Positions 1-64,000 of a DNA stretch of 64,000 nt are shown in pieces (position 1 is the first letter of the stretch; each line of letters starts with the position of its first letter). The translations under genes were made by a program, and so were the position numbers. The notes beneath the pieces are model-generated. The model saw only the letters and a list, made by a program, of their open reading frames with translations, was not told the origin of the DNA and did no database searches. Origin of the DNA: a virus. The DNA lies in IMG/VR virus record IMGVR_UViG_3300033984_000416, positions 57,433-121,432 of that record. The stretch is one strand, 5' to 3'.

Positions 1-691
1 TTTTTTTTATTTGTGGTTCGCTAAAATCAGCATCAACATCATCTTGTGTCAACACATATTCTTTTTTCTTTTCTTCACCATTCATAACATCATATTGACC
101 TTCTTTGTCGGCCCAATAATCTGTAAGTTTTTGTGAGTAAGGGAATGAACTTAATGAACGCATTTCTAATTTTTCAACATCTGTTGGGTTTCTTTTTATG
201 ATTTCATTTTCCAATTCTTCAATCTTAGCACTTACCATATCCATCTTAGCGATACGAGATTCTAAGTCAGTTAATTTTTGTAAAAGCATTTCAGAATTTT
301 GACTAGCTTTATCAGCTGCCATCTTCGCTTCTTCGGAACCTTTTACCAATGAAGTAACGTCTATTTCAACATCGTCTGTAGCTGGTTCAGCTGGCATCGC
401 TGGTGCTGGTTCAACTGGTGGTACCGAATCTGCTGGTTCGGCTGGTGCTTCTGCATCTGCTGGTGCAGTATCGTCAACACCTAATTCAGCTCCAATACTA
501 GCCGCTGCATCATCTGCTGGTTCTAAATCTGTAGGAACTTCGTCTTCTTCTTCTAATTTTTTATCGATTAATAGAGGTTTTTCATAAGCTACAGGTTCTT
601 GATTTTCAGCGTACCATTGGTAACCTTCCATTTGGTTGAAACGTTTTAGCTCTTCTTTAAGTAACTCTGGGTTAAATTTTGTTTTCTTCAT
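1..691 (-). CDS. Partial acidic, Pro/Ala-rich hypothetical protein (runs off window start); possibly head-internal or scaffold-like
   Basis: Not in ORF track. ATG at 691-689 overlaps the TAA of the upstream gene (TAATG). Reads MKKTKFNPELLKEELKRFNQMEGYQWY...PAEPADSVPPVEPAPAMPAEP...KLEMRSLSSFPYSQKLTDYW, open to position 1. Confidence 0.85.
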   Translation of the reverse strand, partial: MKKTKFNPELLKEELKRFNQMEGYQWYAENQEPVAYEKPLLIDKKLEEEDEVPTDLEPADDAAASIGAELGVDDTAPADAEAPAEPADSVPPVEPAPAMPAEPATDDVEIDVTSLVKGSEEAKMAADKASQNSEMLLQKLTDLESRIAKMDMVSAKIEELENEIIKRNPTDVEKLEMRSLSSFPYSQKLTDYWADKEGQYDVMNGEEKKKEYVLTQDDVDADFSEPQIKK

Positions 692-885
692 TAGAATAAT
701 AATTGTCTTCCGTCTTCTGTTATTATTTTTTTGTTTATTCTTTCTAAGATGCTTTTATCACCTTTGATAATACAAACACCAGAACTACAATCTAAGTTAG
801 GGTCTTGACCTTCAGTATTCAAAAAACTATCTAAGGTTTTATCCAAATTTTTAGTTGGTTGTTTTTCTATTTTTTTATTTTCCAT
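691..885 (-). CDS. Small hypothetical protein (64 aa) with CSSGVC motif
   Basis: ORF track; late-type motif at 919-926; translationally coupled to the next gene. Confidence 0.75.
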   Translation of the reverse strand: MENKKIEKQPTKNLDKTLDSFLNTEGQDPNLDCSSGVCIIKGDKSILERINKKIITEDGRQLLF

Positions 886-937
886 GATATTAATTTTTAA
901 GTATATTTTTATCTTTTATATAAATATCACAAAAACA

Positions 938-1339
938 TTAAAAAATCCTAGATATGTTGAAAATGGTAAGGTCTTTACCGTTTAATAGTATAAGTTTGTT
1001 TTGATATTCATCCCAATTTACCTTGATTGATTTATTATCAACGTTACCGATAGATTCTGGAAATTTTTGTTCAATAAGTTTATTTAACGCATTTATTGTA
1101 TATAAAGCATTGCCTCGTTTGTGTATGGATACAGCACTTGGGAATAGATTTTTAAGGTTTAAAGGTTTATCTTCTGGAATAACTATCTTGAAGGTAATAA
1201 CGACCTTAGATTCATCATCTAGGTTCTCATACCCAAAGACTTTATCTTTATTGATATTAAATTTTACTTCTAAATAGTTTAGAAACCATTCAACTCTCTC
1301 TGGGAATATGAATGATGCTAGTAGTATCGTTTTGTTCAT
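938..1339 (-). CDS. Hypothetical protein (133 aa)
   Basis: ORF track; co-oriented with neighbours; start overlaps the 3' end of the 212-aa gene. Confidence 0.75.
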   Translation of the reverse strand: MNKTILLASFIFPERVEWFLNYLEVKFNINKDKVFGYENLDDESKVVITFKIVIPEDKPLNLKNLFPSAVSIHKRGNALYTINALNKLIEQKFPESIGNVDNKSIKVNWDEYQNKLILLNGKDLTIFNISRIF

Positions 1340-1928
1340 TTTTTATAGAAAATAAGTAAGGTACGTATCGAACTTTATTACCTAGTTCTTCCACAGTATT
1401 TTTATATTCTATAAGTATCTCATCAGCACCCAAAAAGACCGCACTCATTGACTTAATTTTATTTCTTATCTTATCTGAATTTAACCCAATGTAAGATAAT
1501 AGCTTCAAATCCACACCAAATAGATATTTTTCACCATATAGATAAATCATATCACCTTGAACATATGTGATAATTTTTTTCAATGAGTAAATTTTTCTTA
1601 TTATTTTCCAAAGTGTTCTGCTTCGATACTGTAATGGGTCAACAAAAATATAAGTTATTTCTTTTGTTAAATCACCATATACCTTACGAATAAACCAAGA
1701 CATGTCTTCTTGGAATTTATCCCTCTTTTCGGTTCGCTTGAATGTCCAATAGAGATTAGGTTCAACACGAATATCCATAATATCAAAATCTGGGTAGTGT
1801 TTGTTTACATAGTCATACCCGACAATTAGTGTAGGTAACCCATGGATTATTTCATCCATGGATTGTACTACATTAAATTCTTCTGAAACGTCTATTTTAT
1901 TGTTTGAAACTATATTTGCAATTTTCAT
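1290..1928 (-). CDS. Hypothetical protein (212 aa)
   Basis: ORF track; preceded by Bacteroidota-type box TACCTTTG (1933-1940, minus strand). Confidence 0.8.
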   Translation of the reverse strand: MKIANIVSNNKIDVSEEFNVVQSMDEIIHGLPTLIVGYDYVNKHYPDFDIMDIRVEPNLYWTFKRTEKRDKFQEDMSWFIRKVYGDLTKEITYIFVDPLQYRSRTLWKIIRKIYSLKKIITYVQGDMIYLYGEKYLFGVDLKLLSYIGLNSDKIRNKIKSMSAVFLGADEILIEYKNTVEELGNKVRYVPYLFSIKNEQNDTTSIIHIPRES

Positions 1929-1932
1929 ACTG

Positions 1933-1940
1933 CAAAGGTA
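1933..1940 (-). promoter_or_regulatory. Bacteroidota-type -7 promoter element TAnnTTTG (TACCTTTG)
   Basis: Reverse complement of caaaggta, 4 nt upstream of the ATG at 1928; matches the Bacteroides/Flavobacterium housekeeping sigma consensus. Confidence 0.6.
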
Positions 1941-1965
1941 CTAAATTATTTTGAATAAACCAAAT

Positions 1966-4900
1966 TTATGCGTAACTTGCAAGATTTGGTGGGTTAGGTG
2001 GTGTACCATCTTTTATTTGTTTACCAGCATATTCCCAATAAAAATTATTATTAGTTTTATCTGGTGTTCTACTAATAACACCAACAGCTTTTGACGATTT
2101 TGGGTTATAAGCTAAAAATTCAGTCCTAGTACCTATAAATGACCTAGAATTCTCCTGTAATGTTGTATCTTTTAGTGCCGCAATTGTTTCAGTTAAGAAA
2201 GATTTAGCTTTACTACTAGTTATTGATTTAGAATTCATAACTGCTTTAATTGCAGTTTGTTCGTCAGATATAGCTTTCCATTCTGGTCTATTCTTAAATG
2301 TTGGTTCGTATTGACCTTCCTGTACCACAACCTCTTTGATTGTTTTACCGTATGGTTGTTTAGGTACTGAAACTCTGTTATAAATTGATTGTGCAACATC
2401 GGCTCTACTTTGTGGGCCACCAGCTTCTAAAGAACATATCGCCATCAACGCCCAATAATCTGCTTTATCACCTAAAACAATTTCAACACCATCTTTATAT
2501 TTTATTTGTTTATAAATACAATCTTTATAAATACTATCCTTACCATCATTTGATTTAGGGTTTTTAACAAAATCAAATTGAGCTTGGAATTTTTTAATTT
2601 TATACCCACCAGTTGATGTTGGGTTATCTTTAGCACAATATTGAGCAGCAGTACCTTGGTATTCAAAATGCCAGTATTCGTTATAACTACCAACGCCATC
2701 TCTCATTAAATATGGTAATTCAAAACCATATCTATATGAATTTTCTAATAACCATTCTAATGCTGGGTTGTTGGCAATATCAAAATATTTGACTAGACCA
2801 TTTGTATTATCTATTTTAGTTCCATCTTTTTCAAAATAACCTAAATCAATAGCAATACCCCATTGGTGATTCGACACACCTTTACTAGCATTTGAACCAG
2901 CCGCAGCTTGGTCGGCTTCAGTTCTATAAGCTGATGTTATTCTAGCAAAAGTTTTACCATTATCAGTTCCTTTGAAACCATTTTCTTTCATCCATGTAAC
3001 CCAATCTTTTAACATATTTTCTAATGGTACAATTGCTTCAGCAATTAAACGATTTTTGTGTTTATCATTTTTAGATGTAAGTTGATTTGAGATACCAGCT
3101 ATAGTTGGTATTTCTAATAATTTAATATTTTTAGCCTCAATATTAGACGGTGAACCACCGTTATCAATTATTGTTAATACTATTGCTGGGTATGCTTTAG
3201 TACTAGAAACATTAGTAACCGCACCATCACCAGCTTGGCTTGTATCCATTCCTTCGGCTAACGACATGTATAAATCCATTGCTGTCATTAATGGTGTTTC
3301 TGTGTATTTAATCCTAACACCACTAAAATTTGTCATCATTGAGTTTGGTTTAATAGAATGTTTAACCCTAGTAATCATATAGGCACCATGAAACATTGGT
3401 ATATTATCCAATTGGAAATACATCATTGGTTGAATCATAGCATTACCCATCATTTCTATTTCTGCCGTATAACTTCTTACTGAATATACATTATAAATGT
3501 TTTGACCAGCTATTGTTCTATTTGTTTCAGAACCTTTTTGTGATATGTCTTCCTGTATTTGAAGTGACTCATCAGTTTCTGAAAATTCGCTTTGGTCTAG
3601 GTTGATATCTTTAAATATATTTTGATTTTGTTGACTGTATTTTACAGTAAACACACCCATACCATCTTCAAAATCATTTAAGTCGGTTGTAAAATCATCT
3701 GGAACGGTACTTGGACTAACGTTACCATTTTCATCACATCGTAAATTTATACCATCATCTGGATAATCAGCATTTTTGTAGTCTAAGTGTTTAGATTTTT
3801 GTCCAGAGTATACACATACAAAAGTTGGCCCACACGAACCTTTTGTTACCGCCTCACCATAGTTTGGAAATGGTTTAAAAATTGATTCAACTTCTTTTGG
3901 GTCACGGAAATTAATAAATGTTGGTAACGCCACAAAATCAAATTTATTAGACGCTAACATTGAACTAATAGCATCGTAAGCACTAGTGTTTGAATTTTCA
4001 ACCAAGTAATCATTGATTGGTAGTGGGTTAATATATAACTTATCACCAATATCTTTAAACGACCTACTAACAAATCTAAAAGAGTCTATAAATTTAGGTG
4101 TTTTATTACCATAATGGTCACCTAATTTAGCATCTACGTTGCTTCGACCACCGTCAACACCACCACATTGATAAAGTATTTTATCAGCACTAGTTGTTCC
4201 AGCTAACCATTTATCACGTATGTTTTTACATGTTCTATATAATTGTAACTTAATCACATCTTCATTGGCAGTACCAAATAAAGATTGTTCTAAATTTTTT
4301 TTAACATTTACATCAGAATAAGCACTAGCAGTTGTTTGTAATTTTTTTAATATAGTGTTAATGTATAAATCAAAATTTTTCTTAGTTACAGAAATTTCTT
4401 CAAATTCATTTCTATTCGTTGTGGCTACAGATGCTGACCCACCACCACCAATAGCCCCAGAGCCACCATATGTACCTACTTGTGTTGTAGTTGTACCTAC
4501 TTTTGTCCATATTTTATAACCAGTATTTGCGATGATAACAGGTTGCATCAATGCCGACATTAATGTGGTTACAGCACTATTGTTTGTATAATCACCATCT
4601 AGTTCTAAAGCTAAGTAATCAGTATGCACCGATGCTGACGAACCATCTGTTGTTGGTAAAGGTGTAATTATTTTATATGCTTTACCGTTTGAACCGTTTC
4701 TAAAATTTGGATTTGTGAAACTTGATGCTGGAACGTTGTAGACATCTTTATCTTTATCTAGTGTTATTGTTACACGCAATGCTTTTAACCATACATTAAA
4801 ATCACCACCAGAACCAGTCCATATTTCTAAGTTTTCACTTATAGATTTCCATGATATCATACCGTCAGTTCCATTAACAAATTCAAAGAACATTCTTTTG

Positions 4901-7900
4901 AATTCATTTTTTACCTGTTGTGGTAATCTATTAATAAGGTGTTCATCATCAATTTCTTGATAATCTATTAACGCTGTAAGCTCTAAGGCTGTTACATACA
5001 TATCTCGTGTAGGTGGTGTAAATGTTTGTGTTAAGTTTTTATGCCAAAGTATTGGGTCGTTCTTTCCAGAACCACCACCCGTTATTTTACCACCTTCAAC
5101 CACTGGGTTGTTTGTTTGTTTTCGCCATATTATACTACCTATATAAGCACACCAAAGTCTAGGTGCGTGAACAAAACCACCTTTTTTATCAAACAAGTGT
5201 TTAATTTCATTTGTTTCTAAAGCACTACCTTTGGTTGTATTCCATGGAAGTGAATTTAAAAATAAAAACGCTTTTGAATAATCACCACATGGAACCGTTG
5301 AGTTACTTGAAGTTGTTATACGTGCATATCCTTGGTTATAATAAAAATAACTACCAAATAAACTAAAAGAATCCTCATCATAAGCATCTCTATAATTAAC
5401 GTTTTCAGATGCTTTAAACATAAAGGCTCTTTGTTCAACATAAGGGTAAGTAATATCTTTAACATTATTGTTTATCCATTCGTTAAAAAAGTCTCTGTTT
5501 TTACCTAAATCTAAGTGAAGTGTATCTATTTTTTTTCCTTTATACCAACCTTTGTAAAACTCTTCTTTATTTGCTGGTAGCCTAATGTTTCCAGTTTTTT
5601 TGAAATCCGACCATGATGTTGCTGAACTTCCGTCTGGTGAATTATCGTGTTTTTTTCTATTATACGCTAAACCACCATCTGTATTTTTATAAAACACAAA
5701 CTCTAAGGGTAATTTAGTCATTCCATTACCATAATCTAAATTAGCATACTCTTGAATACCTAAAGGTCCACCAAATGTATTGTAACCAGCACTATTATCA
5801 ACAATTTCATCGGCTGATAGTTTTTCCAATATTAACATATTGTTTTCTGGTTTAACTTTTTCTGGTGCTGGATATAAAAGTGCTTTTGTTTTAAACTCAT
5901 CTGCTTTTAGTATTTTAATATAAACACCACCATCATCTGGTTTACTAAAATCACCATTTATTGTCGTTGCTGTACCATAATTAGAGCTGTAATTAGTTAA
6001 AAAAATGTAACCTTCTTCTTTTGATTTTAATGAAGTTTTAGCTGGTTCAATAATCCACTTACCAGTATAACCACCATTAATTGGTATTACCATGTGTAAA
6101 TCTGGATTACTGTACGTATATGTTTTTGTTTTTGTAGATACTGGGTTTCCACCAATATAGTTATAAAAATAATTATCACCTAGAGGTTTTATTACATTTG
6201 TTGGTAATGCACCTCTAGCGTTTAAATCTATTTCACCAATTACACTAGTCACAGCACTTAGAGTTAACATAGACATCGATGATTTTATTTTAGGGTCTTT
6301 AACACCTCTTAATATGGCTTCAGATTCAATCTCGGCCATACTAATAATATCATCAGAAGTCATAATTGTTTCATCGTTTGTATAACCTAAAAAAGTCATA
6401 CCTCTAATAACCATAAGTCTTGCAACTTCATCGTAATTTTTAAATTCCATTCTACTGTATGGCTCTGTAGTGTTAAAAATAGATGTATCAATTGGGTTGC
6501 TTGGGAACCAAGTTGTTTCTTGTTTTTCGGTATCCGCTTTAACATCTTCACTAGCTTTTGCGGCTTTTAAAAATGCCGCCAATAAATCATCAATAAATAC
6601 TAATTCATTAACATCTTTAGGTTTTTCTAAAACACCTAAAGTACCTAAATATTTTTCAACATAGCTTTTTGTTTTTTCATCTTTTTCTCGATAATCTGGC
6701 CATGAAAAATATTTTTTAGTATCTAAATGTCTTTGCGTTAAATCACTATTTACAATATCAGTTTTAAATTTTTTTTCTAGTTGGGTTGTTCTAGGGTCGT
6801 TTGGTTCAAATTCAGCCGCAACCGAAACATCAAAAATAGTTTCCATAAACACTTCAACGGCAGCTGTAAATACTTCTGTAATATTTCTAACGGTTGGTTC
6901 AAACCCTAAATCTTTTGCAACGCTACTTTTTAATTCTTTAGCAAATTCTTCTTTTGCCCCTTTTAAATTTTGTTCAATTTGAGTTCTAGCCACAGATATT
7001 TTTTCAAATAATAAATTCATGTTGTAAATATCAACAACCACTTTTGGGTGATTAAATTTATAATTTGTGTTTAAATAATCATACAATTCTTTTTTGAATT
7101 TAGAAAAATCACTAGGTGAACCTAATGTTTGTTTTAAAACTTCATCAACCGCTGGGTCGCTAGTTGCTGGGTCTAGCATTTCTAAAGTTAAATTACCATA
7201 AAAACCCTTTCCTGGACCAGCTATGCTTATATCTTGAAATTCTTTAAGTACTAATTGAGCACCAGCTTTAAATGCGTTGAATGTGTCTATGTTTGTTTTA
7301 ATATTCTCAGAGTATAACCCTATTGCTCTATCTTGATTTATTTTATCAGTGTCTGAAACTTCGTGAAGTTTCACGATATATGGGTATCTTTCTTTATTGG
7401 TATCAATATCAATAACTTGTCCCAATACTCTCATAACAATTTCTATAGCGTCTAGACTTTCTAAAGCTTTATTTATAGTATTTGTAGCAGCTGCGTTTTT
7501 AGATGATGATGATAATTTGCTTATACCTTTATTAACCTTAGAAATTGCTTGCATTAATTCAACCAAAGTTAATAATTGTGGTGCATCAGCTTTTCTATTG
7601 TCTCTATATTTTTGGTATTTATCTTCACCTATTGTTGTAAAAGGTATAGCTTTTAAATAACCAATAAGCATATCTGATAACATTGCGTAAGTATAACCGA
7701 TAAATTGACATTGAATTTCAAAATTACCAGTTTGTGAATTAAATTTAGAACTAAATTTAAGCATGTGAAGACAATAAGTTACTGGTAACCCGTAGTATCC
7801 TTTTATTTCCAATTCAAACAATGGATATGGTAGTTGGAAAAACGTAGCATATTTATTACCACTATTATTTCCACTTATTTTTTCCTCATTTTGAAATATT

Positions 7901-8310
7901 GAACTTCCTCTAACGTCAATAAAATTAATAGTAACCATAGGGGCCATTGACGAATTAAAATCTATATCAATAGACGTTATCCCTAATGTTTCATCATTGG
8001 TTGTATCTTTATCAAATACCGTTGTTAAGTCGGTGTATTTTGTTGTTAAAACTCTTTGACCAGAAATTTCACTACCTTCAATGAAATTAATAGAAATGTT
8101 GCTGGTACTTTCTCTAGTACCATCATCACCACCTTCTTTTGTTAAAACAGTTCTTCCCTTTTTTTTAGTTCTTAAAACTACAGATATATTCAAATCCTCT
8201 AAAGGAACTGAAATATTACTACTAGAATTAAAACCATCAAAACTATTTGGGTCGACAATTTTTAAACCACCAGATTGACAACCTATTTTATTTGTTATGT
8301 TACTCGCCAT
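1966..8310 (-). CDS. Baseplate hub / tail lysin (2114 aa): gp27-like hub region + M15 (VanY-like) Zn peptidase + SleB-like (Hydrolase_2) cell wall hydrolase
   Basis: Hub-like YTAEIEMMGNAMIQPMMYFQLDNIPMFHGAYMITRVKHSI; M15 motifs RITSAYRT, SNHQWGIAIDL, EYWHFEY; SleB-like SLEAGG...VAQSIYNRV...KTIKEVVVQEGQYEP; located in the baseplate cluster. Confidence 0.8.
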   Translation of the reverse strand: MASNITNKIGCQSGGLKIVDPNSFDGFNSSSNISVPLEDLNISVVLRTKKKGRTVLTKEGGDDGTRESTSNISINFIEGSEISGQRVLTTKYTDLTTVFDKDTTNDETLGITSIDIDFNSSMAPMVTINFIDVRGSSIFQNEEKISGNNSGNKYATFFQLPYPLFELEIKGYYGLPVTYCLHMLKFSSKFNSQTGNFEIQCQFIGYTYAMLSDMLIGYLKAIPFTTIGEDKYQKYRDNRKADAPQLLTLVELMQAISKVNKGISKLSSSSKNAAATNTINKALESLDAIEIVMRVLGQVIDIDTNKERYPYIVKLHEVSDTDKINQDRAIGLYSENIKTNIDTFNAFKAGAQLVLKEFQDISIAGPGKGFYGNLTLEMLDPATSDPAVDEVLKQTLGSPSDFSKFKKELYDYLNTNYKFNHPKVVVDIYNMNLLFEKISVARTQIEQNLKGAKEEFAKELKSSVAKDLGFEPTVRNITEVFTAAVEVFMETIFDVSVAAEFEPNDPRTTQLEKKFKTDIVNSDLTQRHLDTKKYFSWPDYREKDEKTKSYVEKYLGTLGVLEKPKDVNELVFIDDLLAAFLKAAKASEDVKADTEKQETTWFPSNPIDTSIFNTTEPYSRMEFKNYDEVARLMVIRGMTFLGYTNDETIMTSDDIISMAEIESEAILRGVKDPKIKSSMSMLTLSAVTSVIGEIDLNARGALPTNVIKPLGDNYFYNYIGGNPVSTKTKTYTYSNPDLHMVIPINGGYTGKWIIEPAKTSLKSKEEGYIFLTNYSSNYGTATTINGDFSKPDDGGVYIKILKADEFKTKALLYPAPEKVKPENNMLILEKLSADEIVDNSAGYNTFGGPLGIQEYANLDYGNGMTKLPLEFVFYKNTDGGLAYNRKKHDNSPDGSSATSWSDFKKTGNIRLPANKEEFYKGWYKGKKIDTLHLDLGKNRDFFNEWINNNVKDITYPYVEQRAFMFKASENVNYRDAYDEDSFSLFGSYFYYNQGYARITTSSNSTVPCGDYSKAFLFLNSLPWNTTKGSALETNEIKHLFDKKGGFVHAPRLWCAYIGSIIWRKQTNNPVVEGGKITGGGSGKNDPILWHKNLTQTFTPPTRDMYVTALELTALIDYQEIDDEHLINRLPQQVKNEFKRMFFEFVNGTDGMISWKSISENLEIWTGSGGDFNVWLKALRVTITLDKDKDVYNVPASSFTNPNFRNGSNGKAYKIITPLPTTDGSSASVHTDYLALELDGDYTNNSAVTTLMSALMQPVIIANTGYKIWTKVGTTTTQVGTYGGSGAIGGGGSASVATTNRNEFEEISVTKKNFDLYINTILKKLQTTASAYSDVNVKKNLEQSLFGTANEDVIKLQLYRTCKNIRDKWLAGTTSADKILYQCGGVDGGRSNVDAKLGDHYGNKTPKFIDSFRFVSRSFKDIGDKLYINPLPINDYLVENSNTSAYDAISSMLASNKFDFVALPTFINFRDPKEVESIFKPFPNYGEAVTKGSCGPTFVCVYSGQKSKHLDYKNADYPDDGINLRCDENGNVSPSTVPDDFTTDLNDFEDGMGVFTVKYSQQNQNIFKDINLDQSEFSETDESLQIQEDISQKGSETNRTIAGQNIYNVYSVRSYTAEIEMMGNAMIQPMMYFQLDNIPMFHGAYMITRVKHSIKPNSMMTNFSGVRIKYTETPLMTAMDLYMSLAEGMDTSQAGDGAVTNVSSTKAYPAIVLTIIDNGGSPSNIEAKNIKLLEIPTIAGISNQLTSKNDKHKNRLIAEAIVPLENMLKDWVTWMKENGFKGTDNGKTFARITSAYRTEADQAAAGSNASKGVSNHQWGIAIDLGYFEKDGTKIDNTNGLVKYFDIANNPALEWLLENSYRYGFELPYLMRDGVGSYNEYWHFEYQGTAAQYCAKDNPTSTGGYKIKKFQAQFDFVKNPKSNDGKDSIYKDCIYKQIKYKDGVEIVLGDKADYWALMAICSLEAGGPQSRADVAQSIYNRVSVPKQPYGKTIKEVVVQEGQYEPTFKNRPEWKAISDEQTAIKAVMNSKSITSSKAKSFLTETIAALKDTTLQENSRSFIGTRTEFLAYNPKSSKAVGVISRTPDKTNNNFYWEYAGKQIKDGTPPNPPNLASYA

Positions 8311-8620
8311 ATAATGCTTTATGATTATTTACTTGTGTTATATATCTTGACACAGCACTATCGAAAGGAAAAGGAATCCTAATCAAAGTCATATCTGGTA
8401 TATTAAATTCTAAACCACCAAATTGTGGGTTGGCTAACATAATCAACCAACCACTGTATGCATTATTATAATACATGTTACTCATTTTGTCAAGTCTACT
8501 TAACCCTTGTTTATAAACCATTGATTTATCCGAACCAGATTCTGGGATAGTTATCCCAGGTAAAGGTTTCATATCTGCATTTACTCTAAATGCGTTATAT
8601 CTGTCGTAATATTCTGCCAT
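8300..8620 (-). CDS. LysM/TailX-like baseplate wedge protein (T4 gp53-like)
   Basis: SRLDKMSNMYYNNAYSGWLIMLANP...FNIPDMTLIRIPFP pattern; lies between tube initiator and hub genes. Confidence 0.7.
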   Translation of the reverse strand: MAEYYDRYNAFRVNADMKPLPGITIPESGSDKSMVYKQGLSRLDKMSNMYYNNAYSGWLIMLANPQFGGLEFNIPDMTLIRIPFPFDSAVSRYITQVNNHKALYGE

Positions 8621-8622
8621 AA

Positions 8623-11600
8623 TTAATTTTGATATACTAGTGCTTTTGTTGCTGTTATTGTTTTTTTACCACCACCTACAAGGTCTTTTATTTCAAGTCT
8701 TAACCTAAAACCGATATCAATAGTATAATTTCTTTCGCTAGCTGGTTTTGCTTCTTGTATTGCTACATTACAAGCAATTAAACTCTGTTGTTGTGCAATT
8801 AAGTTATTAAATTTAGCTCTACCACCAAGTCGAGTGTCCTCATCAACCCAAACATAAACGTTTGCATGGTTAAACCATTGTGTTGTTATCTTTTTACCTT
8901 CTTTAGTTTCAACAACACCATCTTTTGTTAATAAAATACTACCGATAAAGTCACCGTTGGTGTCTGAGCTTGCAATCATATCTTTTGGACATGCTTTTGC
9001 ACAGTTGTCATAACTAGCACCGTTTTTAGGTATCATAGCTTGAACTAAATACATATCTATTTGGAAATCAGTTGTTGGTTTTATAACAACACCAGCACTA
9101 TCTGTTTTAAAATTTAAAAAAGAATAAACAAATTGACTTGATTTACCAACGTGAAAGTATTCATCAACAGCTGTAATATTATCTATTGTAAATGGACCGC
9201 CAGTTGGTGAAACTGCCGCTACTTGTGCTACTGGTGCTCCAGCGGCAATCTCAGCTGTTTTTACTTGGTTTGTTTCTGGTGTGTTATCTACAATGTCTGT
9301 CGCTGTAATAACTGTTTCTGGATTTGACATATCTAAATTACCGTTATTCAAATAATAACCAGTGTTGCTCAATGGTGCCATATTTGACATCGGTAAATCT
9401 TTACCATCTTTACCTTTAACGTTATAAGTTGGTCTTTCTTTTGTAACATAATCAGCTCTAGGGTCATATACTTGTGAATTTGCAAAATAATTGAACGACA
9501 AAGCATTTTGTAATTTATTGATTGGACTCATAAGCGTTGAACCACCTATAAATTTGAATGAAATATTAACGTTGGCAATCATTGGTTGAACACCTATACC
9601 TTCTGGGTTAAGGTCCCATACCAATGGTTCGTAATCAATAGCTACGCTGTCCATAACAATTTTTGTGTTATAGAAATCACCTATTCTTAAGATACAAATT
9701 GGTGGTCTACCAAATGCTAAGTTGTTAGCACCTTGAGCTTCAGAAGTTGGTCCTTGTCTTGTACATTGTAATAAAAATGTAAGTCTAGAGTTTAAACCTT
9801 CTGGTGTTGTCGAGTGAAACGCTGGGTGAAAATATCTAATTTTCTCTCTAAACGAATCAAACACTAGTGGGTCATAATCTGCTAGTTTTTCAAAGTATAA
9901 ACATTCATCATAAAACCTATTCGTAATCTTTGTGTTCACATTTTGTGGTATTTTTTTAATAACTGGGTCTGGTTGTGCAACATCTGCCGCAGCTAATTCA
10001 GCGTCAAAAACAAAATGTATCACCGCTTTTCTATCTTGTTTACATGCAACACTATCAGTATCAGCACCATGGTTAGGTATACAACCAGTATTAGTTAAAG
10101 CTATTCCTGGATTAGCTTTAAATCTTTTTTTAGTGTCACCACCAATGTGTGGCCCTAATTTTACATCTCTAAGGTCTTCCATAATAGCTTTTGCTCTTGC
10201 GTCAGCTAATTTTTGATTGTATTTAGCACTACCTTGTGGGCTGGCATATCCTGTTACTTCAACTCTACAATGTGGACATTTTTGTGATAAATGGTCGATA
10301 AGAGCTGGAATATATAACGGGTCATAATAACCATAAAATTCTTGAACACCGATTCTAGAAGGTACGGTATATGGTCCTTTATAATTTAAACCAAAGTTAT
10401 ATCTATCTGGCCATTTTTCAGTATTTCCAGGTGTAAAACTACTAGGATAATTACCTAACCCGTATCCGATACCAGCTGGGTTTACATTGTAATCAATTGT
10501 ATTTGTTGTTGACGAACCACTTAAACCACTTTCATAAGACATTGGTAGAATTGCATTATCGTTTGGAAAATATACAACCATATCATCTGGAACAAATTCT
10601 TCTGGAACAACTTTTTGTTGTGGTATCACTAAATCTCTAGTTGCTATTTTACTTTTCTCACTTACAGTTAATTTTTCACCCCATTTACTATTAGGGTCAA
10701 TACAACCAGCCCAAAATGAATTAATATAATGGTCATCTGGTCCAGTTTCACCTCTAAACGCATTTATATAACTAGGGTGGTCAACAACGATTTGAAATGA
10801 TAAGTTACCACTTCTTTCAGTATTATTATAAGTGTAAACAGGTTCACCTCTACCAATAAAATTGTTAGATTCCCAGTTTACAGAACTATTTTCACTAAAT
10901 TTGATATTGTATGGTGGAAACCACATGATTCTACCTTTTTTACCGCTACTTAAATCTCCAGGACCTCTCTCGCATTCTGGCAAATTTTCTTTGGCATCGT
11001 GCCATGCAAGGTTTTCAATTGAAAACATAAATTTTTTAGGGTCTGTAGCTTTATCAGTTGTGTATGGAGCTATTTTAACAAAACCATTATCATCTAACAC
11101 TGAATTTTCAGTATTAAACCTATATGGTACATTAGGGCTATCCCATAATCCACGAGCTCTAACCAAATTGTATACCGTATCGTATCTATCTAAAGTCGTC
11201 CAACTTCTACAATATACATCACCAGCTGTTTTACCAGTTGCTGTACCCATGTATCTACCTGTAGTTTGGTCAAACATAGAACCTTGCATTACAGCATTAC
11301 CCTTTGAAAACCCACCACCATTGGCTGTTGATATTTGACTTGAATGTTTACCCATATCACCTTTTTGTGAAACGATGTTTTTCATCGCTTTACTATTGAA
11401 TAATTTTTGAGTTTTAACCAAAAGTGATTTTTTATCACCTAATAATTCATCATATTGAACTGTTTTATTTACCGATTCACCATTACTAGTTGTCCATGTA
11501 AATCCAACATCACTTATTTTTCTATCATCATAACCAACATTACCTTTTGGTCCCGTATATGTTTCTTCTGGGCTTTTAAACCCAGCATTAGAAACCATTT

Positions 11601-12915
11601 CTTCTCTGTTGTAGCTAATATTTGCAATAACACCATCATCAGAACCAAATAGATTTATTATTTGACCACCTTTATTGAAAGCATAAAGGATTCCATCGGT
11701 TATTTGAACTTCACCCTTGTTGTTAGCATATGCTGGTGCGTATCCGCTTCTAAACGATGATTTAGAGGGACTATCTATACCAGTTGGACTAACACCTAGC
11801 TGATTTGCTCTAACGTTCGTTAAAAGGGCTTGTATTTGACCCTTACCTGTATGTAGTATCATATGGTTAGCTCTATCAACATTTGATATGACACCACTTT
11901 CTGATTGAAAAATCGAACCATCATCTTCTAGATAACTTCTAGGTAACGTAAATCCTAATATTTTACCAGCAGTATCTAATATTCTACCACCAGTTGTTTT
12001 TGGGATTGTAATTTTGTAGCTTGGTCTAAAACCAGCAAGTGTACCGTTCTTAACAAGACTAAGAATGTTATTTTGAACATTTAAAGCACCCAATAATTCT
12101 TGTTGAACGTTGAATGCAGCATTATTTGCTAGTGCCAATGCTAATTGTTGTCCACCTATAGTTCCTAACTTGGTATCGTTGATAAGACCTGTAGCACCTA
12201 ATATTCTACCAGCCAATGAAGACCTAATATCAAAATTTGTTACAACACCACCTTTAGCCAAACCTAAACCTTGACCATTCAATACACTACCAATAACGTT
12301 AGCAGCTTGAATCGCACCACTACCACCTAGATTTAAACCACCATAGGTATCTAAATAACCACTTATTTGTTGAGATGTATCTACGGGTTGTAAACCTATA
12401 AATGCCGACATATCTATTTGTTTGCTAGCATCTAAATAAAGATTTTTAATCGTGTTTTTCTTTCTAAATTGACCATCGTTTGTTTTACCAATCAACCCAT
12501 AATTATTTACATCGTCATTAGCACCTGTTGGATACGAAGTAATACCTTGCGGCCATTGTGCGTTAGGGAAATTAGAATTTACAGTTGGTATTACAAAATC
12601 TATTTGTGTTAATGCATTAGCATTTGAACCTACATTTTGAAATGTATTTGGAAGTACGTTTAAATTTTTAAATAAAATCCCTTCAACTTGTAAGGGTAAC
12701 CCAATTGGAACAGTAACATTACCAGTACCAACCATAGTATCTAATACTGGTTGACCAATTCTAGGACTACCATTCAATGAAGTTGATAGTTGAGGATAAA
12801 CTGGTAATAAATTTTTATTAAGTAAAAAATCTCTAATACCATACGTTACAGCAGTACTGTTGATAGTATTCCTTGTTGTTGGCGAAGGTGTTGAAGTGTT
12901 ATAAAAGATTGGCAT
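8623..12915 (-). CDS. Baseplate / tail tube initiator-like protein (gp48/gp54-like, 1430 aa) with an internal OmpA-like domain
   Basis: IMWFPPYNIKFSENSSVNWESNNFIGRGEPVYTYNNTERSGNLSF and RPPICILRIGDFYNTKIV...QPMIANVNISFKFIGG segments; OmpA-like VYFPND...VTGYASPQGSAKYNQKLADARAK...DRKAVI. Confidence 0.65.
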   Translation of the reverse strand: MPIFYNTSTPSPTTRNTINSTAVTYGIRDFLLNKNLLPVYPQLSTSLNGSPRIGQPVLDTMVGTGNVTVPIGLPLQVEGILFKNLNVLPNTFQNVGSNANALTQIDFVIPTVNSNFPNAQWPQGITSYPTGANDDVNNYGLIGKTNDGQFRKKNTIKNLYLDASKQIDMSAFIGLQPVDTSQQISGYLDTYGGLNLGGSGAIQAANVIGSVLNGQGLGLAKGGVVTNFDIRSSLAGRILGATGLINDTKLGTIGGQQLALALANNAAFNVQQELLGALNVQNNILSLVKNGTLAGFRPSYKITIPKTTGGRILDTAGKILGFTLPRSYLEDDGSIFQSESGVISNVDRANHMILHTGKGQIQALLTNVRANQLGVSPTGIDSPSKSSFRSGYAPAYANNKGEVQITDGILYAFNKGGQIINLFGSDDGVIANISYNREEMVSNAGFKSPEETYTGPKGNVGYDDRKISDVGFTWTTSNGESVNKTVQYDELLGDKKSLLVKTQKLFNSKAMKNIVSQKGDMGKHSSQISTANGGGFSKGNAVMQGSMFDQTTGRYMGTATGKTAGDVYCRSWTTLDRYDTVYNLVRARGLWDSPNVPYRFNTENSVLDDNGFVKIAPYTTDKATDPKKFMFSIENLAWHDAKENLPECERGPGDLSSGKKGRIMWFPPYNIKFSENSSVNWESNNFIGRGEPVYTYNNTERSGNLSFQIVVDHPSYINAFRGETGPDDHYINSFWAGCIDPNSKWGEKLTVSEKSKIATRDLVIPQQKVVPEEFVPDDMVVYFPNDNAILPMSYESGLSGSSTTNTIDYNVNPAGIGYGLGNYPSSFTPGNTEKWPDRYNFGLNYKGPYTVPSRIGVQEFYGYYDPLYIPALIDHLSQKCPHCRVEVTGYASPQGSAKYNQKLADARAKAIMEDLRDVKLGPHIGGDTKKRFKANPGIALTNTGCIPNHGADTDSVACKQDRKAVIHFVFDAELAAADVAQPDPVIKKIPQNVNTKITNRFYDECLYFEKLADYDPLVFDSFREKIRYFHPAFHSTTPEGLNSRLTFLLQCTRQGPTSEAQGANNLAFGRPPICILRIGDFYNTKIVMDSVAIDYEPLVWDLNPEGIGVQPMIANVNISFKFIGGSTLMSPINKLQNALSFNYFANSQVYDPRADYVTKERPTYNVKGKDGKDLPMSNMAPLSNTGYYLNNGNLDMSNPETVITATDIVDNTPETNQVKTAEIAAGAPVAQVAAVSPTGGPFTIDNITAVDEYFHVGKSSQFVYSFLNFKTDSAGVVIKPTTDFQIDMYLVQAMIPKNGASYDNCAKACPKDMIASSDTNGDFIGSILLTKDGVVETKEGKKITTQWFNHANVYVWVDEDTRLGGRAKFNNLIAQQQSLIACNVAIQEAKPASERNYTIDIGFRLRLEIKDLVGGGKKTITATKALVYQN

Positions 12916-12998
12916 AAGTAACTTATTTTATATATAAATACTATAGTAGTAAAAATTTTGAAAAAATAAATGCTTATGGTGTTTTATAAAAACAAAAA

Positions 12999-13017
12999 AA
13001 GGCACAATTAGTGCCTT
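12999..13017 (-). terminator. Intrinsic terminator
   Basis: AAGGCAC-aatta-GTGCCTT hairpin followed by a T run on the minus strand. Confidence 0.75.
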
Positions 13018-13035
13018 AATTAAAAATATATAATT

Positions 13036-13085
13036 TTATTTATATATATTATATTATTTATATATTAATTTTATTATTTATATAT
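13036..13085. repeat. Three 12-bp direct repeats TTATTTATATAT inside a 75-bp pure A/T tract (13016-13090)
   Basis: Copies at 13036-13047, 13054-13065, 13074-13085. Confidence 0.85.
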
Positions 13086-13108
13086 TATATGTTATTTTTT
13101 TATTTGTA

Positions 13109-13139
13109 CAAATATACGGTTTTTTTTTCATAAAGTCAA
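13109..13139 (-). promoter_or_regulatory. Host-type promoter TTGACT-N17-TATATTTG with no downstream ORF
   Basis: Minus strand reads TTGACTttatgaaaaaaaaaccgTATATTTG; overlaps the perfect palindrome TATTTGTACAAATA (13101-13114). Confidence 0.6.
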
Positions 13140-13195
13140 GTTAATACATATAAACTTTTATAACAATATTCTAATTGATTGATAATCAACGATAT

Positions 13196-15877
13196 TTAAG
13201 CAACGTTTGTACCACCATTTCTATTCTTTTCTAATTGTGAAGCAACAGCTCTTTGTAAATCAGAAATAAATCCAGGATTTTTTAATAAGTCTACAGCAGC
13301 TTTAGGATTTCCTGGACTATCAACGGTTATTTTACCGTTGATAACTATCTCACCAAAATCTACTTTCATATTATTTCCACCAGATTTACTAGCATTATCA
13401 ACTATACCTTTATCCTTCAAGGCAATTAAATCATCTTTATTATCAATTGGGTGAATTTTACCACCTTGAACAACACCTCTACCCTTAGAAAAATCTGAAC
13501 CTAAACCCATAGCCATATCACCCATAGCACCTAAAGGGTTTAGAAAAGCACCACCAACCCTAGCCGCCATAGAATCCATACCACCTTCAAAGAAACCATC
13601 ATGTGTTGGTGTCCCAAGCGATAACCCACCATTACTACTTTTACCCCAAACAGCGTCACCACCAACATCACCTATTTTATCACCAGCCATACCACCAGCT
13701 ATACCACCAATCAAACCACCAATAGCTGTACCTACACCTGGAAAAATCATAGTACCAATAGTAGCACCTAACGCAGCACCACCCCATGCACCACCACCAG
13801 CAGCGGCAGCTCTAACACCTGTTCTACCTACGTTTTCACCAGTACCCATTCCAGCAGCAGAGTTTTCACTATATTCATCATAACCAGATACACCAGCAGC
13901 TAATAAACCAGCACCAGCACCACCCCAACCTTTAGCGAATTTACCAATCTTAGAAGCACTTCTAAGTCTACCTCTTTTACCACCTTTACCTAATAAATCA
14001 CCAAGACTATCCATAGCACCGCCACCACCGCCACCAGCACTAGCGGCTGAATTAAAACCTTGAGCCAACAACACACCATTAGAAATCCAACTTAACTTAT
14101 CCCATAACATACCACCCAACTTAGTACCTAAATAAATAGCTGCACTCATGATAGGGTTATCAATAACAAAACCAGCAATACCAGATACTAACTCACCAAC
14201 GGTTGTCGCTAATTTTTCTATCTTTTCACCCCAACCACCTTTAGCAGTAAACTTATCACTTAATTCTCTTAATTTTGGTATTAAATTTTTATTAAGAGTA
14301 TCAATAAATGGTATTAGATAAACTTTCAATTGATTCATTAAATCACCCAAGGATTCATCGAAAGTTCTAGCATCCTCAGCTCTTTTTTTCATTGATTCCT
14401 GTTCAACCATTTGAGCTTTAACTGCTGTAAGGTCGGCTTGTGTTAATTGCTTAAGTAATTTTTTGTCACCATTAAGCATAATACTAGCCTCACCTTTTTT
14501 ATTTAACACTGATTTGTTTGTAAGATATTCTTGTAAATCTTTACCATCTTGACCACCGCCAACACTAAAATTAATTTGAGATTTAATCTTTGTATATTTA
14601 GCTGCGTTTTTACCAGCAGTAACCAAATCATCATAAGCAACACCTGTTTGCTCAGCAATAATCTTAAGTTTATGCATTTCCATAGCACCCAAGTCAAATT
14701 CACCAGTTTTAGCGTTAAATTTAGCCGAAGCTGCCGCAGCGTTACCTAATTCTTCTGTTAAACCGTTAACATCGTTACGAGCCATATACATCAAATGGAA
14801 AGGGTCGGCCATCTTAGCCCATTCACCCCCCATAACTTGCAATTGAGCAGACATATCAACAGCACCCTCAATATCAAACATTTTATCAGCCATGCTAGAA
14901 GCAAATTCCATATTAACACCCAACTTGGTAACTGTTTTAGCCATCTTAGCCAAACCAGCGGTACCTTCTTTAAAATTATATCTGTTAAGCATTTTCATGT
15001 TACCAGATATATTTTTCATTACTTTGGTTGCATTAAGACCCATTTTATGAGCATCATTCATAGTCTGCTCAACATACTTACCAGTACGTTCAGCTGAAAG
15101 ACCTTGATTTTCCATATCAGCAGCCATTTTAGCTGACCCTTCAGCACCTAATCCACTAGCAGCGGCCATTTGACCCATAGCGACTAAACCATCTTGACTC
15201 AACTCAACTGTTCTACCTAATTCCTCACTATATTGAGCTTGCATTGCAGATAATTCTTTTATCCCAATACCCATCATGTTGGTTTGAGTAGCAGCACCTC
15301 TAATGGTGTTTCTAAAACCTTCTGTTCCTTTAGAAAGAATACCCATAGATAAAGCCGACATTTTCATCGCCTTATCTAATTCAAATAACCCTAACCCCTT
15401 TATTTCACCGTAACCTTTTTTAACTAAGTTCGGTAATCCAACTACAATTTTTTCTAAACCTTTTAATGATGTAGTAAAAGCTTTACTAGCTACAAGTGCT
15501 TTTTTATTAACACTACCTAATGCTTCGTCTAACTTTTCACCTTGTTTTTTTATTTCTTTGGTTTGAAGCTCAAGGATTCTCAATTTCTTTTTTGCAGCCT
15601 CAATAGCTGTAGCATCTTTAGAAGCAATAGCATCTTTTAATTTATCTTCTAATTTTAATGCTATTTTTTCGTTTCTAGCAATAGTTTGTTTGATTTTTTT
15701 AGAATCTTTTAACCCTTGAATATAGTCTTCTAGGCTAGCACTTACTTTTTGTCTAAGTCTAGCATCTTCTTCAAGGGCTCTGGTTGCTCTTTCAACTTCA
15801 TTAGCATAAAGTGCCGCCTCTTCTTTTAGTAGTTTGGCGGCTTTAGCTGCTGCTTTTTCTTCATCACTTTTTGCCAT
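13196..15877 (-). CDS. Tape measure protein (893 aa)
   Basis: Long Ala/Gly/Lys-rich helical protein with a Gly-rich hydrophobic C-terminal half; lies between chaperone/tube genes and baseplate genes. Confidence 0.8.
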   Translation of the reverse strand: MAKSDEEKAAAKAAKLLKEEAALYANEVERATRALEEDARLRQKVSASLEDYIQGLKDSKKIKQTIARNEKIALKLEDKLKDAIASKDATAIEAAKKKLRILELQTKEIKKQGEKLDEALGSVNKKALVASKAFTTSLKGLEKIVVGLPNLVKKGYGEIKGLGLFELDKAMKMSALSMGILSKGTEGFRNTIRGAATQTNMMGIGIKELSAMQAQYSEELGRTVELSQDGLVAMGQMAAASGLGAEGSAKMAADMENQGLSAERTGKYVEQTMNDAHKMGLNATKVMKNISGNMKMLNRYNFKEGTAGLAKMAKTVTKLGVNMEFASSMADKMFDIEGAVDMSAQLQVMGGEWAKMADPFHLMYMARNDVNGLTEELGNAAAASAKFNAKTGEFDLGAMEMHKLKIIAEQTGVAYDDLVTAGKNAAKYTKIKSQINFSVGGGQDGKDLQEYLTNKSVLNKKGEASIMLNGDKKLLKQLTQADLTAVKAQMVEQESMKKRAEDARTFDESLGDLMNQLKVYLIPFIDTLNKNLIPKLRELSDKFTAKGGWGEKIEKLATTVGELVSGIAGFVIDNPIMSAAIYLGTKLGGMLWDKLSWISNGVLLAQGFNSAASAGGGGGGAMDSLGDLLGKGGKRGRLRSASKIGKFAKGWGGAGAGLLAAGVSGYDEYSENSAAGMGTGENVGRTGVRAAAAGGGAWGGAALGATIGTMIFPGVGTAIGGLIGGIAGGMAGDKIGDVGGDAVWGKSSNGGLSLGTPTHDGFFEGGMDSMAARVGGAFLNPLGAMGDMAMGLGSDFSKGRGVVQGGKIHPIDNKDDLIALKDKGIVDNASKSGGNNMKVDFGEIVINGKITVDSPGNPKAAVDLLKNPGFISDLQRAVASQLEKNRNGGTNVA

Positions 15878-15880
15878 GGT

Positions 15881-17347
15881 TTATTTAGTTGTTTCTTCTT
15901 TTTGTTCGTTATAACCTTTTGATTGTAAAAATCTAACATTAGCTTCTACAGTATCTAGTGTTAGGTTTTCCCAGTTTCCACCTTTTTTTAATTTACCAAC
16001 TTCTATCTCACAATTGTAAATGTTAGGGTCTTCTGTTTTATTTTTTACTATTATTCTTAAATCTAAATTTTTATTAAGTTGCTTTATCAATACTTGGTCT
16101 CTATCTTCAATTACGTGTCGTCTAACACGTATGTAATCCGTTTCAGCTCTAAGAGTTTCAATATCATTGGTATTTTTACTAGTTTTGTAAGGTATTTCGA
16201 TTGTTTTTAGTAATTGATATTTAGCATCGTTATCGATAACAAACCCATCACCAATCTTTTGTTTTATCTTATTCATACCGTATTTACCCAATAAATCTAG
16301 TGTTGGTATAATACCAGCCCCAGTCGGTTTATCCCCTCTTAAATCAGCAACAAATGCTTGCCAAAAAGTTGGTTGAGTGTAGAACGCTGCTTTTAACTCT
16401 GGGTCAGCTAAAATCATTTTAAACGCTAGTTGACCATCAGCTTTTAATTCTTCTGGTGATTGTTCTTCTTTCGATTTTTCCTCACCTTCTTCTTCATCAG
16501 ATTCACATGAAGTGGTAACTGAAAAGTTTTGGATACCACTAATAACAGCTTCACCATTGTTATTACCAGCCACAACTTTAAATTTAAGATTCAATTTAAG
16601 GTTATCATTGGTTGAAAGTATATCTTGGTTTTCACTATAAAAATCAGTTGTTTCGTCCTCAACGTCACCTTTGATTTCTAAGATATAAGTATCCCATTTG
16701 TTTAAATCTGGTAGTGTTTTGTTGGTTTCTTTTATTAACTCTAAAGTAAATGTGTTATTTGATTTTGCTAAACAACAAAACATAATATCACCATTATTAA
16801 ATGATAATTTAAAACCTTTTTCTTTATCTAAATTTTCCAAGACATACCTTAATTCTTGGTTTATTGCACTAGTAAAATCACTAGATACGTCTTTACCACT
16901 TAAATTATTCTTGGTACCTTGTTTTTGTTGTTTTTCAGCTGTAGGTGATAATGGGTCAACAATATCAATTTGTTTCCCACCTCTAAATACTTGAATGTTG
17001 GTAATATCCTTAACAGTCATTGGTGACCACTCTTTAAAATCGGTCAATTTGTCTTTTTCGTTGATTTTATGAACTCTTCTTAACTCTAAATCATCACCAC
17101 TCAACCCAGTATAAACCATATAATATCGATAATTTATATTGCTAGAACCAGAATCAATATTATCCATGATGACATGACCAGAAGTGTTATCAATAACTTT
17201 AAAATTATTTTTACTATTCTTCCATGTTATAACTACGGTGTCACCAACTTTCATAGTATTTTTTACCATAGTGTCAAAAGGTGTTTCGTTTATAAAATTA
17301 AGAAGCCTTTGATATTGTGCTTCGGTTACTATTAGTTTATTGCTCAT
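15881..17347 (-). CDS. Hypothetical virion-associated protein (488 aa)
   Basis: ORF track; own late-type motif at 17364-17371; N-terminus MSNKLIVTEAQYQRLLNFINE. Confidence 0.8.
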   Translation of the reverse strand: MSNKLIVTEAQYQRLLNFINETPFDTMVKNTMKVGDTVVITWKNSKNNFKVIDNTSGHVIMDNIDSGSSNINYRYYMVYTGLSGDDLELRRVHKINEKDKLTDFKEWSPMTVKDITNIQVFRGGKQIDIVDPLSPTAEKQQKQGTKNNLSGKDVSSDFTSAINQELRYVLENLDKEKGFKLSFNNGDIMFCCLAKSNNTFTLELIKETNKTLPDLNKWDTYILEIKGDVEDETTDFYSENQDILSTNDNLKLNLKFKVVAGNNNGEAVISGIQNFSVTTSCESDEEEGEEKSKEEQSPEELKADGQLAFKMILADPELKAAFYTQPTFWQAFVADLRGDKPTGAGIIPTLDLLGKYGMNKIKQKIGDGFVIDNDAKYQLLKTIEIPYKTSKNTNDIETLRAETDYIRVRRHVIEDRDQVLIKQLNKNLDLRIIVKNKTEDPNIYNCEIEVGKLKKGGNWENLTLDTVEANVRFLQSKGYNEQKEETTK

Positions 17348-17383
17348 CGTATTAATCTTTGTTTATAAATATCATATAAAATA

Positions 17384-17410
17384 AAAATCCCCACTTTATG
17401 CGGGGATTTT
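17384..17410. terminator. Intrinsic terminator (possibly bidirectional)
   Basis: AAAATCCCC-actttatgc-GGGGATTTT inverted repeat just after the stop at 17412. Confidence 0.75.
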
Positions 17411-17411
17411 A

Positions 17412-17660
17412 TTATGTTGTTGGTAAATCACCATTTTTCATTCTGGTTTTTAAAGCCTCACCAGATACTCTAGTTTGTCTAGAACCTTTGGTACCACTTG
17501 TTTTCGATTTCTCTTTTGCTTCTTCGTATTGTTCTTGTCTCTTAGCGTGGTCTTTTGTTAATAACCCTAAGAAATAACGCCTTTCATATGTCGGCATCAC
17601 CAGAACATCTGAATATGAAATATTTTTCATATGTTGAGTGCAAATCCAAATCTCTTCCAA
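17412..17660 (-). CDS. Small tail assembly protein / probable frameshift extension of the upstream chaperone
   Basis: ISYSDVLVMPTYERRYFL motif; only a TTG start, but the frame is open upstream through GLTSDYKIPL to the T7 run at 17691-17697. Confidence 0.7.
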   Translation of the reverse strand: MEEIWICTQHMKNISYSDVLVMPTYERRYFLGLLTKDHAKRQEQYEEAKEKSKTSGTKGSRQTRVSGEALKTRMKNGDLPTT

Positions 17661-17670
17661 TAATGGAATC

Positions 17671-18972
17671 TTATAATCGGAAGTTAGGCCAAAAAAAGTT
17701 GAAGTTAAGTGGAAGAAAGGTGGCTACAGACCCACCCCCAGGAGTCTCGACATTAATATTCAAATCAATACCACAGTCAACAGTTTCAATATATTCGTTA
17801 AACGCTTTAGCGTCACCAATTCTCATTCCATTAGCAACATCTCTAATAATATTTTTATCTCTATCTCCATTTACTTCGAAAATCATACGCTCCAATCTGT
17901 ATGTTGATGTATTATCAACCAACATATTGTTTTCTTTATCCTTAGCAATTCTTTTTTCTAAATCACTAATATCTCCACATGTCAAAGGTCTAAATCTTAA
18001 TTGTACCTTGCTTAATGGTAGTGTAAAACTAAATAACCCATCGCTATCTGGTTCAACACTCAATTCAATAGTTTTTAAATCATTAAGGTTTACTACAGAA
18101 TCAAAAGGCTCGTCTAATTCATCTAACAATGTTACTGGATACATTTCACCGTAACTAGTAGCTCTTAACCAAATCATAATAGCGTTTCTATCACCAACCA
18201 ATAAGTCTTTATATCTTAATTCTGGTTCAAGGATTTTTCTGTTGATAAGAATCTCTAAGAATTCACCACTTTGTAATAAGTTAGGACTAGTAAGAATATT
18301 CTCATCAGCTGTAGTCATATAACCAACTCTTATGCTAGCTTTTTTATTTTTATATAATTTACCTTTAGAAGGCAACGGTATAACATCAAAAGGAGCGTTG
18401 TAATTTGGCTGACTTAACTCATAAATTGCTGGGTTGATATTAGAAGGGTTTTGACCATAACTATCACTGTAATTTGTGATTGGTGTTGAAGGCGGTGTTG
18501 GTGGTGTTGGTGGTGTATAATTATTTTGATAATTATTAGCCTGTACGTTTTGTGGCATCTCTGTTGGTGTTGGAATGTTATTATGTCTAGTTGTAGCTTC
18601 TTCAGTTTGTCTTTGGAAGTTTTGAGTATTTTCTAGGTTCTTTTTTAATTGTTCGTCACGAAGCCTCATTTGTTCTTCGTTTTTTAACCTAGCCATTATT
18701 CCATAGCTAGAAGCTGAAGTTTCTTCCGCAAAATCATTTTCTTTAACAACATCACCATTTTGAATTTGTTGTAATTGATTTGCTGTTCGTCTACGCATCA
18801 TTTCTACAGCACTAATTTGTCCATCTGGTACGTTGGCTTCATTGGTAGCGGTTGCATAGATATCGTTTGTTACTATTGCTTTTTCTGTTTCATAAGCATC
18901 TATCTTAGCCTTTTCAGCTGCTGCTGCATTCATTTGTTCTTTACTTGGGATTACGTTTGGTTTTTTATCCAT
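17671..18972 (-). CDS. Baseplate hub / tail assembly chaperone (T4 gp26-like) with a long low-complexity N-terminal extension
   Basis: DVIPLPSKGKLY...VGYMTTADENILTS...LLVGDRNAIMIWLRATSYG; ends FFWPNFRL. Confidence 0.75.
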   Translation of the reverse strand: MDKKPNVIPSKEQMNAAAAEKAKIDAYETEKAIVTNDIYATATNEANVPDGQISAVEMMRRRTANQLQQIQNGDVVKENDFAEETSASSYGIMARLKNEEQMRLRDEQLKKNLENTQNFQRQTEEATTRHNNIPTPTEMPQNVQANNYQNNYTPPTPPTPPSTPITNYSDSYGQNPSNINPAIYELSQPNYNAPFDVIPLPSKGKLYKNKKASIRVGYMTTADENILTSPNLLQSGEFLEILINRKILEPELRYKDLLVGDRNAIMIWLRATSYGEMYPVTLLDELDEPFDSVVNLNDLKTIELSVEPDSDGLFSFTLPLSKVQLRFRPLTCGDISDLEKRIAKDKENNMLVDNTSTYRLERMIFEVNGDRDKNIIRDVANGMRIGDAKAFNEYIETVDCGIDLNINVETPGGGSVATFLPLNFNFFWPNFRL

Positions 18973-19075
18973 TTTAAAACTATTTGTTGTTTGTTATAAC
19001 TTTACAAATAAATATAGAAAAAGAAATTTTTTTGTAAATAGCTTTATTTTTATCTAGTTAGTATTAGCTTTGAAT

Positions 19076-19483
19076 ATGGAAAAAATAATACTAAAATACT
19101 TAGAAAAAGAACTCAATTTAAAACATAGTGGTGTTTTTAGTGTTTTTGAGAATTATATTTTTGTTAAAGGTGATTATTTTAAACAAGAATGTAAAATTTT
19201 TGATATTACAGAAATTAAAATGATAGATATTATTTATGGTTATTTTGAAGGTAAACTAGATTATAAAATATTTGTATTCGACCCCAAAACATTTATTCTA
19301 GATTTCGAAGATATTGAAGATGAGATAAAACTTGAAGGAGAATACTCAGAACTAATTGATACTTTGATAAAATATGTTATAAATCTTAAACAAGAAGCAA
19401 TTCTTAAACAGCATTATGAAGATGCTGCTAACTACCGAGATATAGAAAAAACACTAGAAACAAAAAAGCCACCCATGGGGTAG
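19076..19483 (+). CDS. Hypothetical protein with C-terminal UVR (UvrB/UvrC/ClpC-type) coiled-coil motif
   Basis: LKQEAILKQHYEDAANYRDIEKTLE; preceded by TAGCTTTG (19065-19072); ATG at 19076 preferred over the track's TTG at 19070. Confidence 0.65.
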   Translation: MEKIILKYLEKELNLKHSGVFSVFENYIFVKGDYFKQECKIFDITEIKMIDIIYGYFEGKLDYKIFVFDPKTFILDFEDIEDEIKLEGEYSELIDTLIKYVINLKQEAILKQHYEDAANYRDIEKTLETKKPPMG

Positions 19484-19486
19484 CTC
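19468..19486 (-). terminator. Intrinsic terminator of the tube operon
   Basis: Minus strand AGCTACCC-cat-GGGTGGCT followed by TTTTT. Confidence 0.7.
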
Positions 19487-19492
19487 TTTTTA

Positions 19493-19603
19493 TTATTTAC
19501 TAAGTGATTTTAATAGTTCTTCATTTTTCTTAATAACACTAAGACGTTTAACTTGGTTTACCCTATTTTTTTTAGGCTTACCTTCTTTTTTTGACTTTGA
19601 CAT
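19493..19603 (-). CDS. Small basic peptide (36 aa) MSKSKKEGKPKKNRVNQVKRLSVIKKNEELLKSLSK
   Basis: Translated by hand; fills the gap between the tube stop (19610) and the terminator. Confidence 0.6.
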   Translation of the reverse strand: MSKSKKEGKPKKNRVNQVKRLSVIKKNEELLKSLSK

Positions 19604-19609
19604 AATTTA

Positions 19610-20098
19610 TTAGAATAATAAAATAGCTCTGTCAAATCTAAGTGTTGCAGTAATCTCAGCAATACCATCATCATCCATTGATAAATCTCCGAATGAAACG
19701 TTTGTTAACATAGTACCGTCAAGTAACCATTTTTCGATAACAACACCAGTTGGGTCAAGCATTTCAAGTTCAACAGGTCTTTTATAACCAGCTGCGTAAC
19801 CTTGACGACCTGTAATAGATTCAGAGTGTAAACGAACCCACTCCATAATAGCTTGTGTAGCTGATGGCCCGATTGGGTCACGGAATGTTACGTCAATTGC
19901 TTCCCAAGTAAATCTACCAATAACCCATGTAGATGTATTAAGGAATGGGATTTCAACTTCATTTTGTGTAATTGAAGGTCTAGATGCAGAAGATAACCAC
20001 CATTGTTGGATACCTAAATCTGCTGGGAATGTAATTAACCAACGATTCTTTTTCTTAGGCTCGTATGGTAAGGGCATTTTCATCAATAAATCAGCCAT
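19610..20098 (-). CDS. Tail tube protein (T4 gp19-like)
   Basis: YEPKKKNRWLI...RPSITQNEVEIPFLN...GRFTWEAIDVTFRDPI...LEMLDPTGVVIEKWLLDG...GDLSM...TLRFDRAILLF; downstream of sheath. Confidence 0.9.
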   Translation of the reverse strand: MADLLMKMPLPYEPKKKNRWLITFPADLGIQQWWLSSASRPSITQNEVEIPFLNTSTWVIGRFTWEAIDVTFRDPIGPSATQAIMEWVRLHSESITGRQGYAAGYKRPVELEMLDPTGVVIEKWLLDGTMLTNVSFGDLSMDDDGIAEITATLRFDRAILLF

Positions 20099-20232
20099 GT
20101 CTTTTTTGTTTTAATTTTTTTGTTCTTATTTATTAATAAATATCTAAGAATTATTTTTTTAGAAAAATTTCTTTCTTACCTATAAATATGGTAACTATAT
20201 AAAATATTCTTTATTTTATTATTTTTTTTTCG

Positions 20233-20240
20233 TATCTTTG
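20233..20240 (+). promoter_or_regulatory. Bacteroidota-type -7 element TATCTTTG
   Basis: 16 nt upstream of the ATG at 20257. Confidence 0.6.
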
Positions 20241-20256
20241 TTAAAATAATTTAACT

Positions 20257-20541
20257 ATGAAAATAACTGAAAAGGAATTACTCGAAAAATACAACATAAT
20301 AATTGATAATATACTAGACGAATGTGATTGGAAAACTAATTTTACTGGTGAAGAAGTTTGTCAATTGGTGCACAATATTCTTAAACAAAATAATGAAGAA
20401 CCATCTATTTCAGCTGAAAAACTTCATGAAGTATATTCTTTGAAGGTTTCCTCTTTAAAATTAACCCCAGAAGAATGGCGTGAAAACTATGGTATTCCAG
20501 AAATCATATCAATGATTTACGAAATACTACTTTCCTTGTAA
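20257..20541 (+). CDS. Hypothetical protein (94 aa)
   Basis: ORF track; host-type promoter upstream; convergent overlap with the next gene. Confidence 0.7.
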   Translation: MKITEKELLEKYNIIIDNILDECDWKTNFTGEEVCQLVHNILKQNNEEPSISAEKLHEVYSLKVSSLKLTPEEWRENYGIPEIISMIYEILLSL

Positions 20542-29869: not shown

Positions 29870-31492
29870 TTATTTTATTATTTCCCAATTTGACTTCCAT
29901 GTATAACTTTTGGCTGTTTCGCCACTTACACTTATCAAAATATTACCACTATTCGCAGAATATATAACTGAGTTTGCTGTCATACCACTAGAAACCCTAT
30001 CAAAATCAGAATTTTCACCAACAACCTTAACCAACCCAGATACTTTATTTATTGCAATTGTTCTTTTCCAAAAACCATAATCTACAGAATCTTTAAAAGC
30101 ACTAACATAGTTAATTATAAATACATTTGAATTATCAGTAATTCCAGTTATTGTGTCGATTGTTTGTAATGTATTATTACTCGTTGTTGTACTAGCAGTT
30201 AAAAACGTTCTAACAGGCAATACAACATCAATATTTGTATTGTCACTTCTAGTATTTCTTAATGTTTTAGAACTAGTATTAAAAGTACTACCAGTTATAG
30301 AAATACCACTTGGTATATTGTAATATGTTGTTGCAGAAATAGTTGTCGCACTTAAATTACCATTTATCAATGTATTACCAGATACATGTAAAGCATGTAA
30401 AGGTTTAACAACATTAATACCAATCCTACCGTTTGTTTGACCAGTAATACTTGGGTTACCTGTTATAGCACTATATGTCCCACTTCCAAATAAAATACCA
30501 CCTAAGTTAATACTGTTGGTTGCTCCAGATGGTAACGATATATTTGTACCAATTATTATATTATTTGAACCAATATTATTACTAGTAAAAGATTTCCCAG
30601 CATAATAACCAAATAAGTTTGAATAACTAGCATTAGTTGCACTATTACCAGCGTATTGACCAAAAAAGTTTGAATAAGTAGCATTGGTAGCATATTGACC
30701 AGCAAAAAGACCCATAAAGTTTGAGTTAGCCGCATTGGTAGCGTATTGCCCAACAAAATTACCCATAAAATTTGAATAATAAGCATTAGTTGCACCACCA
30801 CCAGCAAAATAACCAAAAAAGTTTGAACCATTAGCATTAGTCGCTTGATAACCAGCTTGATTACCCATAAAGTTTGAAGCATTAGCACTAGTCGCTTGAT
30901 ACCCAGCACTAATTCCCATAAAGTTTGAATCATAAGCAGTAGTGGCTTGATAACCAGCTTGATTACCAAAAAAGTTTGAGTTATAAGCAGTCTTTGCACT
31001 ATAACCAGCTTGATTACCAATAAAGTTTGAATTATAAGCAGTCTTTGCAGTATACCCAGCGTCACTACCATAAACAAACATATCATAACTTAATGCTTGT
31101 GCATTTTTACCAAAAGCAACGCTACCAGAACCAGTTGCAATTGGTTTAATTGTTGGTGCTATTGCATTTTCAGCATACCATTTTATATCAGTATAACCAG
31201 TAACTGTAAACGCAGTACCACCATTATTATTTTTAAAGGTAGTTGTTCCAGCAGTATACGTACCACCAGTTAATGTTGAACCACCAGATATTTCCCAACC
31301 AGTAGATTTTTTTGTGTATGTGTTTTGGTCTTCCAAAACAAAAGTTATCATACCTATAAATTGAGAAGGTAAGATTGTTGTATTTGTTAAATCAGAAATA
31401 TTATCAACAACCATGTAATCTGCTACTGGTTGAGCTGCTTGTATTTTAAACCCTGTTAGTAATGCTATACCACCATTATATTTTTTCGCCAT
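29870..31492 (-). CDS. Putative fibre with 14-aa SNFxGxxAG repeats (540 aa); paralog of 44411-46906
   Basis: WYAENAIAPTIKPIATGSGSVAFG module then about a dozen SNFxG repeats. Confidence 0.7.
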   Translation of the reverse strand: MAKKYNGGIALLTGFKIQAAQPVADYMVVDNISDLTNTTILPSQFIGMITFVLEDQNTYTKKSTGWEISGGSTLTGGTYTAGTTTFKNNNGGTAFTVTGYTDIKWYAENAIAPTIKPIATGSGSVAFGKNAQALSYDMFVYGSDAGYTAKTAYNSNFIGNQAGYSAKTAYNSNFFGNQAGYQATTAYDSNFMGISAGYQATSANASNFMGNQAGYQATNANGSNFFGYFAGGGATNAYYSNFMGNFVGQYATNAANSNFMGLFAGQYATNATYSNFFGQYAGNSATNASYSNLFGYYAGKSFTSNNIGSNNIIIGTNISLPSGATNSINLGGILFGSGTYSAITGNPSITGQTNGRIGINVVKPLHALHVSGNTLINGNLSATTISATTYYNIPSGISITGSTFNTSSKTLRNTRSDNTNIDVVLPVRTFLTASTTTSNNTLQTIDTITGITDNSNVFIINYVSAFKDSVDYGFWKRTIAINKVSGLVKVVGENSDFDRVSSGMTANSVIYSANSGNILISVSGETAKSYTWKSNWEIIK

Positions 31493-31495
31493 TAT

Positions 31496-33001
31496 TTAAG
31501 ATATTTGAATTACTACTGAAGTTGTGTTATTTACTATGGCTTGAGTTCTATATGTATACAAAGTTTGTGTTGTAACACCATCAGCCAAAGTTAATAGTAT
31601 TTGTTTTTGCCACCAGAACGAACCGTCTTCAACACCAACAGCACTAACAGTAGTGGTAAACCCAGCTTGAGTTATTGCAGCATTTTGTTTAGTTGAAATA
31701 AGCCAAATATAATTATTGGTTGTTAACACATTTAGAGTTTGAACAGTAGAAGATTGAACCACTTTATTTAACCCTAAAGCCGTTACAGCAGCATAAGTAG
31801 TATTACCAGTAACCCCAGTAACACTAGTCGATAAACCATTCCATTGAGGGGCATAAGTTGTATATGTTGCTGTATTTGTAGATGTTAAACCACTTCCGTT
31901 TCTAGTATAATTAATGCTCAATGTATGAGCTGTGGTTAAATTAAAACTACCTATAGCTTGTGTATGTGGTAATCCATCAGCGTTTGATGTAACATCATAA
32001 GAACCAGGATTAATAATTGCACTATTAATAGTATCATCATTAGGTTTTATATTGTAATTTAATGTCAATGTTGTTGCTGAACCTTTTTCACCTGTAGTAG
32101 GTGTAACACTAAAGGTAACTGAATTATTAACGTATATTAAATTTAAAACTCTAGCATATTGAGAACTACCTAAATGATAATATTCGCTAGGTAACCCACC
32201 TTGTAACCCTGTTGTTGTATTATGGTTAACATTTTGATAAGTTGTTGCCGAAATAGTGTTTGCGGTAAGACCATTAGTAAATTGTGTAGCACCAGATATA
32301 GTTCCACCAGATATGTTAAATTTATCACTTAATAACGGTGTTAAACTTACATTATAAAAATTATTACCTTGTAAATTATTATTAAATTGAATTGTTTCAC
32401 CACTAAGATTAGCACTAGTTGTAAATGAATCTGTCATACCACTAGTAAAACCAGTAACATTAAATGTACCACCACTATTATTAGTGAAGGTAACAACACC
32501 TGTGTTGATATTATAAGTACCACCAGTTACGCTCATATCTGTAGCTAGAATACCTAAACTTTGTGTATAATCTACACCATCATTACCCTTTATCGTGATA
32601 TCATATGTAGAAGGGTTAAATGTCATACCAGTTGTATGAATATCTAAGGGTAACCCCAAGTAAGTTGTCGCACTAAAAGTATTAGCAGTTAAACCATTAG
32701 TAAATTGTGTAGCACCAGTTACTGTTCCACCAGTAAATTCATTAAGTGTCAACAATGTCCAATCTGAAATTGTATTTGTCCATGGAGCTGGGTTTAATTT
32801 ATAATAATCACCCCCATTATTCACACCAACAAGCATACCAGCTCTTCTCCTATCTGTTGTGATAGAATTCAAATCAGTTGTACCACCACTTAAATTACGT
32901 AACCCATCTATACCATAGATTGAGTCAATTACAGCGTATGTATCTAACGTATTTGAAGGTACTATAATACCCGTTACTTTAACCCCTTGAATTGATGCCA
33001 T
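31496..33001 (-). CDS. Putative fibre / virion structural protein (501 aa)
   Basis: N-terminal TDRRRAGMLVGV; shared GATQFTNGLTANTFSATTY modules x2; HNTTTGLQGG. Confidence 0.65.
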   Translation of the reverse strand: MASIQGVKVTGIIVPSNTLDTYAVIDSIYGIDGLRNLSGGTTDLNSITTDRRRAGMLVGVNNGGDYYKLNPAPWTNTISDWTLLTLNEFTGGTVTGATQFTNGLTANTFSATTYLGLPLDIHTTGMTFNPSTYDITIKGNDGVDYTQSLGILATDMSVTGGTYNINTGVVTFTNNSGGTFNVTGFTSGMTDSFTTSANLSGETIQFNNNLQGNNFYNVSLTPLLSDKFNISGGTISGATQFTNGLTANTISATTYQNVNHNTTTGLQGGLPSEYYHLGSSQYARVLNLIYVNNSVTFSVTPTTGEKGSATTLTLNYNIKPNDDTINSAIINPGSYDVTSNADGLPHTQAIGSFNLTTAHTLSINYTRNGSGLTSTNTATYTTYAPQWNGLSTSVTGVTGNTTYAAVTALGLNKVVQSSTVQTLNVLTTNNYIWLISTKQNAAITQAGFTTTVSAVGVEDGSFWWQKQILLTLADGVTTQTLYTYRTQAIVNNTTSVVIQIS

Positions 33002-33021
33002 TTATACTTTTTTATTAATTA

Positions 33022-34065
33022 TTACGAACATAACCATACATTCTGTGACCCTGTTATTTGATTTGTACTTCTATAAATATTATAAATTGTTGAAATACCA
33101 TATGTATTTACTATGGTAGCCGTACCGACATTTGAATATGGTATATTATTACCGAAACAACCAGTTGTAGAATCTCTCCAGTCACTTGGCTGACCTAAAC
33201 CTTGTGGTATTATAACGTAAAGATACTCTGGGCTAGAACTAGCTGTAAATGAAATACCAGTATTTGTAACAGTAGTTACCAAATTTGTATTTGATAAACC
33301 CGTTATTTGTAATGTTGTTAAGGTTGTACTAACATCTTTACCATAATACCATCTATTTTTCCATGTTCTACTAATTGTTAACGTAAAATCTACTGAATTA
33401 GAGTTAGTTGCAGTTATTTTATACATAGAAATAGTACCAGCACCAGATAATAATATTGTCGAACCTGTAAGATTTATAATTTCACTACCATCATTGGTAC
33501 TCCCACTGATTAGATTAACAATACTAGGATATAATTGGTCAATTTTTAAGGTATTTGGTAATATATTACTAGAATTTGCTGTTACCCATGAAAAAGTTTG
33601 ACTACCAGCCAATACTGGTTGACCTAAATCATATTCTGTTGATATATTCGTCCTACCAAAGTTAGAAAAACTTGGTGTTTGATATGGATATAATAATAAA
33701 TTCCACATTTCTGTCATCGTTTTATTATTAAAACTAGAACCAGATGCTATACCACCAATTACATTAGGTGTTGAAGCACTATTAGTGTATGTTTCACCAG
33801 TTGATATACCAGTAAGGTTACTACCATCACCATAAAAAGTTGTACCACTAACTACATTGGCAGTAAAATCATCATTGGTATATAAATTACCATCGAATGT
33901 AATTAAACCAGTACCCATTAAAATCTGAGTATTGCCATCACATGAAACAACAGCGTTAGTGTATAATCCTGTACATGCTGTAAGCGTTGGCGAACCACCA
34001 GTAATTGATAATGGCTCGATTATGAATGTTTGGTTAATATCCGATGTGTTGAAAAAATACGCCAT
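33022..34065 (-). CDS. Putative virion structural protein (347 aa)
   Basis: Thr/Ser-rich; FYGDGSNLTG fibre motif; in the late operon. Confidence 0.6.
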   Translation of the reverse strand: MAYFFNTSDINQTFIIEPLSITGGSPTLTACTGLYTNAVVSCDGNTQILMGTGLITFDGNLYTNDDFTANVVSGTTFYGDGSNLTGISTGETYTNSASTPNVIGGIASGSSFNNKTMTEMWNLLLYPYQTPSFSNFGRTNISTEYDLGQPVLAGSQTFSWVTANSSNILPNTLKIDQLYPSIVNLISGSTNDGSEIINLTGSTILLSGAGTISMYKITATNSNSVDFTLTISRTWKNRWYYGKDVSTTLTTLQITGLSNTNLVTTVTNTGISFTASSSPEYLYVIIPQGLGQPSDWRDSTTGCFGNNIPYSNVGTATIVNTYGISTIYNIYRSTNQITGSQNVWLCS

Positions 34066-35123
34066 TATATTGTACTACCTATTAATTTGAAAGTTCCAGT
34101 TGCCAAGAAATTTTTATATACCCTTATATTTATTACATCATTTGCGAAAATAATCAAAGGACTACTTAAAACCGTACCATCAAATACTCCAACGCCATTA
34201 ACAGTAATTACAATTCTAGAAAGATACTCAATATCAACTAGTTGTGTAAAATTTACATCATATAATGCTGTAAACGAGAATTGTGGTTCTGATTTTGGTT
34301 TCCAAACAAAACTATAAGTAACAACGTTACCCTTTTTTAAAGGTTCAAAAATTACATTGTTATAAATCCTAGTATCATCAACTTCCATAGTTAAAACACT
34401 TCTATTTATCGTAGGTATAACTTCGTAATCTTCTTCATCTAGAATATAACCCAAAAGTTTCATTTCAAACATTTGAACATAAAATCTTCTATTTTCAAAA
34501 TCTTCAATATTACTCTCATCACCAATAGTTTCTAAATGCAACGGCATAGGGTGACCATTTACGTTGATGTAGCATTGTCTTGATTGGAAAGCTCTTTGTA
34601 TCTTACCATTAAACTTATTTAAGTCCTTCATTTTATTAGTAAACAATCTAACCTCGTAAGTCAAATCGACAGCAGTTGGTTGTGGTACCTTATATAAATC
34701 AACACCACGTCTAACACCATCCCATGTCGGAACTTTCATATATGTATATGTTTGTTTTCCTGGTATGTTCCATAATCCAGCTTGGTTTTGACCTTGTTGA
34801 ATATCTGGTTTTCTAACTATTGTGATAAACGGTAATTCTATGTTTTTGTATTTGTCTGAAAATTGCCATGTTCTACTAAATTCAGTCCATCTTTGTATTG
34901 TTAAAAATATAACAGGAATCTTGGCACCATCAACACTAATAGAAAGACCTTCATCTAAATTCATAAATTCGACAAAGCTTTGGTCCATGTCTTCTTCCAT
35001 CACTCCTCTTGGTAAATAAGTTCCTTTGTCAGCAATTCCGTCAAGAATTTCTTGTCTTCTAGGGAAACCTATCTTACCTTGGGTAATGTCAATATTCGTT
35101 TTGTATCCTTTTGGCATTGCCAT
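34065..35123 (-). CDS. Tail completion / terminator protein (T4 gp15-like)
   Basis: KIPVIFLTIQRWTEFSRTW...LPFITIVR...KVPQPTAVDLTYEVRLFT; follows the gp14-like gene. Confidence 0.65.
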   Translation of the reverse strand: MAMPKGYKTNIDITQGKIGFPRRQEILDGIADKGTYLPRGVMEEDMDQSFVEFMNLDEGLSISVDGAKIPVIFLTIQRWTEFSRTWQFSDKYKNIELPFITIVRKPDIQQGQNQAGLWNIPGKQTYTYMKVPTWDGVRRGVDLYKVPQPTAVDLTYEVRLFTNKMKDLNKFNGKIQRAFQSRQCYINVNGHPMPLHLETIGDESNIEDFENRRFYVQMFEMKLLGYILDEEDYEVIPTINRSVLTMEVDDTRIYNNVIFEPLKKGNVVTYSFVWKPKSEPQFSFTALYDVNFTQLVDIEYLSRIVITVNGVGVFDGTVLSSPLIIFANDVINIRVYKNFLATGTFKLIGSTI

Positions 35124-35142
35124 AGTTTCATCTTTTTATTAA

Positions 35143-35661
35143 TTACATTCCTCTGAATTCACTAGCGTCAACACTTGCACAAACAACTGTTCTAAACGCA
35201 CCTTTGTAACCCATAATGGTATGTATGTTATCGTAATTTTTAGCCCCATCATTGGAAACACTAAAATATCTAATTTCAGTTTCCGTAACAGGATAGCCGA
35301 TGTAATCACCGTAGCTAATTTCAGTATCTAACTCACTTAATTGAGCTTCGTATATACCAAAGGTTAATTGACCATCTTGAAGATATCTCAATCCACCATC
35401 CTTGTTATAAGCTTTATTCTCTGGAGCCGCCATAATTGGCATAATCTTAAGTTCTAAAGGTGGGAAAAATCTTATACCATCTTTAGATGCCTCACCATAC
35501 AAGTTATCAGATTCAGTCATTTCTCGATTAACTCGATATAAAATCACTGTAAAGTTTCCATCACCTTCAATAGCCTCACGACCCATTTCAATTTCTAATT
35601 GAAAATCCGATTCAGAGAAAAATTTATTAATTCTCGTAATAGGTACAATAGATTTAGACAT
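35143..35661 (-). CDS. Neck / head closure protein (T4 gp14-like); true start probably MSKSIVPITRINKFF
   Basis: VILYRVNREMTESDNLYGEA...FGIYEAQLSELDTEISYGDYIGY; ATG at 35661 overlaps the endonuclease stop; AAAGGAG at 35668-35674. Confidence 0.7.
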   Translation of the reverse strand: MSKSIVPITRINKFFSESDFQLEIEMGREAIEGDGNFTVILYRVNREMTESDNLYGEASKDGIRFFPPLELKIMPIMAAPENKAYNKDGGLRYLQDGQLTFGIYEAQLSELDTEISYGDYIGYPVTETEIRYFSVSNDGAKNYDNIHTIMGYKGAFRTVVCASVDASEFRGM

Positions 35662-36301
35662 ATTTAACTCCTTTCTTTTTTGACGGAACACCTTTTTTAG
35701 TTTCCGAAATTTTTGTTATTACTTCTTTAGAATGGTTTTTACCATAAAAATGATTTTTTTTACCCATATGTGATTCGCTCATTTTTTTCTTTGTTTCTTC
35801 ACTTAATTTAACACCTTTTTTAGCGTTTCTTATTTTTTCTTTAGTTTCCTCAGACATTGGTTTTCGTTCAATAAGTTTTTGTGATTCACTCATTTTTTGT
35901 TTAGTTTCATTACTAATATTTTTACCTTTATGTGCATTACTTAATTTTTCTTTATGTTCTTCAGTGAATTTAATACCGATTCTAACCTCACTCATTTGTT
36001 TTTTTGTTTCTTCAGAATGTTTACGATTTAACATCGTCCCATTAGTTCCACCAAGACAAATATTATAACCAATTAATTTATCTGTCGATTTATATTTTAA
36101 AATATAATTTTGCTCCATTTCATTCAGTTCTTTTTGTGTGTCACATTGACACAAAATTTCTTTTTTAAAATTTATTAAACCATATTTTTTTATTGCTTTT
36201 TTAATTAAATCACCAGAACCAAAATAATTAAAATTGTTTTTACTGTCTTGACCAATATAGATTTTACCATTCACTAAATTTGTTGTTTTATATATTACCA
36301 T
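35654..36301 (-). mobile_element. Free-standing GIY-YIG homing endonuclease (Seg-like) with NUMOD3 repeats
   Basis: MVIYKTTNLVNGKIYIGQ...YFGSG..IKKAIKKYG..NFKKEIL; repeated H/MSEETKxKMS motifs and NHFYGKNHS. Confidence 0.9.
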
Positions 36302-36359
36302 AATAATTTTTTTAAATAAATATCATAATTATTCTATTTATGTAAGTTATTGGTGTTAT

Positions 36360-36404
36360 TTATTTATTGATACGTGTGATTGGTGTTATTTTCTTGTTGT
36401 CCAT
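36360..36404 (-). pseudogene. Stranded original 5' end of the gp14-like gene: MDNKKITPITRINK*
   Basis: Translated by hand; matches IVPITRINK of the intact gene; has its own late-type motif at 36414-36421. Confidence 0.75.
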
Positions 36405-36512
36405 CGTTTTTATTATAAATATTTATCTTTTGATTAATATCACCAAACACTTGATTTTTATTTATTTTTTTCTTATATTTAGATATAATTACCAGGATAA
36501 AACAAAAAGACA

Positions 36513-38354
36513 TTGATAAATTTAGACGACATACGAGGACATTCAGCAATTTCACTTCTAGAAGATTATGAAGGTATTAACCCATATCTTAAGAAATTGA
36601 AGATTGCTTACTTAAAGAATAAAAAATTGGCTCTTACTGAGAACCAATCAAAATATATATTAGATAATCACGATAGACAACCACAATACATCAATCGAGT
36701 GATTGGTATTACTAGCTATCTAGGTGATGAGTTAAAAAAACAAAATGAATTATCATTTACACCAGAGAAAATTCTAATCGAATTTATACTGGCCGATACT
36801 GAAAAAACATTTCACGTTTACGGTAAGCTTAAACAAAACCAAAAAGAATCTAAGATGTATTGGTTACCTAAAACACAGGTAACTGATGACCCATATTTTG
36901 AAGAAATAAAAGTAGAAGTAGATTTTACAAAATACAACGATATCTTAGCTGAGACGGGTAAAAAACTTTATGAGCATCAAGAAGACGGAATTAAGTTTTT
37001 ATTGTCTAGAAACGGCTGTATATTAGCTGATGACATGGGATTGGGTAAATCTATACAATCTATTATTGCTGCGTTAGAAAGCGGAGCCAAAAAGATACTA
37101 GTTGTTTGCCCATCTTCAACAAAGATTAACTGGGAAAGAGAAATAAACGTTTTTTGTGACGATACAGCAATCATTGATGGTAAAAAATGGAACGATGCTA
37201 AATTCACGATTATTAACTTTGATATTCTTAAAAATTTCCATACTCTTAGTACTGGTAAAAAAAGAAAAGAAGGCGAACCAGAAGAAGTATTAAATAGAGA
37301 ATTAGCCAACGCTGGTTTTGATTTAGCAATCATTGATGAGGCTCATTATTTGAAAAATAATGAAAGTATCCGTGGTAAGGTTATGGTAGAGTTATCAACA
37401 AAACACAACATTGATAAGGTATGGTTACTTACAGGAACACCTGTTGCCAATAGACCTATGGATTTCTTTAATCTATTGAAGATTATTAAGTCACCTATTG
37501 CCGATAACTGGAAACACTTTGCGGTTAGATATTGTGATGGAAGACAATTCTTTAGAACACTTAAAAATGGTCAAAGAAAACAAATATGGTTAACTGACGG
37601 TGCTAGTAATCTTGAAGAATTGGCATCGAAAACAAAAAACATTATAGTTAGACGTTTAAAGACTGAAGTATTGGATATGCCAGACAAGGTAATGACACCT
37701 ATGCATCATATGTTAGATAAAAAAGGGCTTAAAAATTATGAGTTGCTTTGGGAACAATATACCGAGAAAAGAAAATTAGAAGGTAAGAAAACGAATGAGT
37801 TACAAAAAGATTTGGTTGAACTTATTCTTTTAAGACAATTTATTGCTTTAGAGGCTATTCCTTATACTATTGAAATGGTTGAAAATGCGATTGAAATGGG
37901 ACGTAAGGTAATTGTTTTTACAAGCTTTACCGAAGAATTAGAAATAATAACAAACCATTTTGGAAAGTTAGCCGTTAAACATAACGGGCCAATGACGACA
38001 ACACAAAAACAAAGGTCTGTAGATGCTTTCCAAACCAATCCAAAGGTTAAGGTTTTTGTTGGTAACATTAAATCAGCTGGTGTTGGTATTACACTTACTG
38101 AAGGTACTGTTGTGATATTCAATTCATTTGATTGGGTTCCTGGAAATAATGAACAGGCTGAAGATAGAGCGTTCCGTATTGGTCAAAAGAATGATGTTAA
38201 TGTTTACTACCAATTATTTGACGATACAATCTCAACTAGAATGTGGAATATGTTAAACAGTAAAAAAGATGTTATATCAACCATTATGGGTGATAAAAAA
38301 TTAACAGATGATGAAATAACTGCCTTATTGGTGGATGAATTAATAGCAGCATAA
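36513..38354 (+). CDS. SNF2-family (SMARCAL1/HARP-like) helicase/translocase
   Basis: ADDMGLGKS, DEAHYLKN, LLTGTP, GVGITLT, QAEDRAFRIGQ; TTG start. Confidence 0.92.
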   Translation: MINLDDIRGHSAISLLEDYEGINPYLKKLKIAYLKNKKLALTENQSKYILDNHDRQPQYINRVIGITSYLGDELKKQNELSFTPEKILIEFILADTEKTFHVYGKLKQNQKESKMYWLPKTQVTDDPYFEEIKVEVDFTKYNDILAETGKKLYEHQEDGIKFLLSRNGCILADDMGLGKSIQSIIAALESGAKKILVVCPSSTKINWEREINVFCDDTAIIDGKKWNDAKFTIINFDILKNFHTLSTGKKRKEGEPEEVLNRELANAGFDLAIIDEAHYLKNNESIRGKVMVELSTKHNIDKVWLLTGTPVANRPMDFFNLLKIIKSPIADNWKHFAVRYCDGRQFFRTLKNGQRKQIWLTDGASNLEELASKTKNIIVRRLKTEVLDMPDKVMTPMHHMLDKKGLKNYELLWEQYTEKRKLEGKKTNELQKDLVELILLRQFIALEAIPYTIEMVENAIEMGRKVIVFTSFTEELEIITNHFGKLAVKHNGPMTTTQKQRSVDAFQTNPKVKVFVGNIKSAGVGITLTEGTVVIFNSFDWVPGNNEQAEDRAFRIGQKNDVNVYYQLFDDTISTRMWNMLNSKKDVISTIMGDKKLTDDEITALLVDELIAA

Positions 38355-38356
38355 TT

Positions 38357-38611
38357 ATGGTAACAATTTACACATTCCCAGAATGTCCATACTGTACAGA
38401 ATTGAAAGAGATTCTAGTAAGTGAAGGTATTGAATTTAAAGATGTCAATATCAATTTAGATGAAAATAAAGAAGAATTCGAAGCAATTCTAGAAGTTTCA
38501 AAAGCAGAAGAAGTACCTGTAATTAAAATAGGTAAACAATTGCTTATTCCTAATGTTTCTTTTAGAAGTATTAAGGAAGCGGCTGAATTAACCAAGAGTT
38601 TTTTAGTATAA
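38357..38611 (+). CDS. Glutaredoxin / NrdH-like redoxin
   Basis: TIYTFPECPYC...VPVIKIG. Confidence 0.85.
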   Translation: MVTIYTFPECPYCTELKEILVSEGIEFKDVNINLDENKEEFEAILEVSKAEEVPVIKIGKQLLIPNVSFRSIKEAAELTKSFLV

Positions 38612-38647
38612 TTTGATTTTTTCTTATATTTATAAGAAAAGTAAATT

Positions 38648-39793
38648 ATGGCAGTAAGCTTAGAAGAAAAAGAAAAATTGTTTCGTCAATTTAGACACTC
38701 TGTAGGTGCACCAATCCGTACTATTGAAGTTCCAGATGAAGTATTATGTACCCTTCTAGAAATATCAATTGAGGATTATGCTCAATACGTACAAGAGTGG
38801 TTGATTGAACATCAATGGCAATCATTGTTAGGTCACAATGTTGATACTACTGATATGGCATTTGCATTGAGTGTCAGAAGCTTTGACTTTATGACTCAAT
38901 ATACGTATGCTTATTCAAAACAAGTTGGATTACAATCTAACGGACCATGGGAACTTAAAAAAGATTACGTTGAGATAGAAGCTGGAAGACAAGTTTATAT
39001 TATCCCAGCTGGACGTGAAGTAAATGAAGTTCTTTGGATTACGCCACCAGCAACCAGTCAAGCTTTATTGGCTAACTACGGTGGTATTGATTATGGATTT
39101 GGTGGTGGTTTTGCACAAACAGGTGGTGGTATGGGAACAAGTGGGCCAGGTGGTGCTGGACGTATGGGTTACTATATTGCACCAGCATTTGATATTTTAT
39201 TAACAGCTGCTGATATGAACCTTAAAAATCGTATCGTAAGAAGTGAATTGGTACATAAAATTACAGCTGGACCTAACGGAACAAAATTATTACACTTGTT
39301 ATCGGTTCCTGGTTCTAAGTTATCGTTTGGTCAAGGTATCGGTGGTGTTGGAAGTTCAATAAACATGACAGGTTGTCAAGTATGGTATCACTATTATGAT
39401 ACTACTCCAGAAAACCTAGAGGCGTGTAAAAATGACAATCCAGATATCATTAAGATGCCTAATCAAGTACAATTATCAAAGTTAGATTTTAGTGACTTTA
39501 ACGAACCAACAAAGACTCTTGTAAGACAATTGTTCATCGCTGAAGCCAAAAGAGCACTAGGTAGAACAAGAGGTAAATTTGGCGGTATCGTTGGTTTACC
39601 AGAAGGTGAAAGAACCATGGACTACGAAACACTAATTAGCGAAGGAAATGACGAAAGAAAAGCGGTTCTAGAAAGATTAGAAGCTAGATTATTAAGACTT
39701 TCAAGTACGTCACAATTAGAAAGAGGTGCTAAAGAAGCTACCGATTTGAATACATCATTAAAACACCACCCATTAGGATTTTGGGTATATTAA
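38648..39793 (+). CDS. Neck / head-tail adaptor protein (T4 gp13-like)
   Basis: GAPIRTIEVPDEVL...EAKRALGRTRGKFGG...ETLISEG; late-type motif TATTTATA at 38627-38634. Confidence 0.65.
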   Translation: MAVSLEEKEKLFRQFRHSVGAPIRTIEVPDEVLCTLLEISIEDYAQYVQEWLIEHQWQSLLGHNVDTTDMAFALSVRSFDFMTQYTYAYSKQVGLQSNGPWELKKDYVEIEAGRQVYIIPAGREVNEVLWITPPATSQALLANYGGIDYGFGGGFAQTGGGMGTSGPGGAGRMGYYIAPAFDILLTAADMNLKNRIVRSELVHKITAGPNGTKLLHLLSVPGSKLSFGQGIGGVGSSINMTGCQVWYHYYDTTPENLEACKNDNPDIIKMPNQVQLSKLDFSDFNEPTKTLVRQLFIAEAKRALGRTRGKFGGIVGLPEGERTMDYETLISEGNDERKAVLERLEARLLRLSSTSQLERGAKEATDLNTSLKHHPLGFWVY

Positions 39794-39827
39794 TAATAAA
39801 TAACAAACAAATAAAAAAAAAGAAAAA

Positions 39828-40133
39828 ATGGGATTAAAAATTACAACACCTTTACATACTAATAAAGGTGAAACTTCAGAAATGTATTTAAACATTGAAA
39901 ACATTATGATTAACAAACAAAACATGAATAACGTAATGTTTAATAAATACGTTAGCAAAAAAGCCAGAGAAGCTGACGCTAATAATAGATGTGAATGTTT
40001 TGAAGTATCTAGTTCATACATGTTAGACTTCGTACAAGGAGAATTATCTGACAACTATGTTTACGAATTGATATATAGTATCGTTAAAGAAAAACTAGAA
40101 GCTCAAGGGTTAGTAGTTGAAAATTTAAAATAA
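39828..40133 (+). CDS. Hypothetical protein (101 aa)
   Basis: ORF track; A-rich leader; followed by a terminator. Confidence 0.7.
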   Translation: MGLKITTPLHTNKGETSEMYLNIENIMINKQNMNNVMFNKYVSKKAREADANNRCECFEVSSSYMLDFVQGELSDNYVYELIYSIVKEKLEAQGLVVENLK

Positions 40134-40136
40134 AAA

Positions 40137-40157
40137 AAGGGGCTTAAATAGCCCCTT
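40137..40157. terminator. Bidirectional terminator between convergent genes
   Basis: AAGGGGCT-taaat-AGCCCCTT with A run on the left and T-rich right flank. Confidence 0.8.
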
Positions 40158-40166
40158 ATTTATTTG

Positions 40167-43100
40167 TTAGAATTCCCATTCATCTTCTTTAGGTTCTTCT
40201 TTGTGTTGAAGTTCTTCTTTGTGTTGAAGTTCTCCTTCACGATACATCCCATTCATATCAGCAGTTTCGTCATATTCATCGACAACGTAACCTTCTGGTA
40301 TTTCAGCAACGGTATCATCAAATTCATCGTCAAACTTTATGACTTCATCGTCAGTATCTTCATCGCCTTCATCATCATCTTCCGATGTTGTTTTCTTTTT
40401 GACTTCTTTAGGTTGTTCAACAACTACTTTGCTAGCCTTCTCTTTTAATATTTCAGCTATGTTGTCTTGCTCGGTGATGCCAACATGGTCCTCAAGTTCC
40501 TCAAACTCCATAGTAATTGTATCACCAGTCATTACTCTACATTCCGCAACATAATCTAACCATTGGTCATATCTATTATCTTCATTTCCATTACCAGCCA
40601 TTTGATAGTATCTAAATCTTTCGTTGGCTTGGTCTTTGTATTTAAAAATCTCTAAGTATCTACATAATTCTACGTTCCACTTTCTAGAAACCAAATATAC
40701 CCCATCATTATCAGAATCTACGTCACACAAAACGAATATATCGATTGGAAGTTCACACTTTTTGTCTATATCGTTAAGGTCTTTAACCTCTAAGTGTCTA
40801 AAGATATCATCTAACATTTTTTTCTCATGTTCGATACTCTCTAACCTAGCGATACACATACGCTCGTGATAATCAGCTCTTAATTCGTCCCATTCAGCTT
40901 GCTCCATGTTATTTGGAAGCTTATTAACCTTATCCCAGAATTTAATCTCTTTATCTTCCATACGCATAAGGTCTTCATATGAATCTTGGTCACCATCTTT
41001 AAACGGAATACCAGAAACCAATTCACATTCACCTTTGGTAAAGATAACTCTTTCTTTTAACTTTTCAGTTACTTTCTTGGTGTCTTTATCTTTAATCTTA
41101 ACGATATCCAAAAGAATTCTATCTCTAATTTCTTGACTGAAACAAACCAATAATGGTCTAACTTTTTTGTTAAAGTTATCCAAATAACGAGCAACGTTAT
41201 ATTCATCAGTTGATAACGAATCATTTATTTCCTCAATTCTTTGACCAATGGTAGCAAAAGAATCCATATCCATTTCGTTGTTCTGTTCCATAGCTGCCAA
41301 AGCCTTCTTCAGCATTTCAACTTCTTTGATTAATTCAAAATCACGCTCTACAGTATCTGGTGAGATAGATTTACAATTAAGAGTTACAGTTGATATACCA
41401 GTTTCTTTGTTTCTTTCAGTTTTTAAATCACCATGAGATTTAGCACTACCAGTATTCACATAATAAAGAGTATCACCTAACGTAATATCAATATTATCTC
41501 TAAGTGCCAACTCCATGTGTGCTTGTTTAGGCATTGGATTACCAGCTTTGTTTTTCATTGTAGCTTTTTTCTTGTAATCAGTCATGGTAAGTTTAACTCT
41601 AGCTTTAGAGGCAATCTTAACCAATGGTATTTGATAATTATAGATTTTATCCACGTATTCATGATAATAGTTTATAAATGAATGACCATCACCATCCAAT
41701 AACATACGTATAGCTTTACCTAAAAAATCTTCAATATAAACTGACATCTTTTTAGACTTAACAGAGTTACCAACCAATTTAATCTTACCACCAATATCAT
41801 TGGCGTAATTTTTTCTAGCGAAATTGATTGTAGAGTTACAAATATCATCGATATCCAATCCCATACGACCTTCCATGTAGTTTTCGTTGAACTCTGCCAA
41901 TACCGCATCTAAACCAGAAAGTTCTTTATTGGCATCATCTGTAGTTTTCCAATGCGTACCTTTTGCTACGTATTTTATTTCATCTACATTATCTGGGAAC
42001 GAGAAGTTGAAACCATCGGTGTCACCCACAAGAGCACGGAACCCGTGAGTTTCAGTAAAGTGTTTTACCATCAGTCTTAAATACTGACGACCACGACATG
42101 TTGTTTCTTCAGCCGAATCGGTATCACCCCAATTAAAGATATATGGTGCACCATATGAACCAAACCATGAATTGGCAAGAATCTTAAGTGGCAACTGTTT
42201 TTTATCGTATAGATTAGCCATGGCTTTATGGTCATGAATCTCTTTAGTTAAAAGTTCTTTTTCTTCGACACTTAGTTCTTCTTCCTTTAAACGTTTTTCC
42301 AAAGCTTTTACAGTTTTCTTTTCTTTTCCGTTTAAGAATTTAAACTTATCACGTGTATCAACTACGTAGGTCAACATACCTTCCATTACACCGCTGATAT
42401 CTAAGTCTGGGAAGATATTATGGGTAAGTTGTGTTTTAGGGTAAAGAGCAGCGTAATCTAGCTTTACTACGTTTCTAGCATAACCCACTTCTAACAGACG
42501 AGAAAGTCCACCAGTAAATTCACGTTTAGCTTGTGTTTCTGGTATCGCTAATCCATTCTCATACGACCATGCAGCCATGATAAGTTTCCATTGACCAGCA
42601 GTACCCATTGTTGAGCTACGCATGAATGTTGTTGGAAGCATCTTTGCAATAAGGAAACTGGCTTGGTTGAAGATATTATCAATTTGTTCAGTTTCCCACA
42701 AGTCATCACAAAGATAACGTTGCACGATATAATCACCTTTTACAATCTTGTAATCAGTTTTTAATGGATTCTTTTCGGTAATCTTATACCAGTCACCATT
42801 TTTATCATTGAAAGCGAATTTGCTTACTTTGTCGGCCCAAGTTGTGTTGATTTTATCACCAGGAACATAAACTCGATTAGGTTTAGCGATTTCAGAGTAT
42901 TGAGTAATATACTTCAAACCCCATGATTTAATTTCAGAGTTAATCGCCATGGCTCTACGCACGGCATGTGAGATATCTATGATGTTATAACCATACATAT
43001 GCGTTTGCTCATAAACTTCAGTTTCACCACCTAATTTAAGCGATGCTGGTTTACGTTTAATCTTAGAAATTCTATTAAGAGTGATTGCCAATTCTGTGAT

Positions 43101-43880
43101 TGGAATTGAAAGTCTTTCGGCACGTTCAAATAAGAAAGGCCAGTCAAAATTCTCAGAGTTATAACCAGTAATAATATCTGGTTGAATCGCATCAATTACT
43201 TGGAAAAATTTAGCGATATTTTCTCTTTCTGAATTACGTTTTTCTTGACCATCTTTTCCTATGGTTTCGATAACACCTTCAAACCCTCTATTATCACGAA
43301 CACCGATTTGGAAGATAGCGTTCTTGCTAGCGAACAATCCTTCCGTCTCCAAGTCAAATTGAAATCTATGGACATCATCGTAGTCATCCATTCCTTTAAA
43401 CAAACGTTTACCTGTTTGGATAAGGTATTGTTCAGTTGGGCTGAACATAACAAAGTTTCTAGAATATTCCTTGCTAAAGATATCAACACCACCAAATTTA
43501 AAGAATGTTATTAAATCTTTATAAGCATTTTTACATGTAGCTAAATACTTATAACCATTTTCCATTCTTAAGGGTATGTCACCGTTAGCATCGTTTGTTC
43601 TAAGTCTAGTAATCTTGACACCATGTCTAGTACACGCCTCGATTGTTTTCATACGTTTACCACCATAAAGAATCTTCGTGATATCTTCTTTAAACCACAA
43701 GAATGGTTTAAACTTATCTTCGACTAGTGTTTTTGTGTTTGTTTCCCTATCGTTAATGACAAGTGTCACGCTAGGCTTATCATAGCTGGGTTCAACTGCT
43801 ACGATATATTTTTGAGGGTTATTTCCTTGAAGAAATGATTCGATTACTTCCGTATCGACTTTTGTTTTTTGTTGACTCAT
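40167..43880 (-). CDS. DNA polymerase, family B, with 3'-5' exonuclease and acidic C-terminal tail
   Basis: Exo FDLETEG, YNSENFDWPF, YLCDDL; pol LDYAALYP, KKQLPLKILANSWFG, VGDTDG; start at ATG 43880 (MSQQK) because TACCTTTG lies at 43897-43904. Confidence 0.95.
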   Translation of the reverse strand: MSQQKTKVDTEVIESFLQGNNPQKYIVAVEPSYDKPSVTLVINDRETNTKTLVEDKFKPFLWFKEDITKILYGGKRMKTIEACTRHGVKITRLRTNDANGDIPLRMENGYKYLATCKNAYKDLITFFKFGGVDIFSKEYSRNFVMFSPTEQYLIQTGKRLFKGMDDYDDVHRFQFDLETEGLFASKNAIFQIGVRDNRGFEGVIETIGKDGQEKRNSERENIAKFFQVIDAIQPDIITGYNSENFDWPFLFERAERLSIPITELAITLNRISKIKRKPASLKLGGETEVYEQTHMYGYNIIDISHAVRRAMAINSEIKSWGLKYITQYSEIAKPNRVYVPGDKINTTWADKVSKFAFNDKNGDWYKITEKNPLKTDYKIVKGDYIVQRYLCDDLWETEQIDNIFNQASFLIAKMLPTTFMRSSTMGTAGQWKLIMAAWSYENGLAIPETQAKREFTGGLSRLLEVGYARNVVKLDYAALYPKTQLTHNIFPDLDISGVMEGMLTYVVDTRDKFKFLNGKEKKTVKALEKRLKEEELSVEEKELLTKEIHDHKAMANLYDKKQLPLKILANSWFGSYGAPYIFNWGDTDSAEETTCRGRQYLRLMVKHFTETHGFRALVGDTDGFNFSFPDNVDEIKYVAKGTHWKTTDDANKELSGLDAVLAEFNENYMEGRMGLDIDDICNSTINFARKNYANDIGGKIKLVGNSVKSKKMSVYIEDFLGKAIRMLLDGDGHSFINYYHEYVDKIYNYQIPLVKIASKARVKLTMTDYKKKATMKNKAGNPMPKQAHMELALRDNIDITLGDTLYYVNTGSAKSHGDLKTERNKETGISTVTLNCKSISPDTVERDFELIKEVEMLKKALAAMEQNNEMDMDSFATIGQRIEEINDSLSTDEYNVARYLDNFNKKVRPLLVCFSQEIRDRILLDIVKIKDKDTKKVTEKLKERVIFTKGECELVSGIPFKDGDQDSYEDLMRMEDKEIKFWDKVNKLPNNMEQAEWDELRADYHERMCIARLESIEHEKKMLDDIFRHLEVKDLNDIDKKCELPIDIFVLCDVDSDNDGVYLVSRKWNVELCRYLEIFKYKDQANERFRYYQMAGNGNEDNRYDQWLDYVAECRVMTGDTITMEFEELEDHVGITEQDNIAEILKEKASKVVVEQPKEVKKKTTSEDDDEGDEDTDDEVIKFDDEFDDTVAEIPEGYVVDEYDETADMNGMYREGELQHKEELQHKEEPKEDEWEF

Positions 43881-43896
43881 AGTTATATCTTTTTTA

Positions 43897-43904
43897 CAAA
43901 GGTA
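43897..43904 (-). promoter_or_regulatory. Bacteroidota-type -7 element TACCTTTG upstream of the polymerase
   Basis: Reverse complement of caaaggta. Confidence 0.6.
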
Positions 43905-44004
43905 CGACACAAAATCAGTTTATACAAGTAAAAATCAATAAATATTTTTAACTTTGTACATTACAAAGTTACGAAATAAGATTCAGTAATGCAACTAAAG
44001 GTGG

Positions 44005-44379
44005 TTATTTTTTAATACTACCGTCTAAAACATTAACGAAAAGTTCTTCTCTTATAGGAACAATAAGGGTTCCAGACCCATCCAAAAAATTAATTTCAAA
44101 TTGAGCAGCATATCTAGCAGCAGTATTTGTTTCTTTTCCCGTAAATTGGTAAACTAGGTAAAATTCTTCACCGACACAATCACTAGCTGGTTCCACTTGT
44201 TGAATACCAGCTGATTTTTTAGCTATTTTTTTAACACCTGTAATCACATCAGTCATAGTGAAGGTTATGCTGGCATTTTGAATTTTATCGTGGAATTTAT
44301 GAAAATCATTTCTCCCATCTTTGATAAGTTCCAATTTTAGAACTGGAAGTGTTGAATTTTTATTTATGTGAAATTCCAT
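44005..44379 (-). CDS. BppU-N-like fibre/baseplate attachment protein (124 aa)
   Basis: FHINKNSTLPVLKLEL...ITFTM...KKIAKK...VYQF...TNTAARYAAQFEINFLDG pattern. Confidence 0.55.
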   Translation of the reverse strand: MEFHINKNSTLPVLKLELIKDGRNDFHKFHDKIQNASITFTMTDVITGVKKIAKKSAGIQQVEPASDCVGEEFYLVYQFTGKETNTAARYAAQFEINFLDGSGTLIVPIREELFVNVLDGSIKK

Positions 44380-44410
44380 ATATTGTTTATTGTTTTAAAT
44401 TATTTATTAA

Positions 44411-46906
44411 TTATAGTCTTACACCTTCTATAGCAAAGGTTGTTTGATTATAATATAAATATGTATTATTAACACTAGCACCGTTAAGAACGGTAATAGC
44501 AGTTGTTGCGGCACTCCTATCAACATAAGATGGTAGAGAACCATTTGAGAATATTGTTTGTCCATTCAAAGCATTATTAATACCAGCATTAGCACCAAAA
44601 GCATTAACAGTATTACCAGAAGAATTTAAACCAGCGTTAGTACCTATAAAGTTTGAACTATAAGCGTTTGTTGCACCATTACCAGCACCTTGCCCAATAA
44701 AGTTTGAATTATAAGCTCCTGTTGCATATCGCCCAGCTTGATAACCAATAAAGTTTGAAAAAGTTGCACCAGTAGCACCATTACCAGCATAAGAACCCAT
44801 AAAGTTTGCGTTAGTAGCGTTGGTTGCTAGAAAACCAGCACCAGTCCCAATAAAGTTTGAATTACTAGCACCTGTTGCAGCATTACCAGCATTAGCACCC
44901 ATGAAGTTTGAGTTATTAGCAGCAGTTGCACCATAACCAGCATTAGGACCAATAAAGTTTGATTGAGAAGCATTAATAGCTTCACGACCAGCATTTTGAC
45001 CTATGAAATTTGAGTTATTTGCACCACTTGCAGTAAAACCAGCTTGTTGACCAAAAAAGTTTGAGTTAGTAGCAACAGTTGCACCTTGACCAGCAGCTTG
45101 ACCTATAAAGTTTGATTGACTAGCATTGGTTGCTTGATACCCAGCATTATAACCCAAAAAGTTTGAATATACAGAATTGGTTGCACTCCAACCAGCACTA
45201 TAACCTAAGAAATTTGAATACTGAGCATCCGTTGCTTGATAACCAGCTTGAAGACCTATAAAGTTTGAATTGCTAGCACCAGACGCACTATTACCAGCAC
45301 CATTACCAATAAAGTTTGATTGACTTGCGTTTGTTGATTGATAACCAGCACCATTACCTATAAAGTTTGAATTTAGTGCAGAACTTGCCTCTCGACCAGC
45401 ACTACTACCTATAAAGTTTGAATTGCTAGCACCAGACGCACTATAACCAGCACCATTACCAATAAAGTTTGAAACATAAGCATTAGTCGCACCATTACCA
45501 GCATAAGCTCCAAAAAAGTTTGAGTTATTAGCATTTGTAGCATTATAACCAGCATAAGAACCCATAAAGTTTGAATTATTAGCGGTTGGTGCATTATACC
45601 CAGCATTATAACCCAAGAAGTTTGATTGGTAAGCAGAACTTGAATATTCACCAGCATCAGCACCCAAAAAGTTTGAATTATTAGCAGAACTTGCACCCCA
45701 ACCAGCACTGGTACCCATAAAGTTTGAATTATAAGCGTTGTTTGCGTATCGTCCAGCAGCTGGACCAATAAAGTTTGATTGGAAAGCATTATACGCACCA
45801 GTACCAGCAAAATTACCCATAAAATTTGAGTTACTAGCACTAGTAGCACCCCAACCAGATTCTTGACCCATAAAGTTTGAATGGTAAGCGTTGGCTGCAT
45901 TATTACCAGCATTATTTCCCAAAAAGTTTGAGTTATACGCACTGGTCGCTCCATTACCAGCACCATTACCTATAAAGTTTGATTGGAAAGCATTGGTTGC
46001 GGATAACCCAGCGGCTCCACCAAAAAAGTTTGAATCGTAAGCACCAGTTGCACCATACCCAGCCATACTACCAATAAAGTTCGACTGATTAACACCTGTC
46101 GCACCATACCCAGCATAATAACCCATAAAATTTGAATAAATAGCATTGGTTGCTTGAAAACCAGCTAGGTAACCAAAAAAGTTTGATGCTATAGCGTTAG
46201 CCGCTTGATAACCAGCTTGTTGACCAATAAAGTTTGCGTTAGCAGCACCACTTGCACCCCAACCAGTATTGGTACCCAAAAAGTTTGAATTATTAGCTCC
46301 AGTTGCTATATAACCAGCTTGAAAACCCATAAAGTTTGAGTTGTTTGCAGCATTTGCGTTAGAACCAGCATTGGTACCCAAAAAGTTTGAATACGTAGCG
46401 TTTGGTGCGTTATAACCAGCGTTAGAACCCATAAAGTTTGAATGACTCGCATTTATCGCACCTTGACCAGCATTCCAACCCATAAAGTTTGATGAAAAAG
46501 AATTGGTCGCTTCTCTACCAGCACTTGACCCCATGAAGTTTGAATTATTAGCGTTGGTTGCTAGTAGACCAGCAGCACTACCAAAAACAAACATTTCACT
46601 CGACAATGCTTGTGCTGCATCACCCAAAGCAATTGAACCAGTACCAGTTGCTATAGGTGTTGTAGTTGGCGGTGTTGCATTTTCAGCATACCAATATAAT
46701 TGACCACCAGTTGAACCCGTATAAAACCCAGATACGCTAAACGTACCACCAGTCGAATTTAAGAATGTTGCGATACCAGTGATATCATTGTATGAACCAC
46801 TTTTAACATATATGTCAGTTGGTAAATAAACCCTTTCAATTTTTTTAATGTTGTTTAAGGATACATAACCGTTAGCTTTGTCTTTGTTTAATTTACTTTC
46901 GAACAT
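44411..46906 (-). CDS. Long repetitive fibre (831 aa) with roughly 45-50 tandem 14-aa xSNFxGxxAGxxAx repeats (beta-roll, YadA-head-like)
   Basis: 42-bp degenerate DNA period (aaagtttga recurring); shares the WYAENA module with 29870-31492. Confidence 0.75.
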   Translation of the reverse strand: MFESKLNKDKANGYVSLNNIKKIERVYLPTDIYVKSGSYNDITGIATFLNSTGGTFSVSGFYTGSTGGQLYWYAENATPPTTTPIATGTGSIALGDAAQALSSEMFVFGSAAGLLATNANNSNFMGSSAGREATNSFSSNFMGWNAGQGAINASHSNFMGSNAGYNAPNATYSNFLGTNAGSNANAANNSNFMGFQAGYIATGANNSNFLGTNTGWGASGAANANFIGQQAGYQAANAIASNFFGYLAGFQATNAIYSNFMGYYAGYGATGVNQSNFIGSMAGYGATGAYDSNFFGGAAGLSATNAFQSNFIGNGAGNGATSAYNSNFLGNNAGNNAANAYHSNFMGQESGWGATSASNSNFMGNFAGTGAYNAFQSNFIGPAAGRYANNAYNSNFMGTSAGWGASSANNSNFLGADAGEYSSSAYQSNFLGYNAGYNAPTANNSNFMGSYAGYNATNANNSNFFGAYAGNGATNAYVSNFIGNGAGYSASGASNSNFIGSSAGREASSALNSNFIGNGAGYQSTNASQSNFIGNGAGNSASGASNSNFIGLQAGYQATDAQYSNFLGYSAGWSATNSVYSNFLGYNAGYQATNASQSNFIGQAAGQGATVATNSNFFGQQAGFTASGANNSNFIGQNAGREAINASQSNFIGPNAGYGATAANNSNFMGANAGNAATGASNSNFIGTGAGFLATNATNANFMGSYAGNGATGATFSNFIGYQAGRYATGAYNSNFIGQGAGNGATNAYSSNFIGTNAGLNSSGNTVNAFGANAGINNALNGQTIFSNGSLPSYVDRSAATTAITVLNGASVNNTYLYYNQTTFAIEGVRL

Positions 46907-46942
46907 AGTTTATATTTTTAGATTCAAATCTTTTTATTAGTT

Positions 46943-47066
46943 TAAATGCCGCCTTTGACAGCGGCATCTAAATTTTTACTACCCTTTCGGGTGGTAATGA
47001 GTCCAATCGTAAGACCACCATCGGCAGCCACCATACGAACCCCATCGGGGTTCCAAACAAGGTCTC
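46943..47066 (-). other. GC-rich multi-hairpin intergenic element (putative cis-regulatory RNA)
   Basis: Hairpins ATGCCGC/GCGGCAT (46946-46967), TTACTACCC/GGGTGGTAA (46976-46997; GAAA loop on minus), GAACCCC/GGGGTTC (47037-47053) nested in AGACC/GGTCT. Confidence 0.55.
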
Positions 47067-47078
47067 AATATTTTTACG

Positions 47079-47795
47079 TTATACGTATTTATAATTTAAT
47101 TGTGGTAGATAACCACCTGGTGTACCTTGAAATTCCCACATTAGTTGTATTTTAGCCAACGGCTTTGTATACACCCAACCATTAGCATCACTACCAATTT
47201 TTAATTTGAATCTTAAATAAACATTAGAACGTCTATTTTGATAACCCCTACCTAATCCTTTAGATAAAATAACACCACCTTCTTGACCCACACCTTGACC
47301 TTTACCAATAGGGTTGTAACTTATAGTAAAATATTGTTCTTGGGCAAAATAAAAATCATTGGTTGTTGCTGCTGTTAATCTAATTTCAGACGGTCTATCT
47401 GGAAAAAATTCATTTGGGTGAGTTTCATGTTTCCATTGAGCTTCACGAATTATATTTTCATCAAGCAAGTTTGTTTTAATTCTTTTCCCTTTGTATCTTT
47501 CAATATATAACCATACTTCATCACCAGTTGTACCAGTTAGAATATCGTTTATGTTAGTATTGATATCAAGTAGTCTAACTCTTTCACTGTTAACACCAAT
47601 TGTTTCACCAGAACCCCACCCTAATTCCATTTGTAGGTTATCTAAAGCACTACCACCACCACATTGTGGCACTACGTGACCCTCATTATCTTTTAACGTA
47701 ATACACCCATTGCTTATGAATAAGTTCATTGAACCGTTAGCACTTGCATTTGGGATATCACCTTCTGGTTGTTGTTGTAATTGTATATATTGCAT
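47079..47795 (-). CDS. Hypothetical protein (238 aa) in the fibre cluster
   Basis: ORF track; co-oriented and tightly packed. Confidence 0.7.
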   Translation of the reverse strand: MQYIQLQQQPEGDIPNASANGSMNLFISNGCITLKDNEGHVVPQCGGGSALDNLQMELGWGSGETIGVNSERVRLLDINTNINDILTGTTGDEVWLYIERYKGKRIKTNLLDENIIREAQWKHETHPNEFFPDRPSEIRLTAATTNDFYFAQEQYFTISYNPIGKGQGVGQEGGVILSKGLGRGYQNRRSNVYLRFKLKIGSDANGWVYTKPLAKIQLMWEFQGTPGGYLPQLNYKYV

Positions 47796-47800
47796 ATTTT

Positions 47801-48277
47801 TTAAATTAAAATTCCTGTTCCTGTTATTGTTGAGTTTCCAGATAAAATAACACCGCCAGCGACATTGATTAAACCATCATTAACGATATTGCTATCTACT
47901 AACAATAAATATCCACCAATAAAGATTTGTGCGTATTTATTGAAAATTAAATTTCCAATTGTTATACTATCATTATCTGAAAGCAAATATAATTGTGAAT
48001 TTCTTAATACATAGTCACCAGAAATAACAACTGTCTCTGTACTACCAACTGTTTTACTAGTACCTTCCAACCAATGTGTAACATTAGATACAGGAAATGA
48101 AATATTATGACCATTGTATTTTTTTAGTATAACTTGGTCATTTTGGGTTTCACCAGTATATATGACTTCACCTTTTAAACTAACGAAATTCTCATCAAGT
48201 TCACCTTGACTCAATACACTCCCTTTGTTTACGTCCCCATATGGGCTATTGGTTGTTCTAAGAATTAAATTATTCAT
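47801..48277 (-). CDS. Short fibre-associated protein (158 aa)
   Basis: N-terminal LRTT...KGSVLSQGELDENFVSL motif seen at starts of phage fibres. Confidence 0.6.
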   Translation of the reverse strand: MNNLILRTTNSPYGDVNKGSVLSQGELDENFVSLKGEVIYTGETQNDQVILKKYNGHNISFPVSNVTHWLEGTSKTVGSTETVVISGDYVLRNSQLYLLSDNDSITIGNLIFNKYAQIFIGGYLLLVDSNIVNDGLINVAGGVILSGNSTITGTGILI

Positions 48278-48295
48278 ATTTTAAATTATTTTATT

Positions 48296-50155
48296 TTAAT
48301 TATGTGTTACATCGCAACCTCTTGCGATTAAAATTGCTTTAGCTGCTAAACCTGTAGCTGATGGTACAGCTGAAGTACCTTTTATTGTTACTATTCTATT
48401 ATTAAATGATGTTGTACCATTTGTCCCATCTAACGCTGCTAATCTAACCAATAACCCATCTACAGATGTTTGACCTAATACGGCACTTGTTATAATTACA
48501 TTTCCAGATGTAAAACCTACTTGTTTTAATGATGGACTTAACCTAAATGTTGTTAATGTTGGTGTTCCAGAAGTAAATGAAATTAAACTACCAGATGTAC
48601 TACTTACCCCTATTCTTTCGATAGCGTCTAGGTAAATCTGTTCAATAACAACCATACTACTTGGCGAAACACTACCACCAATAGTTTTAAGTGATGGAAA
48701 CGTCATAATATAAATACCATCCATTTTACTAAAACTCAAATTTCCACCTACAGAAACTAAAGATGGTACACTTAAAGAGGTCAAACCATTCATGGTATTA
48801 GCAGCAAAATTACCACCAACAGTTGTTAAAGATGACATGGACATAGATTGTAATGCTACCATAGCTGTTGGGGCAAAATCACCACCAACACTTAATAAAG
48901 ATGGTAAATTAAGTAATGTTATCCCATCCATAGCACTAGGGTTAAAATTCCCACCTACTAATTTTAAAGCTGGAAAACTCATACCAGTTAAAGCATTCAT
49001 ACCACTAGGACCAAAATTACCGCCAACACTTATTAAACTAGGTAATGACATACTAACCAGACCACTCATTGTATTTGGTATAAAACCACCACCAATAGTT
49101 TCTAAACTAGCAAAAGTCATAGCCGCCAAAGCACTCATTGTGTTAGCCGCAAATGAATTTGTTATAGTTTTCAAAGAAGGAACTACCATAGCAGTTAACC
49201 CAGCCATAAAACTTGGTGAAAATTCACCAGCAGTTGTTAACGCTGGTATATTCATAGCAGTTACAGCCGCTAAATTATTAGGACTGTAACTACCAGTTAC
49301 AGTTTTTAAATTTGGAAAAATCATTGTTACATAACCAGCTAAATTATTAGGACTAAAGTTGCCCTCAACATTTACAAGGATAGGTACATTTATAGTCGTT
49401 AATAAAATTAATGTACTTGGTGAAAATGAACCCAATACTGTAATTAAAGCTGGAAAATTAACACCTGTTAAACCAGTTAAACTATTTGGAGTAAATGAAC
49501 CCATAATACCTTGAATATCAGTAAAGGTTATTGTTTGTAAATTTGGGTTATCTGATGGTAAAACTATTGTTGATACCCATTTTCCAGAATAATCTGGTAT
49601 ATAACCACTTGCCAAAGCTGGTGGTGGTGCTGTTATAACACCAAATGGTGGGGTTGTTAACGTTCCAGTATAAACATAATTAATAATCCCTAATTCACCA
49701 CTTAATGAACTACCTAAAGCATACCAATTAGCACCATTATAACAATCTAACCAATGGTAATCATTATTATAAATCACCAAACCCTCAACAGGATTAACTA
49801 CCGATGTTCTTTGTAAAGTAGTTAATCTTGGTGGTAAAAAACCTTGCGTAGTAGAGTCAATTTGTAATTTAGCTGAAGTTACAGGTATTATTGTTCCAAT
49901 ACCTAAACTAATAGAATTATCATACATCTGACTATCACCAATTATATCAACATCTATAAATTTTGATATAAAATTAGTACTACCAGAAAAAGTTACTACA
50001 CCACCAAATTTAATCCAAACGCCATTAGTTTTATGGTAGTATTGATTTCCAGTACTTTGGTCATTCCAAAATTGTCCAATAAAATAACCATTAGCTATGT
50101 TATTTAGATTAGTAGGTGGGTGATTTTCGTAATAGGTTATTGTTTTCTTTATCAT
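48296..50155 (-). CDS. Receptor-L-domain / LRR-like solenoid protein (619 aa)
   Basis: ~25-aa repeats xFPxLxxVGGxFxPxxMxxLxx; QGFLPPRLTTLQRTSVVNPVEGLVIYN motif typical of Bacteroidota surface proteins. Confidence 0.7.
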   Translation of the reverse strand: MIKKTITYYENHPPTNLNNIANGYFIGQFWNDQSTGNQYYHKTNGVWIKFGGVVTFSGSTNFISKFIDVDIIGDSQMYDNSISLGIGTIIPVTSAKLQIDSTTQGFLPPRLTTLQRTSVVNPVEGLVIYNNDYHWLDCYNGANWYALGSSLSGELGIINYVYTGTLTTPPFGVITAPPPALASGYIPDYSGKWVSTIVLPSDNPNLQTITFTDIQGIMGSFTPNSLTGLTGVNFPALITVLGSFSPSTLILLTTINVPILVNVEGNFSPNNLAGYVTMIFPNLKTVTGSYSPNNLAAVTAMNIPALTTAGEFSPSFMAGLTAMVVPSLKTITNSFAANTMSALAAMTFASLETIGGGFIPNTMSGLVSMSLPSLISVGGNFGPSGMNALTGMSFPALKLVGGNFNPSAMDGITLLNLPSLLSVGGDFAPTAMVALQSMSMSSLTTVGGNFAANTMNGLTSLSVPSLVSVGGNLSFSKMDGIYIMTFPSLKTIGGSVSPSSMVVIEQIYLDAIERIGVSSTSGSLISFTSGTPTLTTFRLSPSLKQVGFTSGNVIITSAVLGQTSVDGLLVRLAALDGTNGTTSFNNRIVTIKGTSAVPSATGLAAKAILIARGCDVTHN

Positions 50156-50156
50156 T

Positions 50157-53100
50157 TTATAGTTTTACTATGGTTAAGATACGATTATTCAATAAAACTC
50201 GACCAACATCTGTTCTCCAATTAACACTAATTGCTTGCGAACCATTAACAGTCGCAATACCAGCTAAATTAATATCTTGTGTGTAGTTATTATACTTTCT
50301 AATTCTATTAGAATTTATAATCATAGCGGTACTATAATATAAACTAAACACATTGGTAATACCAAATTGTTGTGAATCATCATAAGGATTTCCATTAAAA
50401 ACTGTACCAGCAAATACTGTTACGTTACCAAAATTAGTACCCATATCACCAGTTATAACAGCCAATGCTGTATTGGCAACATTTCCAGCCGCTGTAAAAC
50501 ATAGGAAAGTCTGTAAAATACCCATATTCATAACACTTTGAGCCGTTGGTCTAGATTGAATTCCAGAACCAAAAGCTAATGCACCGCTAGTCGAAAATAA
50601 ACGACCAGTAAATACACAATTCGCACCTAATGCCGCAGCAGCACCATAAGCGATATAGTTACCAGAAATTACGTTATCAGCCCCAATTCCAACAGCTCCA
50701 ATTGCCATGAAAAATACATTTGCAGCGTTAGCTCCATTAGTCAACTGTATTGTTGTAGCCGCTGCTGTATTTATAGCTCCAGTCACTCTGAAAATAAATA
50801 AAGAATTTGGGTTACCACCACCATCTAAGGTTAATGTCCCAGCAACAGACATCGCTCCAGCAACAGTGTATACCCCAGCAGTTAGAACTTCACCAGAACC
50901 AAACGATAACCCATGACTTCCAGTAGCTGGCGTATTTAACAAAGCTAAATATAAATTTTGTAAATCCAAGGTAGCTATCGTACAAACATTACCTGGTACT
51001 ATATCGTAATTAGCATTAAAATCTATTTTATATGTACCAGCTGGCGGTGTTATAGACATACCACTTATTATAACATCAGTAGATGAAGTTGTTGAAACTT
51101 CATAAGATTCTGTAATTGATGACCAAAAATTTGTTGTTGTTGTTGCACTAATTGTTACTACATTACCACTTAAATCAACACCAATTGGTTGACCTATTGA
51201 TGTTGGGCTTACACTAGTAAGATTAGCAAGTCTTAATCCACTATCATTAATTGTTTCTCCAGAAATATGTAAACGTTTTGTTGGGTTAACAACACCACCA
51301 ATACCAACATTACCTTTAAGAATTGTTTTAGTTATACTATTATTACCTAAAGTAACTGAATTTGAACCATTTCCTATTGCTCTATAACCAATGACAATCT
51401 GATTAGCTTGATTGTCTTTCTCAACTCTACACTCAGTACCAATCAAAGTAGAGTTTATGATGTTTGTAGCATAACTTGTAGTTCCTGTTCCAACCGCAAT
51501 ATAAGCACCACTAAAATAACCAATTGCAATATTTGAACTACCTGTTATATTATTAAACAATGAAAATGCTCCAACTCCAGTATTATATAAAGGTGTTGTT
51601 TGATTTGCAAGTGCTTGAAATCCATCTCCAGTATTATAACTACCAGTTGTGTTATAGTATAAAGCATTAAATCCATTTCCTGTATTTCTTACACCAGTTG
51701 TGTTATAGTATAACGCATCACCACCAATTGCAATATTTCTTTTACCTATTGTATTAGAATATAACGTTTGTGAACCAATTGCTAAATTTTCCATTCCTGT
51801 TGTATTATTGAATAATGAACTTGCTCCAATTGCAACATTTAATGTACCTGTTGTGTTGTTAGATAACACACTCTTACCAAAAACTATATTTGAACTATAA
51901 TTACCTTGACCAAGACCAATTTGTGTTCCATTTAATAATAAATCAAATGCACCTAAATCAACTTGACTTGTTGCACCCACATAAGGAACAAAATTACCAG
52001 TTGTATAACCAGTAACTGTAAATGTATTTCCAGAATTATTTTTAAAGGTAGTTGTCCCAGCAGTATATGTACCACCAGTAACAAAAGTATCGTTAGCATT
52101 TCCTTGAATCCCTTGTGGACCGATTGGTCCAATTGGACCTACAATTCCTTGAATACCTTGAATACCGATAGGTCCAGTTAAACCACTAACCCCTTGTATT
52201 CCTTGTGGACCGATTGGTCCAGTTAAACCACTAATTCCCTGTATCCCTTGCAGACCGATAGGACCGATTGGTCCAGTTAAACCACTAATTCCCTGTATTC
52301 CTTGTAGACCGATAGGTCCAATATCACCAGTTAAACCACTAATTCCCTGTATTCCTTGTATTCCTTGAATACCGATAGGTCCAGTTAAACCACTAATTCC
52401 TTGGGGACCAATTGGCCCAATTGGGCCAGTTAAACCACTAATTCCCTGTATACCTTGAGCTCCTTTAGCAGCTAGTAAAGCCCAGTGCATTGTATCGATT
52501 ATTGGTGATGTATTTCCAGATGTTGTTATATCTAGGATACAAAAATATGATGCACCACTATAACTTACTGAATCATTAATAATATATTGATAGTTATTAT
52601 CCCATAATGATAACCAATTTAACCCAGAAGGTGCTACTTCACCTTGTATTCCTTGTGGACCAATAGGTCCAATACCACCAGTTAAACCACTAACCCCTTG
52701 TATTCCTTGTGGACCGATTGGTCCAGTTAAACCACTAACCCCTTGAAAACCTTGGATTCCTTGCAGACCGATAGGACCAATCGGCCCAGTTAAACCACTA
52801 ATTCCCTGTATTCCTTGTAGACCGATAGGTCCAATATCACCAGTTAAACCACTAATTCCTTGAATCCCTTGTGGACCAATATCACCAGTTAAACCACTAA
52901 TTCCTTGTAACCCTTGAATCCCTAGTAACCCTTGAAACCCCTGGATTCCCTGTGGTCCTATAGGGCCAACAATTCCTTGTATTCCTTGAATTCCTTGAAT
53001 CCCTTGAATTCCTTGCGTACCACCAACATATGGTTTAATAAATTCTGTTAATCCACTTATACTTATTTTTTTAGTTTCACCGCTATTTACAATAGGTATA

Positions 53101-53159
53101 ACATCCTCTAAGGTTGGGTTGTTATTAACGTTAAAAGCACTTATTTTTTTATTAGCCAT
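50157..53159 (-). CDS. Collagen-like fibre (1000 aa): Gly-X-Y repeats, CBM-like insert, NxAIG repeats, C-terminal DUF3494 ice-binding-like domain
   Basis: (GIQ/GPI/GLT)n; WDNNYQYIINDSVSYSGASYFC...HWALLA; DLQNLY...GVYT...TLTLDGGGNPNSLFIF...TTIQLTNGANAANVFF...FTGRLFSTSGAL. Confidence 0.8.
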   Translation of the reverse strand: MANKKISAFNVNNNPTLEDVIPIVNSGETKKISISGLTEFIKPYVGGTQGIQGIQGIQGIQGIVGPIGPQGIQGFQGLLGIQGLQGISGLTGDIGPQGIQGISGLTGDIGPIGLQGIQGISGLTGPIGPIGLQGIQGFQGVSGLTGPIGPQGIQGVSGLTGGIGPIGPQGIQGEVAPSGLNWLSLWDNNYQYIINDSVSYSGASYFCILDITTSGNTSPIIDTMHWALLAAKGAQGIQGISGLTGPIGPIGPQGISGLTGPIGIQGIQGIQGISGLTGDIGPIGLQGIQGISGLTGPIGPIGLQGIQGISGLTGPIGPQGIQGVSGLTGPIGIQGIQGIVGPIGPIGPQGIQGNANDTFVTGGTYTAGTTTFKNNSGNTFTVTGYTTGNFVPYVGATSQVDLGAFDLLLNGTQIGLGQGNYSSNIVFGKSVLSNNTTGTLNVAIGASSLFNNTTGMENLAIGSQTLYSNTIGKRNIAIGGDALYYNTTGVRNTGNGFNALYYNTTGSYNTGDGFQALANQTTPLYNTGVGAFSLFNNITGSSNIAIGYFSGAYIAVGTGTTSYATNIINSTLIGTECRVEKDNQANQIVIGYRAIGNGSNSVTLGNNSITKTILKGNVGIGGVVNPTKRLHISGETINDSGLRLANLTSVSPTSIGQPIGVDLSGNVVTISATTTTNFWSSITESYEVSTTSSTDVIISGMSITPPAGTYKIDFNANYDIVPGNVCTIATLDLQNLYLALLNTPATGSHGLSFGSGEVLTAGVYTVAGAMSVAGTLTLDGGGNPNSLFIFRVTGAINTAAATTIQLTNGANAANVFFMAIGAVGIGADNVISGNYIAYGAAAALGANCVFTGRLFSTSGALAFGSGIQSRPTAQSVMNMGILQTFLCFTAAGNVANTALAVITGDMGTNFGNVTVFAGTVFNGNPYDDSQQFGITNVFSLYYSTAMIINSNRIRKYNNYTQDINLAGIATVNGSQAISVNWRTDVGRVLLNNRILTIVKL
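52273..52859. repeat. Exact 74-bp direct repeat pair (52273-52346 and 52786-52859) within collagen-coding repeats
   Basis: ccagttaaaccactaattccctgtattccttgtagaccgataggtccaatatcaccagttaaaccactaattcc occurs twice, 513 bp apart. Confidence 0.9.
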
Positions 53160-53217
53160 GATTTTTCTTTATAATAAATATGTTATTTAATCTTTAAATT
53201 ATTTTAATTTCAATGAA

Positions 53218-55065
53218 TTACCAAATAATCCCAGAACCATCTTCTTGCAACATCAACCCATCATCTTCTTGCGTTGTTAAATCTGCTTCAGCGACAATTA
53301 TTTTACTTTGTATGTTACAATATTTTAAATCACAAATATTAAACTTAAAATCTGAAATACCACCAATAAATGAACCAGCGAAATTTCGTTCTATTATTAA
53401 ATTTCGGTCATTAGGGTCTAAACCATCAAAAGTTTGACTTTCAAGTAATCCTTGAGTTCCACCACCTAAACTAAAATTAAATGGAACACCAAGTTGTTTA
53501 TCTTTATATTCATTAAGTCTTCTACCAATAAATTCGTCAAATTCCTCAACAACATATTTTAATTTACTATTAACATAAAACATAAGTCTTCCCTTTCTTG
53601 GTTTAGTAACCTCAAGTTCACAATCTGTTTTATAATCAGTAACATATCTAATTGCAATATAAGACCACATATCTGGGTTAACCAATCCAGCTTCAGAATA
53701 TGATTCTTCAATAGTTACACCACTCACATAAACATCTTCACCTAACGAATTCGTTTCACAATGACCAGTAAACGATAATAATCTATAACCAATTCTACCA
53801 TCATCTGTAACCCTAAAACCTAACGCATTATCAAACACATCCAATGTATAATTAACTTCAGTTTCTGGGCTTGTTCTACCACTAAAAGTTGAAACCGTTT
53901 CACCACCAAAGCCATCGTTGGGTCCAGAACATGTATTACAACCACATGAACGACCATGTTTTCTAGCTCTACCGTATATAAGGAATGGGTTATCGTGATT
54001 AGTCAACACACTAGCGGTGCTAACAACAGCAATACCTTTACCATCATATGTACATGCAGTTTTAGTACCTAAACCATCATGATTTTGACCACAAGCACTG
54101 CATCTACATGATGTATTACCTGTTTGAACTTCATCGTGTGGTTGATAAATAATACTACCTTCTTCTTCGGTAGATTTTGGTACACTACTATCATGAGCTC
54201 TACCATATATTAAAAATCCATTTGTAATCAAATCTATATGTACTTGTGGTGGGTCTAACGGAATCGCAGTACCATAATCACCTACAATTGAAATTTCACT
54301 TTCTTTAGGAATTGTACACCATTCATTCACAGTATCAGTACATGCTGTTGAAGCTGAACAAGATACTGTACAACCAGTGTCAGCACCTTCCCATATATTC
54401 CAAAACTTATTTTCAGCTCTAGTACCCATATAAAAGAAAAATCCACTATTATTTGGGTTAACGTCATTAAGAATTGGTTCCGTATTACTACATAAATTTT
54501 GTGGTTTTAAATTAATCTCAATAGCCCATGCTTGATTGACCCTAGTTGGTAAAACTTCATATGAATATCCATCTAATTTATAAAACCCTTGAAAAAACCC
54601 ACCACAAAGATTAATATAATCGTTACCACCTTCATTTAATATTTGAGTAGGATACACGAAATTACCTGTTGTACCTGTAACCCTATTCAATGTAAGCCTC
54701 ATATCATTAGCTGGTATTACTAGTGTTGAACCAGTCAAAGCCGACAATAAAGCCAAGTTTGAATCATCACCAGCTTGTTTATCGAATGTTATTAATCCGT
54801 TATCAATACCAGTAAGTCCAATCGTATTTAAGGTATAACCAGTATTTACCGCTTTGTCCCATGTAACAAGACTATATATTGAATCCGTACCAGTTTCATA
54901 TATTGCTGGATTATTAAAATCGTACCAAACAACCAGACATGAACCAGCCTCTAAAGGATAGCAATCACCATCCGTTGCATCGGCAGCCAAAAAGAAGTCC
55001 CAATAATCACTATTGGATAGTTTAAGGTCTAGTTTGTTAAAGTTAAAATTTAATAGATTTGCCAT
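53218..55065 (-). CDS. LamG/concanavalin-like virion protein (615 aa) with Cys-rich inserts
   Basis: WSYIAIRY...GRLMFYVNSKLK...FSLGGG...FIGGISDFKF; N-terminus followed by LVVWYDFN. Confidence 0.55.
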   Translation of the reverse strand: MANLLNFNFNKLDLKLSNSDYWDFFLAADATDGDCYPLEAGSCLVVWYDFNNPAIYETGTDSIYSLVTWDKAVNTGYTLNTIGLTGIDNGLITFDKQAGDDSNLALLSALTGSTLVIPANDMRLTLNRVTGTTGNFVYPTQILNEGGNDYINLCGGFFQGFYKLDGYSYEVLPTRVNQAWAIEINLKPQNLCSNTEPILNDVNPNNSGFFFYMGTRAENKFWNIWEGADTGCTVSCSASTACTDTVNEWCTIPKESEISIVGDYGTAIPLDPPQVHIDLITNGFLIYGRAHDSSVPKSTEEEGSIIYQPHDEVQTGNTSCRCSACGQNHDGLGTKTACTYDGKGIAVVSTASVLTNHDNPFLIYGRARKHGRSCGCNTCSGPNDGFGGETVSTFSGRTSPETEVNYTLDVFDNALGFRVTDDGRIGYRLLSFTGHCETNSLGEDVYVSGVTIEESYSEAGLVNPDMWSYIAIRYVTDYKTDCELEVTKPRKGRLMFYVNSKLKYVVEEFDEFIGRRLNEYKDKQLGVPFNFSLGGGTQGLLESQTFDGLDPNDRNLIIERNFAGSFIGGISDFKFNICDLKYCNIQSKIIVAEADLTTQEDDGLMLQEDGSGIIW

Positions 55066-55067
55066 AG

Positions 55068-58000
55068 TTAAAAGTTTTCTAAGTTAGTACGCTTCCAACC
55101 TGTACTAGTTCTAACATATAAATAGTCGTCATCTCTTGTAAGATTACCTTCAGAACCATTTATATCACTAGTCGATGTTGGTGTATATGTTGGGATTGTT
55201 AAAGCGTTTGGTTTAAAATCATTGTTTGTAACCCAATTACCTTCAGCATCAGTCACAATTTCAGCTGATAATCCCATACCTTTGGCGTGGAGTACACTAA
55301 TACCACCACCAATGGCGGTTGTAGGAGTTCCACTATAATTTAATTCTATATTGTTATCCTCAGCTAGAATTGTTTGAGTTTCTAAATAGGTTGTATTATT
55401 GCTAGTTGTTCCAGTTGCCAATTCTTTGACAGCTTCAACCAACAACGCAGTTACGTCACTATAATGAACCCCCATGTATTCTTCTGGGATTGTTTTGTTT
55501 ATAAATGTTAATTCTGGTACTATTTCGTTGACTTCTTGAGCGATAAACCCAATTCTAAAATCATCACCACCAGTTACTCTATCTTTTAATTGGTAAGTAA
55601 CACCTCTAAGATTTTTCACCTTATCCAAAGAATTTGTTAGAGTTGATATATTTTCTTTAAGACGTAAATCTGAAGATGTTAAAACGACATGTCCAGTACC
55701 ATCAACAGCAATACTAGTACCAGGACCAGCACCAACAGTTTTAATGTTTAAATTATCAACATACGTTGTGTTTGCAACCAATCCAGTTATGTTAGCACCT
55801 AATACAACAGTATTTGTTCCACCAGCTATTGAATTGGCCCCATGAACAAATGCAGTATCACCACTTGCTGTTGACTGGATACCACCAGAATGCGAACCAT
55901 AATTACCGCTAGCGGTAGTTTGATATCCTTCGGCATGTGAATTACTATTGCTAGCTATTGAATAATACCCTTCAGCATGTGAATAGGGACCGCTCGCTAG
56001 TGTATGTATTCCTTCAGCATGACCACCTTCACCACTTGCTGTTGTACTGTTACCTTCAGCATGTGAATAAAGCCCACTAGCAAGTGTTAGAATACCTTCA
56101 GCGTGTGCTGCTGCTGTTGTTGCTGACGTTGCTCCACCTTCAGCGTGTGAATAAATACCACTAGCCCTAGTATTCTGACCTTCAGCGTGTGAATTATCAC
56201 CAATAGCTTGTGAAAATGCACCTTCAGAGTGAGCCGCAAAACCAATAGCTTTTGATTCACGACCTTCAGCATGACTTGCATCACCACTAGCTGTACCACC
56301 AGTAATAACGTAAGCTGAAGAACCACCCTCAGCATGACTTCCATTTCCACTTGCTAGTGATTTATAACCTTCAGCGTGTGAATTATCACCGCTAGCGATT
56401 GTCGACCCACCTTCAGCGTGTGAACCAAAACCACCAGCAAGTGTTTGGTAACCTTCAGAAAAAGCATAATCTGTCGTTGCGGATGTAGCCCCACCAACAG
56501 CAAAACTCGTCCCACCAATGGCTCTAGTATTTTGACCATGTGCAAATGAATAATTACCAATAGCATGACCAGCATTTCCACCAGCATGTGATGATGTACC
56601 ACTAGCTATTGATTGATTACCTTGAGCATGTGAATAATTACCACTAGCTATAGTATAATAACCTTCAGCGTGACTAACTTGGGCAGATGCTATGGTATAC
56701 GAACCTTCAGCGTGAGCAGCTTGTGCTGTTGCTGTTACCCTAAAACCTTCAGCGTGAGCTGCATCAGTACTAGCAATTGTTTGGTAACCTTCAGCGTGTG
56801 AGTAAGTACCACTGGCTAGTGTTCCATAACCTTCGGAATGTGCATAACTTGTTGTTGCTGAAGTCTCGTAACCTTCAGCGTGAGAGGCTTGACCAGCTGA
56901 CCTTGTAGCCCAACCTTCAGCGTGAGCACCTTGACCATAAGCTTTTGTATTACCACCTTCAGCATGTGAAAAATCTGTTGTCGCACTAGTTTGGTAACCT
57001 TCAGCATGACTCCCTAAATTACCACTTGCTATCGTACTAACACCTTCAGCATGACTCGCAATACCGCTAGCAGTACCACCAAATAAACCTAAACTATAAT
57101 AACCACCCTCGGCATGTGAACCTTCACCAATTGCTAATGTCAAAGCACCTTCAGCATGTGAAAAATTACCGATAGCTTGTGTTTCTTGACCTTCAGCATG
57201 ACTACCAGTACCACTAGCTAGTGTCAATTTACCTTCTGCGTGACTTGCAATTGTTGTTGCTGATGTTTGTTGACCTTCAGCGTGACTACCAGTATTAGAA
57301 GCAACAGTATTTTGACCTTCAGCATGACTCCCATCACCACTGGCTAGTGTTCCCATACCTTCTGCGTGAGCATATAGTGATGTTGCCGATGTTGACATAC
57401 CTTCAGCGTGACTCCCACCACCAATAGCTCTAGTCAACCAACCTTCAGCATGACTCCCATAATTACCACTTGCTATCGTACTAACACCTTCAGCGTGACT
57501 CGCAACACCACTAGCAGTACCACCAGAAAGATTCAATAACCAGTTACCACCTTCAGCGTGCGAACCAGCACCAATAGCTTGTGAGTAAGCACCTTCAGCA
57601 TGTGAATATTGACCACTTGCTAGTGTAAAACCACCTTCAGCATGTGCACCTTGATTAGCTGCTTTAGTATATTCTCCTTCAGTATGAGATGATTGAGACA
57701 TTGCAGACGTACTAACACCTTCAGCGTGACTCCACGCAGCATTAGCGATTGTTTGACTACCTTCAGCATGACTTGAAGTACCCAAAGCTTTTGTTTGAAA
57801 CCCTTCAGCGTGTGAATACCAACCACTTGCTAGTGTATTTTGATTTTCAGCATGACTGGCTATACCACTAGCTATTGAACTAGCACCTTCAGCATGAGCA
57901 CCATTAATTCCACTAGCAAGCGTACCAACACCTTCAGAGTGTGAATAAATTGTTGTTGCTGATGTTTGGTAACCTTCGGCATGACTTGCTGTTCCACCAG

Positions 58001-58898
58001 CAAGTGTACCCCAACCTTCAGAGTGACTATAATCACCATTTGCTGTGGTTCCACTACCTTCAGCGTGACTCGCACCACCGAGTGTAATTGTACTCTGACC
58101 TTCAGCATGTGATGCAGCACCACTAGCAGTTGTCTGTAAACCTTCAGCGTGTGTATAAGGACCACTAGCAATATTGACATCACCTTCAGCCACTGAAAAG
58201 AAACCACTAGCAATACTTGTACTACCATTTAGTATGGCAGAATTAGGGTTTGTACTTATATCCCATACAGTTGAAGCACTAGTTGCTCCAGAAAGTGGTA
58301 ACCACCCAGCTTTACCTTCAGCATCCAAACATGTTAATACATGCCCAACACCTGGATTTTTAGTTATTATAAGTTCTTGTGTTCTAGTGATTCCAGATAC
58401 ATCAGCCCATATTGTTCTTCCTGTGAAATCTAACGTTCCAGCAGAATAAAAATATAACTCATCAGTCTCAACTGTACCACTATAGTTACCACCACCCAAA
58501 TCAGTCATGGCTAGTACGTAAATATCGAAAGATACACCACTATAATCTAATACAACGGTATTCCCATCAATAACAGTTAAAGTGTTAGCTGTAAATATTG
58601 GGTCAACAATTTCTTGGGTAAAACCAGAAGTTGAAGGTGTTATTGCGGATAATGAAGACCACCCTAACTGCATATTTGGGTCGAACCAATTATATATTGT
58701 AGTTGTGTTATTACCAGAGAAAGTACTAACAATATTAGCATCATATCCAGTATCACCAGAAGTTGTTAAATCTGGGCCTGTTGGTAAAACGTTAAATGGA
58801 ACACCAAATGATGTACCACCAGACAAAACAGTTATAGTTTCTATGTGTTGTTTTACTTGTCTGTTGCTTGAAAAGTCTAATTTTGTTCTAAATGCCAT
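55068..58898 (-). CDS. Tail fibre (1276 aa) with ~50 SHAEG 14-aa repeats and a peptidase S74 intramolecular chaperone domain
   Basis: SHAEGxxTxASGxx repeats (ccttcagc recurring in DNA); SSDLRLKENI...LRGVTY...IGFIAQEVNEIVPE...LLVEAVKEL. Confidence 0.85.
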   Translation of the reverse strand: MAFRTKLDFSSNRQVKQHIETITVLSGGTSFGVPFNVLPTGPDLTTSGDTGYDANIVSTFSGNNTTTIYNWFDPNMQLGWSSLSAITPSTSGFTQEIVDPIFTANTLTVIDGNTVVLDYSGVSFDIYVLAMTDLGGGNYSGTVETDELYFYSAGTLDFTGRTIWADVSGITRTQELIITKNPGVGHVLTCLDAEGKAGWLPLSGATSASTVWDISTNPNSAILNGSTSIASGFFSVAEGDVNIASGPYTHAEGLQTTASGAASHAEGQSTITLGGASHAEGSGTTANGDYSHSEGWGTLAGGTASHAEGYQTSATTIYSHSEGVGTLASGINGAHAEGASSIASGIASHAENQNTLASGWYSHAEGFQTKALGTSSHAEGSQTIANAAWSHAEGVSTSAMSQSSHTEGEYTKAANQGAHAEGGFTLASGQYSHAEGAYSQAIGAGSHAEGGNWLLNLSGGTASGVASHAEGVSTIASGNYGSHAEGWLTRAIGGGSHAEGMSTSATSLYAHAEGMGTLASGDGSHAEGQNTVASNTGSHAEGQQTSATTIASHAEGKLTLASGTGSHAEGQETQAIGNFSHAEGALTLAIGEGSHAEGGYYSLGLFGGTASGIASHAEGVSTIASGNLGSHAEGYQTSATTDFSHAEGGNTKAYGQGAHAEGWATRSAGQASHAEGYETSATTSYAHSEGYGTLASGTYSHAEGYQTIASTDAAHAEGFRVTATAQAAHAEGSYTIASAQVSHAEGYYTIASGNYSHAQGNQSIASGTSSHAGGNAGHAIGNYSFAHGQNTRAIGGTSFAVGGATSATTDYAFSEGYQTLAGGFGSHAEGGSTIASGDNSHAEGYKSLASGNGSHAEGGSSAYVITGGTASGDASHAEGRESKAIGFAAHSEGAFSQAIGDNSHAEGQNTRASGIYSHAEGGATSATTAAAHAEGILTLASGLYSHAEGNSTTASGEGGHAEGIHTLASGPYSHAEGYYSIASNSNSHAEGYQTTASGNYGSHSGGIQSTASGDTAFVHGANSIAGGTNTVVLGANITGLVANTTYVDNLNIKTVGAGPGTSIAVDGTGHVVLTSSDLRLKENISTLTNSLDKVKNLRGVTYQLKDRVTGGDDFRIGFIAQEVNEIVPELTFINKTIPEEYMGVHYSDVTALLVEAVKELATGTTSNNTTYLETQTILAEDNNIELNYSGTPTTAIGGGISVLHAKGMGLSAEIVTDAEGNWVTNNDFKPNALTIPTYTPTSTSDINGSEGNLTRDDDYLYVRTSTGWKRTNLENF

Positions 58899-58959
58899 AT
58901 TTATAGGTTTTATTATAAATATTCCATCTTTTGAATATATTTATAATAAAACATAAATT

Positions 58960-59451
58960 ATGAGTACAATTAAAAAGAATGAATTGAACGAATTGGTTGG
59001 TGGTGATGTATTTTCTGCTGGTAACGACAGAAATGTAACCAACAACAGTGAAATTGAAACAGGTCCAGTTCAAAAACCTTACAACGATACTTCAGACTAT
59101 GAAAAAGGTATGGCGACAACTGGTGACAAGGTATTTGGTCGTTACAGACAAAATATTCCATGGTTTGCTGTGTATAGTTTTGGTGGTTCTAGAAGTGGTG
59201 GTTTACAAATTAGTTATGGGTTAAAAGAAAGTAAAAAAAATATCGTCACTAAAAAAAGTGTTGAAGAAAAAATTGAAGATTTGGTTAAAAAAAGTAAATC
59301 ATCTGATGTTACTCAAAAAGGTTATAACCCAAAGGTTGGTAAATTAATCGACACCATTAACGATGTTGATTTAACAGATACTCAATTAGAGGAATTATCA
59401 AACGCAATTTTAAACAAAAAAAATAATCCTAACAAAACTAAAAATTTGTAA
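58960..59451 (+). CDS. Hypothetical late protein (163 aa)
   Basis: ORF track; TATTTATA at 58938-58945. Confidence 0.75.
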   Translation: MSTIKKNELNELVGGDVFSAGNDRNVTNNSEIETGPVQKPYNDTSDYEKGMATTGDKVFGRYRQNIPWFAVYSFGGSRSGGLQISYGLKESKKNIVTKKSVEEKIEDLVKKSKSSDVTQKGYNPKVGKLIDTINDVDLTDTQLEELSNAILNKKNNPNKTKNL

Positions 59452-59452
59452 G

Positions 59453-59926
59453 ATGCCAAATCAAGCTTTAACTGGTAAAATTTTTAATACAGGCGACTCT
59501 AGCGTTAAGAATGATAAGAACAAAGAAACATACGATGCTTTAGCCATGCAAAAAACTAGGTTGAATCAAGCTAAAAAGCTATGTGAAGAAACCAACAACT
59601 GTTTTGAATATCAAAAATTAAAACAAGAAGCGAATAGTAAGAATTTAGAGGGTACAATAGATGTAGCTCAAGAAACCAATTACAACGCTAAAGATATCAA
59701 AAGAAAAGGTGGGGCTGAAAATCAATTCTTAACAAAACACACAAAAGATAGAGATAATGCAAATCCTACCGCTATCGGTGGAGTCCCAAATGTAACAAAA
59801 GGTAAAGTTAGTGATAAAATTATGACTAACAAAGAAGTTTATAATGAAGGATTAAATAAAGAATTATCTGGAATGAGATATTTAATAGAATACATGGATA
59901 ACAATAACAAAAAACAAAAATTATAA
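59453..59926 (+). CDS. Hypothetical protein (157 aa)
   Basis: ORF track; tight operon packing. Confidence 0.75.
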   Translation: MPNQALTGKIFNTGDSSVKNDKNKETYDALAMQKTRLNQAKKLCEETNNCFEYQKLKQEANSKNLEGTIDVAQETNYNAKDIKRKGGAENQFLTKHTKDRDNANPTAIGGVPNVTKGKVSDKIMTNKEVYNEGLNKELSGMRYLIEYMDNNNKKQKL

Positions 59927-59929
59927 ATT

Positions 59930-60388
59930 ATGCCACAAGTTTACAACGGTCAACAATCACCATTAGAATATTACGCTATCAATGGTAATTCATTATACCC
60001 AGGTTCTGGAAGATTAGCAATAATCGGACAAACTAAGATTGGTACTGGAAAATATAACTTCCAAGGGCCATATAAAAACCCACAAATTACTGGTAACGCA
60101 AATGACCAATATGGTGCTACTAATACAAATGCATTAGCTGATGCGACAACACCATTCAACGGTAGAGGTACTGGTAACGGTGTCACTCAAGGTGTTTACG
60201 CTGCTAGTACTAACTATGCTGGTGGAAACACTGAAGATATTAACGGTGTTCCATCCCAAGCTGGTTCTGGTAGAAACCAAGAAATAACTCTTAATGCAGC
60301 GACATGGGGTTATGGTCCAGCAATTATTGCTGGTGGTAACTATGTTTCACCTAACACAGCTGGTAACGTAGGTCAAGTAGTTATCTAA
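59930..60388 (+). CDS. Gly/Asn-rich hypothetical, possibly structural (152 aa)
   Basis: ORF track; tight operon packing; composition. Confidence 0.7.
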   Translation: MPQVYNGQQSPLEYYAINGNSLYPGSGRLAIIGQTKIGTGKYNFQGPYKNPQITGNANDQYGATNTNALADATTPFNGRGTGNGVTQGVYAASTNYAGGNTEDINGVPSQAGSGRNQEITLNAATWGYGPAIIAGGNYVSPNTAGNVGQVVI

Positions 60389-60400
60389 AAAAAAATATTT

Positions 60401-60889
60401 ATGAAACTTTACAATCTATTCGAAGAAGTTATATTAGAAGAAACCCAAAAACACTTACAGATAATTTCTGAAGGTGTTTCTGGCAATGAAGTAGTTGCAG
60501 CGATAGATGGTAAATATAACGTTAATATTTTATATCGAGATTATAAAAATGCACCACCTAGCAAAAGGTACATACAAACATATGTATACGGAAAGCTAAA
60601 TAATGGTAATTATGCGATTAGAGCATACCAAATTTTTGGTGGTTCTAAAACAACACCATCAACTGGTGCGTGGAAAATTTTTAGATTAGATAGAATTGAA
60701 GGTTGGTACCCTACAAACATGAAATGGAACAAACCAGTTTCAGATTACGGTGCCGTTGGAGCATACAACGATAATGGAGATATGAAAGGTAATTTAATAA
60801 AAGGACAAAAAGTTAATACTTTTGCAACAATTATTAGACAATACAAACCAGAAGCTCCAGTAAATAATGTTGAAAAACAAGAAATATAA
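60401..60889 (+). CDS. Stand-alone WYL-domain protein
   Basis: VNILYRD...KRYIQTYVYG...AIRAYQ...WKIFRLDRIEGW. Confidence 0.7.
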   Translation: MKLYNLFEEVILEETQKHLQIISEGVSGNEVVAAIDGKYNVNILYRDYKNAPPSKRYIQTYVYGKLNNGNYAIRAYQIFGGSKTTPSTGAWKIFRLDRIEGWYPTNMKWNKPVSDYGAVGAYNDNGDMKGNLIKGQKVNTFATIIRQYKPEAPVNNVEKQEI

Positions 60890-60900
60890 AAGATAAGAAT

Positions 60901-61551
60901 ATGGAAATGCCAACACCAGTTAACTTAGGACCTTTACAAGCACTTTTAGCTAAGTCCAAACAAGTTATGTCAAAAGTTGAAGGTGAAAAACCTGTTAAAC
61001 AATCTGGAAATCAAATAAATGAGTCATATGAATCAGAAGTTTCATATAACGACTACGATTCACGTAATAGTTATAATGAGTCATCTGGTTTTGATGATGA
61101 TAGATTACCTAGCCACAATCAACCAGAATTATTAACCTCTGACCCAACACGTGTCTCAGATTATACTGAAGAACAAGTACGTGCATCTAAGATGCCAGAT
61201 GCGATTAAAGAAGCTATGTTGAAGAATAGAATTGCTAGACCACAAAGTTTTGGTACTGGGGTTTCAGCTGAAGAAATTTCTAGAATCACAGGTGCACCAA
61301 TTAGAAAACCAGCACAACAACAACAACAACAACAACAACAAAGATTAAACGAAAATCAAGCACCTAGACAAATTCAAAATTCAGATATGATTACATGTAG
61401 TAAAGCTGAATTAAAAGAAATGATAAACGAAGGGATATCAACATTCTTCAAACAAGTTTATGATAAAACACTTACCGAAGAAACAATCAAAAAAACAATT
61501 AACCTACTAATAAAAGAAGGTAAAATAGGTGTAAAAAAGAAAGTTGTATAA
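60901..61551 (+). CDS. Hypothetical protein (216 aa) with (CAA)9 poly-Gln at 61315-61341
   Basis: ORF track; SKMPDAIKEAM motif. Confidence 0.75.
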   Translation: MEMPTPVNLGPLQALLAKSKQVMSKVEGEKPVKQSGNQINESYESEVSYNDYDSRNSYNESSGFDDDRLPSHNQPELLTSDPTRVSDYTEEQVRASKMPDAIKEAMLKNRIARPQSFGTGVSAEEISRITGAPIRKPAQQQQQQQQQRLNENQAPRQIQNSDMITCSKAELKEMINEGISTFFKQVYDKTLTEETIKKTINLLIKEGKIGVKKKVV

Positions 61552-61566
61552 AAAAAATAATAAAAT

Positions 61567-61585
61567 AAAGTCCTTTTAGGGCTTT
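61567..61585 (+). terminator. Intrinsic terminator
   Basis: AAAGTCCT-ttt-AGGGCTTT then TTTT. Confidence 0.7.
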
Positions 61586-61653
61586 TTTTATTTACTATTG
61601 TTTTGATTTGTAATATATTTGCTTATTATAAAACTGTTTTTAAAAATAAAACT

Positions 61654-62883
61654 ATGAAAAAATTAAAAGTGCTAGTAGTACCTAGCGACAGAACTGGAGT
61701 TTCTTACTTTAGAAGTACTAATCCTCATATTGCATTAGAAAATAATTACCCAGATGAATTTCATATTGACGTTGATTATGAACCACAAATCAATAATGAT
61801 GAATGGTTAAAACAATATGATATTATTCATTATCATAGAACTATCGGTTCTTATGAACAAATGGCCTCTTTGGTGCAGAAATTTAAAAGCTTAGGAATCG
61901 TTTCTATTATGGACTTAGATGATTACTGGGCTCCAGGAATTCACCACCCAGCATATCTTTTGATTAAAAATGCTGAAATAGATAAAAAAATTCTAGAAAA
62001 TATTAAATCAGCCGAAAATGTAACAACAACCACATCTATATTTGCCAAAGAAATTGCTAAATATAATAAAAATGTACATGTGTTACCAAACGCTGTTGAC
62101 CCTAAAGAAAAACAATTTACACCAAAATTAGAGAAATCCGACAGAATTAGAATCGGTTGGTTAGGTGGTTCATCTCACTTAAAAGATTTAGAAATTCTTA
62201 ATGGAGTTGTAGGTCGACTTAGAACTGATAATTTATTAGACAAGGTACAATTTGTGTTATGTGGTTTCGATACTAGAGGTACACATACTCAAATTGATAG
62301 CGTAACCAAAGAACAAAAAACTAGACCAATTACACCAAGAGAAAGTGTTTGGTTTAAATACGAACAAATATTTACTGATAATTATCAAACTATTAGTCCA
62401 GAATATAAAGAATTCCTTATGAAATTTTCACAAGATGAATTCCCTAACGTTGCAAACGAACCATACCGTAGAGTTTGGACAAAACCAATTTCTACATATG
62501 CTTCTAACTACAATTTGTTTGATATTTCTTTGGCACCGATTGAAGAACACATCTTCAACCAAGTTAAAAGTCAATTAAAAGTGATTGAAGCTGGTTTTCA
62601 CCACAAAGCTATTATCGCTCAAGACTACGGACCATACCAAATTGATTTAACAAACGCTATTCAATATGGTGGTGGTTTTGATATGGAAGCCAACGGTATC
62701 CTTATTGATTCTAAAAAGAATGGTAAAGATTGGTACACAGCAATTAAAAAATTAATAACTAACCCAGAAGTTGTAACTGCATTGCAAGAAAACTTATACC
62801 AAACGGTTAAAGATACATACTCTATGGATAAAGTAACCGAAGATAGAAGAGCTTTGTACTTATCACTAGTTAATAAAAACTAA
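61654..62883 (+). CDS. Glycosyltransferase (GT-B fold, family 4-like)
   Basis: KVLVVPSDRTGVSYFRSTNPH, MDLDDYW, VHVLPNAVD, IRIGWLGGSSH, FDISLAPI...KSQLKVIEAG; TATATTTG at 61614-61621 places the start at ATG 61654. Confidence 0.85.
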   Translation: MKKLKVLVVPSDRTGVSYFRSTNPHIALENNYPDEFHIDVDYEPQINNDEWLKQYDIIHYHRTIGSYEQMASLVQKFKSLGIVSIMDLDDYWAPGIHHPAYLLIKNAEIDKKILENIKSAENVTTTTSIFAKEIAKYNKNVHVLPNAVDPKEKQFTPKLEKSDRIRIGWLGGSSHLKDLEILNGVVGRLRTDNLLDKVQFVLCGFDTRGTHTQIDSVTKEQKTRPITPRESVWFKYEQIFTDNYQTISPEYKEFLMKFSQDEFPNVANEPYRRVWTKPISTYASNYNLFDISLAPIEEHIFNQVKSQLKVIEAGFHHKAIIAQDYGPYQIDLTNAIQYGGGFDMEANGILIDSKKNGKDWYTAIKKLITNPEVVTALQENLYQTVKDTYSMDKVTEDRRALYLSLVNKN

Positions 62884-62887
62884 AACT

Positions 62888-63313
62888 ATGAACAAGAAAC
62901 AAGATTTATTAAATGTATTCAGCTTTATTGCTGAATTTTTAAGAGAAGAAGATTCCACAACAAATGTTGGAACTAAAAAATTATTAGTTGAAACTGCAAC
63001 TTTACCAAGCTTAGAAAAAGCTGAATCTAATATATTGAATCACTTAGGTGTTTTTCAGAGTGATACGATATCCAAGCTTAAATCACCAATCGATAACTTA
63101 GGTAAAGATGCCAAACATATCAAAGACCTTATGGATAGAGTTGACGCTAAAGATAAAGAACAAGCAGTAACAAATATCCTATTGAGTACTCAAAGAAAAA
63201 CTTTTGAAAATGAAATCAAAAATTTGAAAGAAGAATATAGTAAAAAGTTGGAAACCGAAAAAATTGAAGATGATGGAATCACTGGTGGTACTCAAACAAT
63301 TATTCGTGAATAA
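62888..63313 (+). CDS. Hypothetical protein (141 aa)
   Basis: ORF track; follows the GT. Confidence 0.7.
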   Translation: MNKKQDLLNVFSFIAEFLREEDSTTNVGTKKLLVETATLPSLEKAESNILNHLGVFQSDTISKLKSPIDNLGKDAKHIKDLMDRVDAKDKEQAVTNILLSTQRKTFENEIKNLKEEYSKKLETEKIEDDGITGGTQTIIRE

Positions 63314-63406
63314 TTAAAAAACATTAAATTTAACACCAAAAGACTTGATTTATTGAAATTAAAGTAGTATATTTGTATAAAATAACACTTCTTAAAACGA
63401 TATAGA

Positions 63407-63976
63407 ATGTCAATAGAACAAGAAAAAATTGTTTCAAATACAAAAAAATACTTTGAAACAGCAACAAAATTAGGTTTCATGAATAGTGACCTTATGGGTT
63501 ATTTAGGTGAATCTTTCATCAAAGCCCCAGCATCAACAATGGAAAGCTTGCATAACGCTTTTGAAGGTGGTCTTATTGACCATTTATTAAAAGTTGCAAA
63601 CTATGCTGTAAAATTCAATAATGCATTACCAGAAGGTGAAAAAGTAGACCAAACTTCTTTATTAAAAGTTTGTTTCTTACACCAAATTGGTAAAGCAAAT
63701 CTTTATACTCCATGTACATCAGACTGGCACCGTAAGAACCAAGGAAAGATGTTTGAATTTAATGAAGATTTGGTTTCAATGCGTGTAAGTGACCGTAGTG
63801 TTTACTATGCGTTATCACACGGTATTACTCTTACTGAAGAAGAATACCAAGCAATCATTATGTTCGATAGAGTTGATGATAAAATGGCTGAATACCATAA
63901 CTCAACTTTAGGTGAACTCTTAAAAATGGGTAATACTTTCGCAATAAAAAATGAAAAAATCAAAACTACAAAGTAA
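63407..63976 (+). CDS. HD-superfamily-like protein (YhaM-like) with altered motif (HQ instead of HD)
   Basis: APAS...HNAFEGGLIDHLLKV...CFLHQIGK; TATATTTG at 63368-63375. Confidence 0.6.
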   Translation: MSIEQEKIVSNTKKYFETATKLGFMNSDLMGYLGESFIKAPASTMESLHNAFEGGLIDHLLKVANYAVKFNNALPEGEKVDQTSLLKVCFLHQIGKANLYTPCTSDWHRKNQGKMFEFNEDLVSMRVSDRSVYYALSHGITLTEEEYQAIIMFDRVDDKMAEYHNSTLGELLKMGNTFAIKNEKIKTTK

Positions 63977-64000
63977 TGTTTGATTTAGAATATATGCGAG

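Follow-up and report, generated by a model that had tools for sequence, protein, structure and literature searches.

Textbook accounts give the gene for an endonuclease three ways of residing in an essential gene: inside a self-splicing intron, inside an intein, or by the splitting of the host protein. The locus described here raises the question of how an endonuclease gene came to lie within the 5′ end of a phage virion gene. The answer that we consider very probable, from comparison of sequences, is a fourth option, namely a splicing-free homing element that replaces the start of the gene that it enters. The locus lies in a window of 64,000 nucleotides (the whole stretch of DNA that was analyzed) from a 121-kb IMG/VR contig with a CheckV completeness of 36%. 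The source is an uncultured jumbo (giant) phage that is known only from this metagenome contig.

All of the elements that an earlier note had read from the sequence were found on the minus strand where it had placed them (Table 1). The virion gene lies upstream of fibre-like genes, and a gene for a SNF2-type helicase is transcribed divergently from position 36513. The stub and the endonuclease open reading frame (ORF) are separated by 61 nt, and there is no spacing (0 nt) downstream of the ORF, which overlaps the rebuilt ATG of the 172-amino-acid gene by 8 nt. The endonuclease gene starts and stops with an ATG and a TAA of its own, and in the window the stub closes with TAA in a frame that differs from that of the endonuclease.

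Table 1. Features of the locus, in window coordinates
Feature	Position	Strand	Remarks
Native late-promoter-like motif, ATAAATATTTATAAT	36412-36426	-	before stub; the virion gene's own motif
Stub 1, MDNKKITPITRINK and stop	ATG 36404 to TAA 36360	-	displaced original start, 14 codons plus TAA
Stub 2, ITPITYINR	36333-36359	-	decayed copy of codons 6-14, in frame with stub 1
Second late-type motif, GATATTTAT	36316-36324	-	before endonuclease gene
GIY-YIG/NUMOD3 homing endonuclease gene, free-standing, 215 aa	35654-36301	-	
AAAGGAG, Shine-Dalgarno-like	35668-35674	-	within last endonuclease codons, 6 nt before rebuilt ATG
Replacement codons 1-14, MSKSIVPITRINK	35620-35661	-	cassette-borne
Complete 172-aa virion gene, rebuilt start MSKSIVPITRINKFF...	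35143-35661	-	ATG at 35661
Whole insert relative to empty site, 743 nt	35620-36362	-	between codons 14 and 15

The virion protein has 442 relatives in IMG/VR, and our analysis covered the best 80 of these 442 loci, in which the protein is 70%–88% identical in amino-acid sequence. The rebuilt ORF aligned with its relatives over its full length, and the alignment had 63 invariant columns. Neither this protein nor the product of the next gene matched a family in Pfam or PHROGs. A profile search of PDB sequences gave no match for the 172-aa protein, tblastn with that protein against GenBank phages found nothing, and blastn with the region against GenBank phages matched nothing but endonuclease genes elsewhere, and those weakly. 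Metagenomes are the only source from which the phage family is known. As to the earlier designation of the gene as a neck gene, Foldseek consistently placed neck or connector proteins of phages at the top of its matches to an AlphaFold model built from 26 homologues (the gp13/gp14 complex of T4, the connectors of Douge and P1, and the neck of phiKZ; E about 1e-3, TM about 0.4), but the model itself was poor (pLDDT 57), so that the word “neck” stays tentative. A neck- or connector-like protein is thus a plausible but weak assignment.

If the original start of the gene had been displaced, then relatives free of the endonuclease should have a contiguous gene, as the earlier note had predicted. 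Such a gene was seen in about 70 loci (54 distinct sequences) among the best 80 of the 442, nearly all of them with a gap of 103–137 nt, roughly 110–120 nt, between the helicase gene and the virion gene. Several of the endonuclease-free relatives start with the exact peptide of the stub, MDNKKITPITRINK-FF, and L001, L002, L006, and others begin MDNKKITPITRINKFF, that is, with the stub peptide and its continuation. Stub 1 encodes exactly the 14 residues with which the contiguous gene opens in L001, L002, and L006, and the intergenic region and stub DNA of the window are 84%–85% identical to these three loci. Neither a stub nor a second copy of the motif was present in any of the 54 distinct endonuclease-free relatives. 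Meanwhile, all nine of the distinct endonuclease-bearing loci had a stub, an endonuclease gene, and a rebuilt start that overlaps the end of the endonuclease gene by 8 or 11 nt. Presence and absence thus alternate at one fixed site, filled in nine distinct loci and empty in 54 among the best 80 of the 442, and the comparison bears out the proposal that the cassette sits inside the 5′ end of the gene, that the stub is the displaced original start, and that the cassette gives the gene a new one.

The inferred product of the inserted gene matched PHROG 314, “homing endonuclease” (E = 1.5e-46), and contained NUMOD3 in two stretches (87.6 bits, cutoff 20.4), which form a separate C-terminal DNA-binding module. 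Its putative GIY-YIG domain scored 22.3 bits against SegE_GIY-YIG (PF19835), about 3 bits short of the cutoff of 25; the corresponding endonuclease of L053 passes that cutoff with 26.0 bits, and the endonuclease of L078 passes PF01541 (30.8 bits, cutoff 22.6). Judged by sequence divergence, the gene is far younger than its flanks and is mobile, the signature of an active homing element, because its synonymous divergence is far lower than that of the flanks and it is under purifying selection (dN/dS of 0.11–0.29). Values of dS for the endonuclease and for the adjacent gene were 0.30 and 1.52 between the window and L023, 0.35 and 1.09 between the window and L081, 0.01 and 0.37 between L023 and L047, and 0.10 and 0.64 between L049 and L062. 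Likewise, the endonuclease DNA of the window is 90% identical to that of L023 and L047, whereas its flanks share only about 80% identity with any sequence and, among the best 80 of the 442 loci, are closest to those of the empty loci L001, L002, and L006.

The filled loci fall into several types. In type A1 (the window, L023, L047, and L081; endonucleases 86%–92% identical in amino-acid sequence to that of the window) and type A2 (L049 and L062; 73%–74%), the stub ends after codon 14 and the new start reads MSK[S/P]IVP. The stub of L053 also ends after codon 14; its endonuclease (66% identical) has an extra I-HmuI-like C-terminal module, and its new start reads MENKK. Type B (L052 and L078; about 50%) is a second endonuclease lineage, with a helix-turn-helix C-terminus, that lies about seven codons further in, the stub ending after about codon 21, and that has the same layout of stub and rebuilt start. 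In L078, stub and endonuclease are fused in frame in an ORF of 258 aa. Finally, L056 has an ORF of 45 aa in which a stub runs into the final 35 or so codons of a group-B endonuclease, and a rebuilt start comes next; from its sequence, this locus is a decay stage of the element.

Within group A, codons 1–7 (MSK[S/P]IVP) are nearly invariant in all cassettes, and codons 8–14 match the donor in some cassettes and the local backbone in others. Between the two subgroups, identity is 94% over the final 30 nt of the endonuclease gene together with codons 1–7, as against 77% for the endonuclease genes. Scanning with a DNA pattern for the start of the endonuclease gene revealed one further filled locus (L081/L148), its other matches being at other sites. 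When the flanks of all other GIY-YIG genes in the fetched loci were scanned for a peptide duplicated upstream and downstream, only this site was found; at a related GIY-YIG gene located elsewhere (L144:12758-13411), the upstream and downstream peptides had a similarity score of 43, which is the background level. We also considered L014 and L027, which are endonuclease-free and have MSK-type starts, as sources of the cassette start or as revertants. Their Ser codon is AGT, not TCT, and thus no link to the cassette start is shown. L027 (3925-4000) starts with MSKPITP and has about 65 extra nucleotides between the promoter motif and the ATG. These may be the footprint of a lost cassette, for which clear homology was not established.

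Where the cassette enters was evident from close relatives. In a tree of codons 22–172 from 63 genes, filled loci were scattered among empty ones, with at least 10 changes of state, and the set includes four near-isogenic pairs of filled and empty loci (L023/L050, 98% identical; L047/L075, 95% identical; L062/L059; and L053/L073). The window has no near-isogenic empty partner, its closest relative among the best 80 of the 442 being L001, with about 83% DNA identity. In L047/L075, L062/L059, and L023/L050, the left flanks have 0–3 mismatches per 50 nt up to the last 1–10 nt of the stub: Only the final wobble base of codon 14 differs from the empty partner in the stubs of L023 and L047, and three bases in the last nine differ between the stub of L062 and L059. 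On the right, the members of the pairs are heterologous only for the first 50 or so nucleotides after the new ATG. Thus, L047 is like L023 (the donor) in its new codons 1–14 and like L075 (the recipient) from codon 15 onward, and its stub is that of L075; L062 behaves in the same way with respect to L059, having empty-site sequence from codon 15. Past codon 7, L023 and L050 differ only in a short stretch at codons 17–22, and the rebuilt copy of L023 is identical to the empty locus L050 from −23 to +8. In L047/L075 and L062/L059, therefore, the displaced end matches element-free close relatives and the functional end is donor-like.

From these pairs it follows that the insert begins just past codon 14 of the stub and extends through the new codon 14, and that on either side the crossovers fall within about 10 nt of the codon 14/15 point. 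From the places of the crossovers we infer that the break would be at or very near the codon 14/15 boundary and be followed by little resection; the earlier suggestion that the stub marks the target site fits this mapping. A cut of the I-TevI kind, some 24 nt before the insertion point, is disfavored because the stub of L047 retains codons 8–14 of the recipient. The notion that L050 is a revertant of L023 that arose by precise loss was also set aside, as the differences at codons 17–22 argue against simple excision.

A mechanism that would account for this arrangement is as follows. The mobile unit consists of an endonuclease gene with its own late-type promoter motif, carrying a new start and 14 codons that overlap its last codons. 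In a mixed infection, the enzyme would cut a relative's uninterrupted gene near the codon 14/15 boundary. To the left of the break, the DNA would pair with the stub of the donor and, to the right, with the donor gene from codon 15, and repair would copy the cassette in, the stub thus serving as an upstream homology arm that abuts the break. The unit would thereby come to lie between codons 14 and 15, and upstream of it the old promoter and codons 1–14 would stay behind as a stub, and the virion gene would be read complete from the start in the cassette, on a transcript running through the endonuclease gene. The filled allele would escape cutting not by respelling but by the parting of its leader and codons 1–7 from the downstream half-site by about 0.75 kb.

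The earlier note had offered a different account of this escape, in which synonymous recoding of the replacement N-terminus blocks cutting and the wobble differences between stub and new copy confer immunity. The seven old and new codons that it listed do all differ in the window, and in the yeast WHO elements resistance does come from allelic sequence differences (PMC7282813). Nonetheless, we regard recoding as unlikely. Among 46 distinct empty-site sequences, codons 8–14 (21 nt) differ pairwise at 5.4 ± 1.8 positions, so that the 6 of 21 differences between stub and rebuilt copy in the window are population background (the 72nd percentile of endonuclease-free pairs); in both L023 and L081, stub and rebuilt copy differ at just 1 of 21 positions. 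The rebuilt 21-mers also occur in empty sites with 0–2 differences, and the six group-A rebuilt copies cannot be told from 48 empty sites by any position between −22 and +42 of the insertion point. The wobble differences therefore amounted to the usual divergence between alleles, one piece coming from a donor and the other being local, and their interpretation as resistant recoding did not hold up. Differences at the cut site, the source of resistance in elements of the WHO/mORF type, were thus not found here, a result that bears on that mechanism of resistance alone.

The first base that does discriminate is at −24 (G in the rebuilt copies, A in 47 of 48 empty sites), beyond which come the replaced codons 1–6 and the leader. 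If the rebuilt copy has an intrinsic resistance, its determinant would on this sequence comparison lie at least 24 bp upstream of the insertion point. GIY-YIG enzymes have long, two-part sites, as I-TevI does, and this would fit a distant determinant. A simpler explanation also fits: Only in empty sites are the native leader and codons 1–7 contiguous with the sequence beyond codon 14. The geometry predicted for the target is a site extending from at least −24 to beyond the insertion point.

Could the endonuclease gene instead be an ordinary intergenic one that happens to lie beside an unrelated, pre-existing tandem duplication of the 5′ end of the gene? In T4-like phages, free-standing genes of this kind normally lie between other genes (PMC2988022), and in L053 and L069 a different GIY-YIG gene does occupy an intergenic position just downstream. 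In none of the 54 endonuclease-free relatives among the best 80 of the 442, however, was there a stub; a stub in such relatives is what the earlier note had named as speaking against its proposal. The only stub without an intact endonuclease gene, that of L056, is accompanied by an endonuclease remnant, and the two endonuclease lineages each have a stub with its own end point. We therefore consider a coincidence of this kind very improbable.

Least credible of all is the joining of stub to gene by a group I intron, an intein, or ribosomal bypass: What is probably an intein does occur in the neighboring helicase gene within this phage family, but a search of Rfam with positions 34900–36700 (E ≤ 1) gave no match and hence no group I intron, the 61 nt after the stub and the overlap of the ORF with the new ATG are all that flanks the endonuclease, its own ATG and TAA and the out-of-frame TAA of the stub are not those of an intein, and, the downstream ORF being full-length relative to its relatives, a joined product would contain PITRINK twice. 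On its own the downstream ORF is already complete, and the earlier statement that an intron is absent thus stands.

How, then, is the displaced gene expressed? The ATAAATATTTATAAT sequence has its only exact match within the window at this site and is conserved before the gene in endonuclease-free relatives; GATATTTAT is conserved before the endonuclease gene in all endonuclease-bearing relatives. Motifs of the ATATTTAT type occur before the stub, before the endonuclease gene, and before 11 of the 40 gene starts in the window. No promoter motif was found between the endonuclease gene and the rebuilt ATG, and transcripts of the gene are thus expected to begin at one of the late motifs, or at both, and to traverse the endonuclease gene. 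No terminator-like site was found between stub and gene on the coding strand. The AAAGGAG before the rebuilt start, a putative ribosome-binding site that also encodes endonuclease residues, is invariant in all six group-A cassettes and is the only Shine-Dalgarno-like sequence among the 40 gene starts of the window. The other 39 starts lack such a sequence, and about a quarter have the ATATTTAT-type motif 10–25 nt before the ATG, which suggests that the phage uses very short leaders in a host without Shine-Dalgarno pairing.

The window also has a second stub. The 13-nt repeat ATTGGTGTTATTT occurs exactly twice in the window (36349-36361 and 36379-36391; 0.01 occurrences expected). Stub 2 travels with the cassette in A1 (L023, L047, and L081) and in L053 and is absent from A2 (L049 and L062), in which the single stub sits in the place of stub 2; the junction between stubs 1 and 2 varies in length (0, 3, 4, or 15 nt). 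Since AAYAAR is found at codons 3–4 and again at codons 13–14, a misaligned pairing, offset by 30 nt, could have made the tandem copy. Alternatively, by analogy with WHO arrays, the double stub may be the relic of an earlier invasion.

A further possibility, which we put forward tentatively and at somewhat less than even odds, is that the stub is a working part of a widespread and undescribed class of phage homing elements, both as a homology arm reaching the break and as the keeper of a native promoter and start that the endonuclease can borrow, as in the L078 fusion. If so, stacked stubs would be a record of successive invasions, and start replacement would be a third general way, beside introns and inteins and gene splitting, of residing inside essential phage genes.

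Precedents for the design come from fungi. The WHO elements of Torulaspora and Lachancea yeasts home into FBA1 (Coughlan et al. 2020, PMC7282813). Like the element described here, they home without splicing and replace one end of a gene (an essential one in the case of WHO); relics of the old end remain, sometimes stacked; the duplicated fragment is a second homology arm; and sites pass through a cycle of intact, decayed, and empty states (PMC7282813). They differ in that they act at the 3′ end of a nuclear yeast gene and encode an intein-derived LAGLIDADG-plus-zinc-finger protein (PMC7282813), whereas here it is the 5′ end of a phage gene that is replaced, and the GIY-YIG/NUMOD3 cassette must also bring a translation start. 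Also, the resistance shown for WHO is due to allelic base differences at the cut site (PMC7282813); here, none of the base differences near the insertion point sets filled alleles apart from empty ones. The mORFs of fungal mitochondria (in Allomyces macrogynus atp6 and in Glomus atp6, atp9, cox2, and nad3) are likewise endonuclease ORFs, of the LAGLIDADG or GIY-YIG class, that bring in a gene terminus of foreign origin; the original terminus is kept as an unused duplicate that matches element-free close relatives, and the ORFs are sometimes in frame with the host gene (PMC3630166), as is the stub fusion of L078. The mORFs act on C-termini, in organelle genomes (PMC3630166); the present case is their mirror image, an N-terminus that needs a start codon and read-through transcription. 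As in WHO elements and mORFs, the endonuclease gene is flanked by a duplicated gene end, and the copy joined to the body of the gene is the functional one.

Among phages, the closest parallels are in T4 and its relatives. SegF and SegG, which carry out “intronless homing,” resemble the present, probably GIY-YIG, enzyme in class and domain logic, and their genes do so in having late or middle promoters, cotranscription with neighboring genes (predicted here), presence/absence polymorphism, and coconversion of flanks; they differ in being intergenic and in cutting the neighboring gene at a distance (PMC2988022). The mobE gene in nrdA of Aeh1 and mobA between T4 genes 39 and 60 are, as here, endonuclease genes inside conserved coding sequence in the absence of an intron or intein, but they split the gene into two polypeptides that must reassemble (PMC2988022). 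At our locus, in contrast, the ORF downstream has its full length, and what lies upstream is redundant, the 14 residues of the stub being repeated. A review of T4 covers intergenic, intron-borne, and gene-splitting endonuclease genes and does not mention a duplicated gene end (PMC2988022), and we found no description in the literature of such start-replacing elements in a phage or at a 5′ end. The design is thus known for 3′ ends, from WHO elements and mORFs; what is new here is its occurrence at a 5′ end, in a phage, and with a GIY-YIG enzyme.

The stages sampled comprise empty sites, two cassette subgroups, a second lineage seven codons away, an in-frame fusion, a stacked old stub, and a decayed remnant. 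In genome annotation, a short “orphan” ORF that lies upstream of an endonuclease gene may be the displaced start of another gene, and in the evolution of structural genes endonucleases can drive N-terminal mosaicism.

Finally, we note other insertions in the vicinity. The SNF2 helicase gene has an insert of about 370 aa, in frame after DDMGLGK (Walker A), in L003 (930-3884, minus strand), L009, L021–L023, L041, L063, L075, and L077; the helicase gene of the window is without it. On the basis of LAGLIDADG-like motifs and an end of the form ...THN, this insert is probably an intein with a homing endonuclease. A second helicase insert, of about 1 kb, is located near residues 553–571 in L024, L027, L034, and L049. 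The different GIY-YIG gene of L053 (4513-5298) and L069 (4532-5296), which encodes a protein of 254–261 aa, lies between the 172-aa gene and the next gene and has no stub. With this intergenic gene, the short stretch is evidently a hotspot in which three endonuclease lifestyles are found.

What the first reader, a model, noticed from the sequence alone, without database searches (positions are those of the whole stretch)
50157..51130. Collagen fibre tipped with a circularly permuted DUF3494 ice-binding-like domain nested in a BclA/C1q-like domain
Seen: the DUF3494 core (DLQNLY...GVYT..AGAMSVAGTLTLDGGGNPNSLFIFRV.GA..TAAATTIQLTNGANAANVFF..IGAVGIG...GRLFSTSGAL; ~50565-50985) is followed by what is normally the domain's N-terminal segment (MGILQTFLCFTAAGNVANTALAVITGDMGTNFGNVTVF; ~50405-50530). 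The whole is inserted into a jelly-roll-like sequence (DVIISGMSITPPAGTYKIDFNANY ... ISVNWRTDVGRVLLNNRILTIVKL). Known: DUF3494 proteins bind ice, and some act as ice adhesins in cold-adapted microbes, including Flavobacteria. Inference: virions may display trimeric ice-binding tips to attach to ice or survive freezing alongside their hosts.
Basis: partly seen in the sequence, partly recalled or inferred. Interest (0 to 1): 0.75.

Follow-up and report, generated by a model that had tools for sequence, protein, structure and literature searches.

The report
Rearranged ice-binding fold on phage fibre
A large uncultured lake phage ends one collagen-like tail fibre in a probably three-fold knob from which a complete but re-ordered copy of the "ice-binding protein" fold projects; secreted proteins of glacier and polar bacteria carry the same tip, so the virus may stick to ice, but nobody has tested this.

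Summary
The ORF at window 50157-53159 (- strand, 1000 aa) is a collagen-like tail fibre of a large uncultured myovirus from lake water. Its last ~324 residues fold confidently (AF2 pLDDT 92) into a TNF/C1q-like jelly roll (PLTL lectin Z 15.2; BclA Z 11.5). A whole DUF3494/IBP-1 beta-solenoid (IBPv 5UYT Z 21.3, rmsd 1.3 A) is spliced between the roll's 4th and 5th strands.

The insert is circularly permuted: helix, then coils, then the coil that normally comes first. This is the same as a one-domain slice cut from a tandem ice-binding protein.

The unit is a recurrent, swappable C-terminal tip. 104 of 203 retrieved proteins have exactly this order. Carriers include otherwise unrelated phage fibres and signal-peptide proteins of Bacteroidota, mostly from glaciers, polar seas and sea ice. 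The alanine ladder needed for antifreeze activity in IBPv is kept.

The ligand is untested. My estimates are ice ~0.4, host surface glycan ~0.35 and other ~0.15-0.2. No paper in the searched library describes this architecture. This scan had already met the same module on other phage DNA. I class it as a new variant of known kinds, of moderate-to-high interest.

The parts
50157..53159 (-). Whole ORF (1000 aa plus stop): collagen-like tail fibre
   Evidence: ORF list. Pfam Collagen E 4e-35. PHROG tail-fibre families, e.g. phrog_5073 at E 5.9e-84. It lies in a same-strand run of fibre-like genes in a myovirus window that also holds a tail sheath, a tape measure and a DNA polymerase.
53022..53159 (-). 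N-terminal fibre-attachment region (aa 1-46), no signal peptide
   Evidence: By inspection there is no hydrophobic leader. The motif resembles the N-termini of other module-bearing phage fibres (P0003, P0011).
52635..53021 (-). Collagen run 1 (aa 47-175, 43 G-X-Y triplets)
   Evidence: Regex count; Pfam PF01391. Logan contigs break and loop here, so the exact repeat number is the least certain part of the assembly.
52464..52634 (-). Non-collagen island between the two collagen runs (aa 176-232), weakly CBM_5_12-like
   Evidence: Pfam CBM_5_12 E 0.026, 15 bits against a cut-off of 26.2, so below threshold.
52095..52463 (-). Collagen run 2 (aa 233-355, 41 triplets)
51132..52094 (-). Beta-rich repeat shaft (aa 356-676)
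   Evidence: PHROG tail-fibre, tail-spike and virion-protein families cover aa 203-610. The relative P0003 has YadA-head-like repeats in its equivalent region. Not modelled here.
50991..51131 (-). Jelly roll, N-terminal half (aa 677-723; four strands)
   Evidence: AF2 strands 16-58 of P0002. TNF/C1q-like chains align from model residue ~10-15. The jrN HMM is found only in module proteins. Contigs in run X4 have loose ends at 51131 and 51154, which is this boundary.
50538..50990 (-). DUF3494 long alpha-helix plus beta-solenoid coils (aa 724-874)
   Evidence: PF11999. VIA scores: 5UYT Z 21.3, 7BWX Z 19.2 (model 59-210 to chain 53-203), 3WP9 Z 18.1, 6BG8 Z 17.5. It holds the Ala ladder A132/A159/A178/A197 (P0002 numbering), mapped and PMC5673226.
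50379..50537 (-). Relocated 'initial coil' of DUF3494 (aa 875-927), now after the last coil
   Evidence: It aligns to 5UYT residues 5-44 and to the first coil of domain B. The coilX HMM hits the N-terminal coil of 78 tandem IBPs. The alignment to 5UYT_B runs on to model residue 257.
50160..50378 (-). Jelly roll, C-terminal half (aa 928-1000; five strands), ending at the protein's C-terminus
   Evidence: AF2 strands 273-336. TNF/C1q alignments run to model residue 337. In all 109 module proteins at most 11 residues follow it.

Best explanation
The gene encodes a collagen-like tail fibre, presumably trimeric, of a large uncultured freshwater myovirus. Its host is probably a member of Bacteroidota.

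The last ~324 residues are a self-contained, horizontally mobile tip. It is a TNF/C1q-like jelly-roll knob with a complete DUF3494 (IBP-1) beta-solenoid spliced between the 4th and 5th strands. The insert runs helix, then coils, then the former first coil. This is a circular permutant, equal to a one-domain window cut from a tandem ice-binding protein such as IBPv. In the canonical fold the first coil stacks on the last coil, so the permuted chain simply winds on. It enters and leaves at the same end of the solenoid, which suits insertion into a loop.

I read the unit as the fibre's distal adhesive head, presenting (inferred) three flat Ala/Gly-rich solenoid faces. My favoured ligand is ice, that is, the ice-water interface. 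Binding ice would hold virions on or in ice, where ice-associated Bacteroidota carrying the same tip live, and might also blunt recrystallisation damage.

What is shown: the fold, the permutation, the nesting, the recurrence of the module and its position at the fibre's C-terminal end. What is inferred: the trimer, the exposure of the flat face and the ligand.

My odds: architecture ~0.9; adhesive tip ~0.8; ice as the selected ligand ~0.4.
For: Fold and order:
- PF11999 scores 83.9 bits. 5UYT gives E 2.5e-45 with one alignment running across the domain A/B boundary.
- AF2 pLDDT 92. VIA Z 21.3/19.2/18.1/17.5 to IBPs and Z 15.2-10 to TNF/C1q-like folds spanning the insert.
- Segment-HMM census: 104 proteins with jrN-core-coilX-jrC against 78 with coilX-core-coilX-core.
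- Raymond 2024 (PMC11645318) states that in the canonical fold the final coil ends next to the initial coil. The IBPv paper lists the ice-binding-site row as A41-A212-A193-L174-A147, so the first coil sits beside the last (PMC5673226).

Ice-related evidence:
- 36-38% identity to IBPv, which has measured thermal hysteresis (PMC5673226).
- By the alignment, the residues equivalent to IBPv's row 1, whose A-to-L mutants in domain B lose activity, are N230-A197-A178-A159-A132. Row 2 is A232-A199-A180-G161-N134. The face is flat and small-residue, without the aromatic platforms usual in sugar sites.
- A159, A178 and A197 are at least 90% conserved over 39 diverse module sequences.
- Genome hits that carry the whole module are mostly glacier Flavobacterium (LB3P45, LB3P122, ZT3R17, ZT3R25, LB3P6, F. 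xueshanense, F. urumqiense and others). The rest include Antarctic or Arctic Maribacter ACAM166 and Polaribacter filamentus, F. gillisiae, F. weaverense, and sea-ice, Fram Strait and Lake Bonney MAGs (PMC11865497, PMC12117939, PMC12799291).
- In F. fructosi the gene sits beside a second paralogue and T9SS surface proteins, not in a prophage.
- The phage has other fibre candidates that could bind the host: a 1276-aa fibre with an S74 chaperone, plus 615-, 619- and 831-aa neighbours.
Against: - No ice assay exists for any member of this nested module.
- The source is 'lake water metagenome' with no temperature or ice metadata.
- The Flavobacterium carriers belong to one 'Cryospheric Lineage' (PMC12799291), so they are not independent cases. 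The genome scan used only two peptide patterns. A few carriers are from wastewater or river MAGs.
- DUF3494 proteins also occur in hundreds of bacteria from non-icy habitats, where they may bind other surfaces (PMC11645318).
- Row-1 alanines sit at 'G-A' corners and could be conserved for folding alone.
- A flat Ala/Gly face could equally be a protein-protein interface buried in the trimer. I could not inspect coordinates or model the trimer (complex prediction closed).
- The distal tips of phage fibres normally bind host receptors, and tip swapping among unrelated phages is typical of receptor-binding modules.
Confidence: 0.4

Rival explanations
1. Host receptor-binding tip. The knob and its solenoid insert bind a surface polysaccharide, EPS or protein of the host (Bacteroidota). 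The ice-binding fold has been co-opted as a generic flat adhesive scaffold, and ice plays no part.
For: - The module sits at the extreme C-terminus of a tail fibre, where receptor-binding domains usually are. PHROG tail-fibre families match the protein.
- The module is exchanged among phages that share no other gene within 16 kb, and contigs break at its boundary. This is the usual behaviour of receptor-binding tips.
- The best jelly-roll match is a sugar-binding TNF-like lectin, PLTL (Z 15.2). Cyanophage fibre CBD, PRD1 P5 and a Bdellovibrio fibre tip also match.
- DUF3494 proteins are widespread outside icy habitats and may bind other surfaces (PMC11645318).
- The source is lake water, not ice.
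Against: - The same module is carried by secreted proteins of the likely host phylum, and these carriers are concentrated in cryospheric taxa. A self-glycan binder does not explain that.
- The putative binding face is Ala/Gly-rich without aromatic residues and is nearly invariant among 21 phage-type sequences, rather than variable as in many receptor-binding sites.
- The phage has several other candidate receptor-binding fibres.
Confidence: 0.35
2. Other adhesive or structural role. The tip binds some other unchanging surface, such as algal or particle polysaccharide or biofilm matrix, in the manner of capsid Ig-like domains that bind mucus. Or the insert mainly stabilises or decorates the knob.
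For: - Generic beta-solenoid adhesins (HxuA, FHA, HMW1, tapirins, SRRP) also superpose at Z 10-12.
- The flat face is conserved across phage and bacterial versions, which fits an invariant ligand of any kind.
- Earlier scan notes report DUF3494 inserts in other phage tail proteins, including a soil phage (unchecked).
Against: No specific ligand is suggested by any result. The cold-habitat bias of the bacterial carriers points to ice rather than to organic matter.
Confidence: 0.15
3. Auxiliary metabolic gene. A phage-encoded soluble ice-binding protein is made to cryoprotect the infected host. This is how PF11999 genes on Arctic viral contigs have been read (PMC11515562).
For: PF11999 genes on viral contigs have been reported and read this way (PMC11515562).
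Against: - The domain is the C-terminal end of a 1000-aa structural fibre with 84 collagen triplets and a phage-fibre N-terminus.
- There is no signal peptide (by inspection).
- The gene lies among fibre genes of a myovirus.
Confidence: 0.03

Closest known systems
IBPv, the two-domain DUF3494 antifreeze protein of Flavobacteriaceae isolate 3519-10 (PDB 5UYT; PMC5673226)
   Same: It is the closest solved relative: E 2.5e-45, 36-38% identity, Z 21.3, rmsd 1.3 A over 154 residues. It has the same helix-plus-triangular-solenoid fold and the same 'G-A' corner ladder on the ice-binding face.
   Different: IBPv is a secreted soluble protein with two canonical domains in tandem (first coil, helix, coils, twice). 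The phage insert is one unit that begins at the helix and ends with the 'next' first coil. It is embedded in another domain at the end of a fibre. Its ice activity is untested.
Single-domain DUF3494/IBP-1 proteins (AnpIBP 7BWX, ColAFP 3WP9, SfIBP_1 6BG8, FfIBP 4NU2)
   Same: The fold is shared from the helix to the C-terminus (Z 17.5-19.2; model 59-211). Pfam family PF11999 matches.
   Different: Their N-terminal coil has no sequential counterpart in front of the helix here. Its homologue lies after the last coil, which makes this a circular permutation.
TNF/C1q-like trimeric knobs: PLTL and BC2L-C-Nt lectins, BclA, ExsFA, F-BclA, C1q heads
   Same: A jelly roll of about 110 residues superposes: 9IB6 Z 15.2, 7R1M Z 12.1, 9H38 Z 11.9, 1WCK Z 11.5, C1q about 10-11.6. 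As in BclA and C1q, it ends a collagen-containing protein.
   Different: There is no Pfam C1q or TNF sequence match. A ~210-residue foreign domain interrupts the roll between strands 4 and 5. About 320 residues of beta-rich shaft separate the roll from the collagen. The trimer is not verified.
Phage fibre and spike tips with TNF/C1q-like heads (cyanophage A-1(L) short fibre CBD 8KE9, PRD1 P5 1YQ5, 'C1q domain containing protein' of uncultured Caudovirales in BFVD)
   Same: The same knob fold sits at the distal end of a viral fibre.
   Different: None of these carries an inserted DUF3494 domain. BFVD holds no protein with the combined architecture.
PF11999 'ice-binding-like' genes on Arctic viral contigs read as AMGs (Rahlff et al. 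2024, PMC11515562)
   Same: A viral contig carries a PF11999 domain linked to Flavobacteriales.
   Different: Those genes were read as host-cryoprotection genes, with no architecture given. Here the domain is part of a virion fibre. Whether those genes are the same module could not be checked.
Non-canonical DUF3494 proteins (Raymond 2024, PMC11645318)
   Same: Both are variations on the DUF3494 theme found in cold-habitat bacteria. Some have an N-terminal beta-sandwich.
   Different: Those vary the number of coils before the helix and keep the canonical order. They are not permuted, not nested and not viral.

Membership tests
DUF3494 / IBP-1 (Pfam PF11999 Ice_binding) | Sequence match above the curated threshold | tested here: met
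   83.9 bits against a cut-off of 28.7, E 1.6e-23. 25 solved IBPs matched, the best at E 2.5e-45.
DUF3494 / IBP-1 (Pfam PF11999 Ice_binding) | Right-handed triangular beta-solenoid with a long alpha-helix alongside | tested here: met
   AF2 pLDDT 92 with helix 62-78 followed by coils. VIA Z 21.3-17.5 and rmsd 1.2-1.6 A to four solved IBPs.
DUF3494 / IBP-1 (Pfam PF11999 Ice_binding) | Canonical chain order: initial coil, then helix, then reverse stack of coils (PMC11645318) | tested here: not met
   The homologue of the initial coil (P0002 212-264) follows the last coil. The protein therefore has the fold and the family sequence but is a circular permutant, not a canonical member.
DUF3494 / IBP-1 (Pfam PF11999 Ice_binding) | Flat ice-binding face with a ladder of small residues (IBPv rows; PMC5673226) | tested here: inconclusive
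   The equivalents are N230-A197-A178-A159-A132 and A232-A199-A180-G161-N134, from the alignment, and they are conserved. Their exposure in the assembled tip could not be checked.
DUF3494 / IBP-1 (Pfam PF11999 Ice_binding) | Ice binding (thermal hysteresis, recrystallisation inhibition, ice shaping) | not testable with these tools
   Needs recombinant protein and ice assays.
TNF/C1q-like jelly-roll knobs (BclA C-terminal domain, C1q, TNF-like lectins) | Jelly-roll fold of about 110-130 residues | tested here: met
   9IB6 Z 15.2 (113 of 134 residues, rmsd 2.0), 1WCK Z 11.5 and many C1q/TNF chains at Z about 10-12, all spanning model ~12-337. Foldseek probability 0.99-1.00 over ~80 columns.
TNF/C1q-like jelly-roll knobs (BclA C-terminal domain, C1q, TNF-like lectins) | Sequence membership in a C1q or TNF Pfam family | tested here: not met
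   No such Pfam hit at E up to 1. The resemblance is in fold only.
TNF/C1q-like jelly-roll knobs (BclA C-terminal domain, C1q, TNF-like lectins) | Homotrimer | not testable with these tools
A trimer is inferred from 84 collagen triplets in the same chain.
Collagen-like phage tail fibres | Long G-X-Y runs plus tail-fibre family matches, in a tail gene cluster | tested here: met
   43 + 41 triplets. Pfam Collagen E 4e-35. phrog_5073, phrog_6320, phrog_8745 and others. Neighbours include an S74-chaperone fibre. A tail sheath and a tape measure are in the window.
Phage auxiliary (AMG-type) secreted ice-binding protein | Stand-alone soluble IBP with an export signal | tested here: not met
   The domain is fused to a 676-residue fibre. 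No hydrophobic leader is visible by inspection of the N-terminus; no signal-peptide predictor was available.

The most novel reading that the evidence does not exclude
Virions of this phage, and of the many unrelated phages carrying the same tip, bind ice directly through about 18 or more permuted IBP domains on their fibres. This would be a 'phage adherence to ice' strategy. It would concentrate viruses at the ice-water interface and in brine veins, beside ice-adhering Bacteroidota that display the same module, and it would protect particles during freeze-thaw. It would be the first ice-adhesive virus, and an ice-binding domain delivered as a nested circular permutant.
Probability: 0.35. Interest if true: 0.85.

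Novelty: new variant of a known kind. Interest (0 to 1): 0.62.

Why it matters
Ice-binding proteins are known as secreted or cell-anchored tools of cold-adapted organisms. A structural virion component built from one would extend ice adhesion to viruses. It would give a concrete, cheap test: express about 330 residues and run ice-affinity and recrystallisation assays.

It also cautions against reading PF11999 hits on viral contigs as host-cryoprotection 'AMGs'.

For protein evolution it is a clean natural example of how a tandem repeat yields a circular permutant whose two ends meet, which allows insertion into a loop of another domain. The resulting two-domain unit then spreads between bacteria and phages.

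A trimeric, collagen-stalked display of three IBP domains may also interest those engineering multivalent antifreeze proteins.

Tried and rejected
- Deposited phage genomes (INPHARED): blastn of the gene found only collagen-repeat matches to Bacillus phages. tblastn of the tip and of a canonical Flavobacterium tandem IBP found nothing. No isolated phage with a BLAST-detectable relative is on record there.
- Genome scan with the 39-sequence alignment failed because no conserved stretch was found. I redid it with a closer bacterial alignment, which biases the hits towards that clade.
- Search for an uninserted ancestor of the jelly roll, using residues 265-337 alone, returned only five members of the same module family out of 20 candidates. 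This is a word-limited search and no evidence of absence.
- Origin of the nested cores: FastTree (309 cores) and a quick IQ-TREE (95 cores) scatter the nested cores among tandem cores, with 10 and 13 state changes. An AU test does not reject a single clade (the constrained tree is 10.46 lnL units better; p-AU 0.614). A single origin is allowed but not proven.
- Per-site variability in 27 close and 81 distant module sequences showed no obvious hypervariable patch that would point to a receptor site.
- Runs X3 and X5-X8 hold only small shares of the stretch's words. I did not use them for habitat.
- BFVD (viral predicted structures) has no protein with the combined architecture. It has only a canonical DUF3494 protein in a giant virus and many C1q-like phage tips.
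- The Pfam HMM stretches its N-terminal positions (15-55) over the jelly-roll strands. I rejected that part of the alignment in favour of the 5UYT and segment-HMM evidence.
- Literature searches for DUF3494 with phage, with circular permutation, and for ice-binding with tail fiber found no description of this architecture.
Full report
**The gene and its setting**

The finding lies in one ORF, 50157-53159 on the - strand, 1000 aa (P0001). The window is part of a 121-kb IMG/VR virus record that CheckV rates as 36% complete. It also encodes a tail sheath, a tape-measure protein, a DNA polymerase and a helicase, so this is a large contractile-tailed phage. G+C is about 33%.

The ORF sits in a same-strand run of fibre-like genes. 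These include a 1276-aa fibre ending in a Peptidase_S74 chaperone.

Sequencing-run look-up places the DNA in a 'lake water metagenome', which may be its source. A second, independent lake-water run from 2024 also holds it. In that run an 867-nt contig covering 50323-51189 is identical to the window.

**Anatomy of the protein**

- Residues 1-46 are a phage-fibre N-terminus with no leader.
- Residues 47-175 and 233-355 are 43 and 41 G-X-Y triplets (Pfam Collagen E 4e-35). A small island between them is weakly CBM_5_12-like (E 0.026, below threshold).
- Residues 356-676 are a beta-rich shaft covered by PHROG tail-fibre, spike and virion families.
- Residues 677-1000 are the module in question. 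I studied it as P0002, which is aa 664-1000.

**Is the DUF3494 domain real?**

Yes. PF11999 scores 83.9 bits against a gathering score of 28.7. Twenty-five solved ice-binding proteins match by sequence, led by the two-domain IBPv (5UYT) at E 2.5e-45.

AlphaFold2 with a 39-sequence family alignment gives pLDDT 92 and pTM 0.76. VIA-align scores are:
- 5UYT: Z 21.3 (rmsd 1.3 A, 154 residues)
- 7BWX: Z 19.2
- 3WP9: Z 18.1
- 6BG8: Z 17.5

Foldseek agrees.

**Is it circularly permuted?**

Yes, on three independent lines of evidence.

1. The HMMER alignment to 5UYT is collinear from P0002 65 to 263 against chain residues 59-265. That runs from domain A's helix and coils straight into the first coil of domain B. 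P0002 215-254 also aligns to the N-terminal first coil of the chain, residues 5-44.
2. Single-domain IBPs superpose only from their helix to their C-terminus (model 59-211 against, for example, 7BWX 53-203). Their own N-terminal coil is left unmatched. The tandem IBPv superposes on to model residue 257.
104 proteins read jrN-core-coilX-jrC. 78 read coilX-core-coilX-core, which is the canonical tandem form. In these, coilX also precedes the first core directly after the signal peptide (e.g. P0037 26-76). jrN and jrC never occur in tandem IBPs.

Raymond (PMC11645318) describes the canonical fold as an initial coil, then a helix, then a reverse stack whose final coil ends next to the initial coil. 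The IBPv paper's ice-binding-site row A41-A212-A193-L174-A147 shows the same adjacency (PMC5673226). The permuted chain therefore just continues winding. It starts and ends at the same end of the solenoid, which is what a domain inserted into a loop needs (inference).

One relative, P0093, has two such units in the insert: core-coilX-core-coilX-jrC. This fits derivation from a tandem array.

**Is it nested in a BclA/C1q-like domain?**

Yes at the level of fold. About 105-117 residues drawn from both flanks (model ~12-58 and 273-337) superpose on:
- TNF-like lectin PLTL (9IB6): Z 15.2, rmsd 2.0
- ExsFA: Z 12.1
- F-BclA: Z 11.9
- BclA (1WCK): Z 11.5
- many C1q and TNF heads: Z about 10-11.6
- viral and predatory-bacterial fibre tips: 8KE9 Z 10.9, 8OKW Z 11.5, PRD1 P5 Z 9.4

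There is no Pfam C1q or TNF sequence match. The insertion point lies between the fourth strand (45-58) and the fifth (273-279).

**Distribution of the module**

A profile-free HMMER scan of 1.84 billion representatives found 5529 relatives at E up to 1e-3. About 60 of the best 150 match the whole module as a single stretch ending at the protein's C-terminus.

In all 109 module proteins collected, at most 11 residues follow the module. The N-terminal parts are very diverse. They include:
- phage-fibre N-termini;
- collagen runs;
- a signal peptide followed by a conserved ~60-residue motif, which precomputed tables label PF26696 and the Atlas's Pfam table names PTL_trimer.

Four other IMG/VR contigs carry close copies (58-76% identity) on fibres of 386-1126 aa. 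Otherwise they share no ORF with this window within 16 kb.

In run X4 a 6.3-kb contig is 94% identical over 48260-51294. Other contigs in that run end at 51131 and 51154, which is the module boundary.

The module is therefore a swappable tip.

**Bacterial carriers**

The genome scan found the complete module mainly in psychrophiles:
- Glacier Flavobacterium: F. fructosi LB3P45, F. xueshanense, F. urumqiense, F. yafengii, F. restrictum, F. ranwuense, F. omnivorum and strains LB3P122, ZT3R17, ZT3R25, LB3P6.
- Polar isolates: F. weaverense, F. gillisiae, Maribacter ACAM166, Polaribacter filamentus.
- MAGs from sea ice, Fram Strait, the Amundsen Sea and Lake Bonney.
- A few wastewater and river MAGs.

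Glacier origin and psychrophily are documented for several of these strains (PMC11865497, PMC12117939, PMC12799291). The last paper places the Flavobacterium species in one 'Cryospheric Lineage', so within that genus the cases are not independent.

In F. fructosi the gene lies next to a second paralogue and to T9SS- and GEVED-type surface proteins, not in a prophage.

**Origin of the nested cores**

Trees of the solenoid core do not resolve the nested cores as one clade (10 and 13 state changes). However, an AU test does not reject a single clade: the constrained tree is 10.46 lnL units better, p-AU 0.614. The flanking jelly-roll halves are homologous throughout, so one insertion event followed by spread is the simplest reading. 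It is not proven.

**Function**

What is shown is a confidently folded, conserved, mobile two-domain tip at the C-terminal end of a collagen-like fibre. An adhesive role is the natural inference. The ligand is open.

For ice:
- The insert is 36-38% identical to IBPv, a protein with measured antifreeze activity.
- Using the alignment and the paper's numbering (chain index = paper number minus 21, checked on C226, C244 and A253), IBPv's row-1 residues map to N230-A197-A178-A159-A132. A-to-L mutants of these residues in domain B lose activity. Row 2 maps to A232-A199-A180-G161-N134. This face is very flat, made of small residues and free of aromatics.
- Three of the four alanines are at least 90% conserved across the family. 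The face is nearly invariant among 21 phage-type sequences.
- The bacterial carriers are strongly cold-biased.
- The phage has other fibres that could handle host recognition.

Against ice:
- No member has been assayed.
- The habitat metadata say only 'lake water'.
- The alanines sit at structural G-A corners.
- A flat Ala/Gly face could be buried in the trimer.
- DUF3494 proteins exist in non-icy bacteria (PMC11645318).
- Fibre tips usually bind host receptors.
- The best knob match is a lectin.

I put ice at about 0.4, a host glycan or EPS receptor at about 0.35, another surface or a structural role at about 0.15, and a soluble 'AMG' at about 0.03. The last is contradicted by the fusion to a fibre.

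**Prior knowledge**

The searched library holds no paper that links DUF3494 to a phage fibre or to a circular permutation.

Rahlff et al. (PMC11515562) reported three PF11999 genes on Arctic viral contigs and read them as cryoprotective AMGs.

INPHARED phages have no BLAST-detectable relative. BFVD has none with this architecture. The ESM Atlas lists a 57-member all-virus cluster that is merely named 'Ice-binding-like domain-containing protein'.

This scan has already reported the same module on other phage DNA, in at least five other genomes. My results agree with those notes. They add the segment census, the ice-site mapping, the AU test, the population-level contig evidence and the bacterial locus context.

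The trimer and the sample metadata therefore remain untested.

Noticed in passing
window 48296-50155 (- strand): The 619-aa gene directly downstream starts at 50155, overlapping the fibre gene's stop codon (50157-50159). It carries a 57-residue motif that is 46% identical (E 6e-12) to the N-terminal 'PTL_trimer'-type motif of the bacterial module proteins (P0176). It also has weak BspA-type LRR similarity. The two halves of the bacterial architecture therefore sit on adjacent phage genes.
   Followed up: partly
window 55068-58898 (- strand): A 1276-aa tail fibre with 12 stretches of phrog_25468 and a C-terminal Peptidase_S74 intramolecular chaperone (E 7.8e-16). The 56001-58000 bin has G+C 0.446 against about 0.33 elsewhere.
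   Followed up: no
window 52464-52634 (- strand): A ~57-residue non-collagen island interrupts the collagen helix. It is weakly CBM_5_12-like (E 0.026, below the cut-off). The collagen-bearing relative P0079 also has a weak CBM_5_12 hit.
   Followed up: no
P0093 (696 aa, metagenomic relative): A variant of the module with two permuted solenoid units in the insert (core-coilX-core-coilX-jrC). It may be an intermediate between tandem IBPs and the single nested unit.
   Followed up: partly
window 48260-51294; boundary at 51131-51154: Run X4 (2023, coded organism A) holds a 6.3-kb contig 94% identical over the 619-aa gene plus the tip module. Other contigs in that run stop at the module's N-terminal boundary, which suggests recombination at that point.
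   Followed up: partly
window 52186-53023: Logan contigs break, loop back and have many loose ends within the collagen-repeat DNA. The number of G-X-Y triplets in the assembly is therefore uncertain.
   Followed up: no
L003 (Flavobacterium fructosi LB3P45) 5956-9574: Two module-bearing paralogues (534 and 531 aa by the ORF list) lie in tandem beside a T9SS-sorted protein and a 1600-aa GEVED/Ig_7 surface protein. Several other genomes also hold two copies.
   Followed up: partly
window 1966-12915 (- strand): Two very large ORFs (2114 and 1430 aa) upstream of the tape-measure gene have no PHROG match at 1e-5.
   Followed up: no
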